A DNA stretch of 64,000 bases from Candidatus Pyrohabitans jungbluthii (GCA_002010065.2 MTMD02000002.1:256001-320000), one strand, 5' to 3'. Shown: positions 1-64,000, counted from the stretch's first letter. Numbers and translations are program-made. Notes: generated by a model not told the origin, from the letters alone.

Positions 1-546
1 AGTCTCAAGTACGCCAACGCGGGTTGCACCGTTTGCTTTGGCAAGGGCAAGGGCGCGCTCCTTAGCTTTGCCGGTGTAGTCCTGCTCCACCGCAATGAGC
101 GCCGGCACGCCCGAGCCGCGTTCATACTCCCGCCTCACCATGGCTCCTGGCCCCTTGGGAGCCATCATTATCACATCCACATTGCTGGGCGGCACAATTT
201 GCGAGAAGCGGATGTTGAAGCCGTGGGAGAAGCTCAGGGCATTGCCCTCCTCAAGGTTGGCATGAATGTACTTCCTGTAAACCTCGGGCTGAGCTTCGTC
301 GGGGATGAGCATGTGCACAATTGTGCCCCGCTTGGCGGCTTCATCTATTGGCAAAACCTCAAAGCCGTCGCGGGACGCGCGCTCCCAGGATGCGCCACCT
401 TCACGCAGGCCAAGAACAACCTCCAAACCCGAGTCGCGAAAGTTCTGCGCCTGCGCGGAGCCCTGAATCCCGTAACCTATAACAGCAATGGTCTCGCCTT
501 TCAAAACATCAAGGTCTACATCCTTGTCATAGTATATCCTCGCCAA
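1..546 (-). CDS. ilvC: Ketol-acid reductoisomerase, 5' part (runs off the window start)
   Basis: Not in the ORF track. Manual translation from TTG at 546 (GGTGA RBS upstream) gives [29 protein letters not shown]...FSHGFNI...APKGPG, typical of class I KARI. Confidence 0.93.
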
Positions 547-595
547 TCATATCACCTCGAAGTGTAATCGCTCTAAAAATATTTAAATAATTCGT

Positions 596-700
596 CGAAA
601 TAGGGGAGCCTTCCCCTCCCCTATCACCCCTTCCGTACCGAAATAGGGGCGCTGCACCCCCTATTACCCCATCCGAACCAAATAGGGGCAACATACCCCT
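596..700. repeat. About 2.5 tandem imperfect hairpin repeats, AAATAGGGG-N7-11-CCCCTAT-YACCCC-WTCCGWAC
   Basis: Units at about 596-638, 639-678 and 679-700 (partial); ATAGGGG/CCCCTAT stems (shorter in the last unit) with variable loops. Confidence 0.8.
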
Positions 701-785
701 CAGCAATCTCGAAAAGACTGCAGAGAGCTGCGAGACCTCCTGCCACTACAGATTGAATAATTGCTTGTGGGTTTTAAATATAAGG

Positions 786-902
786 TCACTTTAAACTTCG
801 CTTACTCCCCACCCCCAAGAGGCGCTCTACCTCTTCCTGTATAACCTGTTTGCGCAGCTCAATCTCCAGCCACTTCTCAGCGAGACTCTCCTCTCTCCTC
901 AT
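786..902 (-). CDS. Putative small protein (38 aa), MRREESLAEKWLEIELRKQVIQEEVERLLGVGSKRSLK
   Basis: Below the ORF-track cutoff; ATG preceded by AGAGGA and a TTTATATA box; host-like codon style. Confidence 0.45.
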   Translation of the reverse strand: MRREESLAEKWLEIELRKQVIQEEVERLLGVGSKRSLK

Positions 903-972
903 CGCAACTAGTTTCCTCTCATGCTATATAAACCTTTCTATTGTGAAGTGTTACTTTCAGCGATAATAGCAA

Positions 973-1284
973 TTGGTTATATACATGAAATTTATTTCAC
1001 ATAAAATGGTGAGCGAAGACATCTTCAGACTCCTAGGAAAGAAGGGTGTAATTGAACTCTTGGACAGTCTCGAAGGTAAGAAGTTGAAGTACAAGGAGCT
1101 TGAGAAAATTATAGGAAACCCATCAACCACCGCGAGGAGGCTTAAGAGTCTCGAGGAATACGGGCTTATCAAGAGGGAGGTCTCCTCTGAGAAGTACCGT
1201 CCTGTTTACTACTCTCTGACAAAAAAGGGTAGAAGGCTTCTTTTTGTTGTGAGAGAGGTAAGAGAGCAGTACGGTGAAACCTAA
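973..1284 (+). CDS. HxlR-family winged-helix transcriptional regulator
   Basis: RRLKSLEEYGLIKREV...PVYYSLTKKG pattern; true start may be a downstream ATG. Confidence 0.85.
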   Translation: MVIYMKFISHKMVSEDIFRLLGKKGVIELLDSLEGKKLKYKELEKIIGNPSTTARRLKSLEEYGLIKREVSSEKYRPVYYSLTKKGRRLLFVVREVREQYGET

Positions 1285-1321
1285 GCCAACCTATAAATAT
1301 GAGGGAAAATTTAATTAGATT

Positions 1322-2143
1322 TTGATAACAATGCCCGCCGTAAGTGTGGTAAGGGACTCAAAGCCGAATGTCAAGCGAGCTCTGGAGTACATTGGCTTTG
1401 AACCGAAAGAATGCGAGGTCTTGGTTATAAAGCCTCACCTGTGCAGCGATAAGCCTTGGTATACTGGCGCCACCACTGACCCGAGAATCCTCGAGCAGCT
1501 TTTCAAGCTTTATGAGGGCCTCGCAGAGGAAATTTACGTTGTTGAAAGCGACGGCTACTCAGGAAGCGCTGACGAGGCTGCAAAGGCTCTGGGAATTAAG
1601 GAGCTATGCGAGTTTTACGGCGCCAAATGGGTTAACTTGTCGCGGGACATCCTCATACCTGTGGAGAGGGACTACCTCGCCCTGGAGAATCCCTTCCCCA
1701 CACCGCGCACTGTGCTGAAGGCTGACGTTATCATCAACGTGCCCAAGATGAAAACCCACAGCTTAATGACGGTCAGCCTTGGACTGGCGAATATGTTCAG
1801 AATAGTGCCCCGCAGGAAGGAGATATACTACCCGAAAATCTCAGAGGCGATATGCGATGTGCTCATGATTCGCTCTCCTGATTTGACTATCCTTGACGCC
1901 GGCATAGCCATGGAGGGGGATGGACCCCTCAAAGGCACACCCAAGCGCATGGGGCTGACGCTGGCGAGTCGTGACCCCGTAGCTCTCGACACCATAGCCT
2001 GCAGAATAATGGGGATTAACCCCATACACGTGGAGCACATAGTCAAAGCTGGCTATTACGGCTTTGGTGAGTATGCAGAAAAGCGCATCTCAGTGCGCGG
2101 CGAGAGCATTGAAAACATCAGGGAGAGGTTCCAGGTACCCTAA
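1322..2143 (+). CDS. DUF362 family protein
   Basis: VIKPHL, ATTDP, INVPKMKTH, PDLTILDAGIAMEGDGP, DPVALD motifs. Confidence 0.85.
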   Translation: MITMPAVSVVRDSKPNVKRALEYIGFEPKECEVLVIKPHLCSDKPWYTGATTDPRILEQLFKLYEGLAEEIYVVESDGYSGSADEAAKALGIKELCEFYGAKWVNLSRDILIPVERDYLALENPFPTPRTVLKADVIINVPKMKTHSLMTVSLGLANMFRIVPRRKEIYYPKISEAICDVLMIRSPDLTILDAGIAMEGDGPLKGTPKRMGLTLASRDPVALDTIACRIMGINPIHVEHIVKAGYYGFGEYAEKRISVRGESIENIRERFQVP

Positions 2144-4815
2144 ACCTCCACCAGCGCCACCACCTGCGGGAGCTCAGGTATAGCCACGCTCTCTACCTCT
2201 GCCCCGGCGAGGGATATTGCTTTTCTCACCTCTTTTATATGCTCTTCTCTGAGCTCGTAACTTTTCCCTTCTAAGCTGAAGCGGTGCACACCTTCGTTCG
2301 CGATATCACGTGCCACAGCTTCAGCGTTGGAGCGCATGTATGCTACGACCTTGCTGGCATCGCCCTTAAACTCGGGGCCCAGCGAAGCGAAGTTGGGCAC
2401 AACCTCCACAACGCGCTCCTCTGCTGCTAAAGGCTCAGAGGTTATCTCCACTCGCTCAACCTGCAGCGTACCCTCTATCGTATCGACGCCCCGCTTCAGG
2501 GCTTCTGCAATCTCCTTAGGAGCGCTCACGGTGAGCGCCTTGAGCGGAGCATTGAGTGCCATTCCGCGCTCGGCCTTAAAGCGGCGCACCGCAGCTACGA
2601 GAGCTACGACGTAGCTCGCCTCCTTCTCCAGGGCGGGGCGTATTAAATCGCGGCGTGGCTTGGGCCAGGTATCCACATGGATGCTGGACTGTGGCTCGCG
2701 CTTGACGTAGTAGCTCTGGTATATCTCCTCGGTTATGTGCGGAGCAAATGGGGCGAGGAGTTTGAGAGAGATGAGGAGCACCTTATACAGCGCGTACTGC
2801 GCACTTCGCTTCGCTTCCTCGCCGTACTTCTCTGGGTTGTAGAGCCTCGCCTTGACCATCTCAAGGTAATTATCGCAGAAGTCCGAGAGGAAGAAGTTGA
2901 CCACCGCCTTCTTTGCTTTGGAGTAGCGGTACTCCTCAAAGTAAGAGGTGCACTTCTCCACTAAGCGGTAAGCCTTCGAGAGTATCCAGGCATCTATGAG
3001 GTTTAACTCCTCCGGCTTCTCGCCGTGGTAGTCCTGGAGGTGGGTCAAAGCGAAGCGCGAGGCGTTCCACAGCTTGTTCAGGAAGCGCTGCGCTGTTACG
3101 AGGTCCTTCTCCTTGAAGGGCAGGTCCTCGCCCAGCTTGCTCTCCGCCGCCCACAAGCGCAAAGCGTCGGCACTGTACTTTTGAAGCACATACTGGGGCT
3201 CTATGACATTGCCCTTGCTCTTGCTCATCTTCCTGCCCTGCGGGTCCAGAGCCCAGCCGCTTATCATGGCGTTGTACCAGGGTATCTCTCCGCGATGGAG
3301 CAAGCCTTTAACCACAGTGTTGAAGAGCCAGAAGGTGATTATGTCATGCGCCTGCGGGCGGAGAGACATGGGGTAGAGCTTCTTCCGCACCTCTTCGTCG
3401 TCGATTAGCTCCGCTGCTATAATCGGGGTAAGTGAGCTTGTAGCCCACGTATCGAGTACATCTCGCTCGGGCACGTACTCTTCGCTGCCGCAGCGCGGGC
3501 ACGGCGTTGGGGGTGCATCCAAGAGGGGATCAACTGGCAAATCCTCCTCCCTCGCGAGGATAACCTCGCCACAGGCTTTGCAGTACCACACCGGGAAGGG
3601 GACGCCGAAGTAGCGCTGGCGGGAGATGCACCAGTCCCAGCGCAGCCCATCAATCCAGTTCTCGTAGCGGGAGCGCATATGCTCCGGATGCCACTTTATC
3701 CTCCTGCCAGCCTCGCGGAGCTGCTCCTTCATGTCAAGATAACGTATAAACCACTGCTTGGTGTTCAGAATCTCTATCTCAGTACCGCAGCGCTCATGCA
3801 CATTCACCACGTGGGTAATCTTCCTTGACCTGACCAGCAAACCTTTCTCCTTGAGGTCTTCAATAATCCTCGCGCGCGCCTCCTTAACGGTCATGCCCTT
3901 GTACTTCCCAGCCAGCGCCGTCATCCGCCCGTCTTTGGTTATCGCCACCTTAAGCGGAAGGTTGTGCTCCATGTACCACTCTATGTCCTGCATATCGCCG
4001 AAGGTGCAGCACATCACTATGCCCGTGCCCTTCTCGGGGTTTACGCGGGGGTCTGGCTTTATCTCCACCCAGTGTTCAAAGATGGGCACCTGGGCGCGTT
4101 TGCCAAATAGGTGCTTGTACCGCTCGTCTTCGGGATGGGCGAATATGGCGACGCACGCCGGGAGAAGCTCAGGGCGTGTGGTGGCGATTACCACCTCGCC
4201 TCCGTCTTCCAGCTTGAAGATTATGTCGTTAAAGCTGCTCTCCACCTCGCGGTCTTCGAGCTCAACCTGAGCAATGGCGGTCTCGCAGTTGGGGCACCAG
4301 ATAAAAGGCGTCTCCTTACGGTACTCCCTTCCCATCTTGTAAAGCTCAATGAAGGAGCGCTGGGAAATTCGCCTGCAGTGCTCGTCAATGGTGGAGTACG
4401 CAAGCGTCCAATCCACGCTTATCCCTATGCGCTTCCAGTCTGCCACAAACTCCGGTCTAATCTTCTCAAGGGTGCTCAAACACAGGTTTATAAAGTCATC
4501 CCGCTTCATTTCCTTGGCGCGGACATTGTTCAGCTTCTCCACCAGGCGCTCCGTGGGTAAGCCGTTGTCGTCAGTGCCAAAGGGATAAAAAAGGTTGTAC
4601 CCGCGCATCCTCCAGAAGCGGGCAATAAAATCCATCTGCGAGTAAGAGAAAGCGTGACCAAGGTGCATGCGACCGCTTACCGTGGGTGGAGGGGTGTCGA
4701 TCGAGTAGATGGGCTTCTCGCTTTTAGGGTCGAAGCGGTAAACGCCAAGCTCCTCCCACCTGCGCTGCCACTTGGGCTCAATCTCTTTGGGGTCATAATT
4801 TTTTGGAAGCATCAC
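2140..4815 (-). CDS. valS: Valine--tRNA ligase
   Basis: DTPPPTVSGRMHLGH (HIGH-like), DWCISRQ, KMSKS; 891 aa. Confidence 0.97.
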   Translation of the reverse strand: MMLPKNYDPKEIEPKWQRRWEELGVYRFDPKSEKPIYSIDTPPPTVSGRMHLGHAFSYSQMDFIARFWRMRGYNLFYPFGTDDNGLPTERLVEKLNNVRAKEMKRDDFINLCLSTLEKIRPEFVADWKRIGISVDWTLAYSTIDEHCRRISQRSFIELYKMGREYRKETPFIWCPNCETAIAQVELEDREVESSFNDIIFKLEDGGEVVIATTRPELLPACVAIFAHPEDERYKHLFGKRAQVPIFEHWVEIKPDPRVNPEKGTGIVMCCTFGDMQDIEWYMEHNLPLKVAITKDGRMTALAGKYKGMTVKEARARIIEDLKEKGLLVRSRKITHVVNVHERCGTEIEILNTKQWFIRYLDMKEQLREAGRRIKWHPEHMRSRYENWIDGLRWDWCISRQRYFGVPFPVWYCKACGEVILAREEDLPVDPLLDAPPTPCPRCGSEEYVPERDVLDTWATSSLTPIIAAELIDDEEVRKKLYPMSLRPQAHDIITFWLFNTVVKGLLHRGEIPWYNAMISGWALDPQGRKMSKSKGNVIEPQYVLQKYSADALRLWAAESKLGEDLPFKEKDLVTAQRFLNKLWNASRFALTHLQDYHGEKPEELNLIDAWILSKAYRLVEKCTSYFEEYRYSKAKKAVVNFFLSDFCDNYLEMVKARLYNPEKYGEEAKRSAQYALYKVLLISLKLLAPFAPHITEEIYQSYYVKREPQSSIHVDTWPKPRRDLIRPALEKEASYVVALVAAVRRFKAERGMALNAPLKALTVSAPKEIAEALKRGVDTIEGTLQVERVEITSEPLAAEERVVEVVPNFASLGPEFKGDASKVVAYMRSNAEAVARDIANEGVHRFSLEGKSYELREEHIKEVRKAISLAGAEVESVAIPELPQVVALVEV

Positions 4816-5603
4816 CGCACCTCTTGCGTGCTTACCTCTATCTCTTTGTCAACCACAATGCGCATAAAATCCCTGGCAGCTATGGTTTTAACGCCAGTTT
4901 TTTTGGTAACGTGCTTAGCTTCTCTCTCTGCAATGCCAATCATCGTCATGCCGAAATGGTTCAGTATAGCAAGCTCAGGCTTTACCTCATGCAGAATTTT
5001 TATAACGTCCTCTGTGCATAGATGCCATGGGATTCTCTTATTAGCCGGGCGAATCACGTTTATTATCAAAACCCGAGCATCCGCATAGTTAGCTTCCAAG
5101 CCCGGGAAGTATTCGGTGTCGCTGGTGTACGCTACTATACCCTCCTCGAAGGCAAAGCTCAGCCCCACGTTGGTGGGGTCGCTGTGCTTTGTGGGCAGAG
5201 CCTTGACTCGAAGCCCGTCCACGCTCGCATGCATTCCCGGTTCAAGCGTCACAAGCTTAGCCACTTTAGATGCGTGGTACTGGGAGAGCACCGGCCCAAT
5301 ATCTTTAACGCCCACAACGGCACTCTTGCTTCCTGCGAATACCCCTCGCGTGGTTCGCATGCCGCGGGTCATGGCTTCGACCATAATCTCAGCGTCATTG
5401 TAATGGTCGGGATGCGAATGGGTGACGAAGACAGCATCGGTGCGAAGAGCGTTTATCCCCGCTAACGCAAGGTTAACTATCGCCCCAGGCCCAGGATCCA
5501 CGTGCACCCGCTTTTCTGCGTGGAGCCTTATTCCGCCTGTGCGCAACTTTTGGGTCAGGGTGGTCCAGCGCCCCCCGCCGGAGCCAAGGAATATTATCTC
5601 CAT
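4812..5603 (-). CDS. MBL-fold metallo-hydrolase
   Basis: FLGSGGGR, VDPGPG, THSHPDH, YTSDT, NHFG motifs; stop overlaps valS start. Confidence 0.88.
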   Translation of the reverse strand: MEIIFLGSGGGRWTTLTQKLRTGGIRLHAEKRVHVDPGPGAIVNLALAGINALRTDAVFVTHSHPDHYNDAEIMVEAMTRGMRTTRGVFAGSKSAVVGVKDIGPVLSQYHASKVAKLVTLEPGMHASVDGLRVKALPTKHSDPTNVGLSFAFEEGIVAYTSDTEYFPGLEANYADARVLIINVIRPANKRIPWHLCTEDVIKILHEVKPELAILNHFGMTMIGIAEREAKHVTKKTGVKTIAARDFMRIVVDKEIEVSTQEVR

Positions 5604-5624
5604 GAGAAAAGAAAGAGCTTTGGC

Positions 5625-6512
5625 TCAGATAAACTTTTTTGCCCTCTCAATAAGCCAGGCTGCGTCTCCGCGCACATTCTCTTTTTCATGGGTGAGCAGC
5701 TTCTCAAACGCCTTGCCAAGCTTCTCAAGCATCTCAGGCTTGGCCTTAAAAAGCTCTTCCAGGGCGAGCATTGCACCAATCTTAACCCGCATGTTCTGAT
5801 CCGCTATCAGATCCACGAGCACCTCGGCTATGCCCTCTTCGCGGACAGCCCACTCCCCAGCCTTTTCCGCCAGCCCCTTCTCCAGCATGTGCCTCACAAC
5901 TTCCCTCTGCCTACCTTTATCCACCACAGCCTCTATCGCATCCACTATTTCCTCGAGAGATGTCTCCCCCTCAAGCTTCAGCTTGCCATCCACAACAAGC
6001 GTCGGCGTGGCTGTGACCTCATACTCCTCCCGCAGCCTTTCCTCTGCAAGCGCATCCACTACCACGCTTTTTATCCAGTCTTCGCAAAGCGCAAGCAGAT
6101 TGCAGCGTTTAACAACCTTTGCACAGTGGGGGCAAACGCTGGTGATAAAGATTAGGAGCTCCACCTCCCGCTCAGGGTTTAAGAGCTTCAACCCCACTTC
6201 GGGCAGGCTCTCTCCATTTGCCGCCGCCTTTAAGGTTTCAAGAAATGGCTTCAGCTCCTTTCCCGTGGGAAGCGTTCGATACACCACCGCCTTCCTGCCT
6301 GCCTTCTCAATTGCCAGCGCTGGAGCGTGCGCTGAACTTTTCTCAACCTTCAGCTTTATTCTATCGCTCAGATTAGCCAGCGTCCGGGCAAATTCCTCCA
6401 TCTCGCTCTCAAGCTTCTCATCCCCATCCTTAAGGAGCACTAGGCTTACGCTGCCCTCTAATGAACGAAGCTCCCTCTCCGCTCTCCTCAGCTCAAGACC
6501 ACTCAGCGCCAT
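5625..6512 (-). CDS. Thioredoxin/PDO (AhpF-N-like) protein with C-terminal HEAT-like repeats
   Basis: CPHC motif, ATP cis-Pro loop, C-terminal helical repeats (VKIGAMLALEEL...VRGDAAW). Confidence 0.75.
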   Translation of the reverse strand: MALSGLELRRAERELRSLEGSVSLVLLKDGDEKLESEMEEFARTLANLSDRIKLKVEKSSAHAPALAIEKAGRKAVVYRTLPTGKELKPFLETLKAAANGESLPEVGLKLLNPEREVELLIFITSVCPHCAKVVKRCNLLALCEDWIKSVVVDALAEERLREEYEVTATPTLVVDGKLKLEGETSLEEIVDAIEAVVDKGRQREVVRHMLEKGLAEKAGEWAVREEGIAEVLVDLIADQNMRVKIGAMLALEELFKAKPEMLEKLGKAFEKLLTHEKENVRGDAAWLIERAKKFI

Positions 6513-6590
6513 ACCAAGACCTCTTCACAAAAGTTTTAGACGGGAAGGTTTGTAACAAGAACAACATTAACCTTTAGAGAGGTGTTACGA

Positions 6591-6776
6591 ATGAGCAAGG
6601 GTACACCTTCCATGGGCAAGAGGAACAAGCTCCTGCACGTGCGCTGCCGCAGGTGCGGAAGGAATTCCTACCACGTCAAGAAGAAGCGCTGCGCTGCGTG
6701 TGGCTTCGGCAAAACGCGAAGGATAAGGAGTTACTCCTGGCAGAACAAGAAAGTTAACCGCGTTCGCCTGGTGTAA
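6591..6776 (+). CDS. rpl37e: 50S ribosomal protein L37e
   Basis: [13 protein letters not shown]...[10 protein letters not shown]...CAACGFG; GAGGTG RBS before ATG 6591. Confidence 0.97.
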
Positions 6777-6839
6777 TGACGTAACCTTTATTAGTATTTT
6801 TTGCCTATTTAGAAACGTCCAAGGAGAGAGGTTTCCAGC

Positions 6840-8246
6840 TTGCTACGCGACAAGTGCGGCGTGGTGGGAATATATTCCGCCAGCGATACAAAGGTCTCCT
6901 ATTCCATATTCTACGCTCTTCTTGCGCTCCAGCACCGCGGCCAGGAGTCATGCGGCATAACAATGCGCACCGACGGCGACTTCATATCAGAAAAGGGGAT
7001 GGGGCTGGTCAACGAGGTCTTCAACCTTGAGAAGCTGGACAAGCTACATGGCAGCGTTGGAATAGGGCATGTGCGCTACTCTACTACGGGTGAGTCTGAG
7101 CTGTTCAATGCCCAGCCCTTCGTTGTGAGGCACTCCAAAGGCACCATCGCCATAGCACACAACGGCAACATAGTCAATGCCGAGGAGCTCAGGGAGAAGC
7201 TCAAGGCGACCGGCCAGGCCTTTGTTTCCACCAGCGACACCGAGGTTATAGCCCACCTCATTGTAAGGGAGTACCTTAAGAGCGAGGACATGGTGGAGGC
7301 GATAGCCTCTACGATGAGGAAGCTCGTTGGGTCTTATTCGCTGGCGATACTCACCGACGACGCGCTTATAGCGGTGCGCGACCCCCTGGGCATACGCCCT
7401 CTCTCGCTTGGAAGAACCCGCGACGGGGGCTATATATTCGCCTCTGAGAGTGTAGCCTTTGATGTGATAAACGCAAAATTTGAGAGGGATATTAAGCCGG
7501 GAGAGATTTTTGTGGTCTCAGCGAGCGGAGCGAAAAGCCACCGCCCATACAAGCTCCCGCGCAGGGCATACTGCATGTTTGAGTACGTTTACTTCTCCCG
7601 CCCAGACTCAGTGCTCAACGGCATACCCGTGTACGAGGTGAGAGAGAAACTCGGCATGCTAATGGCGGAGCGTGACGAGGTTGAGGCAGACCTGGTTACA
7701 CCTATTCCTGACTCTGCGATTCCCTTCGCCCTGGGCTACTCCCGTGCCAAGGGCATACCTTATCGCGAAGGGTTAATACGCAACCGCTACGTGGGCAGAA
7801 CCTTCATTCTGCCCAGCCAGCAGGCTAGGGAGCTTGCGGTTAAGCTAAAGCTCAATCCCCTAGCCAGGCAGATTGCTGGCAAACGCGTTGTGCTCTTCGA
7901 CGACAGCATTGTGCGTGGCACGACATCGCGCAGGATAATTTCAATTCTTAAGGACGCCGGAGCTAAGGAGGTGCACATGCGCGTTGGTTGCCCGCCGATA
8001 AAGTCGCCGTGCAAGCTGGGTATAGATATGCCCACCCACGAAGAGCTTATCGCAAGCGCGCGAAGCGTGGAGGAGATACGCTCGGCCATAGGTGCTGACT
8101 CGTTGAAATACACCCGCATTGAAGATTTGATCGAAGCTATCGGCTTGAGTGAAGACCAGCTCTGCCTGGGCTGTCTCACAGGCAAGTATCCTGTTGAAAT
8201 TGCAAAGTACGAGCAGCTCCGCTTACCTGTTTATCTTAAAAAGTGA
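6840..8246 (+). CDS. purF: Amidophosphoribosyltransferase
   Basis: CGVVG N-terminal Cys, QHRGQES, GHVRYST, CMFEYVYFSRPDS, DDSIVRGTT. Confidence 0.97.
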   Translation: MLRDKCGVVGIYSASDTKVSYSIFYALLALQHRGQESCGITMRTDGDFISEKGMGLVNEVFNLEKLDKLHGSVGIGHVRYSTTGESELFNAQPFVVRHSKGTIAIAHNGNIVNAEELREKLKATGQAFVSTSDTEVIAHLIVREYLKSEDMVEAIASTMRKLVGSYSLAILTDDALIAVRDPLGIRPLSLGRTRDGGYIFASESVAFDVINAKFERDIKPGEIFVVSASGAKSHRPYKLPRRAYCMFEYVYFSRPDSVLNGIPVYEVREKLGMLMAERDEVEADLVTPIPDSAIPFALGYSRAKGIPYREGLIRNRYVGRTFILPSQQARELAVKLKLNPLARQIAGKRVVLFDDSIVRGTTSRRIISILKDAGAKEVHMRVGCPPIKSPCKLGIDMPTHEELIASARSVEEIRSAIGADSLKYTRIEDLIEAIGLSEDQLCLGCLTGKYPVEIAKYEQLRLPVYLKK

Positions 8247-8294
8247 GGTGTTTCATAAATCCTTAAACATGCTAAAGCTATGCGAGCGAGTAAC

Positions 8295-8367
8295 GGGCCC
8301 GTAGCTCAGCTGGTAGAGTGCTCGCTTGGCATGCGAGCGGCCCCGGGTTCGAATCCCGGCGGGTCCA
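8295..8367 (+). tRNA. tRNA-Ala (GGC), intronless, CCA not encoded
   Basis: GGGCCCG/CGGGTCC acceptor stem with G3:U70; CTCGC-TTGGCAT-GCGAG anticodon arm; GGTTCGAATCC T-arm. Confidence 0.97.
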
Positions 8368-8622
8368 TCTTCCTTCTTGGCTGTTTTTTTCCAAGACTAG
8401 TTATGTCAAGCTCGTACTCTCCCTACGGACTAACGACTCTCTCCAGAAAAATCAAGCAATTCTTGTTAACCCCTAACCTTATTGAAGTTGCTGTCAAAGG
8501 AGAGTCTTTTTTTGATTCCCCTTGAGCTCATCACGTAAACACTCACAGCGCTACAACAGAGAGGGTTTCTTCCTTAGCATCTACTTAGAAACCCTTATAT
8601 CACCACATGCTAAGCTATTAGT

Positions 8623-9564
8623 ATGCGCCTTTATATTCTCTTCATTTACCTAATCCTGGTGGGCAGCGCCTACGCTTTTGCCAATGAGGTGGATGTGATA
8701 CTCGTTAGAAGCGATCTGCCCCAGGAGTTTGCCGTGGCGCAGGCTTACTCCCACCTCTCAGGCATACCCATAGTTACAACGCCTTCGCAGGAACTGAGCG
8801 AGGAGGCGAGGGAACAGCTCAGGGGTTATATTAGCCTCGGGTATAGAAATCTGGTGATTATCGGCGGGGAGAAGGCAGTCTCGCTGGAGGTGCAGCGGGA
8901 GATAGACCAGCTTGGCTACGTTACCAGGCGGATAGCAGAAGCGGATCGCTATGGCACTGCCGCCACCTTTGCCAAGGAGTTCTACTCAAACTCAGAGGGT
9001 GCGATTCTGCTTTACGGCGAAAGCTCAGAGAACCTGCTCCTCGCCATGCGGCTCAGCTCTGCTACAGGCTACCCTATCCTCTTTGTAAGGCGCGATGGCG
9101 TACCGGCGGCAGTCAAGGATGCCCTCGCCTCACTGCACGTTAAGAGGGTGCTCCTCTTCCCCCAGGGGCTGGAGGCGAATGTGAAGGAGGAACTCTCAGG
9201 CTATGAGGTAATCCAGGTGGAAGAAGGCTTTCGCCTGCCCGAGCCCAGAAAGCTGGGATTGCCCCTCGCCTTTGTGGCAGGCTTTGCCCTGGGCATGCTG
9301 AGTGTGCTCGCCTACCTGCGGGCAAGGAAAATAAAGCAGAGGCTGCCCTACGAGATACTCAGCGAAGATGAGGAGCGCGTGATAAAAGCGATAGCCAGTG
9401 AGGGGGGCAGGCTAACCCAGGACGCTCTACCAGAGAAAACAGGATTTTCCAGGCCAAAGATAAGCAGGATTGTGAAGGAGCTGGTAGAGAGGGGGATAAT
9501 TGAAAAGGTGCCCAAGGGCAGAACCCATGAGCTTACAATAAAAAAGGAGTTTTACAGGGAGTAA
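8623..9564 (+). CDS. Membrane protein: signal peptide + cell-wall-binding-repeat-2-like domain + TM helix + C-terminal winged HTH
   Basis: N-terminal hydrophobic stretch ending AYA; IIGGEKAVS...RRIAEADRYGTA (CWB2-like); TM helix; LSEDEERVI...TQDALPEKTGFSRPKISRIVKEL. Confidence 0.75.
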   Translation: MRLYILFIYLILVGSAYAFANEVDVILVRSDLPQEFAVAQAYSHLSGIPIVTTPSQELSEEAREQLRGYISLGYRNLVIIGGEKAVSLEVQREIDQLGYVTRRIAEADRYGTAATFAKEFYSNSEGAILLYGESSENLLLAMRLSSATGYPILFVRRDGVPAAVKDALASLHVKRVLLFPQGLEANVKEELSGYEVIQVEEGFRLPEPRKLGLPLAFVAGFALGMLSVLAYLRARKIKQRLPYEILSEDEERVIKAIASEGGRLTQDALPEKTGFSRPKISRIVKELVERGIIEKVPKGRTHELTIKKEFYRE

Positions 9565-9772
9565 ATTTTCGATATGAGCACACAATGTAGGCCATTTCAA
9601 AAAATATCTTAATGCTGCTGTTATGGAAATGTTAGAAAATGTTATGAATGCTAATATTGCACTAAAGTGCTTTTGCTCGATATAAGCATTTCTGTGAGAA
9701 ATGGTTGCATCGGAAAGGTTAATATAGATGATTCTTCTTATCTACATGCAGCGAATAGAGAGGGAGTGGATT

Positions 9773-11095
9773 ATGGACCTTATCCGGCTAATAGAGGAAA
9801 AGAGCGCGGGAATTGCAGTCGTAGGCATGGGTTACGTTGGCTTACCCACAGCGGCGGTGCTCGCCGCAAAGGGCTTCAGGGTTGTGGGTGCGGATATAAA
9901 CCCCAGCGTCGTGGCTTGCGTTAATCGCGGAACATCGCCGATAAACGAGCCGGGTTTGGAGGAGCTTGTGAGAGAAGCCGTGGCGAATGGTAAACTTAAG
10001 GCTGTGCTCTCCGCGCGGGAGGCAGCGCGAGAGAGCGATGTGGTAATCGTCGTTGTCCAGACGCCAATAGACGAGGAAAAGCGCCCTGATTTGAGCGCTC
10101 TCAAAAGCGCTCTGCGCGACGTCGCGGTTGCGCTGAGAAAAGAGCATCTCGTAATTATAGAGAGCACAATTCCTCCCGGTACAACCCGCAATGTAATAGC
10201 GCCTATACTTGAAGAGTCTGGGTTGAAGGCGGGAGAGGATTTCTTCCTGGCGTACTCCCCTGAGAGGGCGATACCCACGCGCACGCTGGCTGAGATTCAG
10301 AGCAATGCGCGCATTGTTGGCGGGGTAAACAGGGCAAGCTCGCAGGTAGCGGCTGCGCTGTACAGACAGATTACCAGTGGCGATGTTTACGAGGAGAGCG
10401 TTGAAGTGGTTGAGGTGGTGAAGCTCATTGAGAACACCTTCCGCGACGTAAACATCGCCTTAGCGAATGAGCTTGCGTTGCTGTGCGAAACCATAGGCGT
10501 GGATGTTATAAAGGCAATTAATCTTGCGAATAAGCATCCCCGCGTAAACCTGCACATGCCTGGTGCAGGCGTAGGCGGGCACTGCCTGCCCAAGGACCCC
10601 TACTTCCTGATAAACGAGGCGGAGAGACACGGGCTTAAGCTAAAGGTAATAGAAGCTGCGAGGGAGCGCAACGACAGCATGCCCCTGCATGTGCTCAGCA
10701 AGATAGAGGAAGCCCTGAAGAGCAAAGGTAAAAGCGTAAGCCAGGCGAAGGTTGCAGTGCTGGGGATAGCCTACAAGGGGAACACTGACGACGTTCGCCT
10801 CAGCCCTGCGGAGCCGGTTATAAAGAGCCTTATGAATCGCGGCGTTGATGTTATCTCCCACGACCCCTACGCAAAGCACGACTTCGGGGGGAGGTTCTCC
10901 AACGACCTAAAAGAGGTGGTGGCTGGAGCGGACGTGGTGGTGATACTGACCGACCACGATGAGTACAAGAAGCTTCGCTTGGAAGAAATAAAACCTCTGC
11001 TCAAGAGAGACGCTGTGGTCATTGACGGCAGACGCGTGCTGAGCAGGGAGAATGTGGAAAAAGTAGGGCTGCGCTACGCTGGCATAGGGTGCTGA
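9773..11095 (+). CDS. Nucleotide-sugar dehydrogenase (UDP-ManNAc/UDP-GlcNAc 6-dehydrogenase type)
   Basis: GMGYVGLP, ESTIPPGTT, PER, KLIENTFRDVNIA, GVGGHCLPKDP; start set at the ATG after GGGAGTGGA. Confidence 0.9.
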   Translation: MDLIRLIEEKSAGIAVVGMGYVGLPTAAVLAAKGFRVVGADINPSVVACVNRGTSPINEPGLEELVREAVANGKLKAVLSAREAARESDVVIVVVQTPIDEEKRPDLSALKSALRDVAVALRKEHLVIIESTIPPGTTRNVIAPILEESGLKAGEDFFLAYSPERAIPTRTLAEIQSNARIVGGVNRASSQVAAALYRQITSGDVYEESVEVVEVVKLIENTFRDVNIALANELALLCETIGVDVIKAINLANKHPRVNLHMPGAGVGGHCLPKDPYFLINEAERHGLKLKVIEAARERNDSMPLHVLSKIEEALKSKGKSVSQAKVAVLGIAYKGNTDDVRLSPAEPVIKSLMNRGVDVISHDPYAKHDFGGRFSNDLKEVVAGADVVVILTDHDEYKKLRLEEIKPLLKRDAVVIDGRRVLSRENVEKVGLRYAGIGC

Positions 11096-11110
11096 GAAAA
11101 ATTAAGGGGG

Positions 11111-12655
11111 TTACCCCTTCTTCGACTTCTCCCGCATTATGAAGATGCGGTTTATGGCTGAGATCATCGCCTCTACGCTGGCATTCACTATGTCTTCGCG
11201 TGCAGCTTTGCCGCTGGCGATGTTGCCCCTGCTGTCCTCCAGCTTCACCACAACCTCTGCAAGGGCGTCGCTCCCGCCGGTTATTGCCTCGAGGTGGTAC
11301 TCTGTCAGGCGAATATCCTCCACGCCAGAGAGCACCTTGCGCACAGCGTTCAGCGCCGCGTCCACAGGGCCAACGCCTGTCTCAGCGCCCATGAGCTCCT
11401 TGTCCTTGAAGCGCAGCTTCACGCTGGCAGTGGGTATAACGCGGTTGCCGGTCATCACCGCAAATTCTTCAAGGTCAACCACCTTCTCCTGCTTTGCCAC
11501 CTCTCCCACTACAGCTTCGGCTATTGCAAGGAGGTCGGCGTCAGTAACACGCTTGCCCTTATCGCCAAGCTCCTTTACCCTGCGGGTAATCTCGCGCACC
11601 TGCTCTCGCGTAGCATAGATGCCCATCTCCTGGAGCATGGCGCTTATGCCATGCGCACCCGCGTGCTTCCCGCTCACTATGCGTCTGCGATGACCCACCA
11701 TCTCCGGCGTCATAACGCCCGGCTCAAAGGTCTCCGCCTTAACGAGCACGCCATGGGTGTGTATGCCCGACTCGTGGGAGAAGGCATTCTCGCCCACGAT
11801 GGGATAGTTGGGAGGCATCCTTATGCCTGTGAGGCGCTCCACAAGCTTTGAGGTTTCGTAGAGGTACTCTGTGCGTATGTTTGTTTTAACGCGGTAAATA
11901 GAGGTGAGTGCCATCACCACCTGCTCCAAGCTTGCGTTGCCCGCGCGCTCGCCTATGCCGTTGATGGTAACCTGCACCTCCTGCGCCCCTGCTTCGACGG
12001 CAGCAAGCGAATTCGGCACGGCTAAGCCAAAATCGTTGTGGCAGTGCACATCTATGGGAATGCTCACGTTCTCATAGACCTCTTGGGTAATTTTCCGCAT
12101 AGCAGGGGGAATCATCACCCCTACCGTATCTGGGATGTTTATTATATCAGCGCCCGCCTCCTCGGCGGTCTTAAACACCTTAACAAGGTAGTCCATCTCA
12201 GTGCGCGTGGCGTCCATCGCGGAGAAGAGGCACTTGACGCCGTGAGCCTTAATGTGCTCCACCGCATTGGCTACGAGCTCCAGCACCTCCTCGCGGCTCT
12301 TTTTTATGGTGTGCTCCCGCTGTATGTCGCTCGTCGATACGAAGGTGTGCACCATGTCAACGTCGCAGTCCAGGGCGGCGTCTATATCTTCGAGGAGCAC
12401 CCTCGCCAAGCCGCAAACCTCGGCGCTCAACCCTTCTTTCGCTATCTTGGACACTGCCTCCTTCTCGCCCCGCGAGGAGATGGGAAAACCAGCCTCGATA
12501 ACGTCGACGCCCAGCTTGTCAAGCTGGCGGGCGATTGTTATCTTCTCCTCAACTGTTAAAGAAACTCCCGGCGTCTGCTCGCCGTCTCGAAGGGTGGTAT
12601 CAAAAATTCGAACCCTCTCGGGTAAGTTCATCTCACGCTTTACTTCCTCAATCAC
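11111..12655 (-). CDS. leuA: 2-isopropylmalate synthase
   Basis: [31 protein letters not shown] and C-terminal regulatory domain; start uncertain (GTG 12655 or ATG 12631); citramalate synthase not fully excluded. Confidence 0.82.
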
Positions 12656-12744
12656 GTAGAACGTAATCCCGTCCTGCCATGGTATCTTCTCCCGAAAAGT
12701 TGTACTCGCTTCGGAGGAGATTAACAATGTAAAGTTTAAAATAC

Positions 12745-13896
12745 CTAGACCACGCGCTCCATGCGCTCCAGCGCCTCTTCTATTCTGGCAACAGGTTGCG
12801 TAAGCGCAAACCTGACGAAGCCCTCGCCGTGCTCGCCAAAGCCCACACCAGGGGTCACGACGACGCCAGCCTCGAGGAGCTTCTCGGCGAATGCCATGGA
12901 ATTGCCATCAGGAACCTCCATCCAGAGGTAGAAGGTTGCCTTGGGTTTATCCACATTAAAGCCCAGCTTTCTCAGCCCTCGCACCAGAACATCGCGGCGC
13001 TCCTGGTAAATGCGCACATTCTCGCGCACACACTCCTGGGAGCCACGAAGCGCCGCTATCGCAGCCTCCTGAATAATCTGCGACGCTCCCGAGTCGACGT
13101 TCGTCTTCACCTTACCCAGGCCCGCGATAACTTCGCTGTTTCCAGCGGCGTAGGCGATGCGCCAGCCGGTCATGTTGTACGCCTTGGATAGCGAATCTAT
13201 AGCAATGCCCACCTCGCGGGCGCCCTCAAACTCCAGGAAGCTGCGCACGCGGTAGCCGTCAAATGCGATAGCAGAATAGGCTTCGTCGGAGCACACTATT
13301 ATATCATTATCCTGGGCAAAGTCTATCACCTCGCGGTAGAATTCCGCCTCGGCTACCGCCGCTGTTGGATTGTTCGGGTAGTTTATCCACATCATCTTTG
13401 CCTTCTTAACCTTATCGCGGGGTATCGCCTCGAGATCGGGCAGGAAGTTGTTCTCCTTGCGAAGGGGCATCGCATACGCCTCGCCGCCAGCGAAGAGCGG
13501 CCCAGTGCGGTAGACCGGATAACCCGGGTCAGGGTAGAGCACCACATCGCCGGGATTAACAAACGCGAAGTGGATGTTGTGCACCCCTTCCTTGGAGCCT
13601 ATCAGCGCTATTACCTCCTTCTCAGGGTCAAGCTCCACGCCGAAGTCCCGGCGGTAACGCTCCGCCACAGCCTCACGGAAAGCGAGCATCCCCTCGTAGC
13701 TGGGGTAGCGGTGGTTCTCAGGCTTCTTCGTAGCGTCGCAGGCGGCCTTAACTATGTGCTCAGGCGTTGGCAGGTCGGGGTCTCCCACGCCAAAGCTTAT
13801 GACGTCGACGCCTTCCTTTCGCTTCTGCGCTATCTTGCGATCAAGCTCTGCGAACAGGTATGGGGGCAGCTTCTTTATCCGCTCCGCGTACTCCAT
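12745..13896 (-). CDS. dapL: LL-diaminopimelate aminotransferase
   Basis: [45 protein letters not shown]. Confidence 0.9.
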
Positions 13897-13976
13897 AGTA
13901 ACACCTATAATCTTGATACTTGTGAGGAATTGTAATCTAAGATTAAAAAATTTTCCCCAGCATAGAAGGCATAGCC

Positions 13977-16028
13977 ATGAAGACGCTTATAATCACCGAG
14001 AAGCCGAAGGTCAGTCAGAAGATTGCCTACGCCATTTCAGACAAATACAAGCGGCGCAGCGCTGGAGGGGTGAGCTACTTTGAAATCTCCAGCAACGGTG
14101 AGACCATCTACGTCGCCAGTGCCGCAGGGCATCTTTACTCGCTGAAGGAGAAGAAAAACAGCTACTCCTACCCCGTGTTCGACATCGAGTGGGCTCCCCT
14201 TTACGAGGTGGATAAAAGCAAGGGCTACACGCGGAATTACATCTCCCTGCTCAAAAAGCTCGCCTCACAAGCGGACCGCTTTATTATAGCCACAGACTAC
14301 GATATTGAGGGCGAGCTTCTTGGCTACAATGCGCTGCGCTTCGCGTGTTCTGCCACGCAGGCAAAAAGGATGCGCTTCTCCGCACTCACAAAGCTAGACT
14401 TAAGGCGAGCGTATGAGAACCTCGCCGAGGTGGATATGCCTCTGGTTAAAGCTGGCGAGGCGAGGCACATAATGGACTGGTACTGGGGGATAAACACCTC
14501 TCGTGCACTTTCCAGTGCGGTTAAGACTTACTCCAAGAAGTTCACCACCTTCTCCGCTGGCAGGGTGCAGACCCCCGCTCTCGCGATACTCGTTGAGAGG
14601 GAGAAGGAGATCGCCAGCTTCGTTCCCGAGAAGTACTGGACACTGAGCGCCACCCTCAGGGTAGGCAGGAGCAGGGTTAAGGCTACCCACACACGAGGGA
14701 AGCTCTTCGACGAGGGCGAGGCTAAGCAGCTTTACTCAAAGCTCCAGGATGCGCAGGAGGCGAGGGTGGAGAAGGTGGAGCTAAAAGAAAGCGCCGTCCC
14801 CCCACCTGTACCCTTCGACTTGGGCACACTTCAGAGCGAAGCATACCGCTACTTCAGGCTCAGTCCCAAGGCAACGCAGGATATCGCCCAGTCTCTGTAC
14901 GAGAGCGGGTACATCTCATATCCCAGAACCTCCTCGCAGAAGCTTCCACCAACCATAGGTTACAGGCAGATTATTAAGGCGCTGGGGGAGAATCCCGCCT
15001 TCGCTCAGCTTGCGGAGCTTCTTCTAGCCAAGGAGAAGCTCTATCCCAGGCAGGGAAAGAAGGACGACCCAGCTCATCCTGCAATTTACCCCACTGGCGT
15101 AAAACCCAAAAAGCTCTCCTCGCGAGAGGAGAAGATCTACCTGCTTATAGTGCACCGCTTCCTCGCCACCTTCGGCGATGCGATGAAGCGCGCGAAGATG
15201 AACGTAAGGACAAGCATCCGCGGCGAGGCATTTACTTTCTCCCGCGCGAGAACACTGGAGCAGGGGTGGCGGGTTTTCTATCCCTACGCCAAGCTGGAGG
15301 AGCACACGCTTCCAAAGCTTCGCGAGGGGGACGTGCTCAAGGTGCTCAAGGTGAGCTTGGATGAAGACGAAACAAAGCCACCGGAGCGCTACAACCCTGC
15401 CTCGCTGGTGGCGGAGCTTGAGCGCCGCGGGCTGGGCACTAAAGCTACGCGCGCTGAGGTTGTGGACACCCTCTACAGGCGGGAGTACATCACAGGCGTG
15501 CCGATAAGGGTCACGCCGATAGGCATGAGCGTAATCGAAGCTCTCGCTGAGTATGTGCCGGAGATAATAAGCGAAGAGTTGACAAGGCGCTTTGAGCAGA
15601 AGCTGGAGGAGATTCAGCAGGGGAAGGCTGAGGCAGAGCGCACCCTGGAGGAGGCTAGAAAGGAGCTCACTCGCATAATGAATGAGTTCAAGCTTCGCGA
15701 GAAGGAGATTGGCGAGAAGCTCGCCCTTGCCATAGAGGAAAAGAGGAAGAGCGAGGTTATAGGCGAGTGCCCCCGCTGCGGCGGTGAGCTGCGCATCATC
15801 CGCTCAAAAAAGACAGGTAAGCGCTTCATAGGCTGTAAGAACTACCCAAGCTGCGATGTCTCATATCCACTGCCCCAGAAGCGGGGTATTTACCCCACGG
15901 ACAAGCGCTGCAACGTGTGCGGCCTGCCCATGGTGAGCATGCCCCTCGGAAAGCGCCGCGTGCTCAGCTGCATTGACATGAACTGCCGCAGCAAGGATAA
16001 GTACAGGAAGAAGCAGAAAGAAGGTTGA
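13977..16028 (+). CDS. topA: DNA topoisomerase I (type IA) with C-terminal Zn ribbons
   Basis: ITEKP, ATDYDIEGE, SAGRVQTP, ISYPRT (catalytic Tyr), GLGTKATR. Confidence 0.96.
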   Translation: MKTLIITEKPKVSQKIAYAISDKYKRRSAGGVSYFEISSNGETIYVASAAGHLYSLKEKKNSYSYPVFDIEWAPLYEVDKSKGYTRNYISLLKKLASQADRFIIATDYDIEGELLGYNALRFACSATQAKRMRFSALTKLDLRRAYENLAEVDMPLVKAGEARHIMDWYWGINTSRALSSAVKTYSKKFTTFSAGRVQTPALAILVEREKEIASFVPEKYWTLSATLRVGRSRVKATHTRGKLFDEGEAKQLYSKLQDAQEARVEKVELKESAVPPPVPFDLGTLQSEAYRYFRLSPKATQDIAQSLYESGYISYPRTSSQKLPPTIGYRQIIKALGENPAFAQLAELLLAKEKLYPRQGKKDDPAHPAIYPTGVKPKKLSSREEKIYLLIVHRFLATFGDAMKRAKMNVRTSIRGEAFTFSRARTLEQGWRVFYPYAKLEEHTLPKLREGDVLKVLKVSLDEDETKPPERYNPASLVAELERRGLGTKATRAEVVDTLYRREYITGVPIRVTPIGMSVIEALAEYVPEIISEELTRRFEQKLEEIQQGKAEAERTLEEARKELTRIMNEFKLREKEIGEKLALAIEEKRKSEVIGECPRCGGELRIIRSKKTGKRFIGCKNYPSCDVSYPLPQKRGIYPTDKRCNVCGLPMVSMPLGKRRVLSCIDMNCRSKDKYRKKQKEG

Positions 16029-16051
16029 ATATGAAGGTAGGAGGCGGGACC

Positions 16052-16402
16052 ATGGACAGAGACGAGATTGCAGAGCGTGGAGATACCGTGGTGGTGGCGT
16101 ACGTTGCCAAGACCAAAGAGGGGGAGATAGTTGATACCTCGGATGCAGAGCTTGCCGAGAAGGCTGGGATAAAGGAAAAAGCGTACTGCAGGCCCCTAAC
16201 CTTCGTGCTCGGCTCTGGAAGACTTATTAAAGGTTTTGAGGAGGCGGTTGAGGGCATGCGCAAAGGCGAGAAGCGCGTGGTTGAGGTGCCGCCGGAGAAG
16301 GGCTTTTCAGAGGGACATCCTCTGGCGGGAAAGACGCTGATTTTTGAGATTACACTGCTCGAGGTGTACAAGCGCTACTATGACGTGAGGGTGAGTGTTT
16401 AA
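16052..16402 (+). CDS. FKBP-type peptidyl-prolyl isomerase (short form)
   Basis: GDTVVVAY, PLTFVLGSGRLIKGFEEA, HPLAGKTLIFEI; GGAGG RBS before ATG 16052. Confidence 0.88.
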   Translation: MDRDEIAERGDTVVVAYVAKTKEGEIVDTSDAELAEKAGIKEKAYCRPLTFVLGSGRLIKGFEEAVEGMRKGEKRVVEVPPEKGFSEGHPLAGKTLIFEITLLEVYKRYYDVRVSV

Positions 16403-16443
16403 TCCTTTGCCCTTAGACGCATAGGAAAAAGTATATATTCCAT

Positions 16444-16462
16444 GATATCGGAATTCGATATC
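16444..16462. promoter_or_regulatory. Inverted repeat GATATCG-N5-CGATATC, probable PadR operator
   Basis: Perfect 7-bp arms between a TATATA box (about 16432) and the padR ATG (16465). Confidence 0.65.
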
Positions 16463-16464
16463 GT

Positions 16465-16767
16465 ATGGCGATAATTCGCGAAATCTTCCTGGGCTTCATA
16501 AAGGTGCACATACTCCACCACGCCTCCGAGGGCGAGATATGCGGCGTTGAGATGATGGAAGAGTTGAAGAGGCATGGCTACGCCATAAGCCCGGGAACGC
16601 TTTACCCCACGCTTCACCTGCTGGAGAGGGAAGGCTACCTGAAGGGGGAGGAGAGGCTCGTCGCCGGCAGGAGGAGGCGCTACTACCGTGCCACTGAGAA
16701 GGGGCGTAAAGCCCTGGAGGAGGCAAAGGTAAAGATTCGCGAGCTCGTTGAGGAGGTTCTGGAATGA
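16465..16767 (+). CDS. PadR-family transcriptional regulator
   Basis: ISPGTLYPTLHLLEREGYL...RRYYRATEKG. Confidence 0.92.
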   Translation: MAIIREIFLGFIKVHILHHASEGEICGVEMMEELKRHGYAISPGTLYPTLHLLEREGYLKGEERLVAGRRRRYYRATEKGRKALEEAKVKIRELVEEVLE

Positions 16768-17699
16768 TTGAGATAGCGACGTTCATCCTGGGAATAGTCC
16801 TGGTGGTGTGGGGAACAGAGCGGTTTGTGCGGGGCCTGGTAGGCTCAGCGCTCGTGCTGGGTGTTTCAACCTTTGCCCTGGGAGTAGTCTTCGGGGGCTT
16901 TGACGCCGAGAATCTGAGCGCAGGCATAGCCTCCGCTTTGAAGGGCCTGCCGGGAATATCCCTGGGCACTGTGATAGGCTCCAGCATCTTTCTGCTGGGC
17001 GCGGCGGTGGGTATAACCTCTGTGCTTGTCCCCCTCGAGGTTAGAGTGCCCGGGAAGTACATCCTCCTGACCTTCCTCTCTCCACTGCCCATGTTTGCCC
17101 TCATGCGAGACGGTATGCTCTCGCGCTACGACGGGCTCGCCCTTCTTGCAATCTCCCTGCCGGTGATAGGCTACATAGTCAGGGACTCGAGGCATGAAGC
17201 CTTTCTGGAGGAGGATGAGGAGTTCGAAGAGGTACTGGAGGAGAGGGAGGAGAAGCCAGGATGGTACTTCCCAATGCTAATGCTCCTGAGCATAGTGGTA
17301 ATCATAGCTGGGGCGGAGCTTCTGGTAAGGGGGGCAAAGGGGATAATCCAGAGCTTCGGGATAAGCGACACCCTGCTCGGCATGGTCTTCGTGGCGGCGG
17401 CGGTCAGCTTTGAGGAAGTTGCCAGGATGGTGGTGCCAGCGTGGAAGGGCCGACCCGAGATAAGCATGGGCAACATCCTGGGCACTGTGCTCTTCTTCGT
17501 GCTGTTCAACGCTGGCTTAATAGCTCTAATTGCGCCCCTGAGGGTGGAGCAGAGTGTTGTGTCCTTCCACTTCCCGGCAATGATGCTCATCTTAGCTGCC
17601 ACCTCTGCGTTTATGCTTAATGGGAAGATATCGAGGGGCAACGGTATCGTCCTGATTGTCCTCTACCTCGCCTATTTAATTTTAAACTATTACCTTTAG
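16764..17699 (+). CDS. Sodium:calcium antiporter (CaCA/YrbG-like)
   Basis: Two inverted membrane repeats with alpha-repeat-like motifs (GTVIGSSIF, GNILGT) and an acidic linker; ATGA overlap with padR. Confidence 0.85.
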   Translation: MIEIATFILGIVLVVWGTERFVRGLVGSALVLGVSTFALGVVFGGFDAENLSAGIASALKGLPGISLGTVIGSSIFLLGAAVGITSVLVPLEVRVPGKYILLTFLSPLPMFALMRDGMLSRYDGLALLAISLPVIGYIVRDSRHEAFLEEDEEFEEVLEEREEKPGWYFPMLMLLSIVVIIAGAELLVRGAKGIIQSFGISDTLLGMVFVAAAVSFEEVARMVVPAWKGRPEISMGNILGTVLFFVLFNAGLIALIAPLRVEQSVVSFHFPAMMLILAATSAFMLNGKISRGNGIVLIVLYLAYLILNYYL

Positions 17700-17710
17700 G
17701 AGGTTCTAAA

Positions 17711-18133
17711 ATGGGAGAAAAAATCGCTGGAAAGACGAAGTTTGGTGAGCTGACTATAGACGATATCGCGGGCATGCAGCCCTGCATGAGCAGAGTGATG
17801 CGCCAGTACACGGAGCGGTACAGCATAATGTACCACGCGTGCAAGGCGCGCAACTGGAAGCTGGGCTTGTACCAGCTCAAAGAGATACGCGAGATTGCCG
17901 CCGTTGGAGCAAAGACGCGCCCCCAGTGGGCCAAGGAACTGGAGGACTTTGACCGCGAGTATCTCGTGCCCATAGAGGAGGCGATGAAGAAGCAGGACTG
18001 GCAGGCTTTTGAGGAGGCTTACATGAGGAGCACAGAGGCGTGCAACGAGATACATCGCAGAATAGGCTACGGGTATATAAAGTATAAGCTACCGGAGTCG
18101 CCGCCCGACTGGCTGGACCTTACACCTGAATAA
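17711..18133 (+). CDS. Conserved hypothetical protein, probable four-helix bundle
   Basis: GGAGG RBS; helical pattern with NWKLGLYQLKE and CNEIH. Confidence 0.7.
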   Translation: MGEKIAGKTKFGELTIDDIAGMQPCMSRVMRQYTERYSIMYHACKARNWKLGLYQLKEIREIAAVGAKTRPQWAKELEDFDREYLVPIEEAMKKQDWQAFEEAYMRSTEACNEIHRRIGYGYIKYKLPESPPDWLDLTPE

Positions 18134-18194
18134 ACGAACATGTTCGTAGATAGGATTAACTCCGATGAGCGCATATATTATACTGTGATGAAAA

Positions 18195-18509
18195 ATGCAG
18201 GTGATAGACTTAAGCGAATATGCGCAGTTTAAGGAAGATGAGAAGGTGCTGAAGCTACTCCACGACTCGCCCAGCTGGCGGATAATAAACTTCAATTTCG
18301 AGGCAGGGCAGGAGTTGCCGGTGCACAGCCACGACGTGGATAGCGAGGTTATGATTCTGGTGCTTGAGGGCGAGGGTTACTTCATAGACGGGGAGCGCGA
18401 GGTAGAGGCGAAGCCTGGGAGCATGCTGATTAGCAAAGTTAGCGAGCCCCACGGCGTTAAGGCAAAGACGCGCATGCGTGTGCTGGTTGCGATTGCCCCG
18501 CCGATATAG
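18195..18509 (+). CDS. Cupin domain protein
   Basis: GQELPVHSH...VLEGEG...PHGVKA. Confidence 0.88.
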   Translation: MQVIDLSEYAQFKEDEKVLKLLHDSPSWRIINFNFEAGQELPVHSHDVDSEVMILVLEGEGYFIDGEREVEAKPGSMLISKVSEPHGVKAKTRMRVLVAIAPPI

Positions 18510-19313
18510 TTACTTCACCCTTTCCAGCAGAGCATTGACGTCGGCGCTGCGCGGCTCAACGCGCACAGGCTCCTCATAGGTGCTTCTCTCCTCCCTGTAG
18601 AATATCCCTATGGGTATTCCGTCTTGAGTATAAGCCAGCTGAAGAGCCTCGTCGAAGCTCGCCGGTTCCTCCAGCTTATACACCTTCTCCCTGTAAAGCT
18701 TCCATGTGTTGTTGAATGTGACGCAGGGCTGAAGCACATCCACAAACGCAAAGCCCCTGTGGAGTATCGCCTCCTTAATTATTTCTTTAAGGTGCTTCGC
18801 ATCGCCGGCATAACCGCGAGCAACGAAGCTCGCTCCCGAGGCAAGCATCAGCGCTACTGGATTAAGCGGCTCTTCGGGGTTGCCTTCCGGGGTGCTCCTC
18901 CCCCTGAAGCCCTTCGCACTGGTAGCTGTAGCCTGGCCTGTGGTTAGGCCATAGACAGCGTTGTTGTGGACTATGAGCGTGGCGTCGATGTTCTTCTTTG
19001 CGGCGTGGATTAGATGCACTAAACCCTCGTTATACGCATCGCCATCGCCCGCGAATCCTACGACGGTTAGCTTGGGATTCGCCAGCTTTATACCAGCGAG
19101 CATCGCTGGCACTCTGCCGTGGATGGTGTGAAAGCTGCTGAGCGTTAGGTAGTCGGCTATCTTGCCATGGCAGCCAACGCCGGAGACGAGTACCATCTTC
19201 TTTAAATCCATAACCTCTGCCAGCTCTGCAGCGGCGTCCTTGAAAGCCTTTAGAATGCCGAAGTTTCCGCACCCCGGGCACCAGACTATCTTCGCGCGCG
19301 TGGCAAGCTTCAT
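18510..19313 (-). CDS. 2-oxoacid:ferredoxin oxidoreductase beta subunit (TPP-binding)
   Basis: WCPGCG, GVGCHG, GDGDA, YGLTTGQ, VLQPCVTFN. Confidence 0.93.
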   Translation of the reverse strand: MKLATRAKIVWCPGCGNFGILKAFKDAAAELAEVMDLKKMVLVSGVGCHGKIADYLTLSSFHTIHGRVPAMLAGIKLANPKLTVVGFAGDGDAYNEGLVHLIHAAKKNIDATLIVHNNAVYGLTTGQATATSAKGFRGRSTPEGNPEEPLNPVALMLASGASFVARGYAGDAKHLKEIIKEAILHRGFAFVDVLQPCVTFNNTWKLYREKVYKLEEPASFDEALQLAYTQDGIPIGIFYREERSTYEEPVRVEPRSADVNALLERVK

Positions 19314-20947
19314 CCGAACACCTCCCTTAGCTTGGGCACAAGCTCACTAGCAACGAAGGGTCTGCCATCCCACCTTGCAATGAGCTCAGCCTCTATGCAA
19401 GCGTGCTCCCTCAGCAGAGAGCCGAGCTGCCCTGTGTAACTGCACTCAACGCAGGCGGCTCTCTCTATGTCCAGCTTCTCAATCTCCCAAGCCGGGAAGG
19501 GTGAGAGGTACCTCACCTGCACCACCTTTATGCCTCCCAGCTTCTGCGCTGCCTCTATGGTAGCGCCTGTGGAGGAGCCCCAGGTAAACACCACGTCTTT
19601 ACCTTCGCCGAAGATTCGAACCGCTTGCCTTTGCTTGACCTCCTCCACAATACCCTGCATTTTCCTCATCCTCTTCTTGTACATCGCCGCGCTTACCTCT
19701 GCGTCGTCGGTAGTGAATCCTCGCTCGTCGTGCTCATTGCCAGTTGCCTTGAGCACCACTTCGGGAGGGAAGGCGAGAGGGCTCACGCCCGAGTCGGTGA
19801 TGAGGTACCTTTTATAATCCTCAGCGCTTCCCTGGTATAGCAGAGGCGGCTCCTCCTTTACTTTCTCCACATCTATCTCCGCCGTGGCTGCGCTCTCTGA
19901 GAGATACCTGTCCATGAGCAGCACCGCAGGTGTTTGAAACTTCCACGTCAAATTGAGCAGCTCACCAGCTAAGCAAAAGGCATCCTCAACGTCGCCCGGA
20001 GACGCCACTATCCTGGGAAACTCTCCGTGGCCAGCGTGGAGCACAAACCTCAGGTCTTCCTGCCCATGCCAGGTGGGCAAGCCCGTGCTCGGCCCGCCAC
20101 GCTGCGATTCCAGAAAGAGCACCGGCACCTCCGCCATGCCAGCCAAGCTGAAGGCTTCCTGCATCAGCGCAAAGCCTCCGCCAGAGGTGCCTACCATTGT
20201 TCTCGCCCCAGCAAAGGCGGAGCCTATTGCCATTACCGCGGCGGCAATCTCATTCTCAGGCTGGACCACGGTCATGCCGAGCTCTTTCTTCACCGACGCC
20301 AGAAAGTGGAGCAGAGAAGAAGAAGGTGTCATGGGGTAGGCATAGTAGTTTCTGAGCCCTGCCTTGACCGCTCCCAAACCAGCAGCTTGGTTACCGTCCA
20401 GCACCGGCTTAGCCTCGCCCACCTTCTTCACTTCTCGAATGCGCTCCAGGTTTTCAGAGGCGTACCTGTAGCCCATCTCCGCGAGGATTACATCCTTCTC
20501 AGCTTTCTCGCCGTACGCATCGCGGTATATCTGGTTGAGAATCTCCACGTCTATGCCGTAGAGGTAGCACAGCGCGCCAAGCGCAGAGGCGTTCCTGAAC
20601 ACCGGCGGCGCCTTTGCCTGCTTTGCAAACTCGCTCATCGGCAAACCCTCGCCACCAGCGTAGCTGAACTTCGAGGAGTCGAAGATCACACGCCTCACGT
20701 GCTCCCTGTGCAGTGGGATGACGTAGTCCTGAAGCGCTATCAGCAGGTCGCCCTTCTGTTCGTGACAGCGTATCTTCTCGCTGCTTACCCTCACTATTGC
20801 CGCGTTGTGTCCGCCGCGTATGAGCGACTGGTATTCCACATGAACAAACACGTGGTAACCCAGCCTTGCAAACAGCTTAGCCGCAACCAGACCAGCGCCC
20901 TTTACACCATCGCCTGCCATTCCAGAGATGCGAAATGTGAAGTCCAT
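19310..20947 (-). CDS. 2-oxoacid:ferredoxin oxidoreductase alpha subunit (gamma-alpha fusion)
   Basis: GMAGDG, QSLIRGGHN, YPMTPSS, TSGGGF, QRGGPSTGLPT. Confidence 0.93.
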   Translation of the reverse strand: MDFTFRISGMAGDGVKGAGLVAAKLFARLGYHVFVHVEYQSLIRGGHNAAIVRVSSEKIRCHEQKGDLLIALQDYVIPLHREHVRRVIFDSSKFSYAGGEGLPMSEFAKQAKAPPVFRNASALGALCYLYGIDVEILNQIYRDAYGEKAEKDVILAEMGYRYASENLERIREVKKVGEAKPVLDGNQAAGLGAVKAGLRNYYAYPMTPSSSLLHFLASVKKELGMTVVQPENEIAAAVMAIGSAFAGARTMVGTSGGGFALMQEAFSLAGMAEVPVLFLESQRGGPSTGLPTWHGQEDLRFVLHAGHGEFPRIVASPGDVEDAFCLAGELLNLTWKFQTPAVLLMDRYLSESAATAEIDVEKVKEEPPLLYQGSAEDYKRYLITDSGVSPLAFPPEVVLKATGNEHDERGFTTDDAEVSAAMYKKRMRKMQGIVEEVKQRQAVRIFGEGKDVVFTWGSSTGATIEAAQKLGGIKVVQVRYLSPFPAWEIEKLDIERAACVECSYTGQLGSLLREHACIEAELIARWDGRPFVASELVPKLREVFG

Positions 20948-21104
20948 TCTACCCCCCACTAGAGTATGCTACTTAGGGATAGAAAAAGGTTTTCCAGGAC
21001 GCTGGTCTCCTTTTTTTAGAATCATCATAAAAAATCATTACAGAACAAAAACTTTTTATAGCCTTCGGGAGAGATAAAACCCAAGCGCTGAAAGGAGGTC
21101 TGGA

Positions 21105-21290
21105 ATGGCAGAGATAGAGGTGAATAAGGATACCTGCGTTGGTTGCGGAGAGTGCGTGGATATATGCCCTGCCGATGTTTATGAGCTTCAGGATGGAAAG
21201 TCAACGCCCGTACGTATGGAAGACTGTGTCAACTGCTGCTCCTGCGTGGAGGTGTGCCCCACCAACTCGATAAACCACGAATCCTGCTAA
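21105..21290 (+). CDS. 2[4Fe-4S] ferredoxin
   Basis: CVGCGECVDICP and CVNCCSCVEVCP; GGAGG RBS. Confidence 0.93.
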   Translation: MAEIEVNKDTCVGCGECVDICPADVYELQDGKSTPVRMEDCVNCCSCVEVCPTNSINHESC

Positions 21291-21332
21291 TGCAAAAATT
21301 AATTATAGCTGTTTTGTGAGTTTTTACTGCAG

Positions 21333-21761
21333 GTGGAGCCGATGAAGGTTAAGGATATAATGCACGGCGTTACAATCGTGGAGCCGGATACCAGCGTTCT
21401 CGAAATTGCTCGTATAATGAAGGAGAAAAATATCGGCTCAGTGCTTGTCAAGCTTAGCGAGGTGGACTGGGGGATTGTGACTGAGAGAGATATAATAAAT
21501 AAGGTTGTGGCGAGGGGTTTAAGCTTCAAGGAGGTAAAGGCGAACGACATAATGACAGAACTAAAGGTAACCATAGACGCCTCCGCGCCTATAAGCAAGG
21601 CGAGCGAGTTATTCAACATCTACCACATACGCCGCCTCCCCGTCATGGAGAATGGGGAGATAATAGGGATGATAACCTCTCGCGATGTGGCAAAGTACTG
21701 CATGTTCAAGTCGCTTAGGGCAAAAAAGGAGTACAGCAGAAGCGGGGGTTACAGGAGGTAG
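21333..21761 (+). CDS. CBS domain pair protein
   Basis: GIVTERDI and IRRLPV...GMITSRDV. Confidence 0.9.
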   Translation: MEPMKVKDIMHGVTIVEPDTSVLEIARIMKEKNIGSVLVKLSEVDWGIVTERDIINKVVARGLSFKEVKANDIMTELKVTIDASAPISKASELFNIYHIRRLPVMENGEIIGMITSRDVAKYCMFKSLRAKKEYSRSGGYRR

Positions 21762-21842
21762 CTAGAATCTTTTTATTAAGAGCTTTGATTTAGAAGCTAA
21801 CGATTATTTCAAATTGGTACAAATCTATAGGCCATATAATGT

Positions 21843-23303
21843 TTAAGAACCAAATATTTTTGCTTCGGTTGTAGCACATTTTTTGAATTTGATGTTGTGA
21901 AATTCTTCAAATACCCTTTTAGCTGCTTCATTTACTTTTTTTCGAATATTATTATCTGGGGGTGCAAACACATGCCCTTTTAACTTAGTTTCTCCATAAG
22001 CGGTTAACCACCAATCTGCTGGAAATATTTTGTTTAATGTAACAAATTTATTTTTACTTACTTTTACGAGGCACTGAGATGGTTCTCGTAAAGAAGGCGG
22101 CTGAGGAATGTCCACCCAAATTTCATATACACTGCATATACCATCAACTTCATCTACTATAAGTTCTCTTAATTCTCTTATGGAAATTGGATCTTCAGCA
22201 AACCTAATTAACCTCTGATAATCTAAAACATTTTTTATACATCTACGAGAAATAATTAGTGCCCTTTTTAATAGTAGTCGTCGCTTTAAGTTATTAATGA
22301 TAGGTCTAATCTCTGAAATTTTTGCAAAATTTGATAATATATCATAATCGTCTATTTTTAGAAAATCTACTGAATTTCTAAAGTTTAACCCATCAAATTC
22401 GATATTGTAATCATAAATTATCTCAAATATACTTTTTAACATACAAGTTGCTGCCCTAATTTTATGATGATGATATATTGAAGAATAAAGGAGCACTTTG
22501 TTGAATAAAACTTGTTCTACGTTATGTACTCCACTGATATCTATACATACTCTTCTGGGATATCCTCTTCTAAAGTCTATCAATGTTGTATGCATTATAC
22601 GATCAAGGTCTACTTCCATTTTTAGACCAGAAAAATGTGCATCTCGAGGGATATAATCCAATTTATCACAATCAAAAGCCCCATTTATTAAGTCTGCTTT
22701 GTAAAATTCTCTGTCATATCCATCCGTATTACCTATTATCATATTTGCTATCTTTTGAATATCCCAATTTCTGTGATATTTTGACATTAAGTCATCAAAG
22801 AAATCTTTAAATGGCTTAGAAGTTATTATCATATAAGACAATATCTCATGAGGTTTTGCTTTACTGAATTTGGGGTCTTTAAGTGCTTTTTGCATATCTT
22901 TTAGTTGGATTAGTATTTCTTCTGATGGATGTGAGAAAGGACCATGACCTATGTCATGTAAAAGAGCTGCAAGTCGTAATTCTTCAATAGTATTTGTGTC
23001 AAACATCGCTTTAAATTTTTTCTTTAATGCATTAGCAATTTTGTCTACAATAATCAATACTCCTATCGAATGTTCAAAACGATTATGATGTGCTGAAGGG
23101 TATGTTAAAAACGCTAAACCTGTTTGGTGAATTCTACGAAGTCTTTGGACGAATGGGAGGTCTATTATATTAATCTCATGCTCATGAAAAAGATACGAAC
23201 CAACGACTCCATCACGGATTAGTTTTCTATCTCGTACATTATAGGGTTCATATTCTGAAAGTTGCTCGTCTACGAACCTCTCAATTGACGAAGCTAATGA
23301 CAA
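21843..23303 (-). CDS. HD-domain phosphohydrolase, SAMHD1/dGTPase/YwfO-like
   Basis: QRLRRIHQ, HNRFEHSIG, LLHDIGHGPFSH, HE, DCDKLDYIPRD, IYHHH. Confidence 0.9.
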   Translation of the reverse strand: MSLASSIERFVDEQLSEYEPYNVRDRKLIRDGVVGSYLFHEHEINIIDLPFVQRLRRIHQTGLAFLTYPSAHHNRFEHSIGVLIIVDKIANALKKKFKAMFDTNTIEELRLAALLHDIGHGPFSHPSEEILIQLKDMQKALKDPKFSKAKPHEILSYMIITSKPFKDFFDDLMSKYHRNWDIQKIANMIIGNTDGYDREFYKADLINGAFDCDKLDYIPRDAHFSGLKMEVDLDRIMHTTLIDFRRGYPRRVCIDISGVHNVEQVLFNKVLLYSSIYHHHKIRAATCMLKSIFEIIYDYNIEFDGLNFRNSVDFLKIDDYDILSNFAKISEIRPIINNLKRRLLLKRALIISRRCIKNVLDYQRLIRFAEDPISIRELRELIVDEVDGICSVYEIWVDIPQPPSLREPSQCLVKVSKNKFVTLNKIFPADWWLTAYGETKLKGHVFAPPDNNIRKKVNEAAKRVFEEFHNIKFKKCATTEAKIFGS

Positions 23304-23332
23304 AACAATCCCCCCATTTTTATTAATTATAC

Positions 23333-23782
23333 TTATCTTTCAATAATTAATGAATGGAATTTTTTACTCATCTCTTTTAATTTTCTTTTTTCTTCATCTG
23401 AAAATAGTGGTAAAATGTTTCTTCTTATATAATTTCTAGAATTTGCAGGGATGATACATCTTTTAAAATCCGGATTAACGGTACTAATTATCCCTCCATT
23501 TTGAAGTCTAAATAGAACTCTTTCAAGCAATTTTGAAAAAGGATAGATGTCTCCCTTTGAAAATACAAATTCACCTAAAAGTTCGGGATAATCATTTTTA
23601 AGATAGTTGATCGCAGAATGGATTTTTTCATAATCTGCAGGAATTTCTTCTGTTTCTAGGAATGAAAGCATTGCGGCTATAACATCATCGGGAGTACGAC
23701 GTAACCTCAGCTCTTTTAGTATATTTCTCTTTTTTTCTTCACCTAGCCTATCTTTTTTTGGTAAAGTAATAAATTCATACAT
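23333..23782 (-). CDS. Hypothetical protein, YwgA/SocA-like winged-helix candidate
   Basis: GGAGG RBS; FVFSKGDIYPFSKLLERVLFRLQNGGII resembles the F-x-F...P[FY]S..L...L..L...G motif. Confidence 0.6.
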   Translation of the reverse strand: MYEFITLPKKDRLGEEKKRNILKELRLRRTPDDVIAAMLSFLETEEIPADYEKIHSAINYLKNDYPELLGEFVFSKGDIYPFSKLLERVLFRLQNGGIISTVNPDFKRCIIPANSRNYIRRNILPLFSDEEKRKLKEMSKKFHSLIIER

Positions 23783-24010
23783 TCCCTTTTACCTCCTTTA
23801 GAGTTATTATTAAAATCTTTTCTAGAAGCGCTGGAAAAGTAATAAATAACATACCCTCTCCCACCAAACAGTGTTTCCCACTGAGTTCCATTTTTCTCTT
23901 CATAGTATTAATTATTAATGGATAAATTAATATTATATAAATTTTATTATTTGGTTTGGAATTTGAAATTCCATATTTAATTTTTATTACTTGATTAGGA
24001 TGAGTTAACA

Positions 24011-25129
24011 CTAAAACACCATCATCCTCTCTATCTTCTCCGCCTCTACGCCAGCCTCCTTGAGCTTCAGCGTTGTGATGATGTTTCTTATCTCATTCTC
24101 CCTCAGGAAGAGATGCCCCATGGGCACGCCTATGTGGAACCTGTCGCCCCGGAAGGCGCGCTGGTAGAGTTTTATCATGTGCCTGCGAAGCGCTATCTCT
24201 AGGGGGAGCACAGATGCAATGCCCTCGTACTCCCTTGCAGCCTCTGCGCTGGCTGGCGCGTACCTCATGCCGAAGGGCAGCTCCCTGCTTAGCGAGTCGT
24301 AGTCCTTCAGGAGAGAGGCGATTAGCGAGGTGTAACCAAAGTGGGGCAGCTCCGTGGTAATCTGCCCTAAGTGGCGCAGCCCCAGAATAGCGGTGAGCAC
24401 TTCCCTTCTCACCCTGTACCTCACAGGTATAAAGTAGGCCTCTGCAGTTGAGACGTCGATGCCTCGAAGCCTGAACGCCGCGAGCACATTCCTGAGGTCT
24501 ATCTCCATGCCAATAAGCTCCCTGGCAACTGCTCTATCGCGGGTTGAAAGTGCACTCACAGCGCCCCACAGGTTCTGGTATAAGAAGCTGTCGAGGGCGC
24601 TGGTGAGCACCGCAGGCGAGCCGTCCTCGGTGTAGCTTGGCAAAGCTTTTGAGAGGGGCTTGTAGTAGTCTGTGCCCTTAAGCGTCTCCACGAGCTCACG
24701 AACATCCTGCGCTTCTATCATCTTCTGGATCCTATCTTCAGTCAAATCACGGGTGGTGAAAATGGGATAGCTACTACGGATAACCTCAGGGGGCACGCCT
24801 GCATGCTTAAGGCGCAGAATCGCCTTCACCACTTCGGCTGCGAACTTCTTGTAGAGCCTGTCCATCGCCACCTTTGGCTCTCGCCTCAGGCCGTGTACTA
24901 TCCTCTCATACTCCTGAGCAAGGGAGCTGTAAAGCATCCCCTCTATGTTCAGGACATTTACATCCTGAAGCTTGGAGATTTCCTTACCTACGAAGGTGCC
25001 CTTAAGCAGGGAGATTACATCCTCTACTGTTGGCACCTCTATCAGCGAGCGGAACTCTCCCTGCGTGAGCATCCGCGACCTTAAGGCACCTATCTTTGCA
25101 TTGATATAGGCATAATCTCCTGCTGACAT
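24011..25129 (-). CDS. atpC: A/V-type ATP synthase subunit C (d-like)
   Basis: YAYINAKIGALRSRML, LKGTDYY, EIDLRN, ENEIRNI. Confidence 0.85.
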   Translation of the reverse strand: MSAGDYAYINAKIGALRSRMLTQGEFRSLIEVPTVEDVISLLKGTFVGKEISKLQDVNVLNIEGMLYSSLAQEYERIVHGLRREPKVAMDRLYKKFAAEVVKAILRLKHAGVPPEVIRSSYPIFTTRDLTEDRIQKMIEAQDVRELVETLKGTDYYKPLSKALPSYTEDGSPAVLTSALDSFLYQNLWGAVSALSTRDRAVARELIGMEIDLRNVLAAFRLRGIDVSTAEAYFIPVRYRVRREVLTAILGLRHLGQITTELPHFGYTSLIASLLKDYDSLSRELPFGMRYAPASAEAAREYEGIASVLPLEIALRRHMIKLYQRAFRGDRFHIGVPMGHLFLRENEIRNIITTLKLKEAGVEAEKIERMMVF

Positions 25130-25167
25130 GCTCCAGCTCCCTAAAAATTAAAAAAATATTTTGTGGT

Positions 25168-25500
25168 TTATATCTTGGTCAGGAGCATGAAGGATATAAT
25201 CAAGCCATACAGCGCAATTCCTTCAGCAAGCGCGACTATGATAAGGCCCCAGGTCATCATCTCAGGCTTCTCGGAGATAGCGCCCAGCGCTGCAGCGCCG
25301 GTATGGCCTATAGCGAAGCCCGCGCCAGCAGCTGCGAGACCCACAGCGAGAGCTGCGGCAATCGCATAGAGACCCTTCTGGTTCGCTGTAGCTGCTGCAT
25401 CTCCACCAGCGGCTGCACCTTCTTCAGCAGCAAAAGCTATGCCTAGGGAAGCCACCATTGCTATGCCCAACACGATACCTAAAGTTGTTACCTTCCTCAT
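25168..25500 (-). CDS. atpK: A/V-type ATP synthase proteolipid subunit K (c) with N-terminal extra helix
   Basis: GAAALGAISEKPE...ALAEGIALYG with the essential Glu. Confidence 0.93.
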   Translation of the reverse strand: MRKVTTLGIVLGIAMVASLGIAFAAEEGAAAGGDAAATANQKGLYAIAAALAVGLAAAGAGFAIGHTGAAALGAISEKPEMMTWGLIIVALAEGIALYGLIISFMLLTKI

Positions 25501-25545
25501 ACTTTCACCTCTCCTTAGTTTTTGCTTTCTTCTCCTATTTTACTC

Positions 25546-27603
25546 TTACTCCTTATAGATTACCTTTAGGGGTGAGAAGGGCACACCATTGCCCTGATAG
25601 AACTTCGAGAATATTTCATAGAAGTGCAACCTCAGCGTATGGACAAAGGAGATGAAGGCCTCCATCACTAGGATTACAAGGTTGCCGAGGATGAACACCA
25701 GGGCGATGAGCACACCCTTGCCGGGTATTGCCGAGGCACTCAGGCCATTCATGGCGTTGACCATCATCATAGATAGCGCAGCGTGCACCACACCTATAAT
25801 CGTAATTCTCAGGAAGGAGAGCGTGTTTGTGAGGTACTTCATGGCATTTTCGAAGGTCTCTATAAAGGCGATCATTATCCCCTCTTTCTTTATCAGCCAC
25901 CCCTCAATGAATATGAGCAGTATGGGTACGCCAACGCCGATGGCTATTGCTGGTGGGGTCATCGCATCCTTGAACACCACGTAGCTGCCGCCGAGAAGCG
26001 CCCATATTCCAGGCACGCCGAAGGGGCTTAACAAGCCGTGCTTCAGCTCGCCCCTGATTGCGTGGTTCACTATGTTTATCACCAATCCAAGGATGAGCAG
26101 ACCTATGCCAAGGTATATAGAGAAGTACACCGCCCGCATTATTCTGTCGGGAGCACCGAGAAGCGCACCCTCAAAGAATCTGTCCAGCACAGGTACCTTC
26201 ACCGGCTCTATGCTGAAGCCCAGGTACTTCTCCATGGGCGATAACTCCTCGCCGTGCATGGCCTCTGCCTCAAGGCCAAACATGCTGCCGTACATGAACC
26301 CCACAAGCGTTGCCATTATTCCGCACAGGATTAGCGTTCTTCCCAGCTTCCTACCCTTATCGCTCAGCTTCTTCATCTTAAAGCCCATGAATATGCCGAC
26401 GAGGGTTAGTATCAACCCCTGACCAATATCGCCGAACATGAAGCCGAAGATGAATGGGAAGGTTACTGCGATTATGCTCGTGGGGTCTATCTCGCGGTAG
26501 TGGGGCGTACCATAGGTGGTTGTGAGCGACTCTAAAGGCTGGGTAACCTTGGGGTTAACGATGAGCGTGGGCGGGGTCTCCTCTTCCTCGGGCTCGCTAA
26601 CCTCGACAACGCACGCTCCGCCGGTGGTTTTCTCTATAATATCCACAACCTCATTCACCCGCGAAGCAGGCACCCACCCGGCGAGGTAGTATGTGCTCGC
26701 GGTCTTAAGGAAGTTCAGGTTAGCTTCATCGACGGTCTTGGCTATGGTGAGGAATCTCTTATACCTGAGGAGGTTGCCAATCTCCTTGTTGGCTATCTCG
26801 CGAAGCTGGTTTATTATATCCTTTTCATCCTTCTCAAGCGCTGCGGCGTTCTCCTCAACCTTCCTTTTTGCTTCCTCCAGCGTATAGGGGATGAGCCTCA
26901 GGGGGATGCTAACCTCCTCAAAGCGGTGGATTCGAAGCTGCCTGCTAACATCTGCCTCGTACTTCTTCAGCACTATGAGCACGAGAAGAGCCTGCTTTTT
27001 GGCTATCTCTTTGGTTTCAAGGATGTAGAGGTCGGTTATCTTGCCCACGCTCTCCTCTATGGCGGCTATCTCTTCCTTTGGTATAACGCCGAAAAATATA
27101 GAAGTGTACTTCAACCCGCGCAGGTCCTTGGGGCCGAAACCAAAGACCTCGAGTTTCTCAAGCGTCGCCCTGAAGCTCTGAAGCTCCTCCTTCTCCTTCC
27201 TTACCTCAGCAAGGCGATTGTTAAGGGCAAGCACTCTATCCTCAAGGAAGAACAGCCTCTCCGCAATCTCCTCAAAGGCTTGCTTGACCTCATCTTCACT
27301 GGCAGGGAGCTTCCTGGCTATCTCCTCCAGATCACCCAGGGGCGGAGATTCAACATCCTCCGGAAAAGCCTGCCTCAGAATCTCCAGCAGGTTTTCTATC
27401 TTGGAAATATTCTCAGAGGCCTCTATTCTGATCCACGAGCCTCCCGCAGCCTTGAGTTTAAGCTTCTCCACTAATTCGCTGCCGTCGGAGGCAGAGTTTA
27501 TGAAGTGGATTACACCCTTATCCTTAAGCTCCTTGAGCACGCTGTTCTTGTGCTCTTCTAGGAGCACCGCCTCTACCTTCTTCATTGGCAAGGGCTTAAG
27601 CAT
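25546..27603 (-). CDS. atpI: A/V-type ATP synthase subunit I (a)
   Basis: GWVP, YGTPHYREIDPT, FGFMFGDIGQG, SFLR, LRLHFYEIFSKFY. Confidence 0.93.
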   Translation of the reverse strand: MLKPLPMKKVEAVLLEEHKNSVLKELKDKGVIHFINSASDGSELVEKLKLKAAGGSWIRIEASENISKIENLLEILRQAFPEDVESPPLGDLEEIARKLPASEDEVKQAFEEIAERLFFLEDRVLALNNRLAEVRKEKEELQSFRATLEKLEVFGFGPKDLRGLKYTSIFFGVIPKEEIAAIEESVGKITDLYILETKEIAKKQALLVLIVLKKYEADVSRQLRIHRFEEVSIPLRLIPYTLEEAKRKVEENAAALEKDEKDIINQLREIANKEIGNLLRYKRFLTIAKTVDEANLNFLKTASTYYLAGWVPASRVNEVVDIIEKTTGGACVVEVSEPEEEETPPTLIVNPKVTQPLESLTTTYGTPHYREIDPTSIIAVTFPFIFGFMFGDIGQGLILTLVGIFMGFKMKKLSDKGRKLGRTLILCGIMATLVGFMYGSMFGLEAEAMHGEELSPMEKYLGFSIEPVKVPVLDRFFEGALLGAPDRIMRAVYFSIYLGIGLLILGLVINIVNHAIRGELKHGLLSPFGVPGIWALLGGSYVVFKDAMTPPAIAIGVGVPILLIFIEGWLIKKEGIMIAFIETFENAMKYLTNTLSFLRITIIGVVHAALSMMMVNAMNGLSASAIPGKGVLIALVFILGNLVILVMEAFISFVHTLRLHFYEIFSKFYQGNGVPFSPLKVIYKE

Positions 27604-27646
27604 ATCGCGACCCTCTGTTCAGTAAACAGGTGGGTTAATATACTGC

Positions 27647-29026
27647 TCAGTTTTTAAATTTTTCTGCCACTCTCAAAAAGTTGTTCACCATGCTCGGGTA
27701 GGAAAGCACGTGAACATGCATATAGTTTGCAAGGGTGTTGTCTTTTATTATACCATCATGGGCGCCGTCCACACCCTTTCCTCTCTCAACTCGGTACGCA
27801 AAGGTTAGCTTCTCAAAGGCTTTAACCTTGGAGTAGTGGAACTCGTGTCCCACCAAGAGATCACCACTCCTGCTTATGGGATTATCGCGAACAGCAAGAT
27901 TCTTCACATAGCCCAAAGCCTGAAACTTAGCCTCCATTTTCGTGGCAATGGGCAGGAAGCCCACCATCTCGTATTCATGATTATCTCTGGTATTTATACT
28001 TTGCCCCAGGTACATGAGCCCGCCACACTCTGCGTAGCAGGGCTTACCGCTGGCACAGAAGTCGTATATGCTTTGCCTTAGCCTGTGGTTGCGTTCAAGC
28101 TGCTCTGCCATTATCTCAGGAAAACCTCCGCCTATGTAGAGGGCATCTAAATCTTTTGGTAGCGCTGAATCGTGAAGCGTGTCTATTGGCACCAGCTTTG
28201 CCCCCTGGGCAGCGAAGGCATCGAGGTTGTCCTGGTAGTAGAAGGTGAAGGCTACATCCCGAGCAACACCCAGAGTAACCTTCGGCTCTCCTGGCTCTGA
28301 AAACAGGGGGTTGAGAGGGACCTCCTCAATCTCGGGCGCATTGCTCGCCACCTCGAGGATGCCGTCTATGTCTATGTGTTCCTCCACTATGCTCGCTAGG
28401 TTGTCGAAGAGTTGCTCGAGTTTATCCTTCTCGTACGCTGGTATTAAGCCGAGGTGACGCTCAGGTATCTCTATGCTCTGGCTTCTCGGCACGGTGCCGA
28501 AGACGCGCATCTTGGCAAGAACTTCAACGGCAGTCTTTGCCTTGTACGCATGCCTGGGGTTGCCCACGCGGTTCAGCACAACACCTGCTATGTCCACGCT
28601 TGGGTCAAATAGTTTGTAGCCAAGAACGAAGGGGGCGGCTGTGCGGGAGATTCGCTCCACATTAGCCACGAGAATTACGGGAGCCTTAATAACCTTGCTA
28701 ACTTCAGCGGTGCTTCCCTTCGCATCGACAGCGTTGTGGCTGTCGTACAGCCCCATCGTGCCTTCGATTACAGCTATATCAGCGCCCTTGGAGTTCCTTA
28801 CGAAGGTCTCTAAGATGTCCTCGTCGCGCATCATGTAGCCGTCTAAGTTCCTGCTCACCCTCCCCGTGGCGAAGAGGTGATAGCTGGGGTCGATGAAGTC
28901 AGGACCAACCTTGAAAGGCTGCACCTTGTAGCCGCGGTTGCGCAGGGCGCGCATTAAGCCGATGGAAATGACGGTTTTGCCAGCTCTGCTGGAGGTGCCT
29001 GAGATGAGAATCCGCGGGATATCCAT
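27647..29026 (-). CDS. Cobyrinate a,c-diamide synthase family amidase (CbiA/CfbB/DsrN group)
   Basis: SSRAGKT, FKVGPDFIDP, ERHLGL, GGGFPE, AECGGLMYL, GHEFHYS. Confidence 0.9.
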   Translation of the reverse strand: MDIPRILISGTSSRAGKTVISIGLMRALRNRGYKVQPFKVGPDFIDPSYHLFATGRVSRNLDGYMMRDEDILETFVRNSKGADIAVIEGTMGLYDSHNAVDAKGSTAEVSKVIKAPVILVANVERISRTAAPFVLGYKLFDPSVDIAGVVLNRVGNPRHAYKAKTAVEVLAKMRVFGTVPRSQSIEIPERHLGLIPAYEKDKLEQLFDNLASIVEEHIDIDGILEVASNAPEIEEVPLNPLFSEPGEPKVTLGVARDVAFTFYYQDNLDAFAAQGAKLVPIDTLHDSALPKDLDALYIGGGFPEIMAEQLERNHRLRQSIYDFCASGKPCYAECGGLMYLGQSINTRDNHEYEMVGFLPIATKMEAKFQALGYVKNLAVRDNPISRSGDLLVGHEFHYSKVKAFEKLTFAYRVERGKGVDGAHDGIIKDNTLANYMHVHVLSYPSMVNNFLRVAEKFKN

Positions 29027-29080
29027 GGCATAACCTCTTGGGCAGAGGCTCGCCTAACGTAGCAAAGCAAAACTGAAGCC

Positions 29081-30889
29081 CTACGCCTCTACCGCGAAAA
29101 TCTCCCTGCCTTCCTCCACATAGCTCAGCAAGGAATCGCCAATTTCGCTGTTCTTCGCCAGCTTAACCTCCCCCTTCCTGCCTATCGTCGCCGTGAACAG
29201 GTAGTCATCACCCGCGTAGAACTTCATCATCCTGCCTGCGTAGCCCTTGCCAAGGATGAGGTGGATGTAGTGCTTGGTCTCCGCCACATCCACTGGCACG
29301 CGCGGCGCAGCGCTACGCTCAGGCTGCGCCTTCTCGGCGAAAGTGCGCACATCTATGGCTAAGCCTAGCTTCTTTTCCAGCGATGCGATGCGCTTGCCCT
29401 TCCTGCCTATGAGCGCTGGCAGGTAGCGTTCATCCACGTACACAGTAGCCCTGCCCTCGCTTACCTCCACATTCACGCCTGCGCTGCTTGGGAGATGGCG
29501 TCTAACCTCCTGGAGAACACGCTCAGAGGCGAGCCTCTCCACAGGCTTGGCCTCGCGCACCTCAGCGACGGGCATTACAATTGTCTCCTCGCCGAAAGTG
29601 TAGATCTCATACTCTGTGGTGTCGCTTTCGAAGTCCTTCACCTCAATCACGGGCCTGGCGAGGTCAGCCTCTACCATGCCGGCAGGCACCTTTACAGAGA
29701 ACACCACCTTGTATACCTTCTCCACCCTGCCGTCCTTGATGAAGATTACAGTGTCCACAATCTGGGGAATCATTCCCAGCTCCACCCTGCCGATGAGGCG
29801 CTGCAGGGCATCTATGGCTTTGGTAGCGTGCACCACACCCACCATGCCCACGCCAGCCAGGCGCATGTCCGCAAATATCCTGAAGTCCCTCGTCTTGCGC
29901 ACTTCGTCATAAATTGTGTAGTCAGGGCGCACCAGTAGCAGTATATCGGCGGTCTTCTCCATGTCTCCCTCCAGGGGGGCGTACTGAGTAATCTCATCGC
30001 TAACCTGCAAATCGCGAGGCGACTCCATGGTTTTGACTATCTTGCCAAGAGAGCGGTAAAACTCGGCTAACGCCTGAGAGAAGGTGCTCTTGCCAGCGCC
30101 CGGCGGTCCGGCGACGAGTATCCCCTCAGCTCTCTCGCGCAGGCGCTGCAGGAGCTTATCGCTCAGCCTGTAGTCCTCAAGCGATACCTGGGCAATCGCT
30201 CGCACAGCGGTAATCTCAAAGCCGTCGCTGAAGGGCGGCTTGGCGATGGCGATGCGAATCTCTCGCAACTGAACAACGCTTGCCCCGCGGCGCTCTATCT
30301 CTATGAATGAATCCGGATCAACCTTCGCATACTCCAGAATCTCCCTCGCCAGCTTTGCCAGCTCCTTCTCCGTTAAAGGCTTCTCACCTATGGGCACGAG
30401 TTTTATATTGCCCGGCCTGCCCTTCTTTGCCATTGGCACTACACGCTCTCGCAGGTGAACCGACATCGTCTCAGCATCGAAATACTTGAGTATACCCAGC
30501 TTACGCTTCACCCGCTTGGCGCGGAGGTACTTCACCTTTATCCCCTTCACGCGAGCCACCATCGCCTGCACGCGGTCGCTGGTAACGAGAACGCCGCCCG
30601 TCTCCTTTGCCACATTCCTTATTATGTCGTCGATGAAGCGCAGCTCGTGCTCCTTTGGGCGCGAGCCATAGAACTCCAGAGTAATAACCCCAGCCTCCGC
30701 CTTTTCGCGAAGATGCGCCAGCTCCTCAAGACCATTGAATCCGCTCTCCTTGCCCTGATTTGCCTGGTGCTCTAGCTCTGCCACCACCGCCTCAGGTACA
30801 ATAATCTTCGCCCCGGCGTAATCCTTATTCTTTATAAGCTGGGTTATCCTTCCATCTATTATAACCGAAGTATCTGGTACAAGAATCAT
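29081..30889 (-). CDS. PINc/VapC-ATPase-KH protein (PINA-like)
   Basis: PIN domain ([10 protein letters not shown]), [19 protein letters not shown]-terminal KH (LIGRKG). Confidence 0.92.
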
Positions 30890-31317
30890 CTTCTACCTCC
30901 ATAAACCTTCTCGGGGTCAAACATGCGCTCGCCCTGGGTTACCCACTCACCCTCGCGGAGCACGCGGTGGAAGCAGGAGTAGTACCCCTCGTGGCACGCT
31001 GCGCCGCGCTGCTCTACCTTAAATAGCAGAGCATCGCCGTCGCAGTCCAAGCGCACCTCCTTGACAACCTGGAAGTTGCCGGAGGTCTCGCCCTTAACCC
31101 AGAGCTTTCTGCGGGAGGTGCTGTAGTAGGTCATTTTTCGCGTGGCGAGCGTCTTTGCCAGAGCCTCGCGGTTCATAAAGGCTACCATAAGCACCTCTTG
31201 AGTGCGGTAATCCTGAACCACAGCGATGGCAAGCTCTTCTCCAGCGAGCTTAATCCTGAAGTTAACCCTGTCTAACAACTCCTCCATATTAACTCCACTT
31301 AATTTTATTGTCCCCAC
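30886..31317 (-). CDS. hisI: Phosphoribosyl-AMP cyclohydrolase
   Basis: [25 protein letters not shown]. Confidence 0.95.
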
Positions 31318-31391
31318 CCTTTATTACTGTTATTCTTAGATGTGCCCCAGTAGGATTACATGATTTTTACAAAAGTAACTGAAAGTAAACC

Positions 31392-32258
31392 CTACTCCAT
31401 CCCCTCCAGCACAACCTCGGCGATGTCCTTCACCTCAAGCTTAGCCCCGACCTCGGCTACGCCCTTCTTGAGCACACGCTTGCACTGCTGGCATGCGGTG
31501 ACCAGAACGCTGGCGCCTGTCCCCTCGGCTTCTCTCGCCACAGTGTGGGAGATGTCCGAAGTGAGCTCCGGCTCAACAAGCTCCAGGTCGCCACCACCGC
31601 CACAGCACAGCGCAATCTCCCTGACGCGGGGCATCTCCACAAGCTCCGCTTTAAGGGCACGCAACACTTTGCGCGGCGCCTCGTAAATCCTGGAATGCCT
31701 TCCAAGGTCGCAGGGATCGTGATAGGTGAGCTTTACGCTGTAGCCGCGAAGCTTCAATCTCTTAGCCTCTATAAGCTCCTGGATAAACTCCGTGTGATGG
31801 TACAGCTTCGCATTAAGCGAGTAGTGCTCCCTGAAGGTGCGATAGCAGCTCGGGCATGAGAAGACCACCTTGCTTGCGCCGGTCTTTTCAATCTCTTTGG
31901 TGTTGTGCTCTATAAGCTGCGCAGCCTCGCTGTGCATACCAGCGACGATAAGCGGGTAGCCGCAGCACCACTCATTTTCACCCAGAATAGCGAAGTCCAC
32001 GTCGGCCTTCTCCAGCACCTGCACCACCGCAGCTGGTATGTCCTGAATTTGAGGCGAGAAGCTGGACATACACCCAACGAAGTAGATTACCTCCGCCCGC
32101 TTCCTGAACAGCCTTTTTGGAGGAGAGGGCATGAATTCAGCCCACATCGCGCGTTCGCTGTTTGGAAAGTTCGCCACGTTCTTGTTGTTCGCTATTGCCT
32201 CGCGTATAAGCTCGAGGCTCTTCGGGTAGGCAACGCTAGGCTTTGGCATTACAAGCAC
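31392..32258 (-). CDS. CCG-domain Fe-S protein (HdrB-like), paralog of the C-terminal half of the upstream gene
   Basis: YFVGC, WCCGYP, SCPSC, YHDPCDLGR, CCGGGG, ACQQC; no ferredoxin domain. Confidence 0.88.
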   Translation of the reverse strand: MLVMPKPSVAYPKSLELIREAIANNKNVANFPNSERAMWAEFMPSPPKRLFRKRAEVIYFVGCMSSFSPQIQDIPAAVVQVLEKADVDFAILGENEWCCGYPLIVAGMHSEAAQLIEHNTKEIEKTGASKVVFSCPSCYRTFREHYSLNAKLYHHTEFIQELIEAKRLKLRGYSVKLTYHDPCDLGRHSRIYEAPRKVLRALKAELVEMPRVREIALCCGGGGDLELVEPELTSDISHTVAREAEGTGASVLVTACQQCKRVLKKGVAEVGAKLEVKDIAEVVLEGME

Positions 32259-32291
32259 CAGAGTAAGTGAGCAGTTTCACAAGGGCAAAGG

Positions 32292-34331
32292 CTACTCCAT
32301 CGACTCCAGCACCAGCTCGGCGATGTCCTTAACCTCGTAGCGCTTGCCCTCATGCTTTTCAGCGGCTGACTTAATAACACGCTTGCACTGCTGGCACGCT
32401 GTAGCGATGGTGTCTATGCCCACTTCATCAGCCTCGTGGATAATCTGCATTGACACCTTCTCAGTAATCTTCGGGTTGGCTATCTCCACGTCGCCACCGC
32501 CACCGCAGCACAGCGCAAATTCGCGGTTGTTTGGAAATTCTCTGAACTCAACACCCGGTAGCGCATTTATTACCTCTCGGGGCTCATCGAAGACGCGGGA
32601 GTTTCTGCCAAGGTCGCAGGGGTCATGGTAGGCGACGCTGAGGTTGAGGGGCTTCTTCAGCTTTAGTTTGCCTTCCTGAATCAGCCTGGCGATAAATTGC
32701 GAGTGGTGCAGAAGCTCTACGCCCTCTATCTTCGGATACTCATGCGCAAATGTGTGGTAACAGCTTGGGCAGGAGAAGACGACGGTTTTCGCTCCTTTGG
32801 CTTTTATCGCCTCGATGTTGTGCCTGATGTGCTCCTCTACCTCTTCCTTCATGCCCAGGATCATCAACGGGTAGCCGCAGCAGTACTCCTGCTCGCCCAG
32901 GATGGTGAAGTCCACGCCCGCCTTCTCCAGCACCTGCACGAACGCCGCTGGTATATCCTGCACCTGCGGGGAGAAGCTCCCCACGCAGCCCACGAAGTAT
33001 ACCACCTCAGCTTTATCCTTCTGGTAATAATCCTCAGGCGGCTGGGGTATGAAGAAGTCTATCCACATCGCTCTATCGCTGTTGGGGAAGTTTGCCACGT
33101 TCTTCTCATTCACCACCGCTTCGCGAACCATATGGAACTTCTTTGGCAGAAGCCCACGGTGGTAGAGGTTGGCTCTAACGGCGATGCCCAGCTCACGGGT
33201 GTTTATGAACACTGGGCAAGCTTCGGCGCAGCGCGCGCAGAGGAGGCAGTTGTACACCTCGCTTTCAGACATGGCTTTGCCTTCTTTCTTCGCCCACAGC
33301 TTATCTGCGAAGTGCTCTGCCTTAATCTCCTGCTTTACGTGGGAGTTAATCGCGGCATAGCTCAGGTAGGTCTCCAGTTCAGGATCCGCTTTCGTTGCCT
33401 CGTAAACCTGGCAGTTGAAGGTGCATATCTGGCACTTGACGCATGCATCGAGCTGAATGAGCTGGCGGGAGGTGAAGTCTATCTCTGCTGGCTTGCCCTC
33501 AACGCCATGGTAGTCGTAGGGGAAGGCGTTGATAAGCATAACAAAAGGCGAGGTGAAAATATGCCACAGCTTCTTGTTGTAGGGGATACTGGCGAAGAGC
33601 GAAGTCAGAAGAAGCGCGGAGAGGACCCAGAGACCATCGTTAAACCCGCCAAGGAAGGGCAGGGCTTTGCTCAAGCCGTAGGCTATGAACCAGTGACGTG
33701 CGATTTCATCGGGCACATTATAAGCCTGAAGTGCCGCCGCCTCGCCGAGGAATCGGAAGATGAACCATCCGCCGAGGTTAATCACCGCAAGCTTGTCCAC
33801 CAGCGTTGTCTTTATCGGAAAAGCTTTCGCAACGAAGCGGCGGTATATCGCTATGAACTCACCCAGAAGCACCATCCCACCAAAGATTTCGTTAAGCAAT
33901 GCGTAAGTGGCATCTATAGCCTGGAAATTCGCCGGGTTGACCGTCGCAAGATAGTAGTAGTCCACGAAGGGCGCGAAGAAGAAGAGCAGAACCTCAGAAT
34001 AGCCATGAAGCTGCTCCACCCGCGTTGAACCCTTGATGTGATTTACTAAGATTATGCCCACGTAGCCGAAGATTATCAGAACCTTCATCAGCCAGCGCAG
34101 CTTGTCCTGCCTAAAAAGCCTGCGCTGCAGGAAGACCTCCATCACAAGCCGCTCTATTAGCGTAACAATATTCCGGCTGAAGATGTTGCGCACCGCCCAC
34201 TTAACACTTCCAGTGAGGGAATGCCTGCCCTTGAGCCAGAGCGCTATGTTCCACGCCACGCCTATGAGCATTATCGCCGTGCCTATGATGAAGAGCACCA
34301 CGAAGAGGGGTAGTCCACCGAGCATTATCAT
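32292..34331 (-). CDS. Membrane-anchored heterodisulfide-reductase-like protein (NarI/HdrE-like + 2x4Fe-4S + CCG/HdrD)
   Basis: N-terminal TM helices; CVKCQICTFNC and CLLCARCAEACP; two CCG domains. Confidence 0.88.
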   Translation of the reverse strand: MIMLGGLPLFVVLFIIGTAIMLIGVAWNIALWLKGRHSLTGSVKWAVRNIFSRNIVTLIERLVMEVFLQRRLFRQDKLRWLMKVLIIFGYVGIILVNHIKGSTRVEQLHGYSEVLLFFFAPFVDYYYLATVNPANFQAIDATYALLNEIFGGMVLLGEFIAIYRRFVAKAFPIKTTLVDKLAVINLGGWFIFRFLGEAAALQAYNVPDEIARHWFIAYGLSKALPFLGGFNDGLWVLSALLLTSLFASIPYNKKLWHIFTSPFVMLINAFPYDYHGVEGKPAEIDFTSRQLIQLDACVKCQICTFNCQVYEATKADPELETYLSYAAINSHVKQEIKAEHFADKLWAKKEGKAMSESEVYNCLLCARCAEACPVFINTRELGIAVRANLYHRGLLPKKFHMVREAVVNEKNVANFPNSDRAMWIDFFIPQPPEDYYQKDKAEVVYFVGCVGSFSPQVQDIPAAFVQVLEKAGVDFTILGEQEYCCGYPLMILGMKEEVEEHIRHNIEAIKAKGAKTVVFSCPSCYHTFAHEYPKIEGVELLHHSQFIARLIQEGKLKLKKPLNLSVAYHDPCDLGRNSRVFDEPREVINALPGVEFREFPNNREFALCCGGGGDVEIANPKITEKVSMQIIHEADEVGIDTIATACQQCKRVIKSAAEKHEGKRYEVKDIAELVLESME

Positions 34332-34483
34332 AGTGCCACCACCTTAAGCTGGGTAATTCTAAGTGATTGTGATAACCTTTATAAAATTTGCTATTATTAA
34401 TTATGATAGATTTTAGTTGAAAGCAGTTAAATTATTTTGACACCTAACCAAAACATATATATCCTTCCTTCGCGGAAAGGTAT

Positions 34484-34840
34484 ATGGGGATTAAAATGCC
34501 AAAGATGAGGTTTCTTGTGATTCAAAAACCAAAGGATGAGGTGGTGGGAACGACCCCGCCAGGGGAGATGATAGAGCACGTGCTGAGGCACATAGAGTAC
34601 TTCCGCGAGCTAAAGGAGAAGGGCATAGTTATTGAAGAGGGAGCCTTCGCAGGTGTCAGGGGAGGCTTTGGAATCTTTGAGGTGGAGAGCCTGGAGGAGC
34701 TGAACAGCATACTCAACCACGCGCCGGCGATGCCGTATATGCACACTGAGATTTATCCCCTCGTGAGCCGCGATACCCGCGTTAAGCAGCTTGAGGAGCA
34801 GCTCCGAAAGCTGAGGCAGAAGCTGGAGGTGTACGCGTAG
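34484..34840 (+). CDS. Small dimeric alpha-beta barrel protein (muconolactone isomerase/YciI-like)
   Basis: GGFGIFEVESLEELNSIL...P...EIYPL pattern. Confidence 0.65.
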   Translation: MGIKMPKMRFLVIQKPKDEVVGTTPPGEMIEHVLRHIEYFRELKEKGIVIEEGAFAGVRGGFGIFEVESLEELNSILNHAPAMPYMHTEIYPLVSRDTRVKQLEEQLRKLRQKLEVYA

Positions 34841-34889
34841 CTTTTCAACTTTTTTCTTGTCACCCACGCCTTTTAAATCAGGTGATATA

Positions 34890-35495
34890 TTGAGGATAAG
34901 GTACTGTGCTTTCTGCGGTAGCAGGCTTAGGGATAACTCCAGATTCTGCCCCTCCTGCGGCGCTGACATGGCGCCCTTCTATGCGCTGGTAGATGCGAGT
35001 AGCTTTGCCGGCGAACTTAAGCGGATGATGAGTGAGATTATAGATGCCAACGCTAAGGCTTTAGAAGAGCTTGCGAGGCAGATGGAGCGCGGCGAAGGCG
35101 GTGTGTTCTTCTCTGTGGAGATGCAGGGGGGGAAGCCACCAATTATCCGCACCGGCAAGCCAGAGGATTTGAAGAAGATACTCAACGAGATCCCTCTGCC
35201 AGATTTTGTGAAGGAGATGTTCAGCTCCGGCGAAAGCTACGAGGCGGAGTTTAAGGAAGCCAGGGTGGAGAGGCGCCAGTACGCGAGGGGTGAGGTTATC
35301 CTGGTGGAGATGCCGGGCATCGCAAGCATAGACGACGTTGAGGTGGTGAAGAAGCAGAGCAACTTGGAAATTGCGGGCAAAGCAGGGAGAGTGGTGTACT
35401 TCGCCCAGGTTCCCCTGGAGGAGAACTCCACCGTCGTAGAGACATCGCTCAGCGACGGCGTGCTCAGGGTTGTGGTGGATAGAAGCAGACCTTGA
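34890..35495 (+). CDS. Zinc-ribbon + Hsp20/alpha-crystallin-like protein
   Basis: CAFCG...CPSCG; LVEMPG...DGVLRV; TTG start after GGTGA. Confidence 0.7.
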   Translation: MRIRYCAFCGSRLRDNSRFCPSCGADMAPFYALVDASSFAGELKRMMSEIIDANAKALEELARQMERGEGGVFFSVEMQGGKPPIIRTGKPEDLKKILNEIPLPDFVKEMFSSGESYEAEFKEARVERRQYARGEVILVEMPGIASIDDVEVVKKQSNLEIAGKAGRVVYFAQVPLEENSTVVETSLSDGVLRVVVDRSRP

Positions 35496-35496
35496 A

Positions 35497-36738
35497 TTAA
35501 GCTTTAAACCAATCAGATACTTTCTCTTGTGGAAAGAAATTATCTCCTGAAACAATAATGTGTAGTCTTGTATATACACCTCTCGGGACAGATAGAGCCC
35601 CAATACTATTTAATCTTTCACTTGGTTTCAAATTATAAGTTTTTTCTCTAGTCTGGGAATACACTTTGCCTTCTTCTGTTGTATCGAATCCTGCCCAAAT
35701 TTTCAGATTTTCAGCAGTTGCAGAACCTTCATTCTTAACGGTTATATTTATCTCGTAAGTAACATAAAATGGGCTTGAATTAACACTTCTAGATGTAAAT
35801 TCTACGGTTATAATAGGCTTTGGAATAAAGTGCCTTAATATTGCCTCAGTTCCTGTATATTCATCTGGTATCTCGCCGATCTCCCAACCTTCTCCTGTGG
35901 TTTCTATGTAGCAAAAACTATTACCATTACTATCCTCATAAGTGCCTTCTTCGCATTTAACCCCAACTGCCATATGGTTTGGGAATTCCAGCAAAACAGC
36001 ATCATACCCTAATTCATTAATTAAAACAGCTGTCAAAATTGATAAATCTTCACAGTCACCACCTTTGTCTACTAATGTTTCTATCGGGTATCTGGGATAT
36101 TCATCGAAAGGTGTTGTGATGTTATCAGATGTATAAGGCAAACTTTGGACAAAACTAATAACAAAATTTACAGTTTCATATTCATCAAATCCGTTTCTTT
36201 TTGAGACGTTTTTAAACAAATTTGCAAGTTGTGAGATTAGTCTATCGTCATAGGGGTCAGTAGCATAAATTGAATAATCTCCCGTCGGTGGACGTGGCTT
36301 ATTTTTATAATACTCATATAGTGTTTTAGGAAATATTAGGTTCCAGGCATATTGATTTCCTTTGAAATTCCATTTATATTCTCTTAGAATGTAATTTTGT
36401 GTCTCATTTGGTGGAATACAAAATAGCTCTTCTACCCTTGAAGCACACTGATAGTTAGTAGAAACATCGCAATAGTATATTGTTCTACTTTGCTTGAAAT
36501 TTGTACAATTGTTCCATGAAGATGGTTCTGGGCACTGAGGACAAAATTTTACATCCGTTTCTTTTACACTAAAATCTGCGTTATCTGTTGGGATAAATGT
36601 GTATGTAAGAAACCCTAAAAATAATAAGAAGTTGAATTCATAAATAAGAAATTTCACAAGATAATCGTTAATCTTGTTGGATCCATTAGAAATGGATTTA
36701 TTTAGGTTAGAGATCCTGGTGAGAATGTTAAATATCAA
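35497..36738 (-). CDS. Membrane-anchored transglutaminase-like protein with C-terminal Ig-like (CARDB-like) domain, on an AT-rich island
   Basis: GGDCEDLSIL, NHMAVGV, YIETT (Cys-His-Glu); VKNEGSATAEN; start uncertain. Confidence 0.75.
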   Translation of the reverse strand: MIFNILTRISNLNKSISNGSNKINDYLVKFLIYEFNFLLFLGFLTYTFIPTDNADFSVKETDVKFCPQCPEPSSWNNCTNFKQSRTIYYCDVSTNYQCASRVEELFCIPPNETQNYILREYKWNFKGNQYAWNLIFPKTLYEYYKNKPRPPTGDYSIYATDPYDDRLISQLANLFKNVSKRNGFDEYETVNFVISFVQSLPYTSDNITTPFDEYPRYPIETLVDKGGDCEDLSILTAVLINELGYDAVLLEFPNHMAVGVKCEEGTYEDSNGNSFCYIETTGEGWEIGEIPDEYTGTEAILRHFIPKPIITVEFTSRSVNSSPFYVTYEINITVKNEGSATAENLKIWAGFDTTEEGKVYSQTREKTYNLKPSERLNSIGALSVPRGVYTRLHIIVSGDNFFPQEKVSDWFKA

Positions 36739-36970
36739 ATCGGGCCCCCCAAATCATACAATTAATGTTTTATTTGTTCTATTTAAAATATAACTTTTAC
36801 AATGCGATGCGACATCCGAAAAATAAGTTATATCTGCTGATGACGGCAAATAGCTAAATTTTCACCTAAATTTTTATATTTCATGAAATGAGAGCAATGT
36901 GAAAATTTTAAAAAGAGACAATTAAACAATTTGCTGAATAAACGCCTATATCCTTTTTGCTTTTTTGGTA

Positions 36971-37903
36971 TCAAAAATTATACTTGTGCACACAATCCTC
37001 GGCTCTTATTCTGTCGTAATCGCGAGCCATCGCAGGCGTTAGCCAGGGCTTTACGCTTTTCATGGCGTAGCGTATGTCCTCCATGGTTACAATTACGCCG
37101 TCGCCTGAGGCGCGCTGAATCGCCATAAGCTTGGCTTTGCGCGCCAGGCTCTCCAAGTCCCAGCCCACGTAGTACTCCGTCTCTTCTGCAAGCTTCTCCA
37201 GGCTTACATCCTCAGCAAGGGCGACGCCAGAGAAGTAGTACTTCAGTATTGCTAGGCGGTCTTCATAGCTCGGGCGGGGCACGTATATCTTCCTGCCCAG
37301 CATTGAGGTGCGCGTAAACGCCTGGTCAAGCACGTCTATACGGTAGCAGCTCGCCGCGACAAAAATCTCGGGGTCGTACGCGACGCTCGCAATTTCCTCA
37401 TGCACAGCGCGGTGCACTTCCGGCGTTCCGAGCTTATCAGGCTTTCCGTAGGTTGAGCCGTCGCTCCACTCATAGTTAGCGTCCCTGCGGGGAGCTAACC
37501 AGTCCAGGTCCATAAGGTGCACCAGCACCGGCTTATGCTCCCGCGCCCACTCGAAGGCTCTGCGGATAACCTCCTCCTGTGCGGTGCATTCGCGACCTCG
37601 TATGATTAGGTAATTAACACCAGCCTCTTTAGCGCTGGCCTCTATAAGGTGCCCTCTGCCTGTGCCCAGAGGTCCCCACACTATAACGCCAGTGGGAGGC
37701 TGGATTCCTGCCTTTTTCAGAGCTTCGCCGTACTTAAGCGGCGTAACCACAATATCGCGGAACCTCTCCTTTACCTCATCGTAGCCCGCGATCTGCTCAA
37801 AGCTGAAGCGTGGCTCGAGAACATCGAGGTAAACCTCAAAATACTCCTCGATGCTTTTTTTAGAAGAGCCCTCAATATCCTCGTAGCTCATCCGCTTGGT
37901 CAT
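36971..37903 (-). CDS. Cdc48/PAN-like single-module AAA+ protein, degenerate (paralog B)
   Basis: FEQIAGYDEVKERF...PLKYGE; Walker A-like GPLGTGRG; Walker B-like LMDLD; lid domain; ends DCVHKYNF. Confidence 0.8.
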   Translation of the reverse strand: MTKRMSYEDIEGSSKKSIEEYFEVYLDVLEPRFSFEQIAGYDEVKERFRDIVVTPLKYGEALKKAGIQPPTGVIVWGPLGTGRGHLIEASAKEAGVNYLIIRGRECTAQEEVIRRAFEWAREHKPVLVHLMDLDWLAPRRDANYEWSDGSTYGKPDKLGTPEVHRAVHEEIASVAYDPEIFVAASCYRIDVLDQAFTRTSMLGRKIYVPRPSYEDRLAILKYYFSGVALAEDVSLEKLAEETEYYVGWDLESLARKAKLMAIQRASGDGVIVTMEDIRYAMKSVKPWLTPAMARDYDRIRAEDCVHKYNF

Positions 37904-37912
37904 GTTCTCCCC

Positions 37913-38782
37913 CTAATACATGTAGCGGTGCTTGCACTCCTCTTTATAAATATCGTCATAGCGGCGCAGCATCTCCGGCGTAAGCTCAGGGGTTATGCGC
38001 TCAAGTGCTTGCAAAAAATGCCTGAGCTTAACGCTGCTGAAGTTGTTTTTCTCCTCCTTTATTGCCATGAGCGTCGCCTGCCTTGGCAAGGAAAACAGCT
38101 GGGAAGGCGTGTGGTAGGCTGTTGCTTCAGCGAGCTTCTCCAGCGAGACGTCCTCGCCTAAGGGCACGTCGCTGAGCACCCTCTTGAGAATCTCAAGCCT
38201 GTCCTCAAACGCTGCGGGGGGCACGTATATCTTGCGGTCTATCCTGCCGTTGCGCAGCAGCGCCGGGTCGAGAATATCCACACGGGAGCTTGATACGAGT
38301 ATCTTAACGTCGTCGCGGTCGGCAAGCTCATCCACGCACTTAAAAAGCAAACGCGTCGCCTCGCGAGAGGCGAACACAGGTGGAGGAGGCAGAAGTGCTG
38401 ACTCAGCCTCGCGGCGCGGCGCTAAAATTTCCACCTCGCTTATGAACACCAAGCTTGGCGCCAGTTCGCGAGCAGCGTCGAAGAGGTGCTCAATGCTGTG
38501 CTCCTCCTCCACTAGGTTCTTCGCCTGCGCCGATAATAGCGTTACGCCCGCCTCCTTGGCGCTCGCCTCGGCAAATGTAGCAAAGCTGTTGGGTGGACCC
38601 CACATGAGTATGCCCCTCGGAGGGCGAAGACCGGCTTGTTTAAACGTCTCCGGGTGCTTCAGCGGGAGCACCACCATCTCCTCGAGGCGCTCCTTCACCT
38701 CCCAGAAGCCAGCTATTTCTTCAAAGCCAACCTCAGGCTCCTTAACCTTGAAGTACTGCCCTGGCTCAAGAACCTCGCACAT
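37913..38782 (-). CDS. Cdc48/PAN-like single-module AAA+ protein, degenerate (paralog A)
   Basis: FEEIAGFWEVKERLEEMVVLPLKHPE...PPRGILMWGPP; SRH LDPALLRNGRIDR; ends ECKHRYMY. Confidence 0.82.
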   Translation of the reverse strand: MCEVLEPGQYFKVKEPEVGFEEIAGFWEVKERLEEMVVLPLKHPETFKQAGLRPPRGILMWGPPNSFATFAEASAKEAGVTLLSAQAKNLVEEEHSIEHLFDAARELAPSLVFISEVEILAPRREAESALLPPPPVFASREATRLLFKCVDELADRDDVKILVSSSRVDILDPALLRNGRIDRKIYVPPAAFEDRLEILKRVLSDVPLGEDVSLEKLAEATAYHTPSQLFSLPRQATLMAIKEEKNNFSSVKLRHFLQALERITPELTPEMLRRYDDIYKEECKHRYMY

Positions 38783-38783
38783 G

Positions 38784-39854
38784 TTACCTTGCTCCCATCT
38801 TCTTTCCTGCGTTAACCATAACCTTAAGGTTTTCTATGGGCGTGCCCGCGTGCAAGCCACAGCTGGAGGAGACTATGTAACCCTCGCTGCCCGCGCTGGT
38901 TATGCATTTCTCAACATTACCCTCGATCTCGGCGCGGGTGCCTCGATAGATGGTGTCCACAGAGACGTTTCCGAATAGCGCTACGCGGTTACCAACACGG
39001 CGCTTGGCATCGCGCAGGTCAACGCTCTCGTCAACGCTCAAGCAAGAGGCCCCTGTTTTTGCAAGGTCTTCCAGTATTGGTGTGGTGTCACCGCAGATGT
39101 GGATTATAACTTCGCCTCCATACTTGCGCAGCGCAGAGCAAACCTTCTTCTCGTAGGGGTAGGCGAACTCGCGGTAGTGCACAGGCGATATTACCTGGGC
39201 CGCAGCGCTCGGGTCTTCCATCATTATCCCGTGCGTGCCCAAGTCGATCTGTCTCTTACCTATCTCAATCGCCACCTCAGTCATAAACTCAAGCAAGCGG
39301 TGAACCTCTCTAGGCTGGGTTATCATGTCCAGCATGAAGTTCTCCATGCCGCGCATCCACTCTGCGGCGTAGTGAAAGGGCGCTGGAACCTTGCTGCATA
39401 TGTAGACTTCGCCCTTTGTCTTTTCGAGCAAAGCCTTAAGCGGCTCCCACCTCTCGGGCTTATCCAGGTCTGGCATCTCCAGCTTGTCCAGCTCATCGTA
39501 GCTTTTAAGCGCCGGCTCCTTAACCGCGGGTCCACCCTCCAGGGGTATCTTCAGGGTAGTGCCCAGCTCAGTAGGGAGCACCACAAAGCCATTCTCCACC
39601 CGCATTGCTCGCCTTTCCTCTCTTGTAATCCCCTGGATGGGCTGGTGGTTGAATATCCAGTCGTAGCCATAGAGGCGCCATGCCTTGAGCTGGCCCTTAA
39701 CGTAAAGCTTGTTGTCTGTGACGTACTCCCAGGGTTTAACCCCCAGCACACGGGAAGCGTGGGGCACATTTACCATCGGCGCTACTGGCACGCGGTCAGG
39801 CGTGCCGCGCTGCATGGCTTCGCGGAACCTCTTTAACGAGTTCACGCTTCCCAC
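38784..39854 (-). CDS. MtaA/CmuA-family (URO-D fold) methylcobamide:thiol methyltransferase
   Basis: DRVPVAP, MRGMENF, Zn motif HICG...SSSCG, LFGNV. Confidence 0.87.
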   Translation of the reverse strand: MGSVNSLKRFREAMQRGTPDRVPVAPMVNVPHASRVLGVKPWEYVTDNKLYVKGQLKAWRLYGYDWIFNHQPIQGITREERRAMRVENGFVVLPTELGTTLKIPLEGGPAVKEPALKSYDELDKLEMPDLDKPERWEPLKALLEKTKGEVYICSKVPAPFHYAAEWMRGMENFMLDMITQPREVHRLLEFMTEVAIEIGKRQIDLGTHGIMMEDPSAAAQVISPVHYREFAYPYEKKVCSALRKYGGEVIIHICGDTTPILEDLAKTGASCLSVDESVDLRDAKRRVGNRVALFGNVSVDTIYRGTRAEIEGNVEKCITSAGSEGYIVSSSCGLHAGTPIENLKVMVNAGKKMGAR

Positions 39855-40479
39855 GCTCCTTCATAAGCTTCTCGCACAGCTTAACCGCTTTAGCGGCATC
39901 GCTTGCGTAGCCGTCGGCGCCAATCTCGCGGGCGTAACTTTCGCTCGCCGCCGCGCCGCCTATAATCACGAGCACATCATCGCGCAGTCCTGCCTCTTCC
40001 AGTGCTTCGATGACCTCCCGCATCTTGACTATCGTTGTTGACATCATCGCCGAAAGCCCGAGAATGTCTGGCTTGTACTTGCGTGTCTCCTCAACAAAAA
40101 CCTGCGTCGGCACATCTCTACCGAGATTCTTAACCTCGAAGCCAGCGCCTTCCAGGAACATGGACACGAGGTTCTTGCCTATATCGTGCACATCGCCGGC
40201 GACGGTGCCAATGAGCACCTTACCTTGAACCTCGACTTTATCGTAGTTGAGCAGGGGGCGAATAATGTCCAAACCTCGCTGCATCGCGTGCGCACTGAGC
40301 AGCGTCTCAGGTACATAGTAAACCCTGCGCTCAAAGAGGTCGCTGACCACCTCCATGCCTGAGATCATGTCTTTTAGGATGTCGTTCGCAGCTTCGCCGT
40401 GTTCAAGGGCAGCGTTGACAAGCTCCTCAATTTCGTATATTTTCCCTTCAATTACCGCCTTCTTTATCTCTTCGCCCAT
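39796..40479 (-). CDS. Methyltransferase cognate corrinoid protein (MtaC/MttC-like)
   Basis: Cap domain, GDVHDIGKN (DxHxxG), LSAMMSTT, IIGGA, GADGYASDA. Confidence 0.93.
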   Translation of the reverse strand: MGEEIKKAVIEGKIYEIEELVNAALEHGEAANDILKDMISGMEVVSDLFERRVYYVPETLLSAHAMQRGLDIIRPLLNYDKVEVQGKVLIGTVAGDVHDIGKNLVSMFLEGAGFEVKNLGRDVPTQVFVEETRKYKPDILGLSAMMSTTIVKMREVIEALEEAGLRDDVLVIIGGAAASESYAREIGADGYASDAAKAVKLCEKLMKERGKRELVKEVPRSHAARHA

Positions 40480-40529
40480 GTCGATAACCAGCAGAAAAGC
40501 TAACGTTTGGAATAGCTCTTAAAAGATGT

Positions 40530-40949
40530 TTAAGAAAATTTTAATTGTCTACCTTGCAGGATATGCTCCACCTCCACCCCGCGCTTCTCGAGCTCCTCGG
40601 CTATGAACCTGCGGTGGCAGTAGCGCGGGTTTTCTTCAAGGCACATTATCACCACCCTCCTAAGTCTAGCGCGTTCAATAAGCTCCTTCAGCCCGCGCTT
40701 AAATTCTTCCGTGGCAGTATAAGCGAGGTAGCTTGGTTTGCGGTAACCCCCCAGAGCCTTTAAGTGGTGGTAGGCGATGCCCGCACTTTCAAGGTGTTCC
40801 TTTAACTTCTCCTGCTTGAAATCCTCCTTCTTCGATGTGGGGAAGCTGCGTACATCGATGAGTTCCTCAATCCCGAGGCTTTTTAGGGTGCTGATAAAAT
40901 CGGAGATGCTCATCTTCGCATAGCCTATTGTAAACACCTTCATACTCAT
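40530..40949 (-). CDS. DUF488 family protein
   Basis: FTIGY, LIDVRSFPTS, LGGYR, MCLE...CHRRFIA. Confidence 0.88.
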   Translation of the reverse strand: MSMKVFTIGYAKMSISDFISTLKSLGIEELIDVRSFPTSKKEDFKQEKLKEHLESAGIAYHHLKALGGYRKPSYLAYTATEEFKRGLKELIERARLRRVVIMCLEENPRYCHRRFIAEELEKRGVEVEHILQGRQLKFS

Positions 40950-41014
40950 ACTCCGTCACCCTATCGCTTCGCGAGACGGGTAACTCCGTCACCCGAAACT
41001 GCGTTCCGGGTAAC
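40950..41014. repeat. Two tandem hairpins GTCACCC-Nx-GGGTAAC; 12-bp direct repeat ACTCCGTCACCC
   Basis: Hairpins at 40955-40984 and 40988-41014; direct repeats at 40950 and 40983. Confidence 0.7.
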
Positions 41015-41797
41015 CCAGCAGCCGTTCAGAAGCATCTCCAGCTTGGGGTGGGTGAATGAAGTGTAGTCCAGAATCAGGAGGTCCTTATTCTCGCCGAGAA
41101 TGGTGTCCACATAGCCGTACCAGTACACAACTATGCCAGGACCAAAGTTTTTTATGTAGTGGGAGAGCTGCTTCCTCATATAGAGCTTGTGCTCTTCCTC
41201 GTCTGCGAAAACTGCCTTGCTTTCCACCCACGCTACGCGCATTCCGAGGATTCTCAAGCCACTGACCAAGAAGTCGGGGGTCTTTGCTCCTGCCATCTTG
41301 ACCATACTGTCCTCGCTTATAAAGGCCGCGCCTCTGCTGCGAAGCCAAGCTTTAATTATCTCCTCTCCCAGCTCTCCGCGAATGCGCTGCCTTTCGTGGG
41401 CTTGCCTGGAGAATACAAAATCCCTAGCCTGAGCATCAGCTAACTCCATATCCAGCCTCTCATTGCCGGAGCCCTCGCCATTGAGGGCAAGCCTCTTCAC
41501 CTTCTTCCTGGAGAAACCCATGGCAGAGAGCAAAAAGCGAGCGATGAGTACGGGTGGGAAGTTCCTCTCTTCGGCGATTTCCACAATGCTCTTGCCAGCC
41601 TCCCACTCTGCAAGAAGCTCCTCTTTACGCTTCTCCAAGAGGTGGTAGCTCTCCTTTACGCTTCTAACAACCTTCAGGTTGAGCACAGCTTCCAGCACAC
41701 CCTCTGGCAGGCGAAGCTTCTTAGCGTAAATGCACGCATCCTCTGGAGAACTTACCAAGGAGTATATATGCCGGTACTCCTCTTTCCTGAGGGGCAT
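40961..41797 (-). CDS. C15orf41/CDIN1-like (TPD domain) PD-(D/E)xK nuclease family protein
   Basis: KTPDFL, WVESKAVF, QLSHYIKNFGPGIVVYWYG; start set at ATG 41797. Confidence 0.82.
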   Translation of the reverse strand: MPLRKEEYRHIYSLVSSPEDACIYAKKLRLPEGVLEAVLNLKVVRSVKESYHLLEKRKEELLAEWEAGKSIVEIAEERNFPPVLIARFLLSAMGFSRKKVKRLALNGEGSGNERLDMELADAQARDFVFSRQAHERQRIRGELGEEIIKAWLRSRGAAFISEDSMVKMAGAKTPDFLVSGLRILGMRVAWVESKAVFADEEEHKLYMRKQLSHYIKNFGPGIVVYWYGYVDTILGENKDLLILDYTSFTHPKLEMLLNGCWVTRNAVSGDGVTRLAKR

Positions 41798-41859
41798 TTT
41801 TATAACCCCCAAGGTTAACGCTGGAAAAATACAAAAGGCGGGCAGAGGGATAAGAAAAC

Positions 41860-42213
41860 ATGCGCTATTTAATTCACACCTCAAGCGGTGACTTTGTGTG
41901 CAGGGCGAAGCTTGCGGATACCTTCTTCGCCCGTGCTATAGGTTTGATGTTCAGGCGGGATTTAGCTAGAGATGAGGGGCTGCTGATAAAGTTCCCGGGC
42001 TACGCAAAAGGTGCAGCAATCCACTCCTTCTTCATGCGCTTTCCCATAGACCTCTACTTTATTGGCGAGGATATGCGCGTAGTTGAGCACGCGACGCTTA
42101 AGCCGTGGAGCTGGTACAAGCCAAGCAAGGCTTGCACCTATGTGCTTGAGGTAAAAGCGGGGAGCGTCGCTTTAAAGCCAGGGGAGAGGCTGAGGCTCAC
42201 CCCTCTGCCCTGA
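41860..42213 (+). CDS. DUF192 family protein
   Basis: ADTFFARAIGLMFR, IHSFFMRFPID, YVLEV. Confidence 0.9.
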   Translation: MRYLIHTSSGDFVCRAKLADTFFARAIGLMFRRDLARDEGLLIKFPGYAKGAAIHSFFMRFPIDLYFIGEDMRVVEHATLKPWSWYKPSKACTYVLEVKAGSVALKPGERLRLTPLP

Positions 42214-44245
42214 ACCTGCGCAGCAGGAAGGTGTAGAACTCCTCCCCGCTCTTCCTGCTCAGCCTTTCAAGTATGAGCTCTGGCGTGGAGCGCGCGAGCT
42301 TTCCCAGCACTGGGTTGCGGTCGACGATGAGGTTCAGGTTCTCATCTAAGCCCTTAGCCTCAATGCCGTCGATGCGCACGCTGGGCAAGCCCAGGCTGAG
42401 GAGCTCTTCCCCCAGGTGGGTTACAATCGCCACAAGTGTGCCGCTATCGCGGGAGAACCACTCCAGCATGGCTGCGATAATCTTCGCCGCGGCTCCAGGT
42501 TCAGTCACCGCCTCTATCTCGTCGGCCAGAATAAGCCTACGCTCAGCCTTGGAGGCTGCTATCCCCGCGAAGCTCCTGAGAAGCGACTCAAAGGCACCTG
42601 CTCCGCTTTCTCCGCGCCGCTTTGCAAAGAAGTAGAGCTTTTGCAACAGTGGTACCTCGGCACTCTCCGCGAGCACAGGCAAGCCGGACTGAGCCATTAT
42701 CTGCACCTGGGCTATGGTCTCGAGAAGCGTAGTTTTGCCCCCCGAGTTCGCGCCGGTGATAACAGCGATTCTCTTGCTGTTAAAACCAAGCTCATAGCTC
42801 ACCGGCTGGGGTTGAGAGGAGGCGCTAAGCAAAAGGTGGCGCGCATTCACAAAGCGAAGCCTCATGGCTTCGCTCACCTTTGCCTGAGTTGCGGAGTAGC
42901 GCAGACTGAAGCTTCCCAGCGCTAGGAGGTAGTCAAGCTCAAGGGCAAGCTCAACGCTGCGTTTTACGCCTGCTACCTTGCTCGCCAGCTTAACAGCAAG
43001 CTCCCTCTTTGCCGCAAAGCTACGGCGTGAAGCCTCGGCGCTGAGCCACGCTTCCACGTCTGCGCTCCTTTCAGGGTTGAGTTCTATGGGATAGGAGACA
43101 GAAAATAAGCCTGCGAACCTCAGCGCCTCACTGCTTAAGCGGAGCCTCTCCGCAAGCTTCGCCTCGTATTCCTCCGCCACCTCTGCTATAACCTCGCGAA
43201 GCTCCTCCGGCAGGTAGCTTCCGGGCGAGGCGCTTATCCTAGCAAGCAGGTCAAGCATCTCTGCGCCGCGAATTGCCACGCCCCGCTTCTCCACACGGCG
43301 CTCAACCTCGCGGTTTGCCTCTTCCACGCAAGCTTCGCTGAGAAGTGCAAAATTAGCGCTGGCATAGGCGTAGGGGTTCTCATCCTCCTTCAGCCTTTTG
43401 ATCCTCTCTGCGATGCGTGCAAGCTCTTCGCCACTCAGGTGCTCCTTACCTATGAGGCGGAGTCTCTCCTCTCCGACTATAGCGAGCACCTCTGCACAGG
43501 TCTCAATCACACTGAGGTTCTCCTCAAAGAAGGATAGGGTAAGCTCGGGAAGAGCTTCAGGCTCTGAGAAATCTGGGAATACCTCCGCATTGGCAGCACC
43601 GCCCAGCATGGAGGCGTAGCCTTTGCTTCCCTGAATATAGCGCACCAGCTCGAAACTGCGCAGCGCTTCCAGGTCTTCTGGGCTCTCTACCAGGAGTACC
43701 TCTATGATGCCTCTGTACTTAGATGATAGCTCCTGGTAGAGTTCCTCGTCCTCCACTGCGAGCACCTGCGAAGCCACCCTCACGTTTCGAGGGGTTTTCG
43801 GATAGCCCATGCCCTTAAGCAGGCGACGAACCTCGCGAAGCTTCTCTGCGCCCAGCGCCTTCGCAAGCTTTACACCCAGCGCAACGTCGCGACGCAGCAC
43901 CTCCAAGCTATTTTCAGACGCCACAGGGTAGAAAAGCGAGAGCTTCGCCTTAGCGTAGCTCGTGCATGCCTCTTTGCGCAAAGCTTCGAGCACCTGCGCG
44001 TATATCTGCCTAGCCTCCGGGGTGGCTAGTATGTCGGCATACTCCACCCCCGTAACCCTTGAAAAAATCTCTCTTGCTATTTCCACCTGCTTCGCTGGCG
44101 CTACGCTGGAAGAGAAGAGCTCATAGAACCTGAGGGAAGCGAAGGAGCGCAGCGCCCTGGCTTCGCTGCCATAGGCTGAGATAAGCTCGGCCCTTACCTT
44201 CTCTCCCACACCTTTTATATCTCTCAGGCTTGTGAGCATGCTCAC
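42197..44245 (-). CDS. Archaeal MutS2/MutS5-like ATPase with N-terminal HhH
   Basis: IKGVGEK; TGANSGGKTT; AGAFES; DEIEAVTEPGAA; VTHL. Confidence 0.88.
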   Translation of the reverse strand: MSMLTSLRDIKGVGEKVRAELISAYGSEARALRSFASLRFYELFSSSVAPAKQVEIAREIFSRVTGVEYADILATPEARQIYAQVLEALRKEACTSYAKAKLSLFYPVASENSLEVLRRDVALGVKLAKALGAEKLREVRRLLKGMGYPKTPRNVRVASQVLAVEDEELYQELSSKYRGIIEVLLVESPEDLEALRSFELVRYIQGSKGYASMLGGAANAEVFPDFSEPEALPELTLSFFEENLSVIETCAEVLAIVGEERLRLIGKEHLSGEELARIAERIKRLKEDENPYAYASANFALLSEACVEEANREVERRVEKRGVAIRGAEMLDLLARISASPGSYLPEELREVIAEVAEEYEAKLAERLRLSSEALRFAGLFSVSYPIELNPERSADVEAWLSAEASRRSFAAKRELAVKLASKVAGVKRSVELALELDYLLALGSFSLRYSATQAKVSEAMRLRFVNARHLLLSASSQPQPVSYELGFNSKRIAVITGANSGGKTTLLETIAQVQIMAQSGLPVLAESAEVPLLQKLYFFAKRRGESGAGAFESLLRSFAGIAASKAERRLILADEIEAVTEPGAAAKIIAAMLEWFSRDSGTLVAIVTHLGEELLSLGLPSVRIDGIEAKGLDENLNLIVDRNPVLGKLARSTPELILERLSRKSGEEFYTFLLRRFRAEG

Positions 44246-45609
44246 CTCTCCCAGGGGAACCTGGGGTCGAGGTACTCAGCTAAGCTGGGCAGCGCCTCTT
44301 CAACCAAGCAATTATCGCCCACCAGCACCTCTGCTCCTGCCTCCAGTGCCCTTGCCACGTGACTGGGCACTCCCCTCTCTCTCAGCTTGCCCGCGTCTAT
44401 GAAATCTTTCAGTAACTCATCAGCGCGAACATGCTTTCGCTTCAGGTACACAACCCACCTGTCGCCGCGAATGAATGGTCTGGAAAGCGTGTTTTCCCCA
44501 CCGACGTACTTCTTCAGGAACCTCGGCTCATGCGGAGAGTTCACCTTTGGACCCAAGTGGAGCTTAACAGCGGGTATCTCTGTGCTCGTGAGCTCAAAGA
44601 ATAGCAGCGTCTTTTCACCCACATGAAAGGCGCTGCCCACGACACCGAAATCCTCATTGCGCAGTACAGCTTCGAAGAAGCGCTGGGCTTTTCTCAGCTG
44701 GGGGTACAGGATGTCGTCCACCACGTGGGGGGTGGGAAAGCTCAGCGCTATAAGCGCAGTCCCTCTCTGCCTGAGCAGCTCTCGCAGCGCCTGCTCGCTA
44801 ACCTCCCTCTCCCGGGGGAAGAAGAACTCCAGCCTCGGGTTTGCCAGGTACTCCTTAGCAGCATAGATAAACTCGCTGAACCTCTGCAGAGAGAGCGCCG
44901 CCGCAACGTTGCGGTTCTCGTCAACGGGATCGAGGAAGATGAGCGGTGAGGAGAACTTCCTTCGCACTGCCTTCTCGTCAACATCGCCGCGAAGCGAGAG
45001 CACTTCTCCTCGCTTAAAGTGCTTCGCGGCTTCAAGCACGCGAATAAAGCTTCCAAACTTTATCACCAGAAGCTCGCACAGATAGCCCGAGAATCCCTCC
45101 ACCTTCGCCTCGGCGCCGTAGCAGCCTATGCCCTTGAGAAACTGCTTTAACAGGCGAACTTCGTTTTCCAGGCCGGATATACGCTTCTTAACATAGTCGT
45201 TGTGGAAAGGCGTTCTATCTACAGCGCTCTTCAGGTAGCTCGTGTCTTTTATAGCATAGCACGGCACAAGCTCAACGTCATAGCCGCGAAACTCTCCCCT
45301 GACATACGGATGCTCCGCATACCTCTTCTCCACCCTCTTCAATACCCGCGAAGCTATGCTCGTGACTATGCGCTCCATCTCTTCCTTGGAGTACTCCTCC
45401 GGGAAGAAAATAAAAACGTCCAGATCCTTCTGATAGCGCAGCCAGGTGCCTCGAGAGGCGGAGCCCAAGAGGCGTGCATAAAGGCGGCGATCGTACTGCG
45501 AGGCTTCAGAGTCTATGCGTGCAACCAGCTCCTTCTCCACCTCTCTTAGCTTAGCCTCCTCCTCCGGGGTGGGCACTATCCTGCTGAGCACCTCCTCAAT
45601 AACCTGCAT
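44242..45609 (-). CDS. cca: CCA tRNA nucleotidyltransferase (class I)
   Basis: GSASRGTWL...DLDVF, YAEHPY, SAVDRTPFH, GFSGYLCELL. Confidence 0.95.
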   Translation of the reverse strand: MQVIEEVLSRIVPTPEEEAKLREVEKELVARIDSEASQYDRRLYARLLGSASRGTWLRYQKDLDVFIFFPEEYSKEEMERIVTSIASRVLKRVEKRYAEHPYVRGEFRGYDVELVPCYAIKDTSYLKSAVDRTPFHNDYVKKRISGLENEVRLLKQFLKGIGCYGAEAKVEGFSGYLCELLVIKFGSFIRVLEAAKHFKRGEVLSLRGDVDEKAVRRKFSSPLIFLDPVDENRNVAAALSLQRFSEFIYAAKEYLANPRLEFFFPREREVSEQALRELLRQRGTALIALSFPTPHVVDDILYPQLRKAQRFFEAVLRNEDFGVVGSAFHVGEKTLLFFELTSTEIPAVKLHLGPKVNSPHEPRFLKKYVGGENTLSRPFIRGDRWVVYLKRKHVRADELLKDFIDAGKLRERGVPSHVARALEAGAEVLVGDNCLVEEALPSLAEYLDPRFPWER

Positions 45610-45639
45610 GGGTTAAGATATGCAGAGAAAAATAAAAGG

Positions 45640-46689
45640 TTATTCCCTCTCCTGCCTGTAGAGGTATATGTCCATCTTGGGGTAGGGAATCTCTATTCCC
45701 TCCTCTGCAAAGCGGCGGTAAATTTCGCTGTTCAGATAGTGCACCGCTCTGCCCTTATAGCGGGGCTCAATAACCCAGCAGAGGAGCTCGAACTCTAAAC
45801 CTGAGTCGCCGAATCTGCGGAAGCGCACCCTCGGCGAGGGCTTCTCAACAACGTATTCATTCTTCAGGGCTATCTCCTTAAGGAGTTCCTCCACTCTGTC
45901 AATATCACTCCCGTAGGCGACGCTTATTGGAACGCGCACCCTGAACCGCGGCTGAGGGGCGCTCTCATTTATTATCTTTGAGCTGGCGATTATTGAATTG
46001 GGAATGCTTATCAGCACGTCGTCGCGGGTTTTAATCTTTGTGCTTCTCAGCCCTATCTCCACAACCTCCCCGCGCTCGCCTGAGTCTAGGATTATGTAGT
46101 CCCCGATTTTAAAGGGCTTATCCATAAAGATGCTCACCCCGCCGAAGAAGTTAGCTATGGTGTCCTTCGCTGCAAAGGCGACGGCGAAGCCCGCGATGCC
46201 AGCGGATGCGAGTATTGGGGTTATATCCTTTTCCCATACGGAGAGCAGCACCATCGCAGCGCCGGCGAGAAGCACCGCCTTGGCAATATTCTCCAGCAGG
46301 GGGACAAGTTCCTTCCCCAAGCCTGTGACGTCCACGATACGCACCGCTAAGCCGGTGAAGATAATAGAGATGGAGCGGTATAGTGCGACAACCCAGAGGA
46401 GAACCGCCGCAGATTTTAGCAGGTTTACAGTGTATAACTCAACCTGCGCAGGAGGCTGGAGATAGCGCACCGCCTGCACTGCGCCGAAAAGTACTATGGA
46501 CACGAAAAGGGGGCGGTGTAGTATCTCCACCAGGCGGTCGTCGAAGGTGAAGCGGGTGCGCGCTGTTATTCGCGAAAGTCCGCGGGTGACGAGCAGGTCA
46601 ACGAGCTTCGCCCCCACTATGGAGGCGAGGAGCAGAACCCCTGCGTTGAAGTATTTCGAGGCTGTAAGCTCAAAAAGCGCTGGGTCCAT
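45640..46689 (-). CDS. Small-conductance mechanosensitive channel (MscS family)
   Basis: AFAAKDTIANFFGG, PFKIGD, GEVVEIGLRST, IPNS, EIPYP. Confidence 0.93.
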   Translation of the reverse strand: MDPALFELTASKYFNAGVLLLASIVGAKLVDLLVTRGLSRITARTRFTFDDRLVEILHRPLFVSIVLFGAVQAVRYLQPPAQVELYTVNLLKSAAVLLWVVALYRSISIIFTGLAVRIVDVTGLGKELVPLLENIAKAVLLAGAAMVLLSVWEKDITPILASAGIAGFAVAFAAKDTIANFFGGVSIFMDKPFKIGDYIILDSGERGEVVEIGLRSTKIKTRDDVLISIPNSIIASSKIINESAPQPRFRVRVPISVAYGSDIDRVEELLKEIALKNEYVVEKPSPRVRFRRFGDSGLEFELLCWVIEPRYKGRAVHYLNSEIYRRFAEEGIEIPYPKMDIYLYRQERE

Positions 46690-46733
46690 GAGAAAAAGGT
46701 GGTGGAGGGGGGATATAAAGGTTTGGTGGCTGC

Positions 46734-47534
46734 TTAAACAACCGCCAAAACCCCGGCGAGCACCGCAAGGGCGCCGAAAAACGCGCAGAAGTACTCGAAT
46801 CGCAGCTTCCTCGCAGCGCCCAGCAGGAATCTTATTCCTACCAAGCTTGCGACGAAGGATGAGGCAAAGCCTGCGGTGAGCACTTCTAAGCTCAGTGTTT
46901 CAAACCCTCCGGCAAGCGCGGAAAGCAGGTTTACTCCGGCTATCGCCGGAATAGCCATTAAGAAGGAGAGTCTCAGCGCCTCCTCGCTGCGGAAGCGCAG
47001 CATTAGCAGGGCAGCGACTGTGATACCTGAGCGGGAGATTCCGGGCACCACAGCTATAGCCTGGGCTATGCCGGCGATGAGCATGTCTCTACGCATGGCA
47101 CTCTCCACGCCTTTTGTACCTGTGGCTGGCGAAAAGTGAAGCAGCAAAGCGGTGGCAAGAAGCGCAAAACCTATTATTAAATTAACGCCCTCACCAAGAG
47201 TGGCGAAGCTCTCCCTCGCCATGAAGTACAGGGGTACGCCGACAACGCCTGTGGCAAGGGTGGAGTAAATTAAGAAGATGAGGGTGCCCCTCTCCCTTGA
47301 GCCTGCGCTTCTGGATGTTGCAGAGAGAAGCATGTCTTTGATATCCCTACGAAAGTAAACCAGCACCGCCAGGAGGCTGCCCAGGTGGAGGAAGAAGGCG
47401 ACGTCCAGCGCGGAGAGCGCATCCACGCCGAGCAGGTTCACCATCGCAAGCATTGCCTGACCAGAACTGCTTATGGGCAGCCACTCTGCTATGCCCTGGA
47501 GTATGCCGAGCAGTGCAGCCTGAGCTAAATCCAT
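46734..47534 (-). CDS. uppP: Undecaprenyl/polyprenyl-diphosphate phosphatase (BacA family)
   Basis: QGIAEWLPISSSG, PGISRSG, SFLMAIP. Confidence 0.9.
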   Translation of the reverse strand: MDLAQAALLGILQGIAEWLPISSSGQAMLAMVNLLGVDALSALDVAFFLHLGSLLAVLVYFRRDIKDMLLSATSRSAGSRERGTLIFLIYSTLATGVVGVPLYFMARESFATLGEGVNLIIGFALLATALLLHFSPATGTKGVESAMRRDMLIAGIAQAIAVVPGISRSGITVAALLMLRFRSEEALRLSFLMAIPAIAGVNLLSALAGGFETLSLEVLTAGFASSFVASLVGIRFLLGAARKLRFEYFCAFFGALAVLAGVLAVV

Positions 47535-47570
47535 GCACAGAGCTTGTGGCGATGCTATTAAAAGCTTCTG

Positions 47571-48815
47571 CTAAAACCTGGCGATTCCCCACTTATCGAT
47601 GGCAGCCTTCAGCTCCTCATGCTCCTGTGCGTACTCCTCCAAGGCTATGCCCTGGAGCGTCGCCTCTAACGCTTGACGCATGGCTCGAGCGCCTGCCTCA
47701 GCGCCGAGGGGATGGCCGTAGATTCCGCCACCAGCCAATATCAGCGCATCCTCACCCAGGTAATGAACATTCGCAGGTATCTTGCCGGGATGCTGTCCCC
47801 CAGAGGATACAGGCAGGGCACGCCTCAGCTTTCCCATTTTCTGCTTAAGCACAGCAGCGCTCTCAAGCACAGAGTCTATGTCCTCGTACAGCTTGCCGAG
47901 AATCGCGCCTACGTGCACCTGATCTCCGCCGGCAAGGCGAGCAAGCTTGCTAACCACGACGGTGCTTATTCCGTGCACCTCGCTGCGCGTAAAGGCGGCG
48001 AACATATCGCGGTGGCAGTGCACGGGCACATTTATGCTTGGGTCCTCGCACAGCACGCGCAGCGCCGAGAAGCCCGCGGTGATGAAGTTTAGCATCAGGC
48101 AATTGGCTCCGTTTTCAAGGGCGATGTCGGCGTTATCTAAAATCTTATCAACCTCGTCGGTTACGTTGACCGCATAAAGCGTCTTCTCACCCTTCTCCTC
48201 GTTGGCTTTATCTATAGCCTCCATTGTAACAGAGACGCGCTCCTCTATCGGGGAATATTCAGGGTTTGCGATGAGCTCGTCGTCCTTGATAAAATCGACG
48301 CCCCCTTTCGCAGCGAGATAGCACGCCTCAGCGAACTTCTTTGGCGGCAGGCCAACGCAGGGCTTTACAATTGTGCCTATCAGCGGTCTCCCCTTCACTC
48401 CGAGAAGCTCTTTGCAGCCTGAGATTCCAAACTTGGGCCCGCGAAACTCGCTGAGGTAGCTATCCGGAAACTCCAGGTCGAGTAATTTAATGTTCCTAAA
48501 CTCACCCATCTCGAAGAGGTTGCCCGCCACGGTGGTGAGGAGCATGGGCAGGCATACGCCGAAGTTGCCGTGGGGGAAGGCGATTCTCAGCCTGCCTTTA
48601 TTTAACTCTCCCTCCTTGCCAAGCTTCTCCACCTCCAGCACCTTGGCGCTGTACCTTGCTATTAGATCGTCGCTCTCAAAGCCCACCCTTACCCAGGTGC
48701 CGGTGCTCTGCTCCGCCGCCAGAGCTTCGGCAGCCTTTTCCAAATCCATGGGCGTTTCCAGATAGTAGGTGGCGATGACATAGCTCTCCTCATCTATAGC
48801 CTGAGCGAACCTCAT
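47571..48815 (-). CDS. RuBisCO large-subunit superfamily protein, probably form IV (RuBisCO-like protein)
   Basis: AEQSTGTW, GPKFG, KPCVG, GGVDFIKDDE, HR, GKL, SSGG, GGGIYGHP. Confidence 0.9.
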   Translation of the reverse strand: MRFAQAIDEESYVIATYYLETPMDLEKAAEALAAEQSTGTWVRVGFESDDLIARYSAKVLEVEKLGKEGELNKGRLRIAFPHGNFGVCLPMLLTTVAGNLFEMGEFRNIKLLDLEFPDSYLSEFRGPKFGISGCKELLGVKGRPLIGTIVKPCVGLPPKKFAEACYLAAKGGVDFIKDDELIANPEYSPIEERVSVTMEAIDKANEEKGEKTLYAVNVTDEVDKILDNADIALENGANCLMLNFITAGFSALRVLCEDPSINVPVHCHRDMFAAFTRSEVHGISTVVVSKLARLAGGDQVHVGAILGKLYEDIDSVLESAAVLKQKMGKLRRALPVSSGGQHPGKIPANVHYLGEDALILAGGGIYGHPLGAEAGARAMRQALEATLQGIALEEYAQEHEELKAAIDKWGIARF

Positions 48816-49855
48816 AGCTTTGCCTCCTGCTCTGCAAGTAGCATAGTGGCATCCTTCACTCTTAAATCTTCCCCAGCGAGGGTTTTCAGGTGAAGGTAGC
48901 AGCTTGGGCAGAAGGTGGTGAGAATCTCCACTTTTGCTGCCTTAGCCTCTTCCAGGCGCTTCTTACCCAGGGAAGCACTTAATTCTGGAAAGGCGAGAGG
49001 AAAGCCGCCGCCCGCGCCGCAGCAAAGCGTTTGCTGCTTAGCATGCTTAAGCTCGCGCAGCTCAAGCTGCGGGATAGCTTCAAGAAGCGTGCGAGGCTCC
49101 TGGTAAATATTCGCCCCTCTCGCTAGGTGGCACGGGTCGTGGTATGCCACCCTCGCGGCTAATGGCGATAGGGAGAGCTTCTCCATATTCTTGAGGAGCA
49201 GCCTTGAGAGGTGCACCACCTCCACCTCGGGATAATGCCTGCGAAAGGTATTGTAGCACCCAGGGCAGGTTACTATGAGCTTCTCCACGCCCCGCTCCTC
49301 GAGCTTCGCCCTGTTCTTCGCTATGAAGTCTTCCCAGGCGGAGCCGAAGGTGAGCAGCGGTGCACCGCAGCAGAAATCGCGAAGCACCGCAAAGTCTTCA
49401 TAAATTAATCCGAGAAGCTTAATCGCCGCCTCCTCTATCTCCTTCGCCCTAAACTGGGTGGTGCAGCCAGGGAAGTAGGCTATGCTCGCCTCGCCTTCGC
49501 TAGCGGGCATAACCTCGCCGAAGGGATTGCCCATCTCACGGGTAATCTCCACCTTCCACTCGTGGAGGGGGAGCTCGAGCTTGGAAAAGTAGCGGCGCCT
49601 TGCTTCTTCTATCAGTAAAGAAACCTCCACACCAGCAGGGCATGCTACGCTGCATGCGTCGCAGGTGGTGCACTCGAACACGCGGAGCAACGCTTTCTCG
49701 CTCGCAGGAATCTCTTCCTCAAGCAAAGCGAGCAGAGTCTGAAGCTTGCCCCTCGCCACGCTTCCCTCGTTCTTTGTCTCTTTAAAGACCGGACAGGAAG
49801 CGCGGCAGAAACCGCAGCGCATGCACCGCTTCAGAGCTTGGGCAAAAGAATCCAT
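48812..49855 (-). CDS. Fe-S oxidoreductase, HdrD/GlcF-like (2x4Fe-4S + two CCG domains)
   Basis: CMRCGFCRASCP, CTTCDACSVACP, FCCG, YHDPCHLAR, CCGAGGG, CPSC. Confidence 0.88.
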   Translation of the reverse strand: MDSFAQALKRCMRCGFCRASCPVFKETKNEGSVARGKLQTLLALLEEEIPASEKALLRVFECTTCDACSVACPAGVEVSLLIEEARRRYFSKLELPLHEWKVEITREMGNPFGEVMPASEGEASIAYFPGCTTQFRAKEIEEAAIKLLGLIYEDFAVLRDFCCGAPLLTFGSAWEDFIAKNRAKLEERGVEKLIVTCPGCYNTFRRHYPEVEVVHLSRLLLKNMEKLSLSPLAARVAYHDPCHLARGANIYQEPRTLLEAIPQLELRELKHAKQQTLCCGAGGGFPLAFPELSASLGKKRLEEAKAAKVEILTTFCPSCYLHLKTLAGEDLRVKDATMLLAEQEAKL

Positions 49856-49893
49856 TACCAGCTAACAAAAAACAGCCGTCAAAAACAAAAATA

Positions 49894-50310
49894 TTAAACC
49901 CCAGCGCTCAGTGGACTGGGGCCAAGCTTCTTAATCCGTGCTATGAACTCCTTCATGGTGTTGGCGAAGCGCTCACCTTCGGCGGCGGAAATCCAGCGAA
50001 GCATCAAGCGCTCGGGCTCAATCCCCAGCTCAGGTAAGAGCTTCTTGAGCATCTCCACGCGCTTCTCCGCTTTCAGGTTCCCCGAGACGTAGTGGCAGTC
50101 CCCTATGTGGCATCCTGCCACTAGCACGCCGTCGGCGCCCTCTGCGAAAGCCTTGAGCACATACGCAGGGTCTAAGCGAGCAGTGCACATCAGGCGAATA
50201 ATGCGCGCGTTAGGCGGGTACTGCAAGCGCGAGGTACCCGCGAGGTCGCCGCCAGCGTAGGAGCACCAGTTGCACATGAAGGCTATGATTTTGGGTTCAA
50301 ACTCTGCCAT
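49894..50310 (-). CDS. mvhD: MvhD/FlpD [2Fe-2S] subunit
   Basis: [31 protein letters not shown]. Confidence 0.95.
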
Positions 50311-50319
50311 TTTTCCACC

Positions 50320-52356
50320 TCAGGCTTCTGCTTTTACCTCTTCCTTCCCGCCTTCCTCGACATCTCCGCGCAGCGCTGCTTCGATCATCGCATATATCTG
50401 CTCGTCGGTGAAGTGGCGCACCTGCATTGCTCCCGTTGGACATGCCGCAGCACAGGCGCCGCAGCCCTTGCAAATCGCCTCATTCACATGAGCCTTTCTA
50501 TCCACCATAGTAATTACACCGAAGTCGCAGGTGCGCTCGCATATCCTGCACCCTATGCAAAGCTCTTTGCGCACGAACGCTACGATGGGCTCAGTCTCCA
50601 CCTCGCCCTTCGCCATGGGTATCGCCGCCCTTGCTGCGGCGGCACTCGCCTGAGCGACGGTATCCGGGATATCCTTGGGTCCCTGGCAGGTTCCGGCAAG
50701 GTATATACCATCGGTTAGCGTGTCCACTGGGCGAAGCTTGGGGTGAGCCTCAGAGAAGAACCCATCAGCGCTTCTACTCAGCCTGAGCAGGCGCTGAATC
50801 TTGTCGCTGTCTCGCGCAGGCTCCATGCCCGCGGCAAGCACCACAAGGTCAAGCTCCACCTCTAAGGGCAAGCCGAGCAGGGTATCTTCCACCCTCACCA
50901 GCAGATTCTTGGTCTTGGGGTCCTCAACTATCTCACCCGGTCTGCCTCGGATGAACTTTATGCCGTACTCCTCCTGCGCCTGTCGGTAGAACTCCTCGTA
51001 GCCCTTGCCGTAGGCGCGAATATCCATGTAGAAGATGTAAACCTCCGCCTCGGGGTGCTTCTCCTTGTACAGGCGGGCGTTCTTTATGGAGTACATGCAG
51101 CACACGCGGGAGCAGTAGGGGTTGCCCACCTTCGCGTCGCGAGAGCCCACGCACAGGATAAAACCTATGCGGTGCGGTTCCTTGCCATCGCTTGGGCGTA
51201 GAAGCTTTCCTCCGGTGGGGCCGCTGGCATTCACCAGGCGCTCAAACTCTAGGCCAGTGATGACATTCTCATAGCGCCCATACCCATATTCCGGCTTTCG
51301 CGTTGCGTCGAACTGGTCGAAGCCTGTGGCGACGATTATAGTGCCAACCTCTAGCTCCAGAATCTCATCCTTCTGGTCGTAGTCTATCGCCTCAGGTCCG
51401 CACACCGCCTCGCACATGCCACAGCCCAAGCAAGCCTCGTCGTCTATGGTGTAAACCAGAGGCACAGCCTGGGGGAAGGGCACGTATATCGCCTTTCTTA
51501 CGCCCAAGCCCTGGTCGAACTCGTTGGGCACCTCAACAGGGCACGCCTCGGCGCACAAGCCGCAGCCGGTGCACTTGTCCTCGAGCACCTGCCTGGCGCG
51601 CTTCCTTATCTTAACCTTAAAGTTTCCTATGTAGCCGTCTACCTCCTCAACCTCAGCGTAGGTGATAATCTCAATATTCTCATGCCTCGCGGCGTCCACC
51701 ATCTTAGGCGTTAAAATACACGCGGAGCAGTCCATGGTGGGGAAGGTCTTGTCCAGCTGAGCCATCTTACCTCCCAGGCTGGGGGTCTTCTCCACCAAGT
51801 AGACCTTAAAGCCCATGTCCGCAAGGTCAAGAGCGCTCTGTATGCCCGCGACGCCGCCGCCAATAACAAGCGCGGCTTTCTCCACCTTTACCTTGGGCTT
51901 CTGCTGAGGCTCAAGGTGGCGCGCTCTCGCTACAGCCATCCTGGTTAAATCCTTAGCCTTCTCAGTCGCCTCCTTGGGCTGCTTCATGTGCACCCAGGAG
52001 TCATGCTCGCGTATGTTAGCCTGCTCAAAAAGGAAGGGGTTAAGCCCAGCCTCTTCTAACGCACGTCTAAAGGTCGGCTCGTGCATTCGCGGCGAGCATG
52101 CAGCGACGACGATTCGATTGAGCTTGTGCTCTTTTATATCATCCTTAATAAGCTGCTGTCCTGGGTCAGAGCACATGTACTTGTAGTCCCTGGCAACCAC
52201 GACATTTTTTAGTTTGCTCGCGTACTCGGCAACGTCCTTGCAGTCTACTACGCCAGCGATGTTTATACCACAGTGACACACATAAACGCCAATCCTCGGC
52301 TCTTCCTTCTCCTCGTTCTTGGTGCCCTTCTCTCCCTTCTCCTTGTCTTCAGCCAT
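50320..52356 (-). CDS. hdrA: Heterodisulfide reductase subunit A
   Basis: [43 protein letters not shown]-terminal ferredoxin. Confidence 0.96.
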
Positions 52357-52554
52357 ACTTTATCCTCCTTAACGGGACCTCGCTGGCAAGAGGCAGAGGT
52401 CTGTGGGTAATCCCTTGGTAAGGACTAACCTCTTTAAGACAAATTGTCATTATTTATAATTATTAATAAAGTTTTTGGTGATGGGTCATTTTCGGAAAAC
52501 CTTTATAAAGGGAAAGGGGATAATGAGTAAAGTTGCTTTTATGGAGGTTTAATC

Positions 52555-52701
52555 ATGGCGAGGTTTCCTGAGGCAGAGCGGAGACTTTTCAGGGTAAAGA
52601 TATGCAGAAAGTGCAAGGCGAGAAACGCTTGGCTTGCGCGCAAGTGCAGGAAGTGCGGCTCCAAAGCGCTGCGACCCAAGCGCAAGGAAGCTAAGGGCTG
52701 A
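52555..52701 (+). CDS. rpl40e: 50S ribosomal protein L40e
   Basis: Not in the ORF track; [24 protein letters not shown]...[12 protein letters not shown]; GGAGG RBS. Confidence 0.95.
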
Positions 52702-52705
52702 ACCC

Positions 52706-53455
52706 ATGAGGGTGCTTAGCTACATCTCGAAGCTCGTGGCTGAGAGGAAGGCACACTTCACCCTTATCGATCCCGACAAGCAGAGTCCTGAAAAGGCAGG
52801 AGAGATAGCAGCGCTCGCACTCAGCGCGGGAAGCGATGCGATAATGGTTGGCGGAAGCGCGGGCATAGACCAGTATATCCTGGACGAGACGGTGAAGGCG
52901 ATAAAGCAGGAAGCTGGGTCAAAGCCGGTGATACTTTTTCCGGGTGATGTTTCAGGGGTTTCAAGGTACGCTGATGCGATATTCTTCATGAGCCTGCTCA
53001 ACTCCCGAAACCCCTACTACATCACAGGGGCGCAGGCGGTTGGTGCCCTCGCTGTGAAGCGTGCCGGAATTGAGCCCCTGCCCATGGGTTATATTATCGT
53101 CGATCCTGGTGGCGCCGTTGGCTGGGTTGGCGACGCTCGCCCAATCCCGCGCTCAAAGCCAGGGTTAGCTGCGAGCTATGCGCTGGCGGCGCAGTACATG
53201 GGAATGAAGCTTGTATATTTAGAGGCTGGCTCTGGCGCAGAGCACCACGTGCCTGAGGAGATGGTCGTCGCTGTTAAGCGCACTGTGGAGATTCCGGTGA
53301 TCGTCGGTGGTGGAATAAGGAGCGGAGACGATGCCTACCGCGTCGCTAAGGCTGGAGCGGACATAATCGTCACCGGCACAGCCATTGAGAACGCTGGCGA
53401 TGTTGAAGCCAAGGTTAAGGAGTTTGTAGCGGCGATTGCGAGGGCGCAGAGATAG
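52706..53455 (+). CDS. Geranylgeranylglyceryl phosphate synthase
   Basis: [28 protein letters not shown]; start set at ATG 52706. Confidence 0.93.
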
Positions 53456-53507
53456 CGTCGCTTTCTGAGGAAGTTTTATATAGCATTTAGATAAACTCTG
53501 CAATGCT

Positions 53508-53768
53508 ATGGATGCACGCGTGGTTTTTGGTGTTGGAGTTGCCCTGATAATATTCGCCATGTACTTCCTGGAGAAGGAGATGAAGAGAGCCGAGATTTTC
53601 TGGCTCTTCTCAGGCTTGGGCGTGCTCTTCGGGATAATATCTGTTTACACTGTGGCTAAGAACAGACCAAACTTCGAGTACTACATCGCCATGGCGGTGC
53701 TTTTTGTGCTCATAGCCGTGCTTTATTTTGAAGATGAAGAGATACCAAAAAAAGCTGAGCAGGGATAG
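53508..53768 (+). CDS. Small membrane protein (about 3 TM helices)
   Basis: Hydrophobic ORF filling the gap before pheS. Confidence 0.65.
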   Translation: MDARVVFGVGVALIIFAMYFLEKEMKRAEIFWLFSGLGVLFGIISVYTVAKNRPNFEYYIAMAVLFVLIAVLYFEDEEIPKKAEQG

Positions 53769-53769
53769 C

Positions 53770-55263
53770 ATGGAGCTGAGCAACAATGAGAAGCTGGTTT
53801 TAAAGGCTCTGGGAGAGATTGGCAGCGCCTCGCCAGAAGAGATAGCAAAGCATACGGAGCTCAACAACAGCGCAGTTAACCGTGCCCTGTACTGGCTGGT
53901 GCGTAAAGGCTTGGTCGAGGTGAGGGAGCGGGTAGACAGTGTTATAGCTCTTGACGAAGAGGGCAAGCTTTACGTTGCGAAGGGCTTGCCGGAGCGAAGG
54001 GCGCTTGAATATCTGCGCAGCAAAGGCGGCGAGGCTGAAATTTCCGCTCTGAGTGAGGTGCTGGATAAGGGCGAGGTGAATATCGCCTTAGGCTGGCTAA
54101 GGAGGAAGAACTTAGCGAATATCGCCAAGGGAAAGCTGGTGCTCACTGAGAAGGGGAAAAAAGGCGATAAAAGCGAGGATGAAAAGCTTCTGGAGAGGCT
54201 TACCCAGGGCGAGTTTATGCTGAGCCAGCTCTCACAGGATGAACGCCGCGCTCTGGAGCTTCTGAAGGGCAGGCAACGCGTGGTTAAGGTCGAGGAGAAG
54301 AGCTTAAAGGAGGCGAAGCTCACCCCTCGTGGAGAGGAGCTTGTTTCCAGGGGTATAGAGCTTGAGGAGGAGATATCCCAGCTCACCCACGACATTATAA
54401 AGAGGGGAGCCTGGAAGGGCAAAAAACTGCGCCGCTACGACGTTACCCTGCCCGCGCCCGAACTCTTGCCCGCGAAGCTTCACCCCCTCAGGATAATAAT
54501 CGAAGAGATCCGCTCCATCTTCCTGCAGATGGGTTTCAAGGAAATAGCAGGTCCATTGGTGGAGTCGAGCTTCTGGAACTTCGACGCTCTCTTCGTGCCT
54601 CAGGATCACCCCGCTCGCGAAATGCAGGACACCTTCTACCTGGAGGAGCCTTCGCGGGCAAGGTTGCCCGGGAAAGAGACGGTGGAGGCGGTTAAGCTTG
54701 CCCATGAGAACGGCGCTAATACCGGCTCAACCGGATGGCGCTACGCTTGGAGCGAAGAGGTTGCGCGCACCGCCCTGCTGAGAACTCATACCACGGCAAC
54801 CACGATACGCCACTTAGCGGCGACACGGGAGCCGCCCATAAAGGTGTTCTGTGTGGATCGCGTATTTCGCAAGGAGCGCATCACTTTCAAGCACCTGCCG
54901 GAGTTCCACCAGGTTGAAGGCATCGTTGTGGGCGATGTGAGCTTCTCAGACCTTCTTGGCCTGCTCCGTGAGTTTTACCACAAGATGGGCTTCGAGAAGG
55001 TGAGGTTCCGTCCGGGTTACTTCCCGTACACAGAGCCGAGCCTGGAGATTGAGGTGTTCTTCCCCGACAAGGGCAAGTGGCTTGAGCTTGGCGGAGCTGG
55101 CATATTCCGCCCGGAGGTTACTGAGCCTCTCGGGATTCGCCATCCCGTTTTAGCGTGGGGTCTCGGCATAGAGCGCCTTGCAATGCTCCGTCTTGGGTTG
55201 GAGGACATCCGCGAGCTGTACATGAGCGACATCTCCTGGCTTCGCAGAGCAAAGGTGAGGTAG
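53770..55263 (+). CDS. pheS: Phenylalanine--tRNA ligase alpha subunit
   Basis: WNFDALFVPQDHPAREMQDTF, LRTHTT, EFHQVEG, YFPYTEPS. Confidence 0.96.
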   Translation: MELSNNEKLVLKALGEIGSASPEEIAKHTELNNSAVNRALYWLVRKGLVEVRERVDSVIALDEEGKLYVAKGLPERRALEYLRSKGGEAEISALSEVLDKGEVNIALGWLRRKNLANIAKGKLVLTEKGKKGDKSEDEKLLERLTQGEFMLSQLSQDERRALELLKGRQRVVKVEEKSLKEAKLTPRGEELVSRGIELEEEISQLTHDIIKRGAWKGKKLRRYDVTLPAPELLPAKLHPLRIIIEEIRSIFLQMGFKEIAGPLVESSFWNFDALFVPQDHPAREMQDTFYLEEPSRARLPGKETVEAVKLAHENGANTGSTGWRYAWSEEVARTALLRTHTTATTIRHLAATREPPIKVFCVDRVFRKERITFKHLPEFHQVEGIVVGDVSFSDLLGLLREFYHKMGFEKVRFRPGYFPYTEPSLEIEVFFPDKGKWLELGGAGIFRPEVTEPLGIRHPVLAWGLGIERLAMLRLGLEDIRELYMSDISWLRRAKVR

Positions 55264-56916
55264 ATGCCGGTTATAAAAGTTGACTACGCTGAGCTTAAGC
55301 GCATGCTCAACGCAGAGATGAGCGACGAGGAGCTAATGGAGAAACTCCCCCTCCTGGGCTGCGACATCGAGGGCTTCGACGGTCGCTACCTGTACATAGA
55401 GTACTTCCCCAACCGCCCTGATCTGTACTCCGTCGAAGGTATAGCTCGCGCGTACCGCGCCTTCTTTGGGATAGAGCCCGGGCTCAAGGAGTACAAAGCA
55501 GAGGAGGCAGAGAACTACCTCCTCGTGGATAAGAGCGTCGCCGGGGTGCGCGATTATGTTGTAGCGTGTGAGGTTAAGAATGTGAAGCTCAGCGACGAGC
55601 TAATCGCCGAGCTCATGGAGCTTCAGGAGGACCTCCACTGGGCTCTGGGCAGAGACAGAAAGAAGGTCTCAATAGGTGTGCATGACTCCTCTCGCGTAGC
55701 CCCACCGTACCGCTACACCACTGTGAAGCCTGAGGAGATACGCTTCGTGCCCTTGGGTTATGAGCAGGAGATGACACCAAAGCAGATACTCGAGGAGCAT
55801 CCCAAGGGCGTGGAGTATTCCCACATAATCTCTCGCTACGACCGCTACCCCATAATCTTTGACGCCAACAACAATGTGCTCAGCATGCCGCCGATAATAA
55901 ATGGCGAGCTAACGCGGGTAACCGAGAGCACGAGAGAATTTTTCATCGACGTAACGGGCACAGATTTAAAGCTTATCTCGCAGGCGCTCAACATCCTCGC
56001 CACCGCCTTGGCAGAGCGCGGGTTTACCGTTCGAAAGGTGGAGGTGAGGTATCCTGATAGGACGATTACTACGCCCGACTTTTCCCCTGCGGTTAAAAAA
56101 CTGAGGAGGAGCTATGCAAACCGCATGCTCGGGCTAAACCTCAGCAACGAGGAGATAAAGTCGTGCCTGGAGAGGATGGGCTACGGAGTTAGGGCTGAGG
56201 ACGAGGAGGAGCTTGAAGTTCTTGTCCCGTGCTACAGGTGCGACATCTTCCATGAGATAGACCTGGTGGAGGACGTGGCAATAGGCTACGGCTATGGGAA
56301 CTTCCCTCCCACTTTGCCAGAGGTGCTCACCACCGGAGAAAAGCTGCCCGTGGAGGAGCTTGGAGAGAAGCTGCGCATGCTCATGCTGGGCTACGGCATA
56401 ACTGAGGTCATGAGTTTGATGCTCACCAACGAAAGGGAGAACTTCTTCCATCTTCGTCGCAAAGGCGAGGCGGTGAGGATAAAGAACCCTATAAGCGAGG
56501 AGCACACCATAGTGAGAACCTCGCTTTTGCCCAGCTTGCTGGGCGTGCTGAGGCTGAATAAGCATCGAGAACTTCCGCAGCGCATATTCGAGCTTGGAGA
56601 TGTCGTTCTGCTCGATCCCAGCGCTGAGACGGGCGCCGCAAGAAAGCGCAGGCTCGGTGTGGCGATAATCCATGCGAAGGCGAACTTCACAGAGGTAAGG
56701 GCATTGCTTCAGGGCATCCTCAGAGACCTAGGCATTGAGAGCTACCGGGTTGAGGCGAAGGAAGACCCAGCATTTATCCCGGGCAGGTGCGCCTCTGTGG
56801 TGCTCGGCGGAAAGGAGGTGGCGATTCTCGGGGAGATTCACCCCGAGGTGCTCACAAACTTTGAGCTTGAATATCCTGTTGCAGCTCTTGAGCTGGACGT
56901 TGAGGCTCTCCTTTAG
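55264..56916 (+). CDS. pheT: Phenylalanine--tRNA ligase beta subunit
   Basis: PNRPDL, LSMPPIIN, DLVEDVAIGYGY, GEIHPEVL. Confidence 0.96.
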   Translation: MPVIKVDYAELKRMLNAEMSDEELMEKLPLLGCDIEGFDGRYLYIEYFPNRPDLYSVEGIARAYRAFFGIEPGLKEYKAEEAENYLLVDKSVAGVRDYVVACEVKNVKLSDELIAELMELQEDLHWALGRDRKKVSIGVHDSSRVAPPYRYTTVKPEEIRFVPLGYEQEMTPKQILEEHPKGVEYSHIISRYDRYPIIFDANNNVLSMPPIINGELTRVTESTREFFIDVTGTDLKLISQALNILATALAERGFTVRKVEVRYPDRTITTPDFSPAVKKLRRSYANRMLGLNLSNEEIKSCLERMGYGVRAEDEEELEVLVPCYRCDIFHEIDLVEDVAIGYGYGNFPPTLPEVLTTGEKLPVEELGEKLRMLMLGYGITEVMSLMLTNERENFFHLRRKGEAVRIKNPISEEHTIVRTSLLPSLLGVLRLNKHRELPQRIFELGDVVLLDPSAETGAARKRRLGVAIIHAKANFTEVRALLQGILRDLGIESYRVEAKEDPAFIPGRCASVVLGGKEVAILGEIHPEVLTNFELEYPVAALELDVEALL

Positions 56917-57911
56917 GGAAAACGACTGTTAAGGACGCCGAGGTTTCTCAGGTCGAAGATGAGCAGGAGATAGCTTAAGATAACCTTGGCATCACCTATG
57001 TGGAAAACGAGCTTGTGGGCAAAATAATATTGCTTCTTTCTGCCGGTGCGAAGCTCAAGGAAAGAGACGAAGTTTCCTGATACGAAGTCCACAAAGCTGG
57101 CAGGGGTTATTTTCACCTCCATGCCAGCGAGAGCGCTGAGCTTTTTTGTGTGCTCCTCAGAGAGGATACTTCCTACCTCCTTGAGAACCTCTTTGTCATC
57201 GCTGTTGGGGAAGTCCGCGTAATCCACCTTCTTGTCAGAGAGTATTTCCACAAAGCGGATGGCATCTTCGATGGGGAATAGCAGGGTGGCGCTTCCGGAA
57301 AGTTCGCCATATAGGCTCGCGTAGGAGCCTACCATAGGTATTCCCTCGCCCGCCACAAGACTCGGAAAGTTTTCTATCTCCTCTATGATGGGTCCCTCTA
57401 TGCTTATCCTTGTGTCTATCCCTGTTATCTTCGTAACAGCATCCGCAAGCTTTGCCACGCTCTCATAGCATATCTTTCTGAAGCTATCTGAAACACTCTG
57501 CCTCACCACAATAGCCCTACCTTTCTCCTTGGATTTGGCTTCCTCTTCCAGGGTTTCAACAGCCTTCTTTACAGCTTCAAGAATCTCCTTGTTTTCGTAT
57601 GGTTTCTGAATGAAGTCACCAGCGCCGTGCTTTAGGCTTGCGATGGCACGTTCCAAGCTGGCGTAGGCAGTCATCATTATGACGTATATGCCCCTGTCCT
57701 GCTCTTTTATCTTCTTTAGAAGCTCTATTCCGTCCATATCAGGCATCATTATGTCCGTTATCACAATCTGGTATCCATTGGCTTTAATTTTTTCAAGGGC
57801 TTCTGCAGCGGAGCTGGCGACGTCCACTCTGTAACCATGTTTTTCCAGAAGCTTATTGAGGCTTAATCTTATGAGCTCTTCGTCGTCCACAACGAGTATC
57901 TTGGGTTCCAT
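56913..57911 (-). CDS. Response regulator: receiver domain + CheC-like domain
   Basis: ILVVDDE, ITDIMMPDMDG, MTAY, IQKP; C-terminal GELSGSATLLF...LKEVGSIL. Confidence 0.8.
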   Translation of the reverse strand: MEPKILVVDDEELIRLSLNKLLEKHGYRVDVASSAAEALEKIKANGYQIVITDIMMPDMDGIELLKKIKEQDRGIYVIMMTAYASLERAIASLKHGAGDFIQKPYENKEILEAVKKAVETLEEEAKSKEKGRAIVVRQSVSDSFRKICYESVAKLADAVTKITGIDTRISIEGPIIEEIENFPSLVAGEGIPMVGSYASLYGELSGSATLLFPIEDAIRFVEILSDKKVDYADFPNSDDKEVLKEVGSILSEEHTKKLSALAGMEVKITPASFVDFVSGNFVSFLELRTGRKKQYYFAHKLVFHIGDAKVILSYLLLIFDLRNLGVLNSRFP

Positions 57912-58387
57912 TAATTTTGGCCTCCACCCTACAGTGCTTAATGAGTAGTTTTAGGATTATGAATATTATAGCGTTAACCACATATATTAAGGTTAAGTTA
58001 AAAAAGTTTTTAAACTCCTGATAAGGCTATTTTTCTCAAGTAAGCGGCGATTGGTATCTTGCTGATGCTTCCCGGCGCGGTTTGGTGTGTGAAGTTCCAG
58101 GAGATACGCGATGCTTCACCGTGGCATTGCAGAAGAGGAACTGTAGAGGCAGATAGAGCTGGAAATCTTCGATATATTGGAGATAAGGCTTCCCCTTCTG
58201 AAGCAGAGAAAGGTGAAGGAAAGCACAGTGCTGGTGGGCGACGAATACGTGGGCGAGGCAAAGCAGGCGATACCTGCGGGTGTGGCATGCGTGCACTGTA
58301 TCTGGCATAGCTACGCAAAAGAAGACTGCCTGTCCCGAGGATTCTAACCTTTTCAACGGTAGCTTACTTTTTAACTCTGGTGCTCCT

Positions 58388-58816
58388 ATGGCAAGCGAAT
58401 GGGTACGTGTGCAGCGCGAGGATTTTTCCATAGCCGAGGAGATAGCCCGTGTTAAGGCGGTGTCCAAGCGAATTGGTGGAGTGGTGACCTTCTTGGGTAC
58501 TGTGCGCGACTTTTCACGAGGCAAGGAGGTTACAAAGCTGGAGTTTGAGTACTACGAGGGGATGGCGGAGAAGAAGCTGGAGGAGATTCGCCAGCTTGCG
58601 AAGGAGAAGTTCGATGTGATAGAGATAAGCGTGGTGCACCGCTACGGTGAGCTTAACATAGGCGACAATATAGTGCTAGTTATTGCGGCAGCTGAGCACC
58701 GCAGGCAAGCCTTTGACGCCTGCCGCTATGTTATAGATGAGCTTAAGAAGCACGTGCCCATCTGGAAGAAGGAGCACACAAGTGAGGGCGAGGTTTGGAT
58801 TGAAGAGCACCCATGA
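58388..58816 (+). CDS. moaE: Molybdopterin synthase catalytic subunit
   Basis: GGVVTFLGTVR, HRYGEL, HRRQAF, PIWKKE; start set at ATG 58388. Confidence 0.93.
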   Translation: MASEWVRVQREDFSIAEEIARVKAVSKRIGGVVTFLGTVRDFSRGKEVTKLEFEYYEGMAEKKLEEIRQLAKEKFDVIEISVVHRYGELNIGDNIVLVIAAAEHRRQAFDACRYVIDELKKHVPIWKKEHTSEGEVWIEEHP

Positions 58817-58872
58817 GGTGGCGTCAAGTATAAATAACTGAAAAGGGGAAAATTAACGGAGGAGGCAGTGCA

Positions 58873-59085
58873 ATGGCAGATATAAGGGAGTTTAAGGCTG
58901 ATGTTACAATAAAGATAGACTACGACAAATGCAAGGGACACGGCGAGTGCGTTGATGTGTGTCCTGCTGAGGTTTATGAACTCGTGGATGGCAAGTCCAC
59001 CGCTCCTCGCGTGGCTGACTGCATAGAGTGCTGCGCATGCGTTGAGGCGTGCCCTGAGGGAGCAATAGAGCACAGCTCGTGCTGA
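58873..59085 (+). CDS. Ferredoxin (dicluster type)
   Basis: CKGHGECVDVCP and CIECCACVEACP. Confidence 0.9.
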   Translation: MADIREFKADVTIKIDYDKCKGHGECVDVCPAEVYELVDGKSTAPRVADCIECCACVEACPEGAIEHSSC

Positions 59086-59094
59086 GGTCTCTGC

Positions 59095-59769
59095 GTGAGG
59101 CTTCTCGCCCTGGAGAATGCGGAGGGGGAGCACTTAGGTTGTTTTGAGCAGCTTGCAGAAGCTCGAGGCATAAGCGTTGAGTACCGTCGCCTCTGGCGGG
59201 GCGATGATTTAGAGGACGCCCTTGACTACGACCTAATTGTGATTCTCGGCGGACCCATGAGTGTCAACGATGAGAAGAGCTACCCCTACCTGGCTGAAGA
59301 GAAGGCAATGATAAGGCGCGCTTTAGCTGAGAATAAGCCCCTTCTGGGCATTTGTCTGGGAGCGCAGCTTATTGCTAACGCGCTTGGGGTGAGGGTTTAT
59401 CCTGGCGAGGAGAAGGAGCTTGGCTGGTATCAACTGCAGCTAACCCAGGAAGGCAAGCAAGACGAGGTGTTCTCTGCCTTTCTTTCGCGCCTTGAGGTCT
59501 TTCAGTGGCATGGCGAGACCTTCGACCTTCCCACCGGAGCCACGCTGCTGGCTAGCTCAGAGCTTTACCCGCACCAGGCCTTTCGCGTTGGCAGAAGCTA
59601 CGCTTTGCAGTTTCACTTTGAGGTTACATCGCAGATGGTGCGGGAATGGTCAAGAGAGGTGCCGGATAAGCGAGACGAAATACTCCTTAACCTAGAAGAA
59701 AGAGTGGCAAAGCTAAACCACTGGGCAGAGGTGTTCTTTGACCGCTGGTTACATGTCGCGGGTTTTTAA
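59095..59769 (+). CDS. Type 1 glutamine amidotransferase-like protein
   Basis: LGGPMSV, LGICLGAQL, QWHGETF, QFHFE. Confidence 0.9.
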   Translation: MRLLALENAEGEHLGCFEQLAEARGISVEYRRLWRGDDLEDALDYDLIVILGGPMSVNDEKSYPYLAEEKAMIRRALAENKPLLGICLGAQLIANALGVRVYPGEEKELGWYQLQLTQEGKQDEVFSAFLSRLEVFQWHGETFDLPTGATLLASSELYPHQAFRVGRSYALQFHFEVTSQMVREWSREVPDKRDEILLNLEERVAKLNHWAEVFFDRWLHVAGF

Positions 59770-59840
59770 CCATCTTTATTTAACTCATCTCTTGATTTTC
59801 GCAACTTTTATATTATAATTAAAATTAAAATATTTAATTC

Positions 59841-60374
59841 ATGATTCCCATAATCTCTGTGATAGGCAGAAAGAAGGCTGGCAAAACCACAATACTTGAG
59901 CGCCTGATCGCTGCGCTGAAGGCAAAGGGGTATCGCGTCGCCACTGTAAAGCACCACATTCACTACGGCTTCAGCATTGATTCTCCTGGAAAGGACACGT
60001 GGAGGCACGCTGCGGCAGGCGCAGACGTGGTGGCGATTTCTTCACCTGACCGCCTCGTGCTCATGCGCAACACCCCCAAGGAACTCTTTCTCAGGGAGAT
60101 CGTGGAGAGGTACATGAGCGACGTTGACGTGGTGCTCACCGAGGGCTACGCTAGAGCAGAGACGCCAAAGATACTCGTGGCAACCTGTGAAGACGACTTG
60201 AGGCTGTTTACCAGCGCCGCAGGCGGAGAGATAGTAGCGGTGGTGAGCGATTCAGAGGTTAAGGCGAGCTGTGAGGTTTTCGGATTCGACGATGTGGAGA
60301 AACTGGCAAGCTTCATAGAGGAGAGGTTTTTGAGCCATGACCCGCGAGACGGTGCTTACGAAGCGCCAGATTGA
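59841..60374 (+). CDS. mobB: Molybdopterin-guanine dinucleotide biosynthesis protein B
   Basis: GRKKAGKTT, VKHH, GKDTWRH, LTEGY. Confidence 0.92.
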   Translation: MIPIISVIGRKKAGKTTILERLIAALKAKGYRVATVKHHIHYGFSIDSPGKDTWRHAAAGADVVAISSPDRLVLMRNTPKELFLREIVERYMSDVDVVLTEGYARAETPKILVATCEDDLRLFTSAAGGEIVAVVSDSEVKASCEVFGFDDVEKLASFIEERFLSHDPRDGAYEAPD

Positions 60375-60744
60375 GGTGCTAAAGCTCAAGGCACAGGGGC
60401 TCAGCACCTCTGAGATTGCAAGGCGCTTGGGCACCACCGTAGCAAATGTCTCCGCAACTGAGAGGAAGGCGAGGGAGAACATCCAGCGCGCCAAGAATAC
60501 GCTGCAACTGGTGAGGATGCTTGAAGCACCTCTGAGTGTTGTCATCGCCCCAGAAAGCGACCTCAACGATGCTGTTCGCGAGATATACCGCCGAGCTGAC
60601 GAAGCCGGAATCTGGATTTCCCACAGCTTTCCTTCCCTGGCGGCGCTCATCCAGCAGGCGGCTGGGGAGAAGATTCGCGGAAGGCGCGTGCTCTCTGAGA
60701 TAGAGGTGGCGATTACCCGCGAAGGTGAAGTAATGGTGATGTAG
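60337..60744 (+). CDS. Tfx-family DNA-binding protein
   Basis: LTKRQIEVL...EIARRLGTTVANVSATERKARENI. Confidence 0.88.
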   Translation: MTRETVLTKRQIEVLKLKAQGLSTSEIARRLGTTVANVSATERKARENIQRAKNTLQLVRMLEAPLSVVIAPESDLNDAVREIYRRADEAGIWISHSFPSLAALIQQAAGEKIRGRRVLSEIEVAITREGEVMVM

Positions 60745-60747
60745 GTG

Positions 60748-61455
60748 CTAGCTCAAGCTGTACATCATCCCAAGAAGCGCAGGCATAGCCGCAGAGGGGG
60801 AGTCCGAGCTTTTAACCCTGCCGTTGCTTAGCACACAAACCCTGTCTGCAAGGATGGCAGCATCTTCATAGTCGTGGGTTACAATTATCGCTGGCACCTG
60901 GAAAGTTTCCAGAATGTTTCTAACCTCCTCTCTAACCTCCTGCTTTGTGCGCTGGTCAAGTGCTGAGAAGGGTTCATCCATAAGCAGGAGCTTAGGTTTC
61001 ACCACCAGCGCTCTGGCAAGAGCAACGCGTTGTTTTTGCCCACCTGAAAGCTCACTAGGCATGTGAGAGCGTAACTCTGCTAAGCCCAGAGTGTGCATCA
61101 TGGCCTCTACCTCTTCGTTCACCTTCGCCTTGCTATAACCCCTCACCTTTAAACCAAAGGCGATGTTCTCGTACACATTGAGGTGAGGGAAAAGCGCCAG
61201 CTCCTGAAAAACAAAGCCAACACTGCGCCTCTGGGGTGGGAGGTTTATTCCGAGTTCTGAGTGAAAAGCTAATGTGTTGCCTATGCGTATGTAGCCCTCG
61301 TCAGGAGTAACAAGCCCGGCGATGGCTTTTAACGCTGTTGTCTTTCCTGAGCCGTTCTCACCAAGAAGAGCGAGAACCTCCCTGCCAAGCTTAAGCTGCA
61401 CATTCAGTTCAAAGCGGGGAAATCTCTTGGTTATGCTGAGGTCAAGCATCCGCAT
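60748..61455 (-). CDS. modC: Molybdate/tungstate ABC transporter ATPase
   Basis: GENGSGKTT, LSGGQKQRVALARAL, LLMDEPFSALD. Confidence 0.88.
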   Translation of the reverse strand: MRMLDLSITKRFPRFELNVQLKLGREVLALLGENGSGKTTALKAIAGLVTPDEGYIRIGNTLAFHSELGINLPPQRRSVGFVFQELALFPHLNVYENIAFGLKVRGYSKAKVNEEVEAMMHTLGLAELRSHMPSELSGGQKQRVALARALVVKPKLLLMDEPFSALDQRTKQEVREEVRNILETFQVPAIIVTHDYEDAAILADRVCVLSNGRVKSSDSPSAAMPALLGMMYSLS

Positions 61456-62224
61456 ACCTCCTTTTTGGAATTGCCTCAAACGCAAAGAGGATAAGGAAGG
61501 AGATAAGGATGAGCAGGGCAGCGATCACCAGAGCCTTTTCCACGCTCACCTGCAGCGCTGAATACACAGCTAGGGGCATGGTCTGCGTCCTGCCAACGAA
61601 GTTGCCTGCGAACATTATGGTTGCGCCAAACTCGCCCATTGCCCGCGCCCAGCTCATAATAACACCTGCCAGAATAGCGCTCCGCGCTAAGGGCAGAGAG
61701 ACCTTAAGAAAGGTGGTGAACTCACTCGCGCCCAAGGTGTATGACGCTCCCTCAAAAGTTCTGCTAACGCTGGCGAAGCCCGCTCTTGCGGAGCGCACAT
61801 AGAGGGGTAAGGCAACGAAGGTTTGAGCAATTACAACGGCTGCGGTGGTGAAGGGCAAAGCTATGCCTATGCTGGCGAGGTACTTACCTAGGATACCCTC
61901 TCTGCCAAAGGCAGCGAGCAGCGCGATGCCTGCGACGGCTGGCGGTAGAACCATGGGCAGGTTCAGAGCCACCTCCAGAAAGCGGCGCAGCGCAGAGTCG
62001 CTCCTCGCCAAGTGGTAAGCCACGGGTGTGCCGATAATCACAATGAGCAGCGTAGAGAGCGTCGCCGTAAGAAGGCTGAGCTTTACTGCTGCAAGCACCT
62101 CATAGCTGAGCAGCACCTCTGGCGAGGCGTTGCCAGCACTTATGAGCACCGAGGCTACTGGGAGAAGAATGAAGGCAGCCACACCAATGCCTGTGAGGGC
62201 GCGCGTGAGCGCAAAGGCGTTCAT
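61442..62224 (-). CDS. modB: Molybdate ABC transporter permease
   Basis: LPMVLPPAVAG, ARAMGEFGAT, TQTMPLAVY. Confidence 0.92.
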   Translation of the reverse strand: MNAFALTRALTGIGVAAFILLPVASVLISAGNASPEVLLSYEVLAAVKLSLLTATLSTLLIVIIGTPVAYHLARSDSALRRFLEVALNLPMVLPPAVAGIALLAAFGREGILGKYLASIGIALPFTTAAVVIAQTFVALPLYVRSARAGFASVSRTFEGASYTLGASEFTTFLKVSLPLARSAILAGVIMSWARAMGEFGATIMFAGNFVGRTQTMPLAVYSALQVSVEKALVIAALLILISFLILFAFEAIPKRRYADA

Positions 62225-62976
62225 TGCCCCACCTCGAAACCATGTTTTTGCAGAATTTCTCTACCTCTGGAGGAGAGGAGGAAGTTGATAAACTCCTGGG
62301 CTAGCTCTTTATTCTTGGAGTGGGAGAGCACGCCCACGTAGTAGCGCGGAGATACGTTCGCCTCCGGTGGAAGTTCTATTACCCTAACCTTGCCTCTTGC
62401 AGCAAGCGCGTCTGTGGCGTAGACGAAGCCGGCGTCTGCCTCGCCCAGGGCTACCTTAGATAGCACACCTTTAACGCTGTCCTCCTGAGACACAACACGG
62501 GAGAGCACCTCTTCAGCGAAGCCAGCACCGTAGAGCGCTTCTAAATTAAAGAGCGCCTCTATTGCGTATTTACCAGCTGGCACTGCTTCGTTGGCGATGA
62601 CTAACTTTACATCACCGCGAAGGTCTTCCACGTTTTTTATGTTAGCCGGGTTGCTTTCGGGCACAACTATCACAAGCCTGTTTTTTGCAAAGGCGATGCT
62701 CTCATCGACGTAGCCCTGGCGGAGTAGGGCGCACATGTGCTCTTCGTTGGCAGAGGCGAAGATATCCGCATAGGCGCCCTGCTCTATCTGGACGCGGAGC
62801 GTATTTGAGCCCGCAAAGTTGAGCTCCACTTTAATGCCATGCTGTGCTTCAAACTCCTGGGCAAGCTCCTGAAAGGCTTCAGTCAAGCTTGCGGCGGCGA
62901 AGACGGTGATGCCATCTCCGCCAGAGGTGCAGCCCGCTGTGAGGGCTACGAGGAGGAGCACACTAAGAAAGCGCAT
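62221..62976 (-). CDS. modA: Molybdate ABC transporter substrate-binding lipoprotein
   Basis: Lipobox TAGC, FAAASL, FAGS, QIEQGA, VPAGKYA, GFVYATD. Confidence 0.92.
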   Translation of the reverse strand: MRFLSVLLLVALTAGCTSGGDGITVFAAASLTEAFQELAQEFEAQHGIKVELNFAGSNTLRVQIEQGAYADIFASANEEHMCALLRQGYVDESIAFAKNRLVIVVPESNPANIKNVEDLRGDVKLVIANEAVPAGKYAIEALFNLEALYGAGFAEEVLSRVVSQEDSVKGVLSKVALGEADAGFVYATDALAARGKVRVIELPPEANVSPRYYVGVLSHSKNKELAQEFINFLLSSRGREILQKHGFEVGQ

Positions 62977-63559
62977 GCTGAGCTATGCGGTAATAGCCAA
63001 CGCCTGCACAGCTTCTGCACACTCGCGTACCGTTCTCGCCAACGCTCAGCGACTCGGGCACAAGCTCACCGCACCGGGAGCAGCGCACTATGGAAGAGTT
63101 CTCAAAGAGGCTGGTAAGCTCAATCTTCACAGGTATAATTTCCAGATACTCCTCGCTGAGCTCTAGAAGCGCACGGGCGAGCTCCTTCTCCTCTTCCCTT
63201 GTGAGCCTTCCTTCGCGGAGCATCCACTTTTTCATGAGCGCTGAGTGCTTCCACGCGTCGCGGCGCAATGCAACGCGGTAGCCCTGCATAGTATCTACCC
63301 TGCCCACTGTCAGCGCCAGCTTGCCATAGTTTTCGATAAAGGCATTGCCATGTCCCAACGTCGCACCCGTCGCCGCCTGCATCCCGTCGGCGAGGCATCG
63401 CGCGGTTTCGCTTATGGCGATAAGCTTCTTGCTCCCTCGCTTAGTATTGAGCTTCTGCAGCGCCAGCGTTGCCATGCGTATTCCCAGCGCTATGCCTGGA
63501 GCAAGGTGACCATGCAGTTTCTCAGCCAGCTCCACCACTTCTTCTTCCCTCAACTCCAT
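62963..63559 (-). CDS. FmdE/FwdE family protein with C-terminal Zn finger
   Basis: LHGHLAPG, CLADG, GATLGHGN, CSRCGE...CRSC. Confidence 0.88.
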   Translation of the reverse strand: MELREEEVVELAEKLHGHLAPGIALGIRMATLALQKLNTKRGSKKLIAISETARCLADGMQAATGATLGHGNAFIENYGKLALTVGRVDTMQGYRVALRRDAWKHSALMKKWMLREGRLTREEEKELARALLELSEEYLEIIPVKIELTSLFENSSIVRCSRCGELVPESLSVGENGTRVCRSCAGVGYYRIAQHALS

Positions 63560-63568
63560 ATCACCACC

Positions 63569-64000
63569 TCATGTAAAGAGATGCACCTTTATCTCCTCTC
63601 CTCGCTTAGTGTCCCGCTCTATTATCGCGTAGCCATCCACCAGAGCACTTCGCAGGTTTGAGGCTATGGCAGAGACGTTGTACTTCTCGCCGCTCTTCAT
63701 CAGGGGCATCTCACTGCCCTCGAAGCCAATCGGCTTGGCATAGCCGTTCTCTAGGTATACAAACACCAGGTTGGCGATGTCTGCGGCGTCGGTGTCCTTG
63801 GTTGAGAGCAGTATATCCTCGGTTATCCTCGCATAGAGGAAGGGCTCCTCACTCTTACCCAGGAAGTACCTGCGCAGGTGAAGCTGCGCCGCAACTAGCG
63901 CACCTGTGGGCTTGCCAGGCAGAGCGAACACGGGCGTATTCTCGACTATGCCCACTGCTATAGGCTTCCCGGGGCGCGTCTTGACCTTGTACAGCACCAC
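63569..64000 (-). CDS. moeA: Molybdopterin molybdotransferase MoeA family, 3' part
   Basis: RPGKP, VFALPGKP, C-terminal DGYAII...GEEIKV; runs off the window end. Confidence 0.8.
   Translation of the reverse strand: MVLYKVKTRPGKPIAVGIVENTPVFALPGKPTGALVAAQLHLRRYFLGKSEEPFLYARITEDILLSTKDTDAADIANLVFVYLENGYAKPIGFEGSEMPLMKSGEKYNVSAIASNLRSALVDGYAIIERDTKRGEEIKVHLFT

Follow-up and report, generated by a model that had tools for sequence, protein, structure and literature searches.

What do two degenerate Cdc48-like AAA+ proteins do in an operon that encodes a corrinoid protein and a methyltransferase? The locus lies in a stretch of 64,000 nucleotides (the window; GCA_002010065.2 MTMD02000002.1:256001-320000) from Candidatus Pyrohabitans jungbluthii, an uncultured hydrothermal archaeon. 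The reading that we favor, with a probability of about 0.5, is that the AAA proteins are an undescribed accessory ring without motor function which would serve a pair of UroD enzymes and would not replace the corrinoid activator. The initial annotation had described four tightly packed co-oriented genes, and ORFs, junctions and Pfam matches agree with this description. The ORFs comprise 227, 356, 289 and 310 aa in transcription order and are arranged with their flanks as follows:

40480-40529, minus strand: intergenic stretch of 50 bp ahead of the corrinoid protein gene, putative operon promoter from sequence reading
40517-40524: TATA-like TTTTAAGA within this 50-bp region
39796-40479, minus strand: corrinoid protein gene, 227 aa, with PF02310, PF02607 and the motif DVHDIG
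38784-39854, minus strand: UroD_A gene, 356 aa as longest ORF, with PF01208 and a Zn motif
37913-38782, minus strand: AAA1 gene, 289 aa, with a PF00004 match and a p97 D2 fold match
36971-37903, minus strand: AAA2 gene, 310 aa, with PF00004 and PF17862 matches
36739-36970, minus strand: intergenic stretch of 232 bp behind the stop codon of AAA2, AT-rich and containing oligo-T runs

The region upstream of the corrinoid gene is likely the operon promoter (a sigma-70 promoter scan is not applicable to archaea), and the region behind AAA2 likely marks the end of the transcription unit. GC content is 0.43 across 36001-38000, and the next ORF past AAA2 (35497-36738) shows no conservation at the loci of relatives. 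The corrinoid and UroD_A genes overlap by 59 bp, assuming the longest GTG start for UroD_A. In relatives the overlap amounts to 4 bp (L032, L037), 14 bp (L033) or 23 bp (L034), and the true start of UroD_A is probably located a few codons past that of the longest ORF. The UroD_A/AAA1 junction reads TAAcATG and leaves a 1-nt gap; AAA1 and AAA2 are separated by 9 nt containing GGGGGAG.

The first protein matched the B12-binding (PF02310, E 2.4e-28) and B12-binding_2 (PF02607, E 1.4e-16) families and carries the His-on motif DVHDIG (DxHxxG) in its translation, so that the Rossmann domain, the helical cap and the motif of MtaC/MtbC/MtgC-type proteins are all present. NCBIfam TIGR02370 gave 186.2 bits, under its cut-off of 215.3, and the MtgC, MtbC and MtaC models stayed far under theirs. 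Orthologs with 58-65% identity occupy the equivalent position in relatives. UroD_A, an MtaA/CmuA-like methyltransferase, contains the URO-D TIM-barrel domain (PF01208, E 2.7e-70); TIGR01463 reached 161.8 bits (cut-off 235.4), and the MtaA/MtbA equivalog models fell short of their cut-offs as well (138 vs 400; 126.5 vs 600). The top solved match of its profile was MtaA 4ay7, in which HICGN...PGCG aligned with HICG...SSSCG of UroD_A, confirming that the Zn motif is intact as annotated. The H-x-C...C residues, which we take to be the Zn ligands of MtaA-type enzymes, are invariant in 11 orthologs, over which mean column identity is 74%. dN/dS was 0.05 for UroD_A, the enzyme genes overall giving 0.05 and 0.16.

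UroD_A had been regarded as a lone MT2-type enzyme, with methylthiols or halomethanes as putative substrates; lone it is not. A second Zn-URO-D paralog, UroD_B, is encoded on contig C10 with 39% identity to UroD_A; it adjoins AAA3, a third AAA paralog with intact Walker A, and heads the equivalent cluster in five relatives (L032, L034, L035, L037, G025:C80). Sequence comparison gave 37 clusters at 54% identity or more, then UroD_B at 37-39%, and then none above 32%. By this comparison the two enzymes are as lineage-restricted as the AAA set. McrA, MtaB, MttB and ComA were looked for in the genome, which is 99.95% complete, and none turned up. With McrA and ComA both absent, a methanogenic CoM-methylation context for UroD_A is not found, and absence of ComA alone does not exclude CoM.

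The same genome was checked for an activator. The annotated lack of an MT1 (MtaB, MttB) extends to the genome as a whole, whereas that of an activator does not: PF14574 (RACo_C_ter) matched a RamA/RACo gene at G000:C14:97953-98747, inside the ORF 96837-98777, and no other gene, the AAA genes included. A RamA-type activase was present in 9/10 AAA-bearing genomes, the exception being 62% complete, and it adjoins the AAA/UroD cluster in L054 and L082. Replacement of the activator by the AAA pair, as initially proposed, is therefore not supported. That the pair is an ATP-dependent reductive activator or activase-like remodeller returning Co(II) to Co(I) in place of RamA/RACE would fit an operon that has no RamA gene and in which the AAA genes are tightly linked to the corrinoid gene, but in addition to the distribution of RamA the proteins themselves make it very improbable: the fold of the AAA1 model is that of p97 D2 and not ASKHA, there is no Fe-S motif, and the only Cys and His invariant across the paralogs are located in the C-terminal tail.

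We determined the degree of degeneracy by alignment to the Cdc48 D2 domain and PAN of the same genome. Both proteins matched Pfam AAA (PF00004; AAA1 E 6.8e-15, AAA2 E 2.8e-11). The lid model PF17862 gave 41.6 bits for AAA2 (cut-off 27.2) and just 16.1 bits for AAA1. The best NCBIfam model for both was CDC48 TIGR01243 with 173.8 and 153.5 bits for AAA1 and AAA2, respectively, vs a cut-off of 802.65, and PAN TIGR01242 gave 158.4 and 119.1 bits vs 500. An AlphaFold2 model of AAA1 (pLDDT 92.4) shows the AAA+ alpha/beta fold with helical lid, its last helix spanning residues 269-283 and the last four residues (286-289) being disordered; the best Foldseek match was p97 D2 3cf0 with a TM of 0.79. Walker A of AAA1 reads GPPNSFAT in place of GPPGTGKT and Walker B SE in place of DE. 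In AAA2 these are GPLGTGRGH (GPLGxGKGH in most orthologs) and MD. AAA1 retains both arginine fingers (LRNGR), AAA2 has lost the second one. Both proteins lack the sensor-1 Asn and the five-residue stretch with pore loop 1, and both have an insert of about 11 residues behind Walker B. The annotation as degenerate and Cdc48/PAN-like thus holds, and from their sequences AAA1 and AAA2 are single-domain Cdc48-D2-like pseudo-ATPases. Without GK[ST] and pore loop 1 the pair alone would be incapable of ATP hydrolysis or chain threading. dN/dS values of 0.04 (AAA1) and 0.16 (AAA2) indicate purifying selection, in line with the earlier expectation that the pair does not evolve neutrally.

A motif census covered 125 distinct family proteins. 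The aromatic motif of pore loop 1 was found in 0/125. GK[ST] is retained in all AAA3 (22/22) and Y-type (9/9) proteins, but in 0/62 AAA1 and 1/19 AAA2/X proteins, which speaks against an ATP-driven remodeller like RuBisCO activase. Although AAA3 could still bind ATP, Walker B DE remains in only 5/125 proteins, every one an AAA1 without GK[ST], AAA3 having an invariant NE, and the sensor-1 Asn is retained solely in 19/62 AAA1 proteins, all of which weighs against an activator driven by ATP. The RxxR arginine fingers occur in 62/62 AAA1, 1/22 AAA3 and 2/19 AAA2/X proteins, and both fingers are also present in the Y-type. Among the three paralogs of the host, which have neither pore loop 1 nor sensor-1 Asn and whose hydrolysis machinery is mostly gone, the Walker A Lys-Thr occurs in AAA3 only and both arginine fingers in AAA1 only. 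In a FastTree phylogeny, whose outgroup branches are long, AAA1 and AAA3 are sister groups descended from Y-type proteins having Walker A and arginine fingers, and AAA2 falls in clade X. Walker A kept in one protein and fingers in the other amount to complementary loss, a pattern that subunits of one ring would be expected to show. VAT and p97 D2 were the top solved matches of the family profile.

A C-terminal tail C-x-H-x-Y-x-[FY] is common to the family. Its Cys, His and Tyr (i, i+2, i+4) are invariant in the three paralogs of six genomes (seven loci), and 121/136 hmmsearch hits with E <1e-60 end in C.H.Y..; the rest are four tail variants and 11 fragments or Cdc48/PAN-like pieces. AAA1 has invariant ends, MCE at the N-terminus and ECKHRYMY in the tail, the AAA2 tail is DCVHKYNF, and AAA3 carries an additional Cys (C-x-H-C). 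Such tails could hold a metal or hand it over, be it Zn destined for the HxC...C site or a different cofactor, with the ring binding UroD transiently as a metallochaperone or maturation device. We consider this rather unlikely, even though the invariant Cys and His are placed where the last helix of the AAA1 model ends and AAA3 has an extra Cys, since two ligands per tail are few, no metal-binding family was matched in profile searches, and the tail can equally be explained as a docking peptide. We know of no metallochaperone among the classic-clade AAA+ proteins. MtaA-type enzymes methylate Zn-activated thiols, and the tail itself might be the substrate, its Cys being methylated by the Zn-URO-D enzyme or the closely spaced Cys-His-Tyr triad being converted by neighboring enzymes into a protein-derived cofactor. 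Enzymes of modifying type do recur nearby (a variant radical SAM protein, NF045502, at 163.6 bits with a cut-off of 125; U32 in bacteria), but neighbors are not alike across the branches, methyl-Cys would be a dead end, and with no precedent found this idea is pure inference and hardly credible.

We next consider co-inheritance and gene neighborhood. The AAA set is present in 10 and UroD_A/B in 11 of 41 related genomes, which are non-independent samples. The 11 are those 10 plus G021, a 78% complete genome in which no AAA gene was found and UroD_A lies 291 bp from a contig end. The two sets share a patchy distribution, in which presence and absence are mixed within family groups (f1 2/10, f4 2/4, f8 2/6, f10 1/2; f9 2/2). 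Counting distinct genes flanked on either side by 2.5 kb or more of sequence, and neighbors within 6 kb, UroD_A and a corrinoid gene are close to AAA1 in 7/7 and to AAA2/X in 8/11 cases. With the phyletic patterns coinciding, this is more than a chance association, and the link of AAA orthologs to corrinoid and MtaA-like genes on which the initial annotation relied is borne out. Adjacency occurs in three independent arrangements: corrinoid-UroD_A-AAA1-AAA2, all co-oriented; AAA3 divergent from UroD_B (contig C10 of the host, L034); and, in a second lineage, a UroD_A-like gene divergent from a gene for a Y-type AAA, behind which lies a short URO-D (L047, L048). In relatives the genes for corrinoid protein, UroD_A, AAA1, AAA2, AAA3 and UroD_B form one six-gene cluster. 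By comparison of gene orders the window operon is half of this larger module, which is restricted to Hydrothermarchaeales-type archaea in the genomes compared. Spread of the parts over contigs C2, C10 and C15 in the window's genome counts against the single-module reading. Taken together, sequence comparisons support the AAA genes as a conserved, selected and dedicated companion of the corrinoid/URO-D system. This part of the original interpretation stands, while the lone MT2, the RamA replacement and the ATP-driven remodeller do not.

A second conserved module consists of a Zn-ribbon protein, a 90-aa protein, FmdE, a SAM methyltransferase and the variant radical SAM protein. It adjoins AAA3 or AAA2/X at eight loci (L032, L046, L049, L077, L078, L079, L088, L089). 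AAA3 has UroD nearby in 3/4 and the second module in 3/4 cases, and for three AAA2/X genes the 6-kb neighborhood contains this module but no UroD. AAA3 and AAA2/X thus adjoin it about as often as UroD, which counts against a UroD-specific ring. A 142-aa protein occurs in 9/10 AAA genomes vs 1/31 others. The AAA proteins might then belong to the FmdE/SAM-methyltransferase module, with UroD and the corrinoid protein as one client of several or a mere syntenic neighbor. We regard this as unlikely, because AAA1 adjoins UroD_A in every case, G004 has the second module without the AAA set, and in the host the module is located on C15 apart from all three AAA genes, each AAA locus keeping a UroD gene.

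A distant bacterial branch of the family adjoins U32 enzyme pairs, with the gene order U32, Cys-rich partner and AAA in L113, L120 and L136. Bacterial proteins are single-copy, stand beside U32 and carry the Walker lysine in 0/13 and arginine fingers in 0/13, in contrast to the two to three archaeal paralogs tied to corrinoid/URO-D genes. Methyltransferase context was found for 0/13 members of this clade, suggesting that the basic function of the family is not specific to methyl transfer. A role in metal handling gains some ground here: bacterial tails have an additional His, three of the proteins have a His-rich N-terminus, metalloenzymes are neighbors in both branches (Zn-URO-D; U32 with its Cys-rich partner), and FmdE and the 142-aa protein contain Cys-rich zinc-finger-like motifs.

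For the accessory ring that we favor, we infer the following scheme. The His-on corrinoid protein would ferry methyl groups between UroD_A and UroD_B, as their families suggest, one UroD being the substrate-side enzyme and its paralog the acceptor-side enzyme, and reductive reactivation would be carried out by the RamA-type activase encoded elsewhere in the genome. AAA1, AAA2 and the unlinked AAA3, presumably derived from the Cdc48 D2 domain, most likely assemble into a single obligate hetero-oligomeric ring, in which each AAA3-AAA1 pair would provide no more than one nucleotide-binding interface. Lacking pore loop 1, such a ring should be unable to thread polypeptides. It may instead be a nucleotide-stabilized platform or assembly partner holding or maturing both UroD enzymes, and the invariant tails may serve as docking or metal-binding elements.

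How does this compare with known systems? The AAA1 model resembles the D2 domains of Cdc48, VAT and p97 in fold, with the large alpha/beta subdomain and lid. Unlike these proteins AAA1 and AAA2 are single-domain, without N domain and D1; they have lost pore loop 1, their Walker A/B and sensor-1 motifs have degenerated, the insert of about 11 residues and the invariant C-terminus are new, and scores remain far under the CDC48 and PAN cut-offs. NSF D2, Pex1/Pex6 D1 and Rpt1-6 are precedents for AAA domains that retain fold and interfaces after loss of catalysis, or for paralogs specialized within one ring. To our knowledge these always come together with a ring that is active and threads, in contrast to a family in which pore loop 1 is missing from every member of the census.

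With MtaABC, MtsAB and MtoABCD the locus shares a corrinoid protein with B12-binding domain and cap, URO-D methyltransferases with the MtaA Zn motif, and a RamA/RACE activase in the genome. The description of the Mto system (PMC8630106) lists an MT1, a corrinoid protein, an activase and an MtrH-like MT2 as its parts. In contrast to these systems both methyltransferases here belong, as close paralogs, to a single lineage-restricted subfamily of URO-D proteins, the genome has none of MtaB, MttB, McrA and ComA, and three dead or near-dead AAA+ genes belong to the conserved set. Literature searches found no description of an AAA component in a corrinoid system, consistent with the initial annotation, and the words corrinoid, MtaA and AAA do not occur in the main text of two papers on Hydrothermarchaeota genomes. 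Like RamA/RACo, the AAA genes are genomically associated with corrinoid methyltransferases and one of their products, AAA3, possibly binds nucleotide; unlike RamA/RACo, they encode proteins of a different fold without an Fe-S motif, and they occur together with RamA.

On the minus strand at 36971-40479 four ORFs are present, and ORFs, domain matches and alignment to the genome's own Cdc48 D2 domains and PAN confirm what the initial annotation had read there, a corrinoid methyltransferase operon that carries a pair of degenerate AAA+ proteins.

Genes of the operon at 36971-40479, with dN/dS (Nei-Gojobori) of the window genes against the same-genus relative L053
Corrinoid protein: minus strand, 227 aa; B12-binding and B12-binding_2 domains, DVHDIG motif; dN/dS 0.16
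UroD_A, methyltransferase: minus strand, 356 aa; URO-D fold; dN/dS 0.05
AAA1: 37913-38782, minus strand, 289 aa; single AAA domain; dN/dS 0.04
AAA2: minus strand, 310 aa; single AAA domain; dN/dS 0.16

With the longest-ORF start of UroD_A, the corrinoid and UroD_A genes share 59 bp; relatives show overlaps of 4, 14 or 23 bp (4 bp in loci L032 and L037). The corrinoid protein has a longer C-terminus in the window's genus (227 or 225 aa versus 208-222 aa in other relatives; window 39796-39860), which together with the longest-ORF start explains the large overlap. The UroD_A/AAA1 junction reads TAAcATG and the AAA1/AAA2 junction consists of nine bases with GGGGGAG inside. A TATA-like TTTTAAGA lies 38 nt upstream of the first ATG of the operon, and T runs occur in an AT-rich stretch 3' of its last stop codon. 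The putative promoter and terminator and the junctions were read by eye; a sigma-70 promoter/terminator scan does not apply to archaea.

All four products have known folds, namely those of the AAA+ classic clade, URO-D/MtaA-like enzymes and MtaC-like corrinoid proteins, and each scores under every curated family cut-off. The best models for UroD_A are methylcobalamin:CoM and MtaA/CmuA. Among solved structures, MtaA (4ay7) is the one that a profile built from UroD_A orthologs matches best, and HICG and the later CG align between the two. For AAA1 and AAA2 the best model is CDC48, at a score far under the cut-off. Both fall short of a functioning classic AAA+ ATPase in four of the features that define one. 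Compared with the genome's own Cdc48 D2 domains and PAN, Walker A and B are ruined, five residues are deleted at the site of pore loop 1, and an insertion follows Walker B. They have a C-terminal C-x-H-x-Y-x-[FY] in common. An AlphaFold2 model of AAA1 (pLDDT 92.4) has p97 D2 as its nearest fold (3cf0, TM 0.79); in the model the final helix runs up to the invariant Cys, and the four C-terminal residues are disordered. The first three residues of AAA1, Met-Cys-Glu, are invariant in 27/27 aligned AAA1 proteins, so that the N-terminal Cys is a second conserved Cys beside that of the tail. Decaying pseudogenes are ruled out by dN/dS values of 0.04-0.16 and by invariant motifs. Neutral evolution of the pair, which the initial annotation had named as evidence against its own reading, was not seen (0.04 for AAA1, 0.16 for AAA2), and the AAA genes are maintained as strongly as the enzyme genes. 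In the comparison with the same-family relative L034 synonymous sites are saturated and pN is 0.16-0.27.

The operon is half of a larger gene set. Within the window's genome (2.0 Mb, 15 contigs, 99.95% complete) contig C10 carries a third AAA paralog, AAA3 (58733-59611), divergent from UroD_B (59701-60708), a methyltransferase 39% identical to UroD_A. The HICG...C motif is common to UroD_A and UroD_B, and both have the same insertion relative to the five other URO-D paralogs of the genome. In relatives the gene order in one cluster is UroD_B, corrinoid protein, UroD_A, AAA1, AAA2; AAA3 is found immediately upstream of UroD_B in L034 and at a distance of 2-3 kb from AAA2 in L032 and L033. UroD_A had been described as a lone MT2-type enzyme; with a paralog beside AAA3 in the same genome and in the clusters of relatives, this description has to be given up.

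Several neighbours were considered. A low-GC ORF just downstream of AAA2 (35497-36738, 413 aa), with a weak transglutaminase-like match under the cut-off, was ruled out as part of the module, as it is not conserved in the relatives' loci. Upstream on the same strand, 40530-44245 encodes a DUF488 protein (139 aa), a TPD-motif protein (307 aa) and a MutS-domain-V protein (682 aa), none of which recurs beside the module in relatives. By eye, a 414-aa ORF at 47571-48815 is a putative RuBisCO large-subunit-like protein; a functional link to this gene, about 7 kb away, was dropped, since the AAA genes track UroD in every arrangement. Elsewhere in the window there is one tRNA (8295-8367) and a low-GC island (21843-23782; GC 0.31 for 22001-24000 versus about 0.54 around), possibly foreign DNA, in which two proteins are encoded, one with HD and HD_assoc_2 domains (486 aa), the other without a match in Pfam (149 aa).

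By the source names of homologs, relatives fall in Candidatus Hydrothermarchaeota / Hydrothermarchaeales; one homolog cluster, P0056, is labelled Thermodesulfobacteriota. UroD_A is lineage-restricted: 37 clusters at identities of at least 54% are followed by UroD_B-type proteins at 37-39%, and then by none above 32%. Among the 41 genomes nearest to that of the window, which are non-independent samples and for which counts are given without a statistic, the AAA family occurs in 10, and UroD_A/B orthologs occur in the same 10 plus one more, G021. That genome is 78% complete, and its contig breaks off 291 bp from UroD_A, on the side where AAA1 would be expected. Presence and absence of the set are mixed inside several family groups of relatives, which means that it was gained or lost repeatedly as a unit. 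For a census of neighbourhoods, loci from genomes, genome contigs and metagenomes were pooled, and every distinct gene was represented by its longest locus alone; the counts cover genes flanked by 2.5 kb or more on each side and neighbours within a 6-kb radius. UroD_A/B was found near AAA1 in 7/7 cases, all seven also with a corrinoid gene, near AAA2-type genes in 8/11 (exceptions L046, L077 and L078) and near AAA3 in 3/4.

The state of the ATPase motifs was tallied over 125 distinct proteins of the family, none of which (0/125) has the aromatic-hydrophobic-glycine pore loop.

Motif tally by group of the AAA family
AAA3: Walker A GK[ST] 22/22; Walker B as NE 22/22; RxxR fingers 1/22
Y-type: GK[ST] 9/9; NE 9/9; RxxR 8/9
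AAA1: GK[ST] 0/62; Walker B as DE 5/62; RxxR 62/62
AAA2-type: GK[ST] 1/19; MD 17/19; RxxR 2/19
Distant clade: GK[ST] 0/13; SD 13/13; RxxR 0/13

A FastTree phylogeny with local supports, rooted with Cdc48 D2 and PAN as outgroup, recovers the family as monophyletic (support 100). Clade X unites AAA2, a lineage-2 form and the distant clade; in clade Y the Y-type proteins, with intact Walker A, both fingers and the tail ECxHRYxY, lead to the sister groups AAA3 and AAA1. Judged from motifs and tree, AAA3 appears to have retained the P-loop and lost a finger after the duplication, and AAA1 to have retained the fingers and lost the P-loop. The site of an AAA+ ring subunit is completed by the arginine fingers of the subunit next to it. 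Complementary loss of this kind is what obligate neighbours within a ring should show, and we infer that AAA3 and AAA1 are such neighbours. A putative ring lacking pore loops could not thread. Even AAA3 has Asn for Asp in Walker B and lacks the sensor-1 Asn, so that it more probably binds nucleotide than works as a motor.

We favour, with a probability of about 0.5, a reading in which AAA1, AAA2 and AAA3 would assemble as a hetero-oligomeric, non-threading ring that is dedicated to the UroD_A/UroD_B pair, as its partner in structure or in maturation, and acts via its Cys/His/Tyr tails, with reductive activation left to RamA. A complex prediction from alignments of UroD_A with AAA1 and AAA2 gave a score of 0.00 and a mark of 0.32 without controls, and counts neither for nor against binding. 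The ring might instead act transiently as a metallochaperone, which we consider rather unlikely; that the AAA tail is itself a substrate seems highly improbable.

The initial annotation had the AAA pair replace the usual activator. The distribution of RamA speaks against this: RamA is present in 24/41 relatives and in 9/10 genomes with the AAA set (the tenth is 62% complete) and directly adjoins the AAA-containing cluster in two loci, L054 and L082. The AAA proteins accompany RamA and do not stand in for it, and an activator role is very improbable. The window's genome, in which a search for RamA had been proposed, has one RamA/RACo gene, inside a different, canonical-looking corrinoid cluster on contig C14 (G000:C14:95088-99770, outside the window; loci L039/L040/L041).

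Genes of the corrinoid cluster on contig C14
URO-D protein: 350 aa
Corrinoid protein: 228 aa
RamA/RACo: 646 aa
MtrH-like methyltransferase: 330 aa

Two further URO-D paralogs lie upstream. The parts of this cluster match those given for the Mto O-demethylase system (PMC8630106). A check for MT1 and mcr had likewise been proposed; searches of the 99.95% complete genome found none of McrA, MttB, MtaB and ComA. The metabolic reading is thereby corrected: the archaeon has an Mto-like cluster and a second, undescribed methyl-transfer module, and no Mcr.

A second small module is often found beside AAA3 or AAA2-type genes. Its members are a 142-aa Zn-ribbon protein (CxxC...CxxC), a 90-aa protein, a protein with an FmdE domain and a zinc finger, and a class-I SAM methyltransferase (for example L032:6307-10807); a winged-helix regulator and a variant radical-SAM protein (NF045502) are often nearby. 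Its phyletic pattern is almost the same as that of the AAA set, the 142-aa protein occurring in 9/10 AAA genomes plus one other (G004). In the window's genome it is located on contig C15 (86920-88945 and 70635-71702), apart from all AAA genes. That the AAA proteins belong primarily to this module is, in our judgement, unlikely.

The distant clade of the family is bacterial and comprises 13 distinct sequences from 14 metagenome loci, at 36-40% identity. Features shared with the rest of the family are the missing pore loop, the insertion and a C-terminal tail of the form DC[PS]H[HY]Y.F; the N-terminus is rich in His in three members. Searching with the protein from L113 returned 358 clusters at E <= 1e-40; sources among the 120 listed include Desulfuromonas, Geoalkalibacter, Geothermobacter, Deferrisoma, Nitrospirota and Actinomycetota. 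A search of representative proteins with the family profile says little on family breadth: the summed domain scores of multi-domain Cdc48 outrank family members, and the 150 matches listed are almost all multi-domain Cdc48, with P0135 and P0144 as the only single-domain proteins. The proposed co-occurrence with methyltransferase genes stands for the archaeal AAA genes, which track UroD_A/B (10 versus 11 of 41 genomes; 7/7 for AAA1), but not for the distant clade, where URO-D or corrinoid neighbours were found for 0/13 genes.

In three of the bacterial loci (L113:6207-8882, L120:3274-6196 and L136:5208-8081) a U32 (UbiU-like) gene and a Cys-rich partner of 272-289 aa precede the AAA gene. The partner is seen at the contig start in L108 and L114; in L107 and L109 no U32 or Cys-rich partner genes lie upstream of the AAA gene. 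The 272-aa protein is not a hidden AAA domain (hhalign probability 2%). The basic role of the family is thus not tied to methyl transfer; the recurring feature beside the AAA gene is two related metalloenzymes of the TIM-barrel type. The occurrence of the same degenerate family beside U32 enzymes in cultured bacteria (among them Desulfuromonas, Geoalkalibacter and Deferrisoma) offers a tractable route to that function. Separately, we observed an ABC-2 type exporter (ATPase and permease) adjoining UroD_B on contig C10 (L038:5834-7533) and in L032 (16360-18073), 48-51% identical between the two genomes. An ABC-2 pair also lies 1 kb from the bacterial AAA gene in L113 (42% for the permease and 50% for the ATPase against the L032 proteins), and L114 has the permease only (46%). 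These adjacencies may be due to chance.

A wider proposal, which we offer as tentative and rather doubtful, is that the pore-loop-less proteins with C-x-H-x-Y-x-[FY] tails form a new functional class of AAA+ ring that moves no substrate. Nucleotide binding at the few sites that remain would gate its six Cys/His/Tyr tails, and these would load metal or cofactor into paired TIM-barrel enzymes or hold such enzymes together. In Hydrothermarchaeales the clients would be the two Zn-URO-D corrinoid methyltransferases, in anaerobic bacteria pairs of U32 Fe-S enzymes. The archaeal AAA1/AAA2/AAA3 would then be an obligate hetero-hexamer by complementary degeneration.

Full-text literature searches returned no description of AAA+ proteins with corrinoid methyltransferases and nothing on the family itself (queried as U32 with AAA and as archaeal AAA+ with inactive pore loops). 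In the two main Hydrothermarchaeota genome papers, word searches of the main texts gave no occurrence of the component; supplements may list the genes. By these searches the AAA+ subfamily is undescribed; should the ring-and-tail idea prove right, its mode of action would be new as well.

Corrinoid methyl transfer is usually regarded as the work of three enzymes and a RACE activase. Here an entire lineage supplements these with a conserved AAA+ set that appears to have given up ATP hydrolysis and threading, the two activities for which AAA+ proteins are known. Should the ring bind the methyltransferases or mature them, cobamide enzymology would gain a new kind of accessory factor, and complementary loss within a hetero-oligomeric ring a clean natural example.
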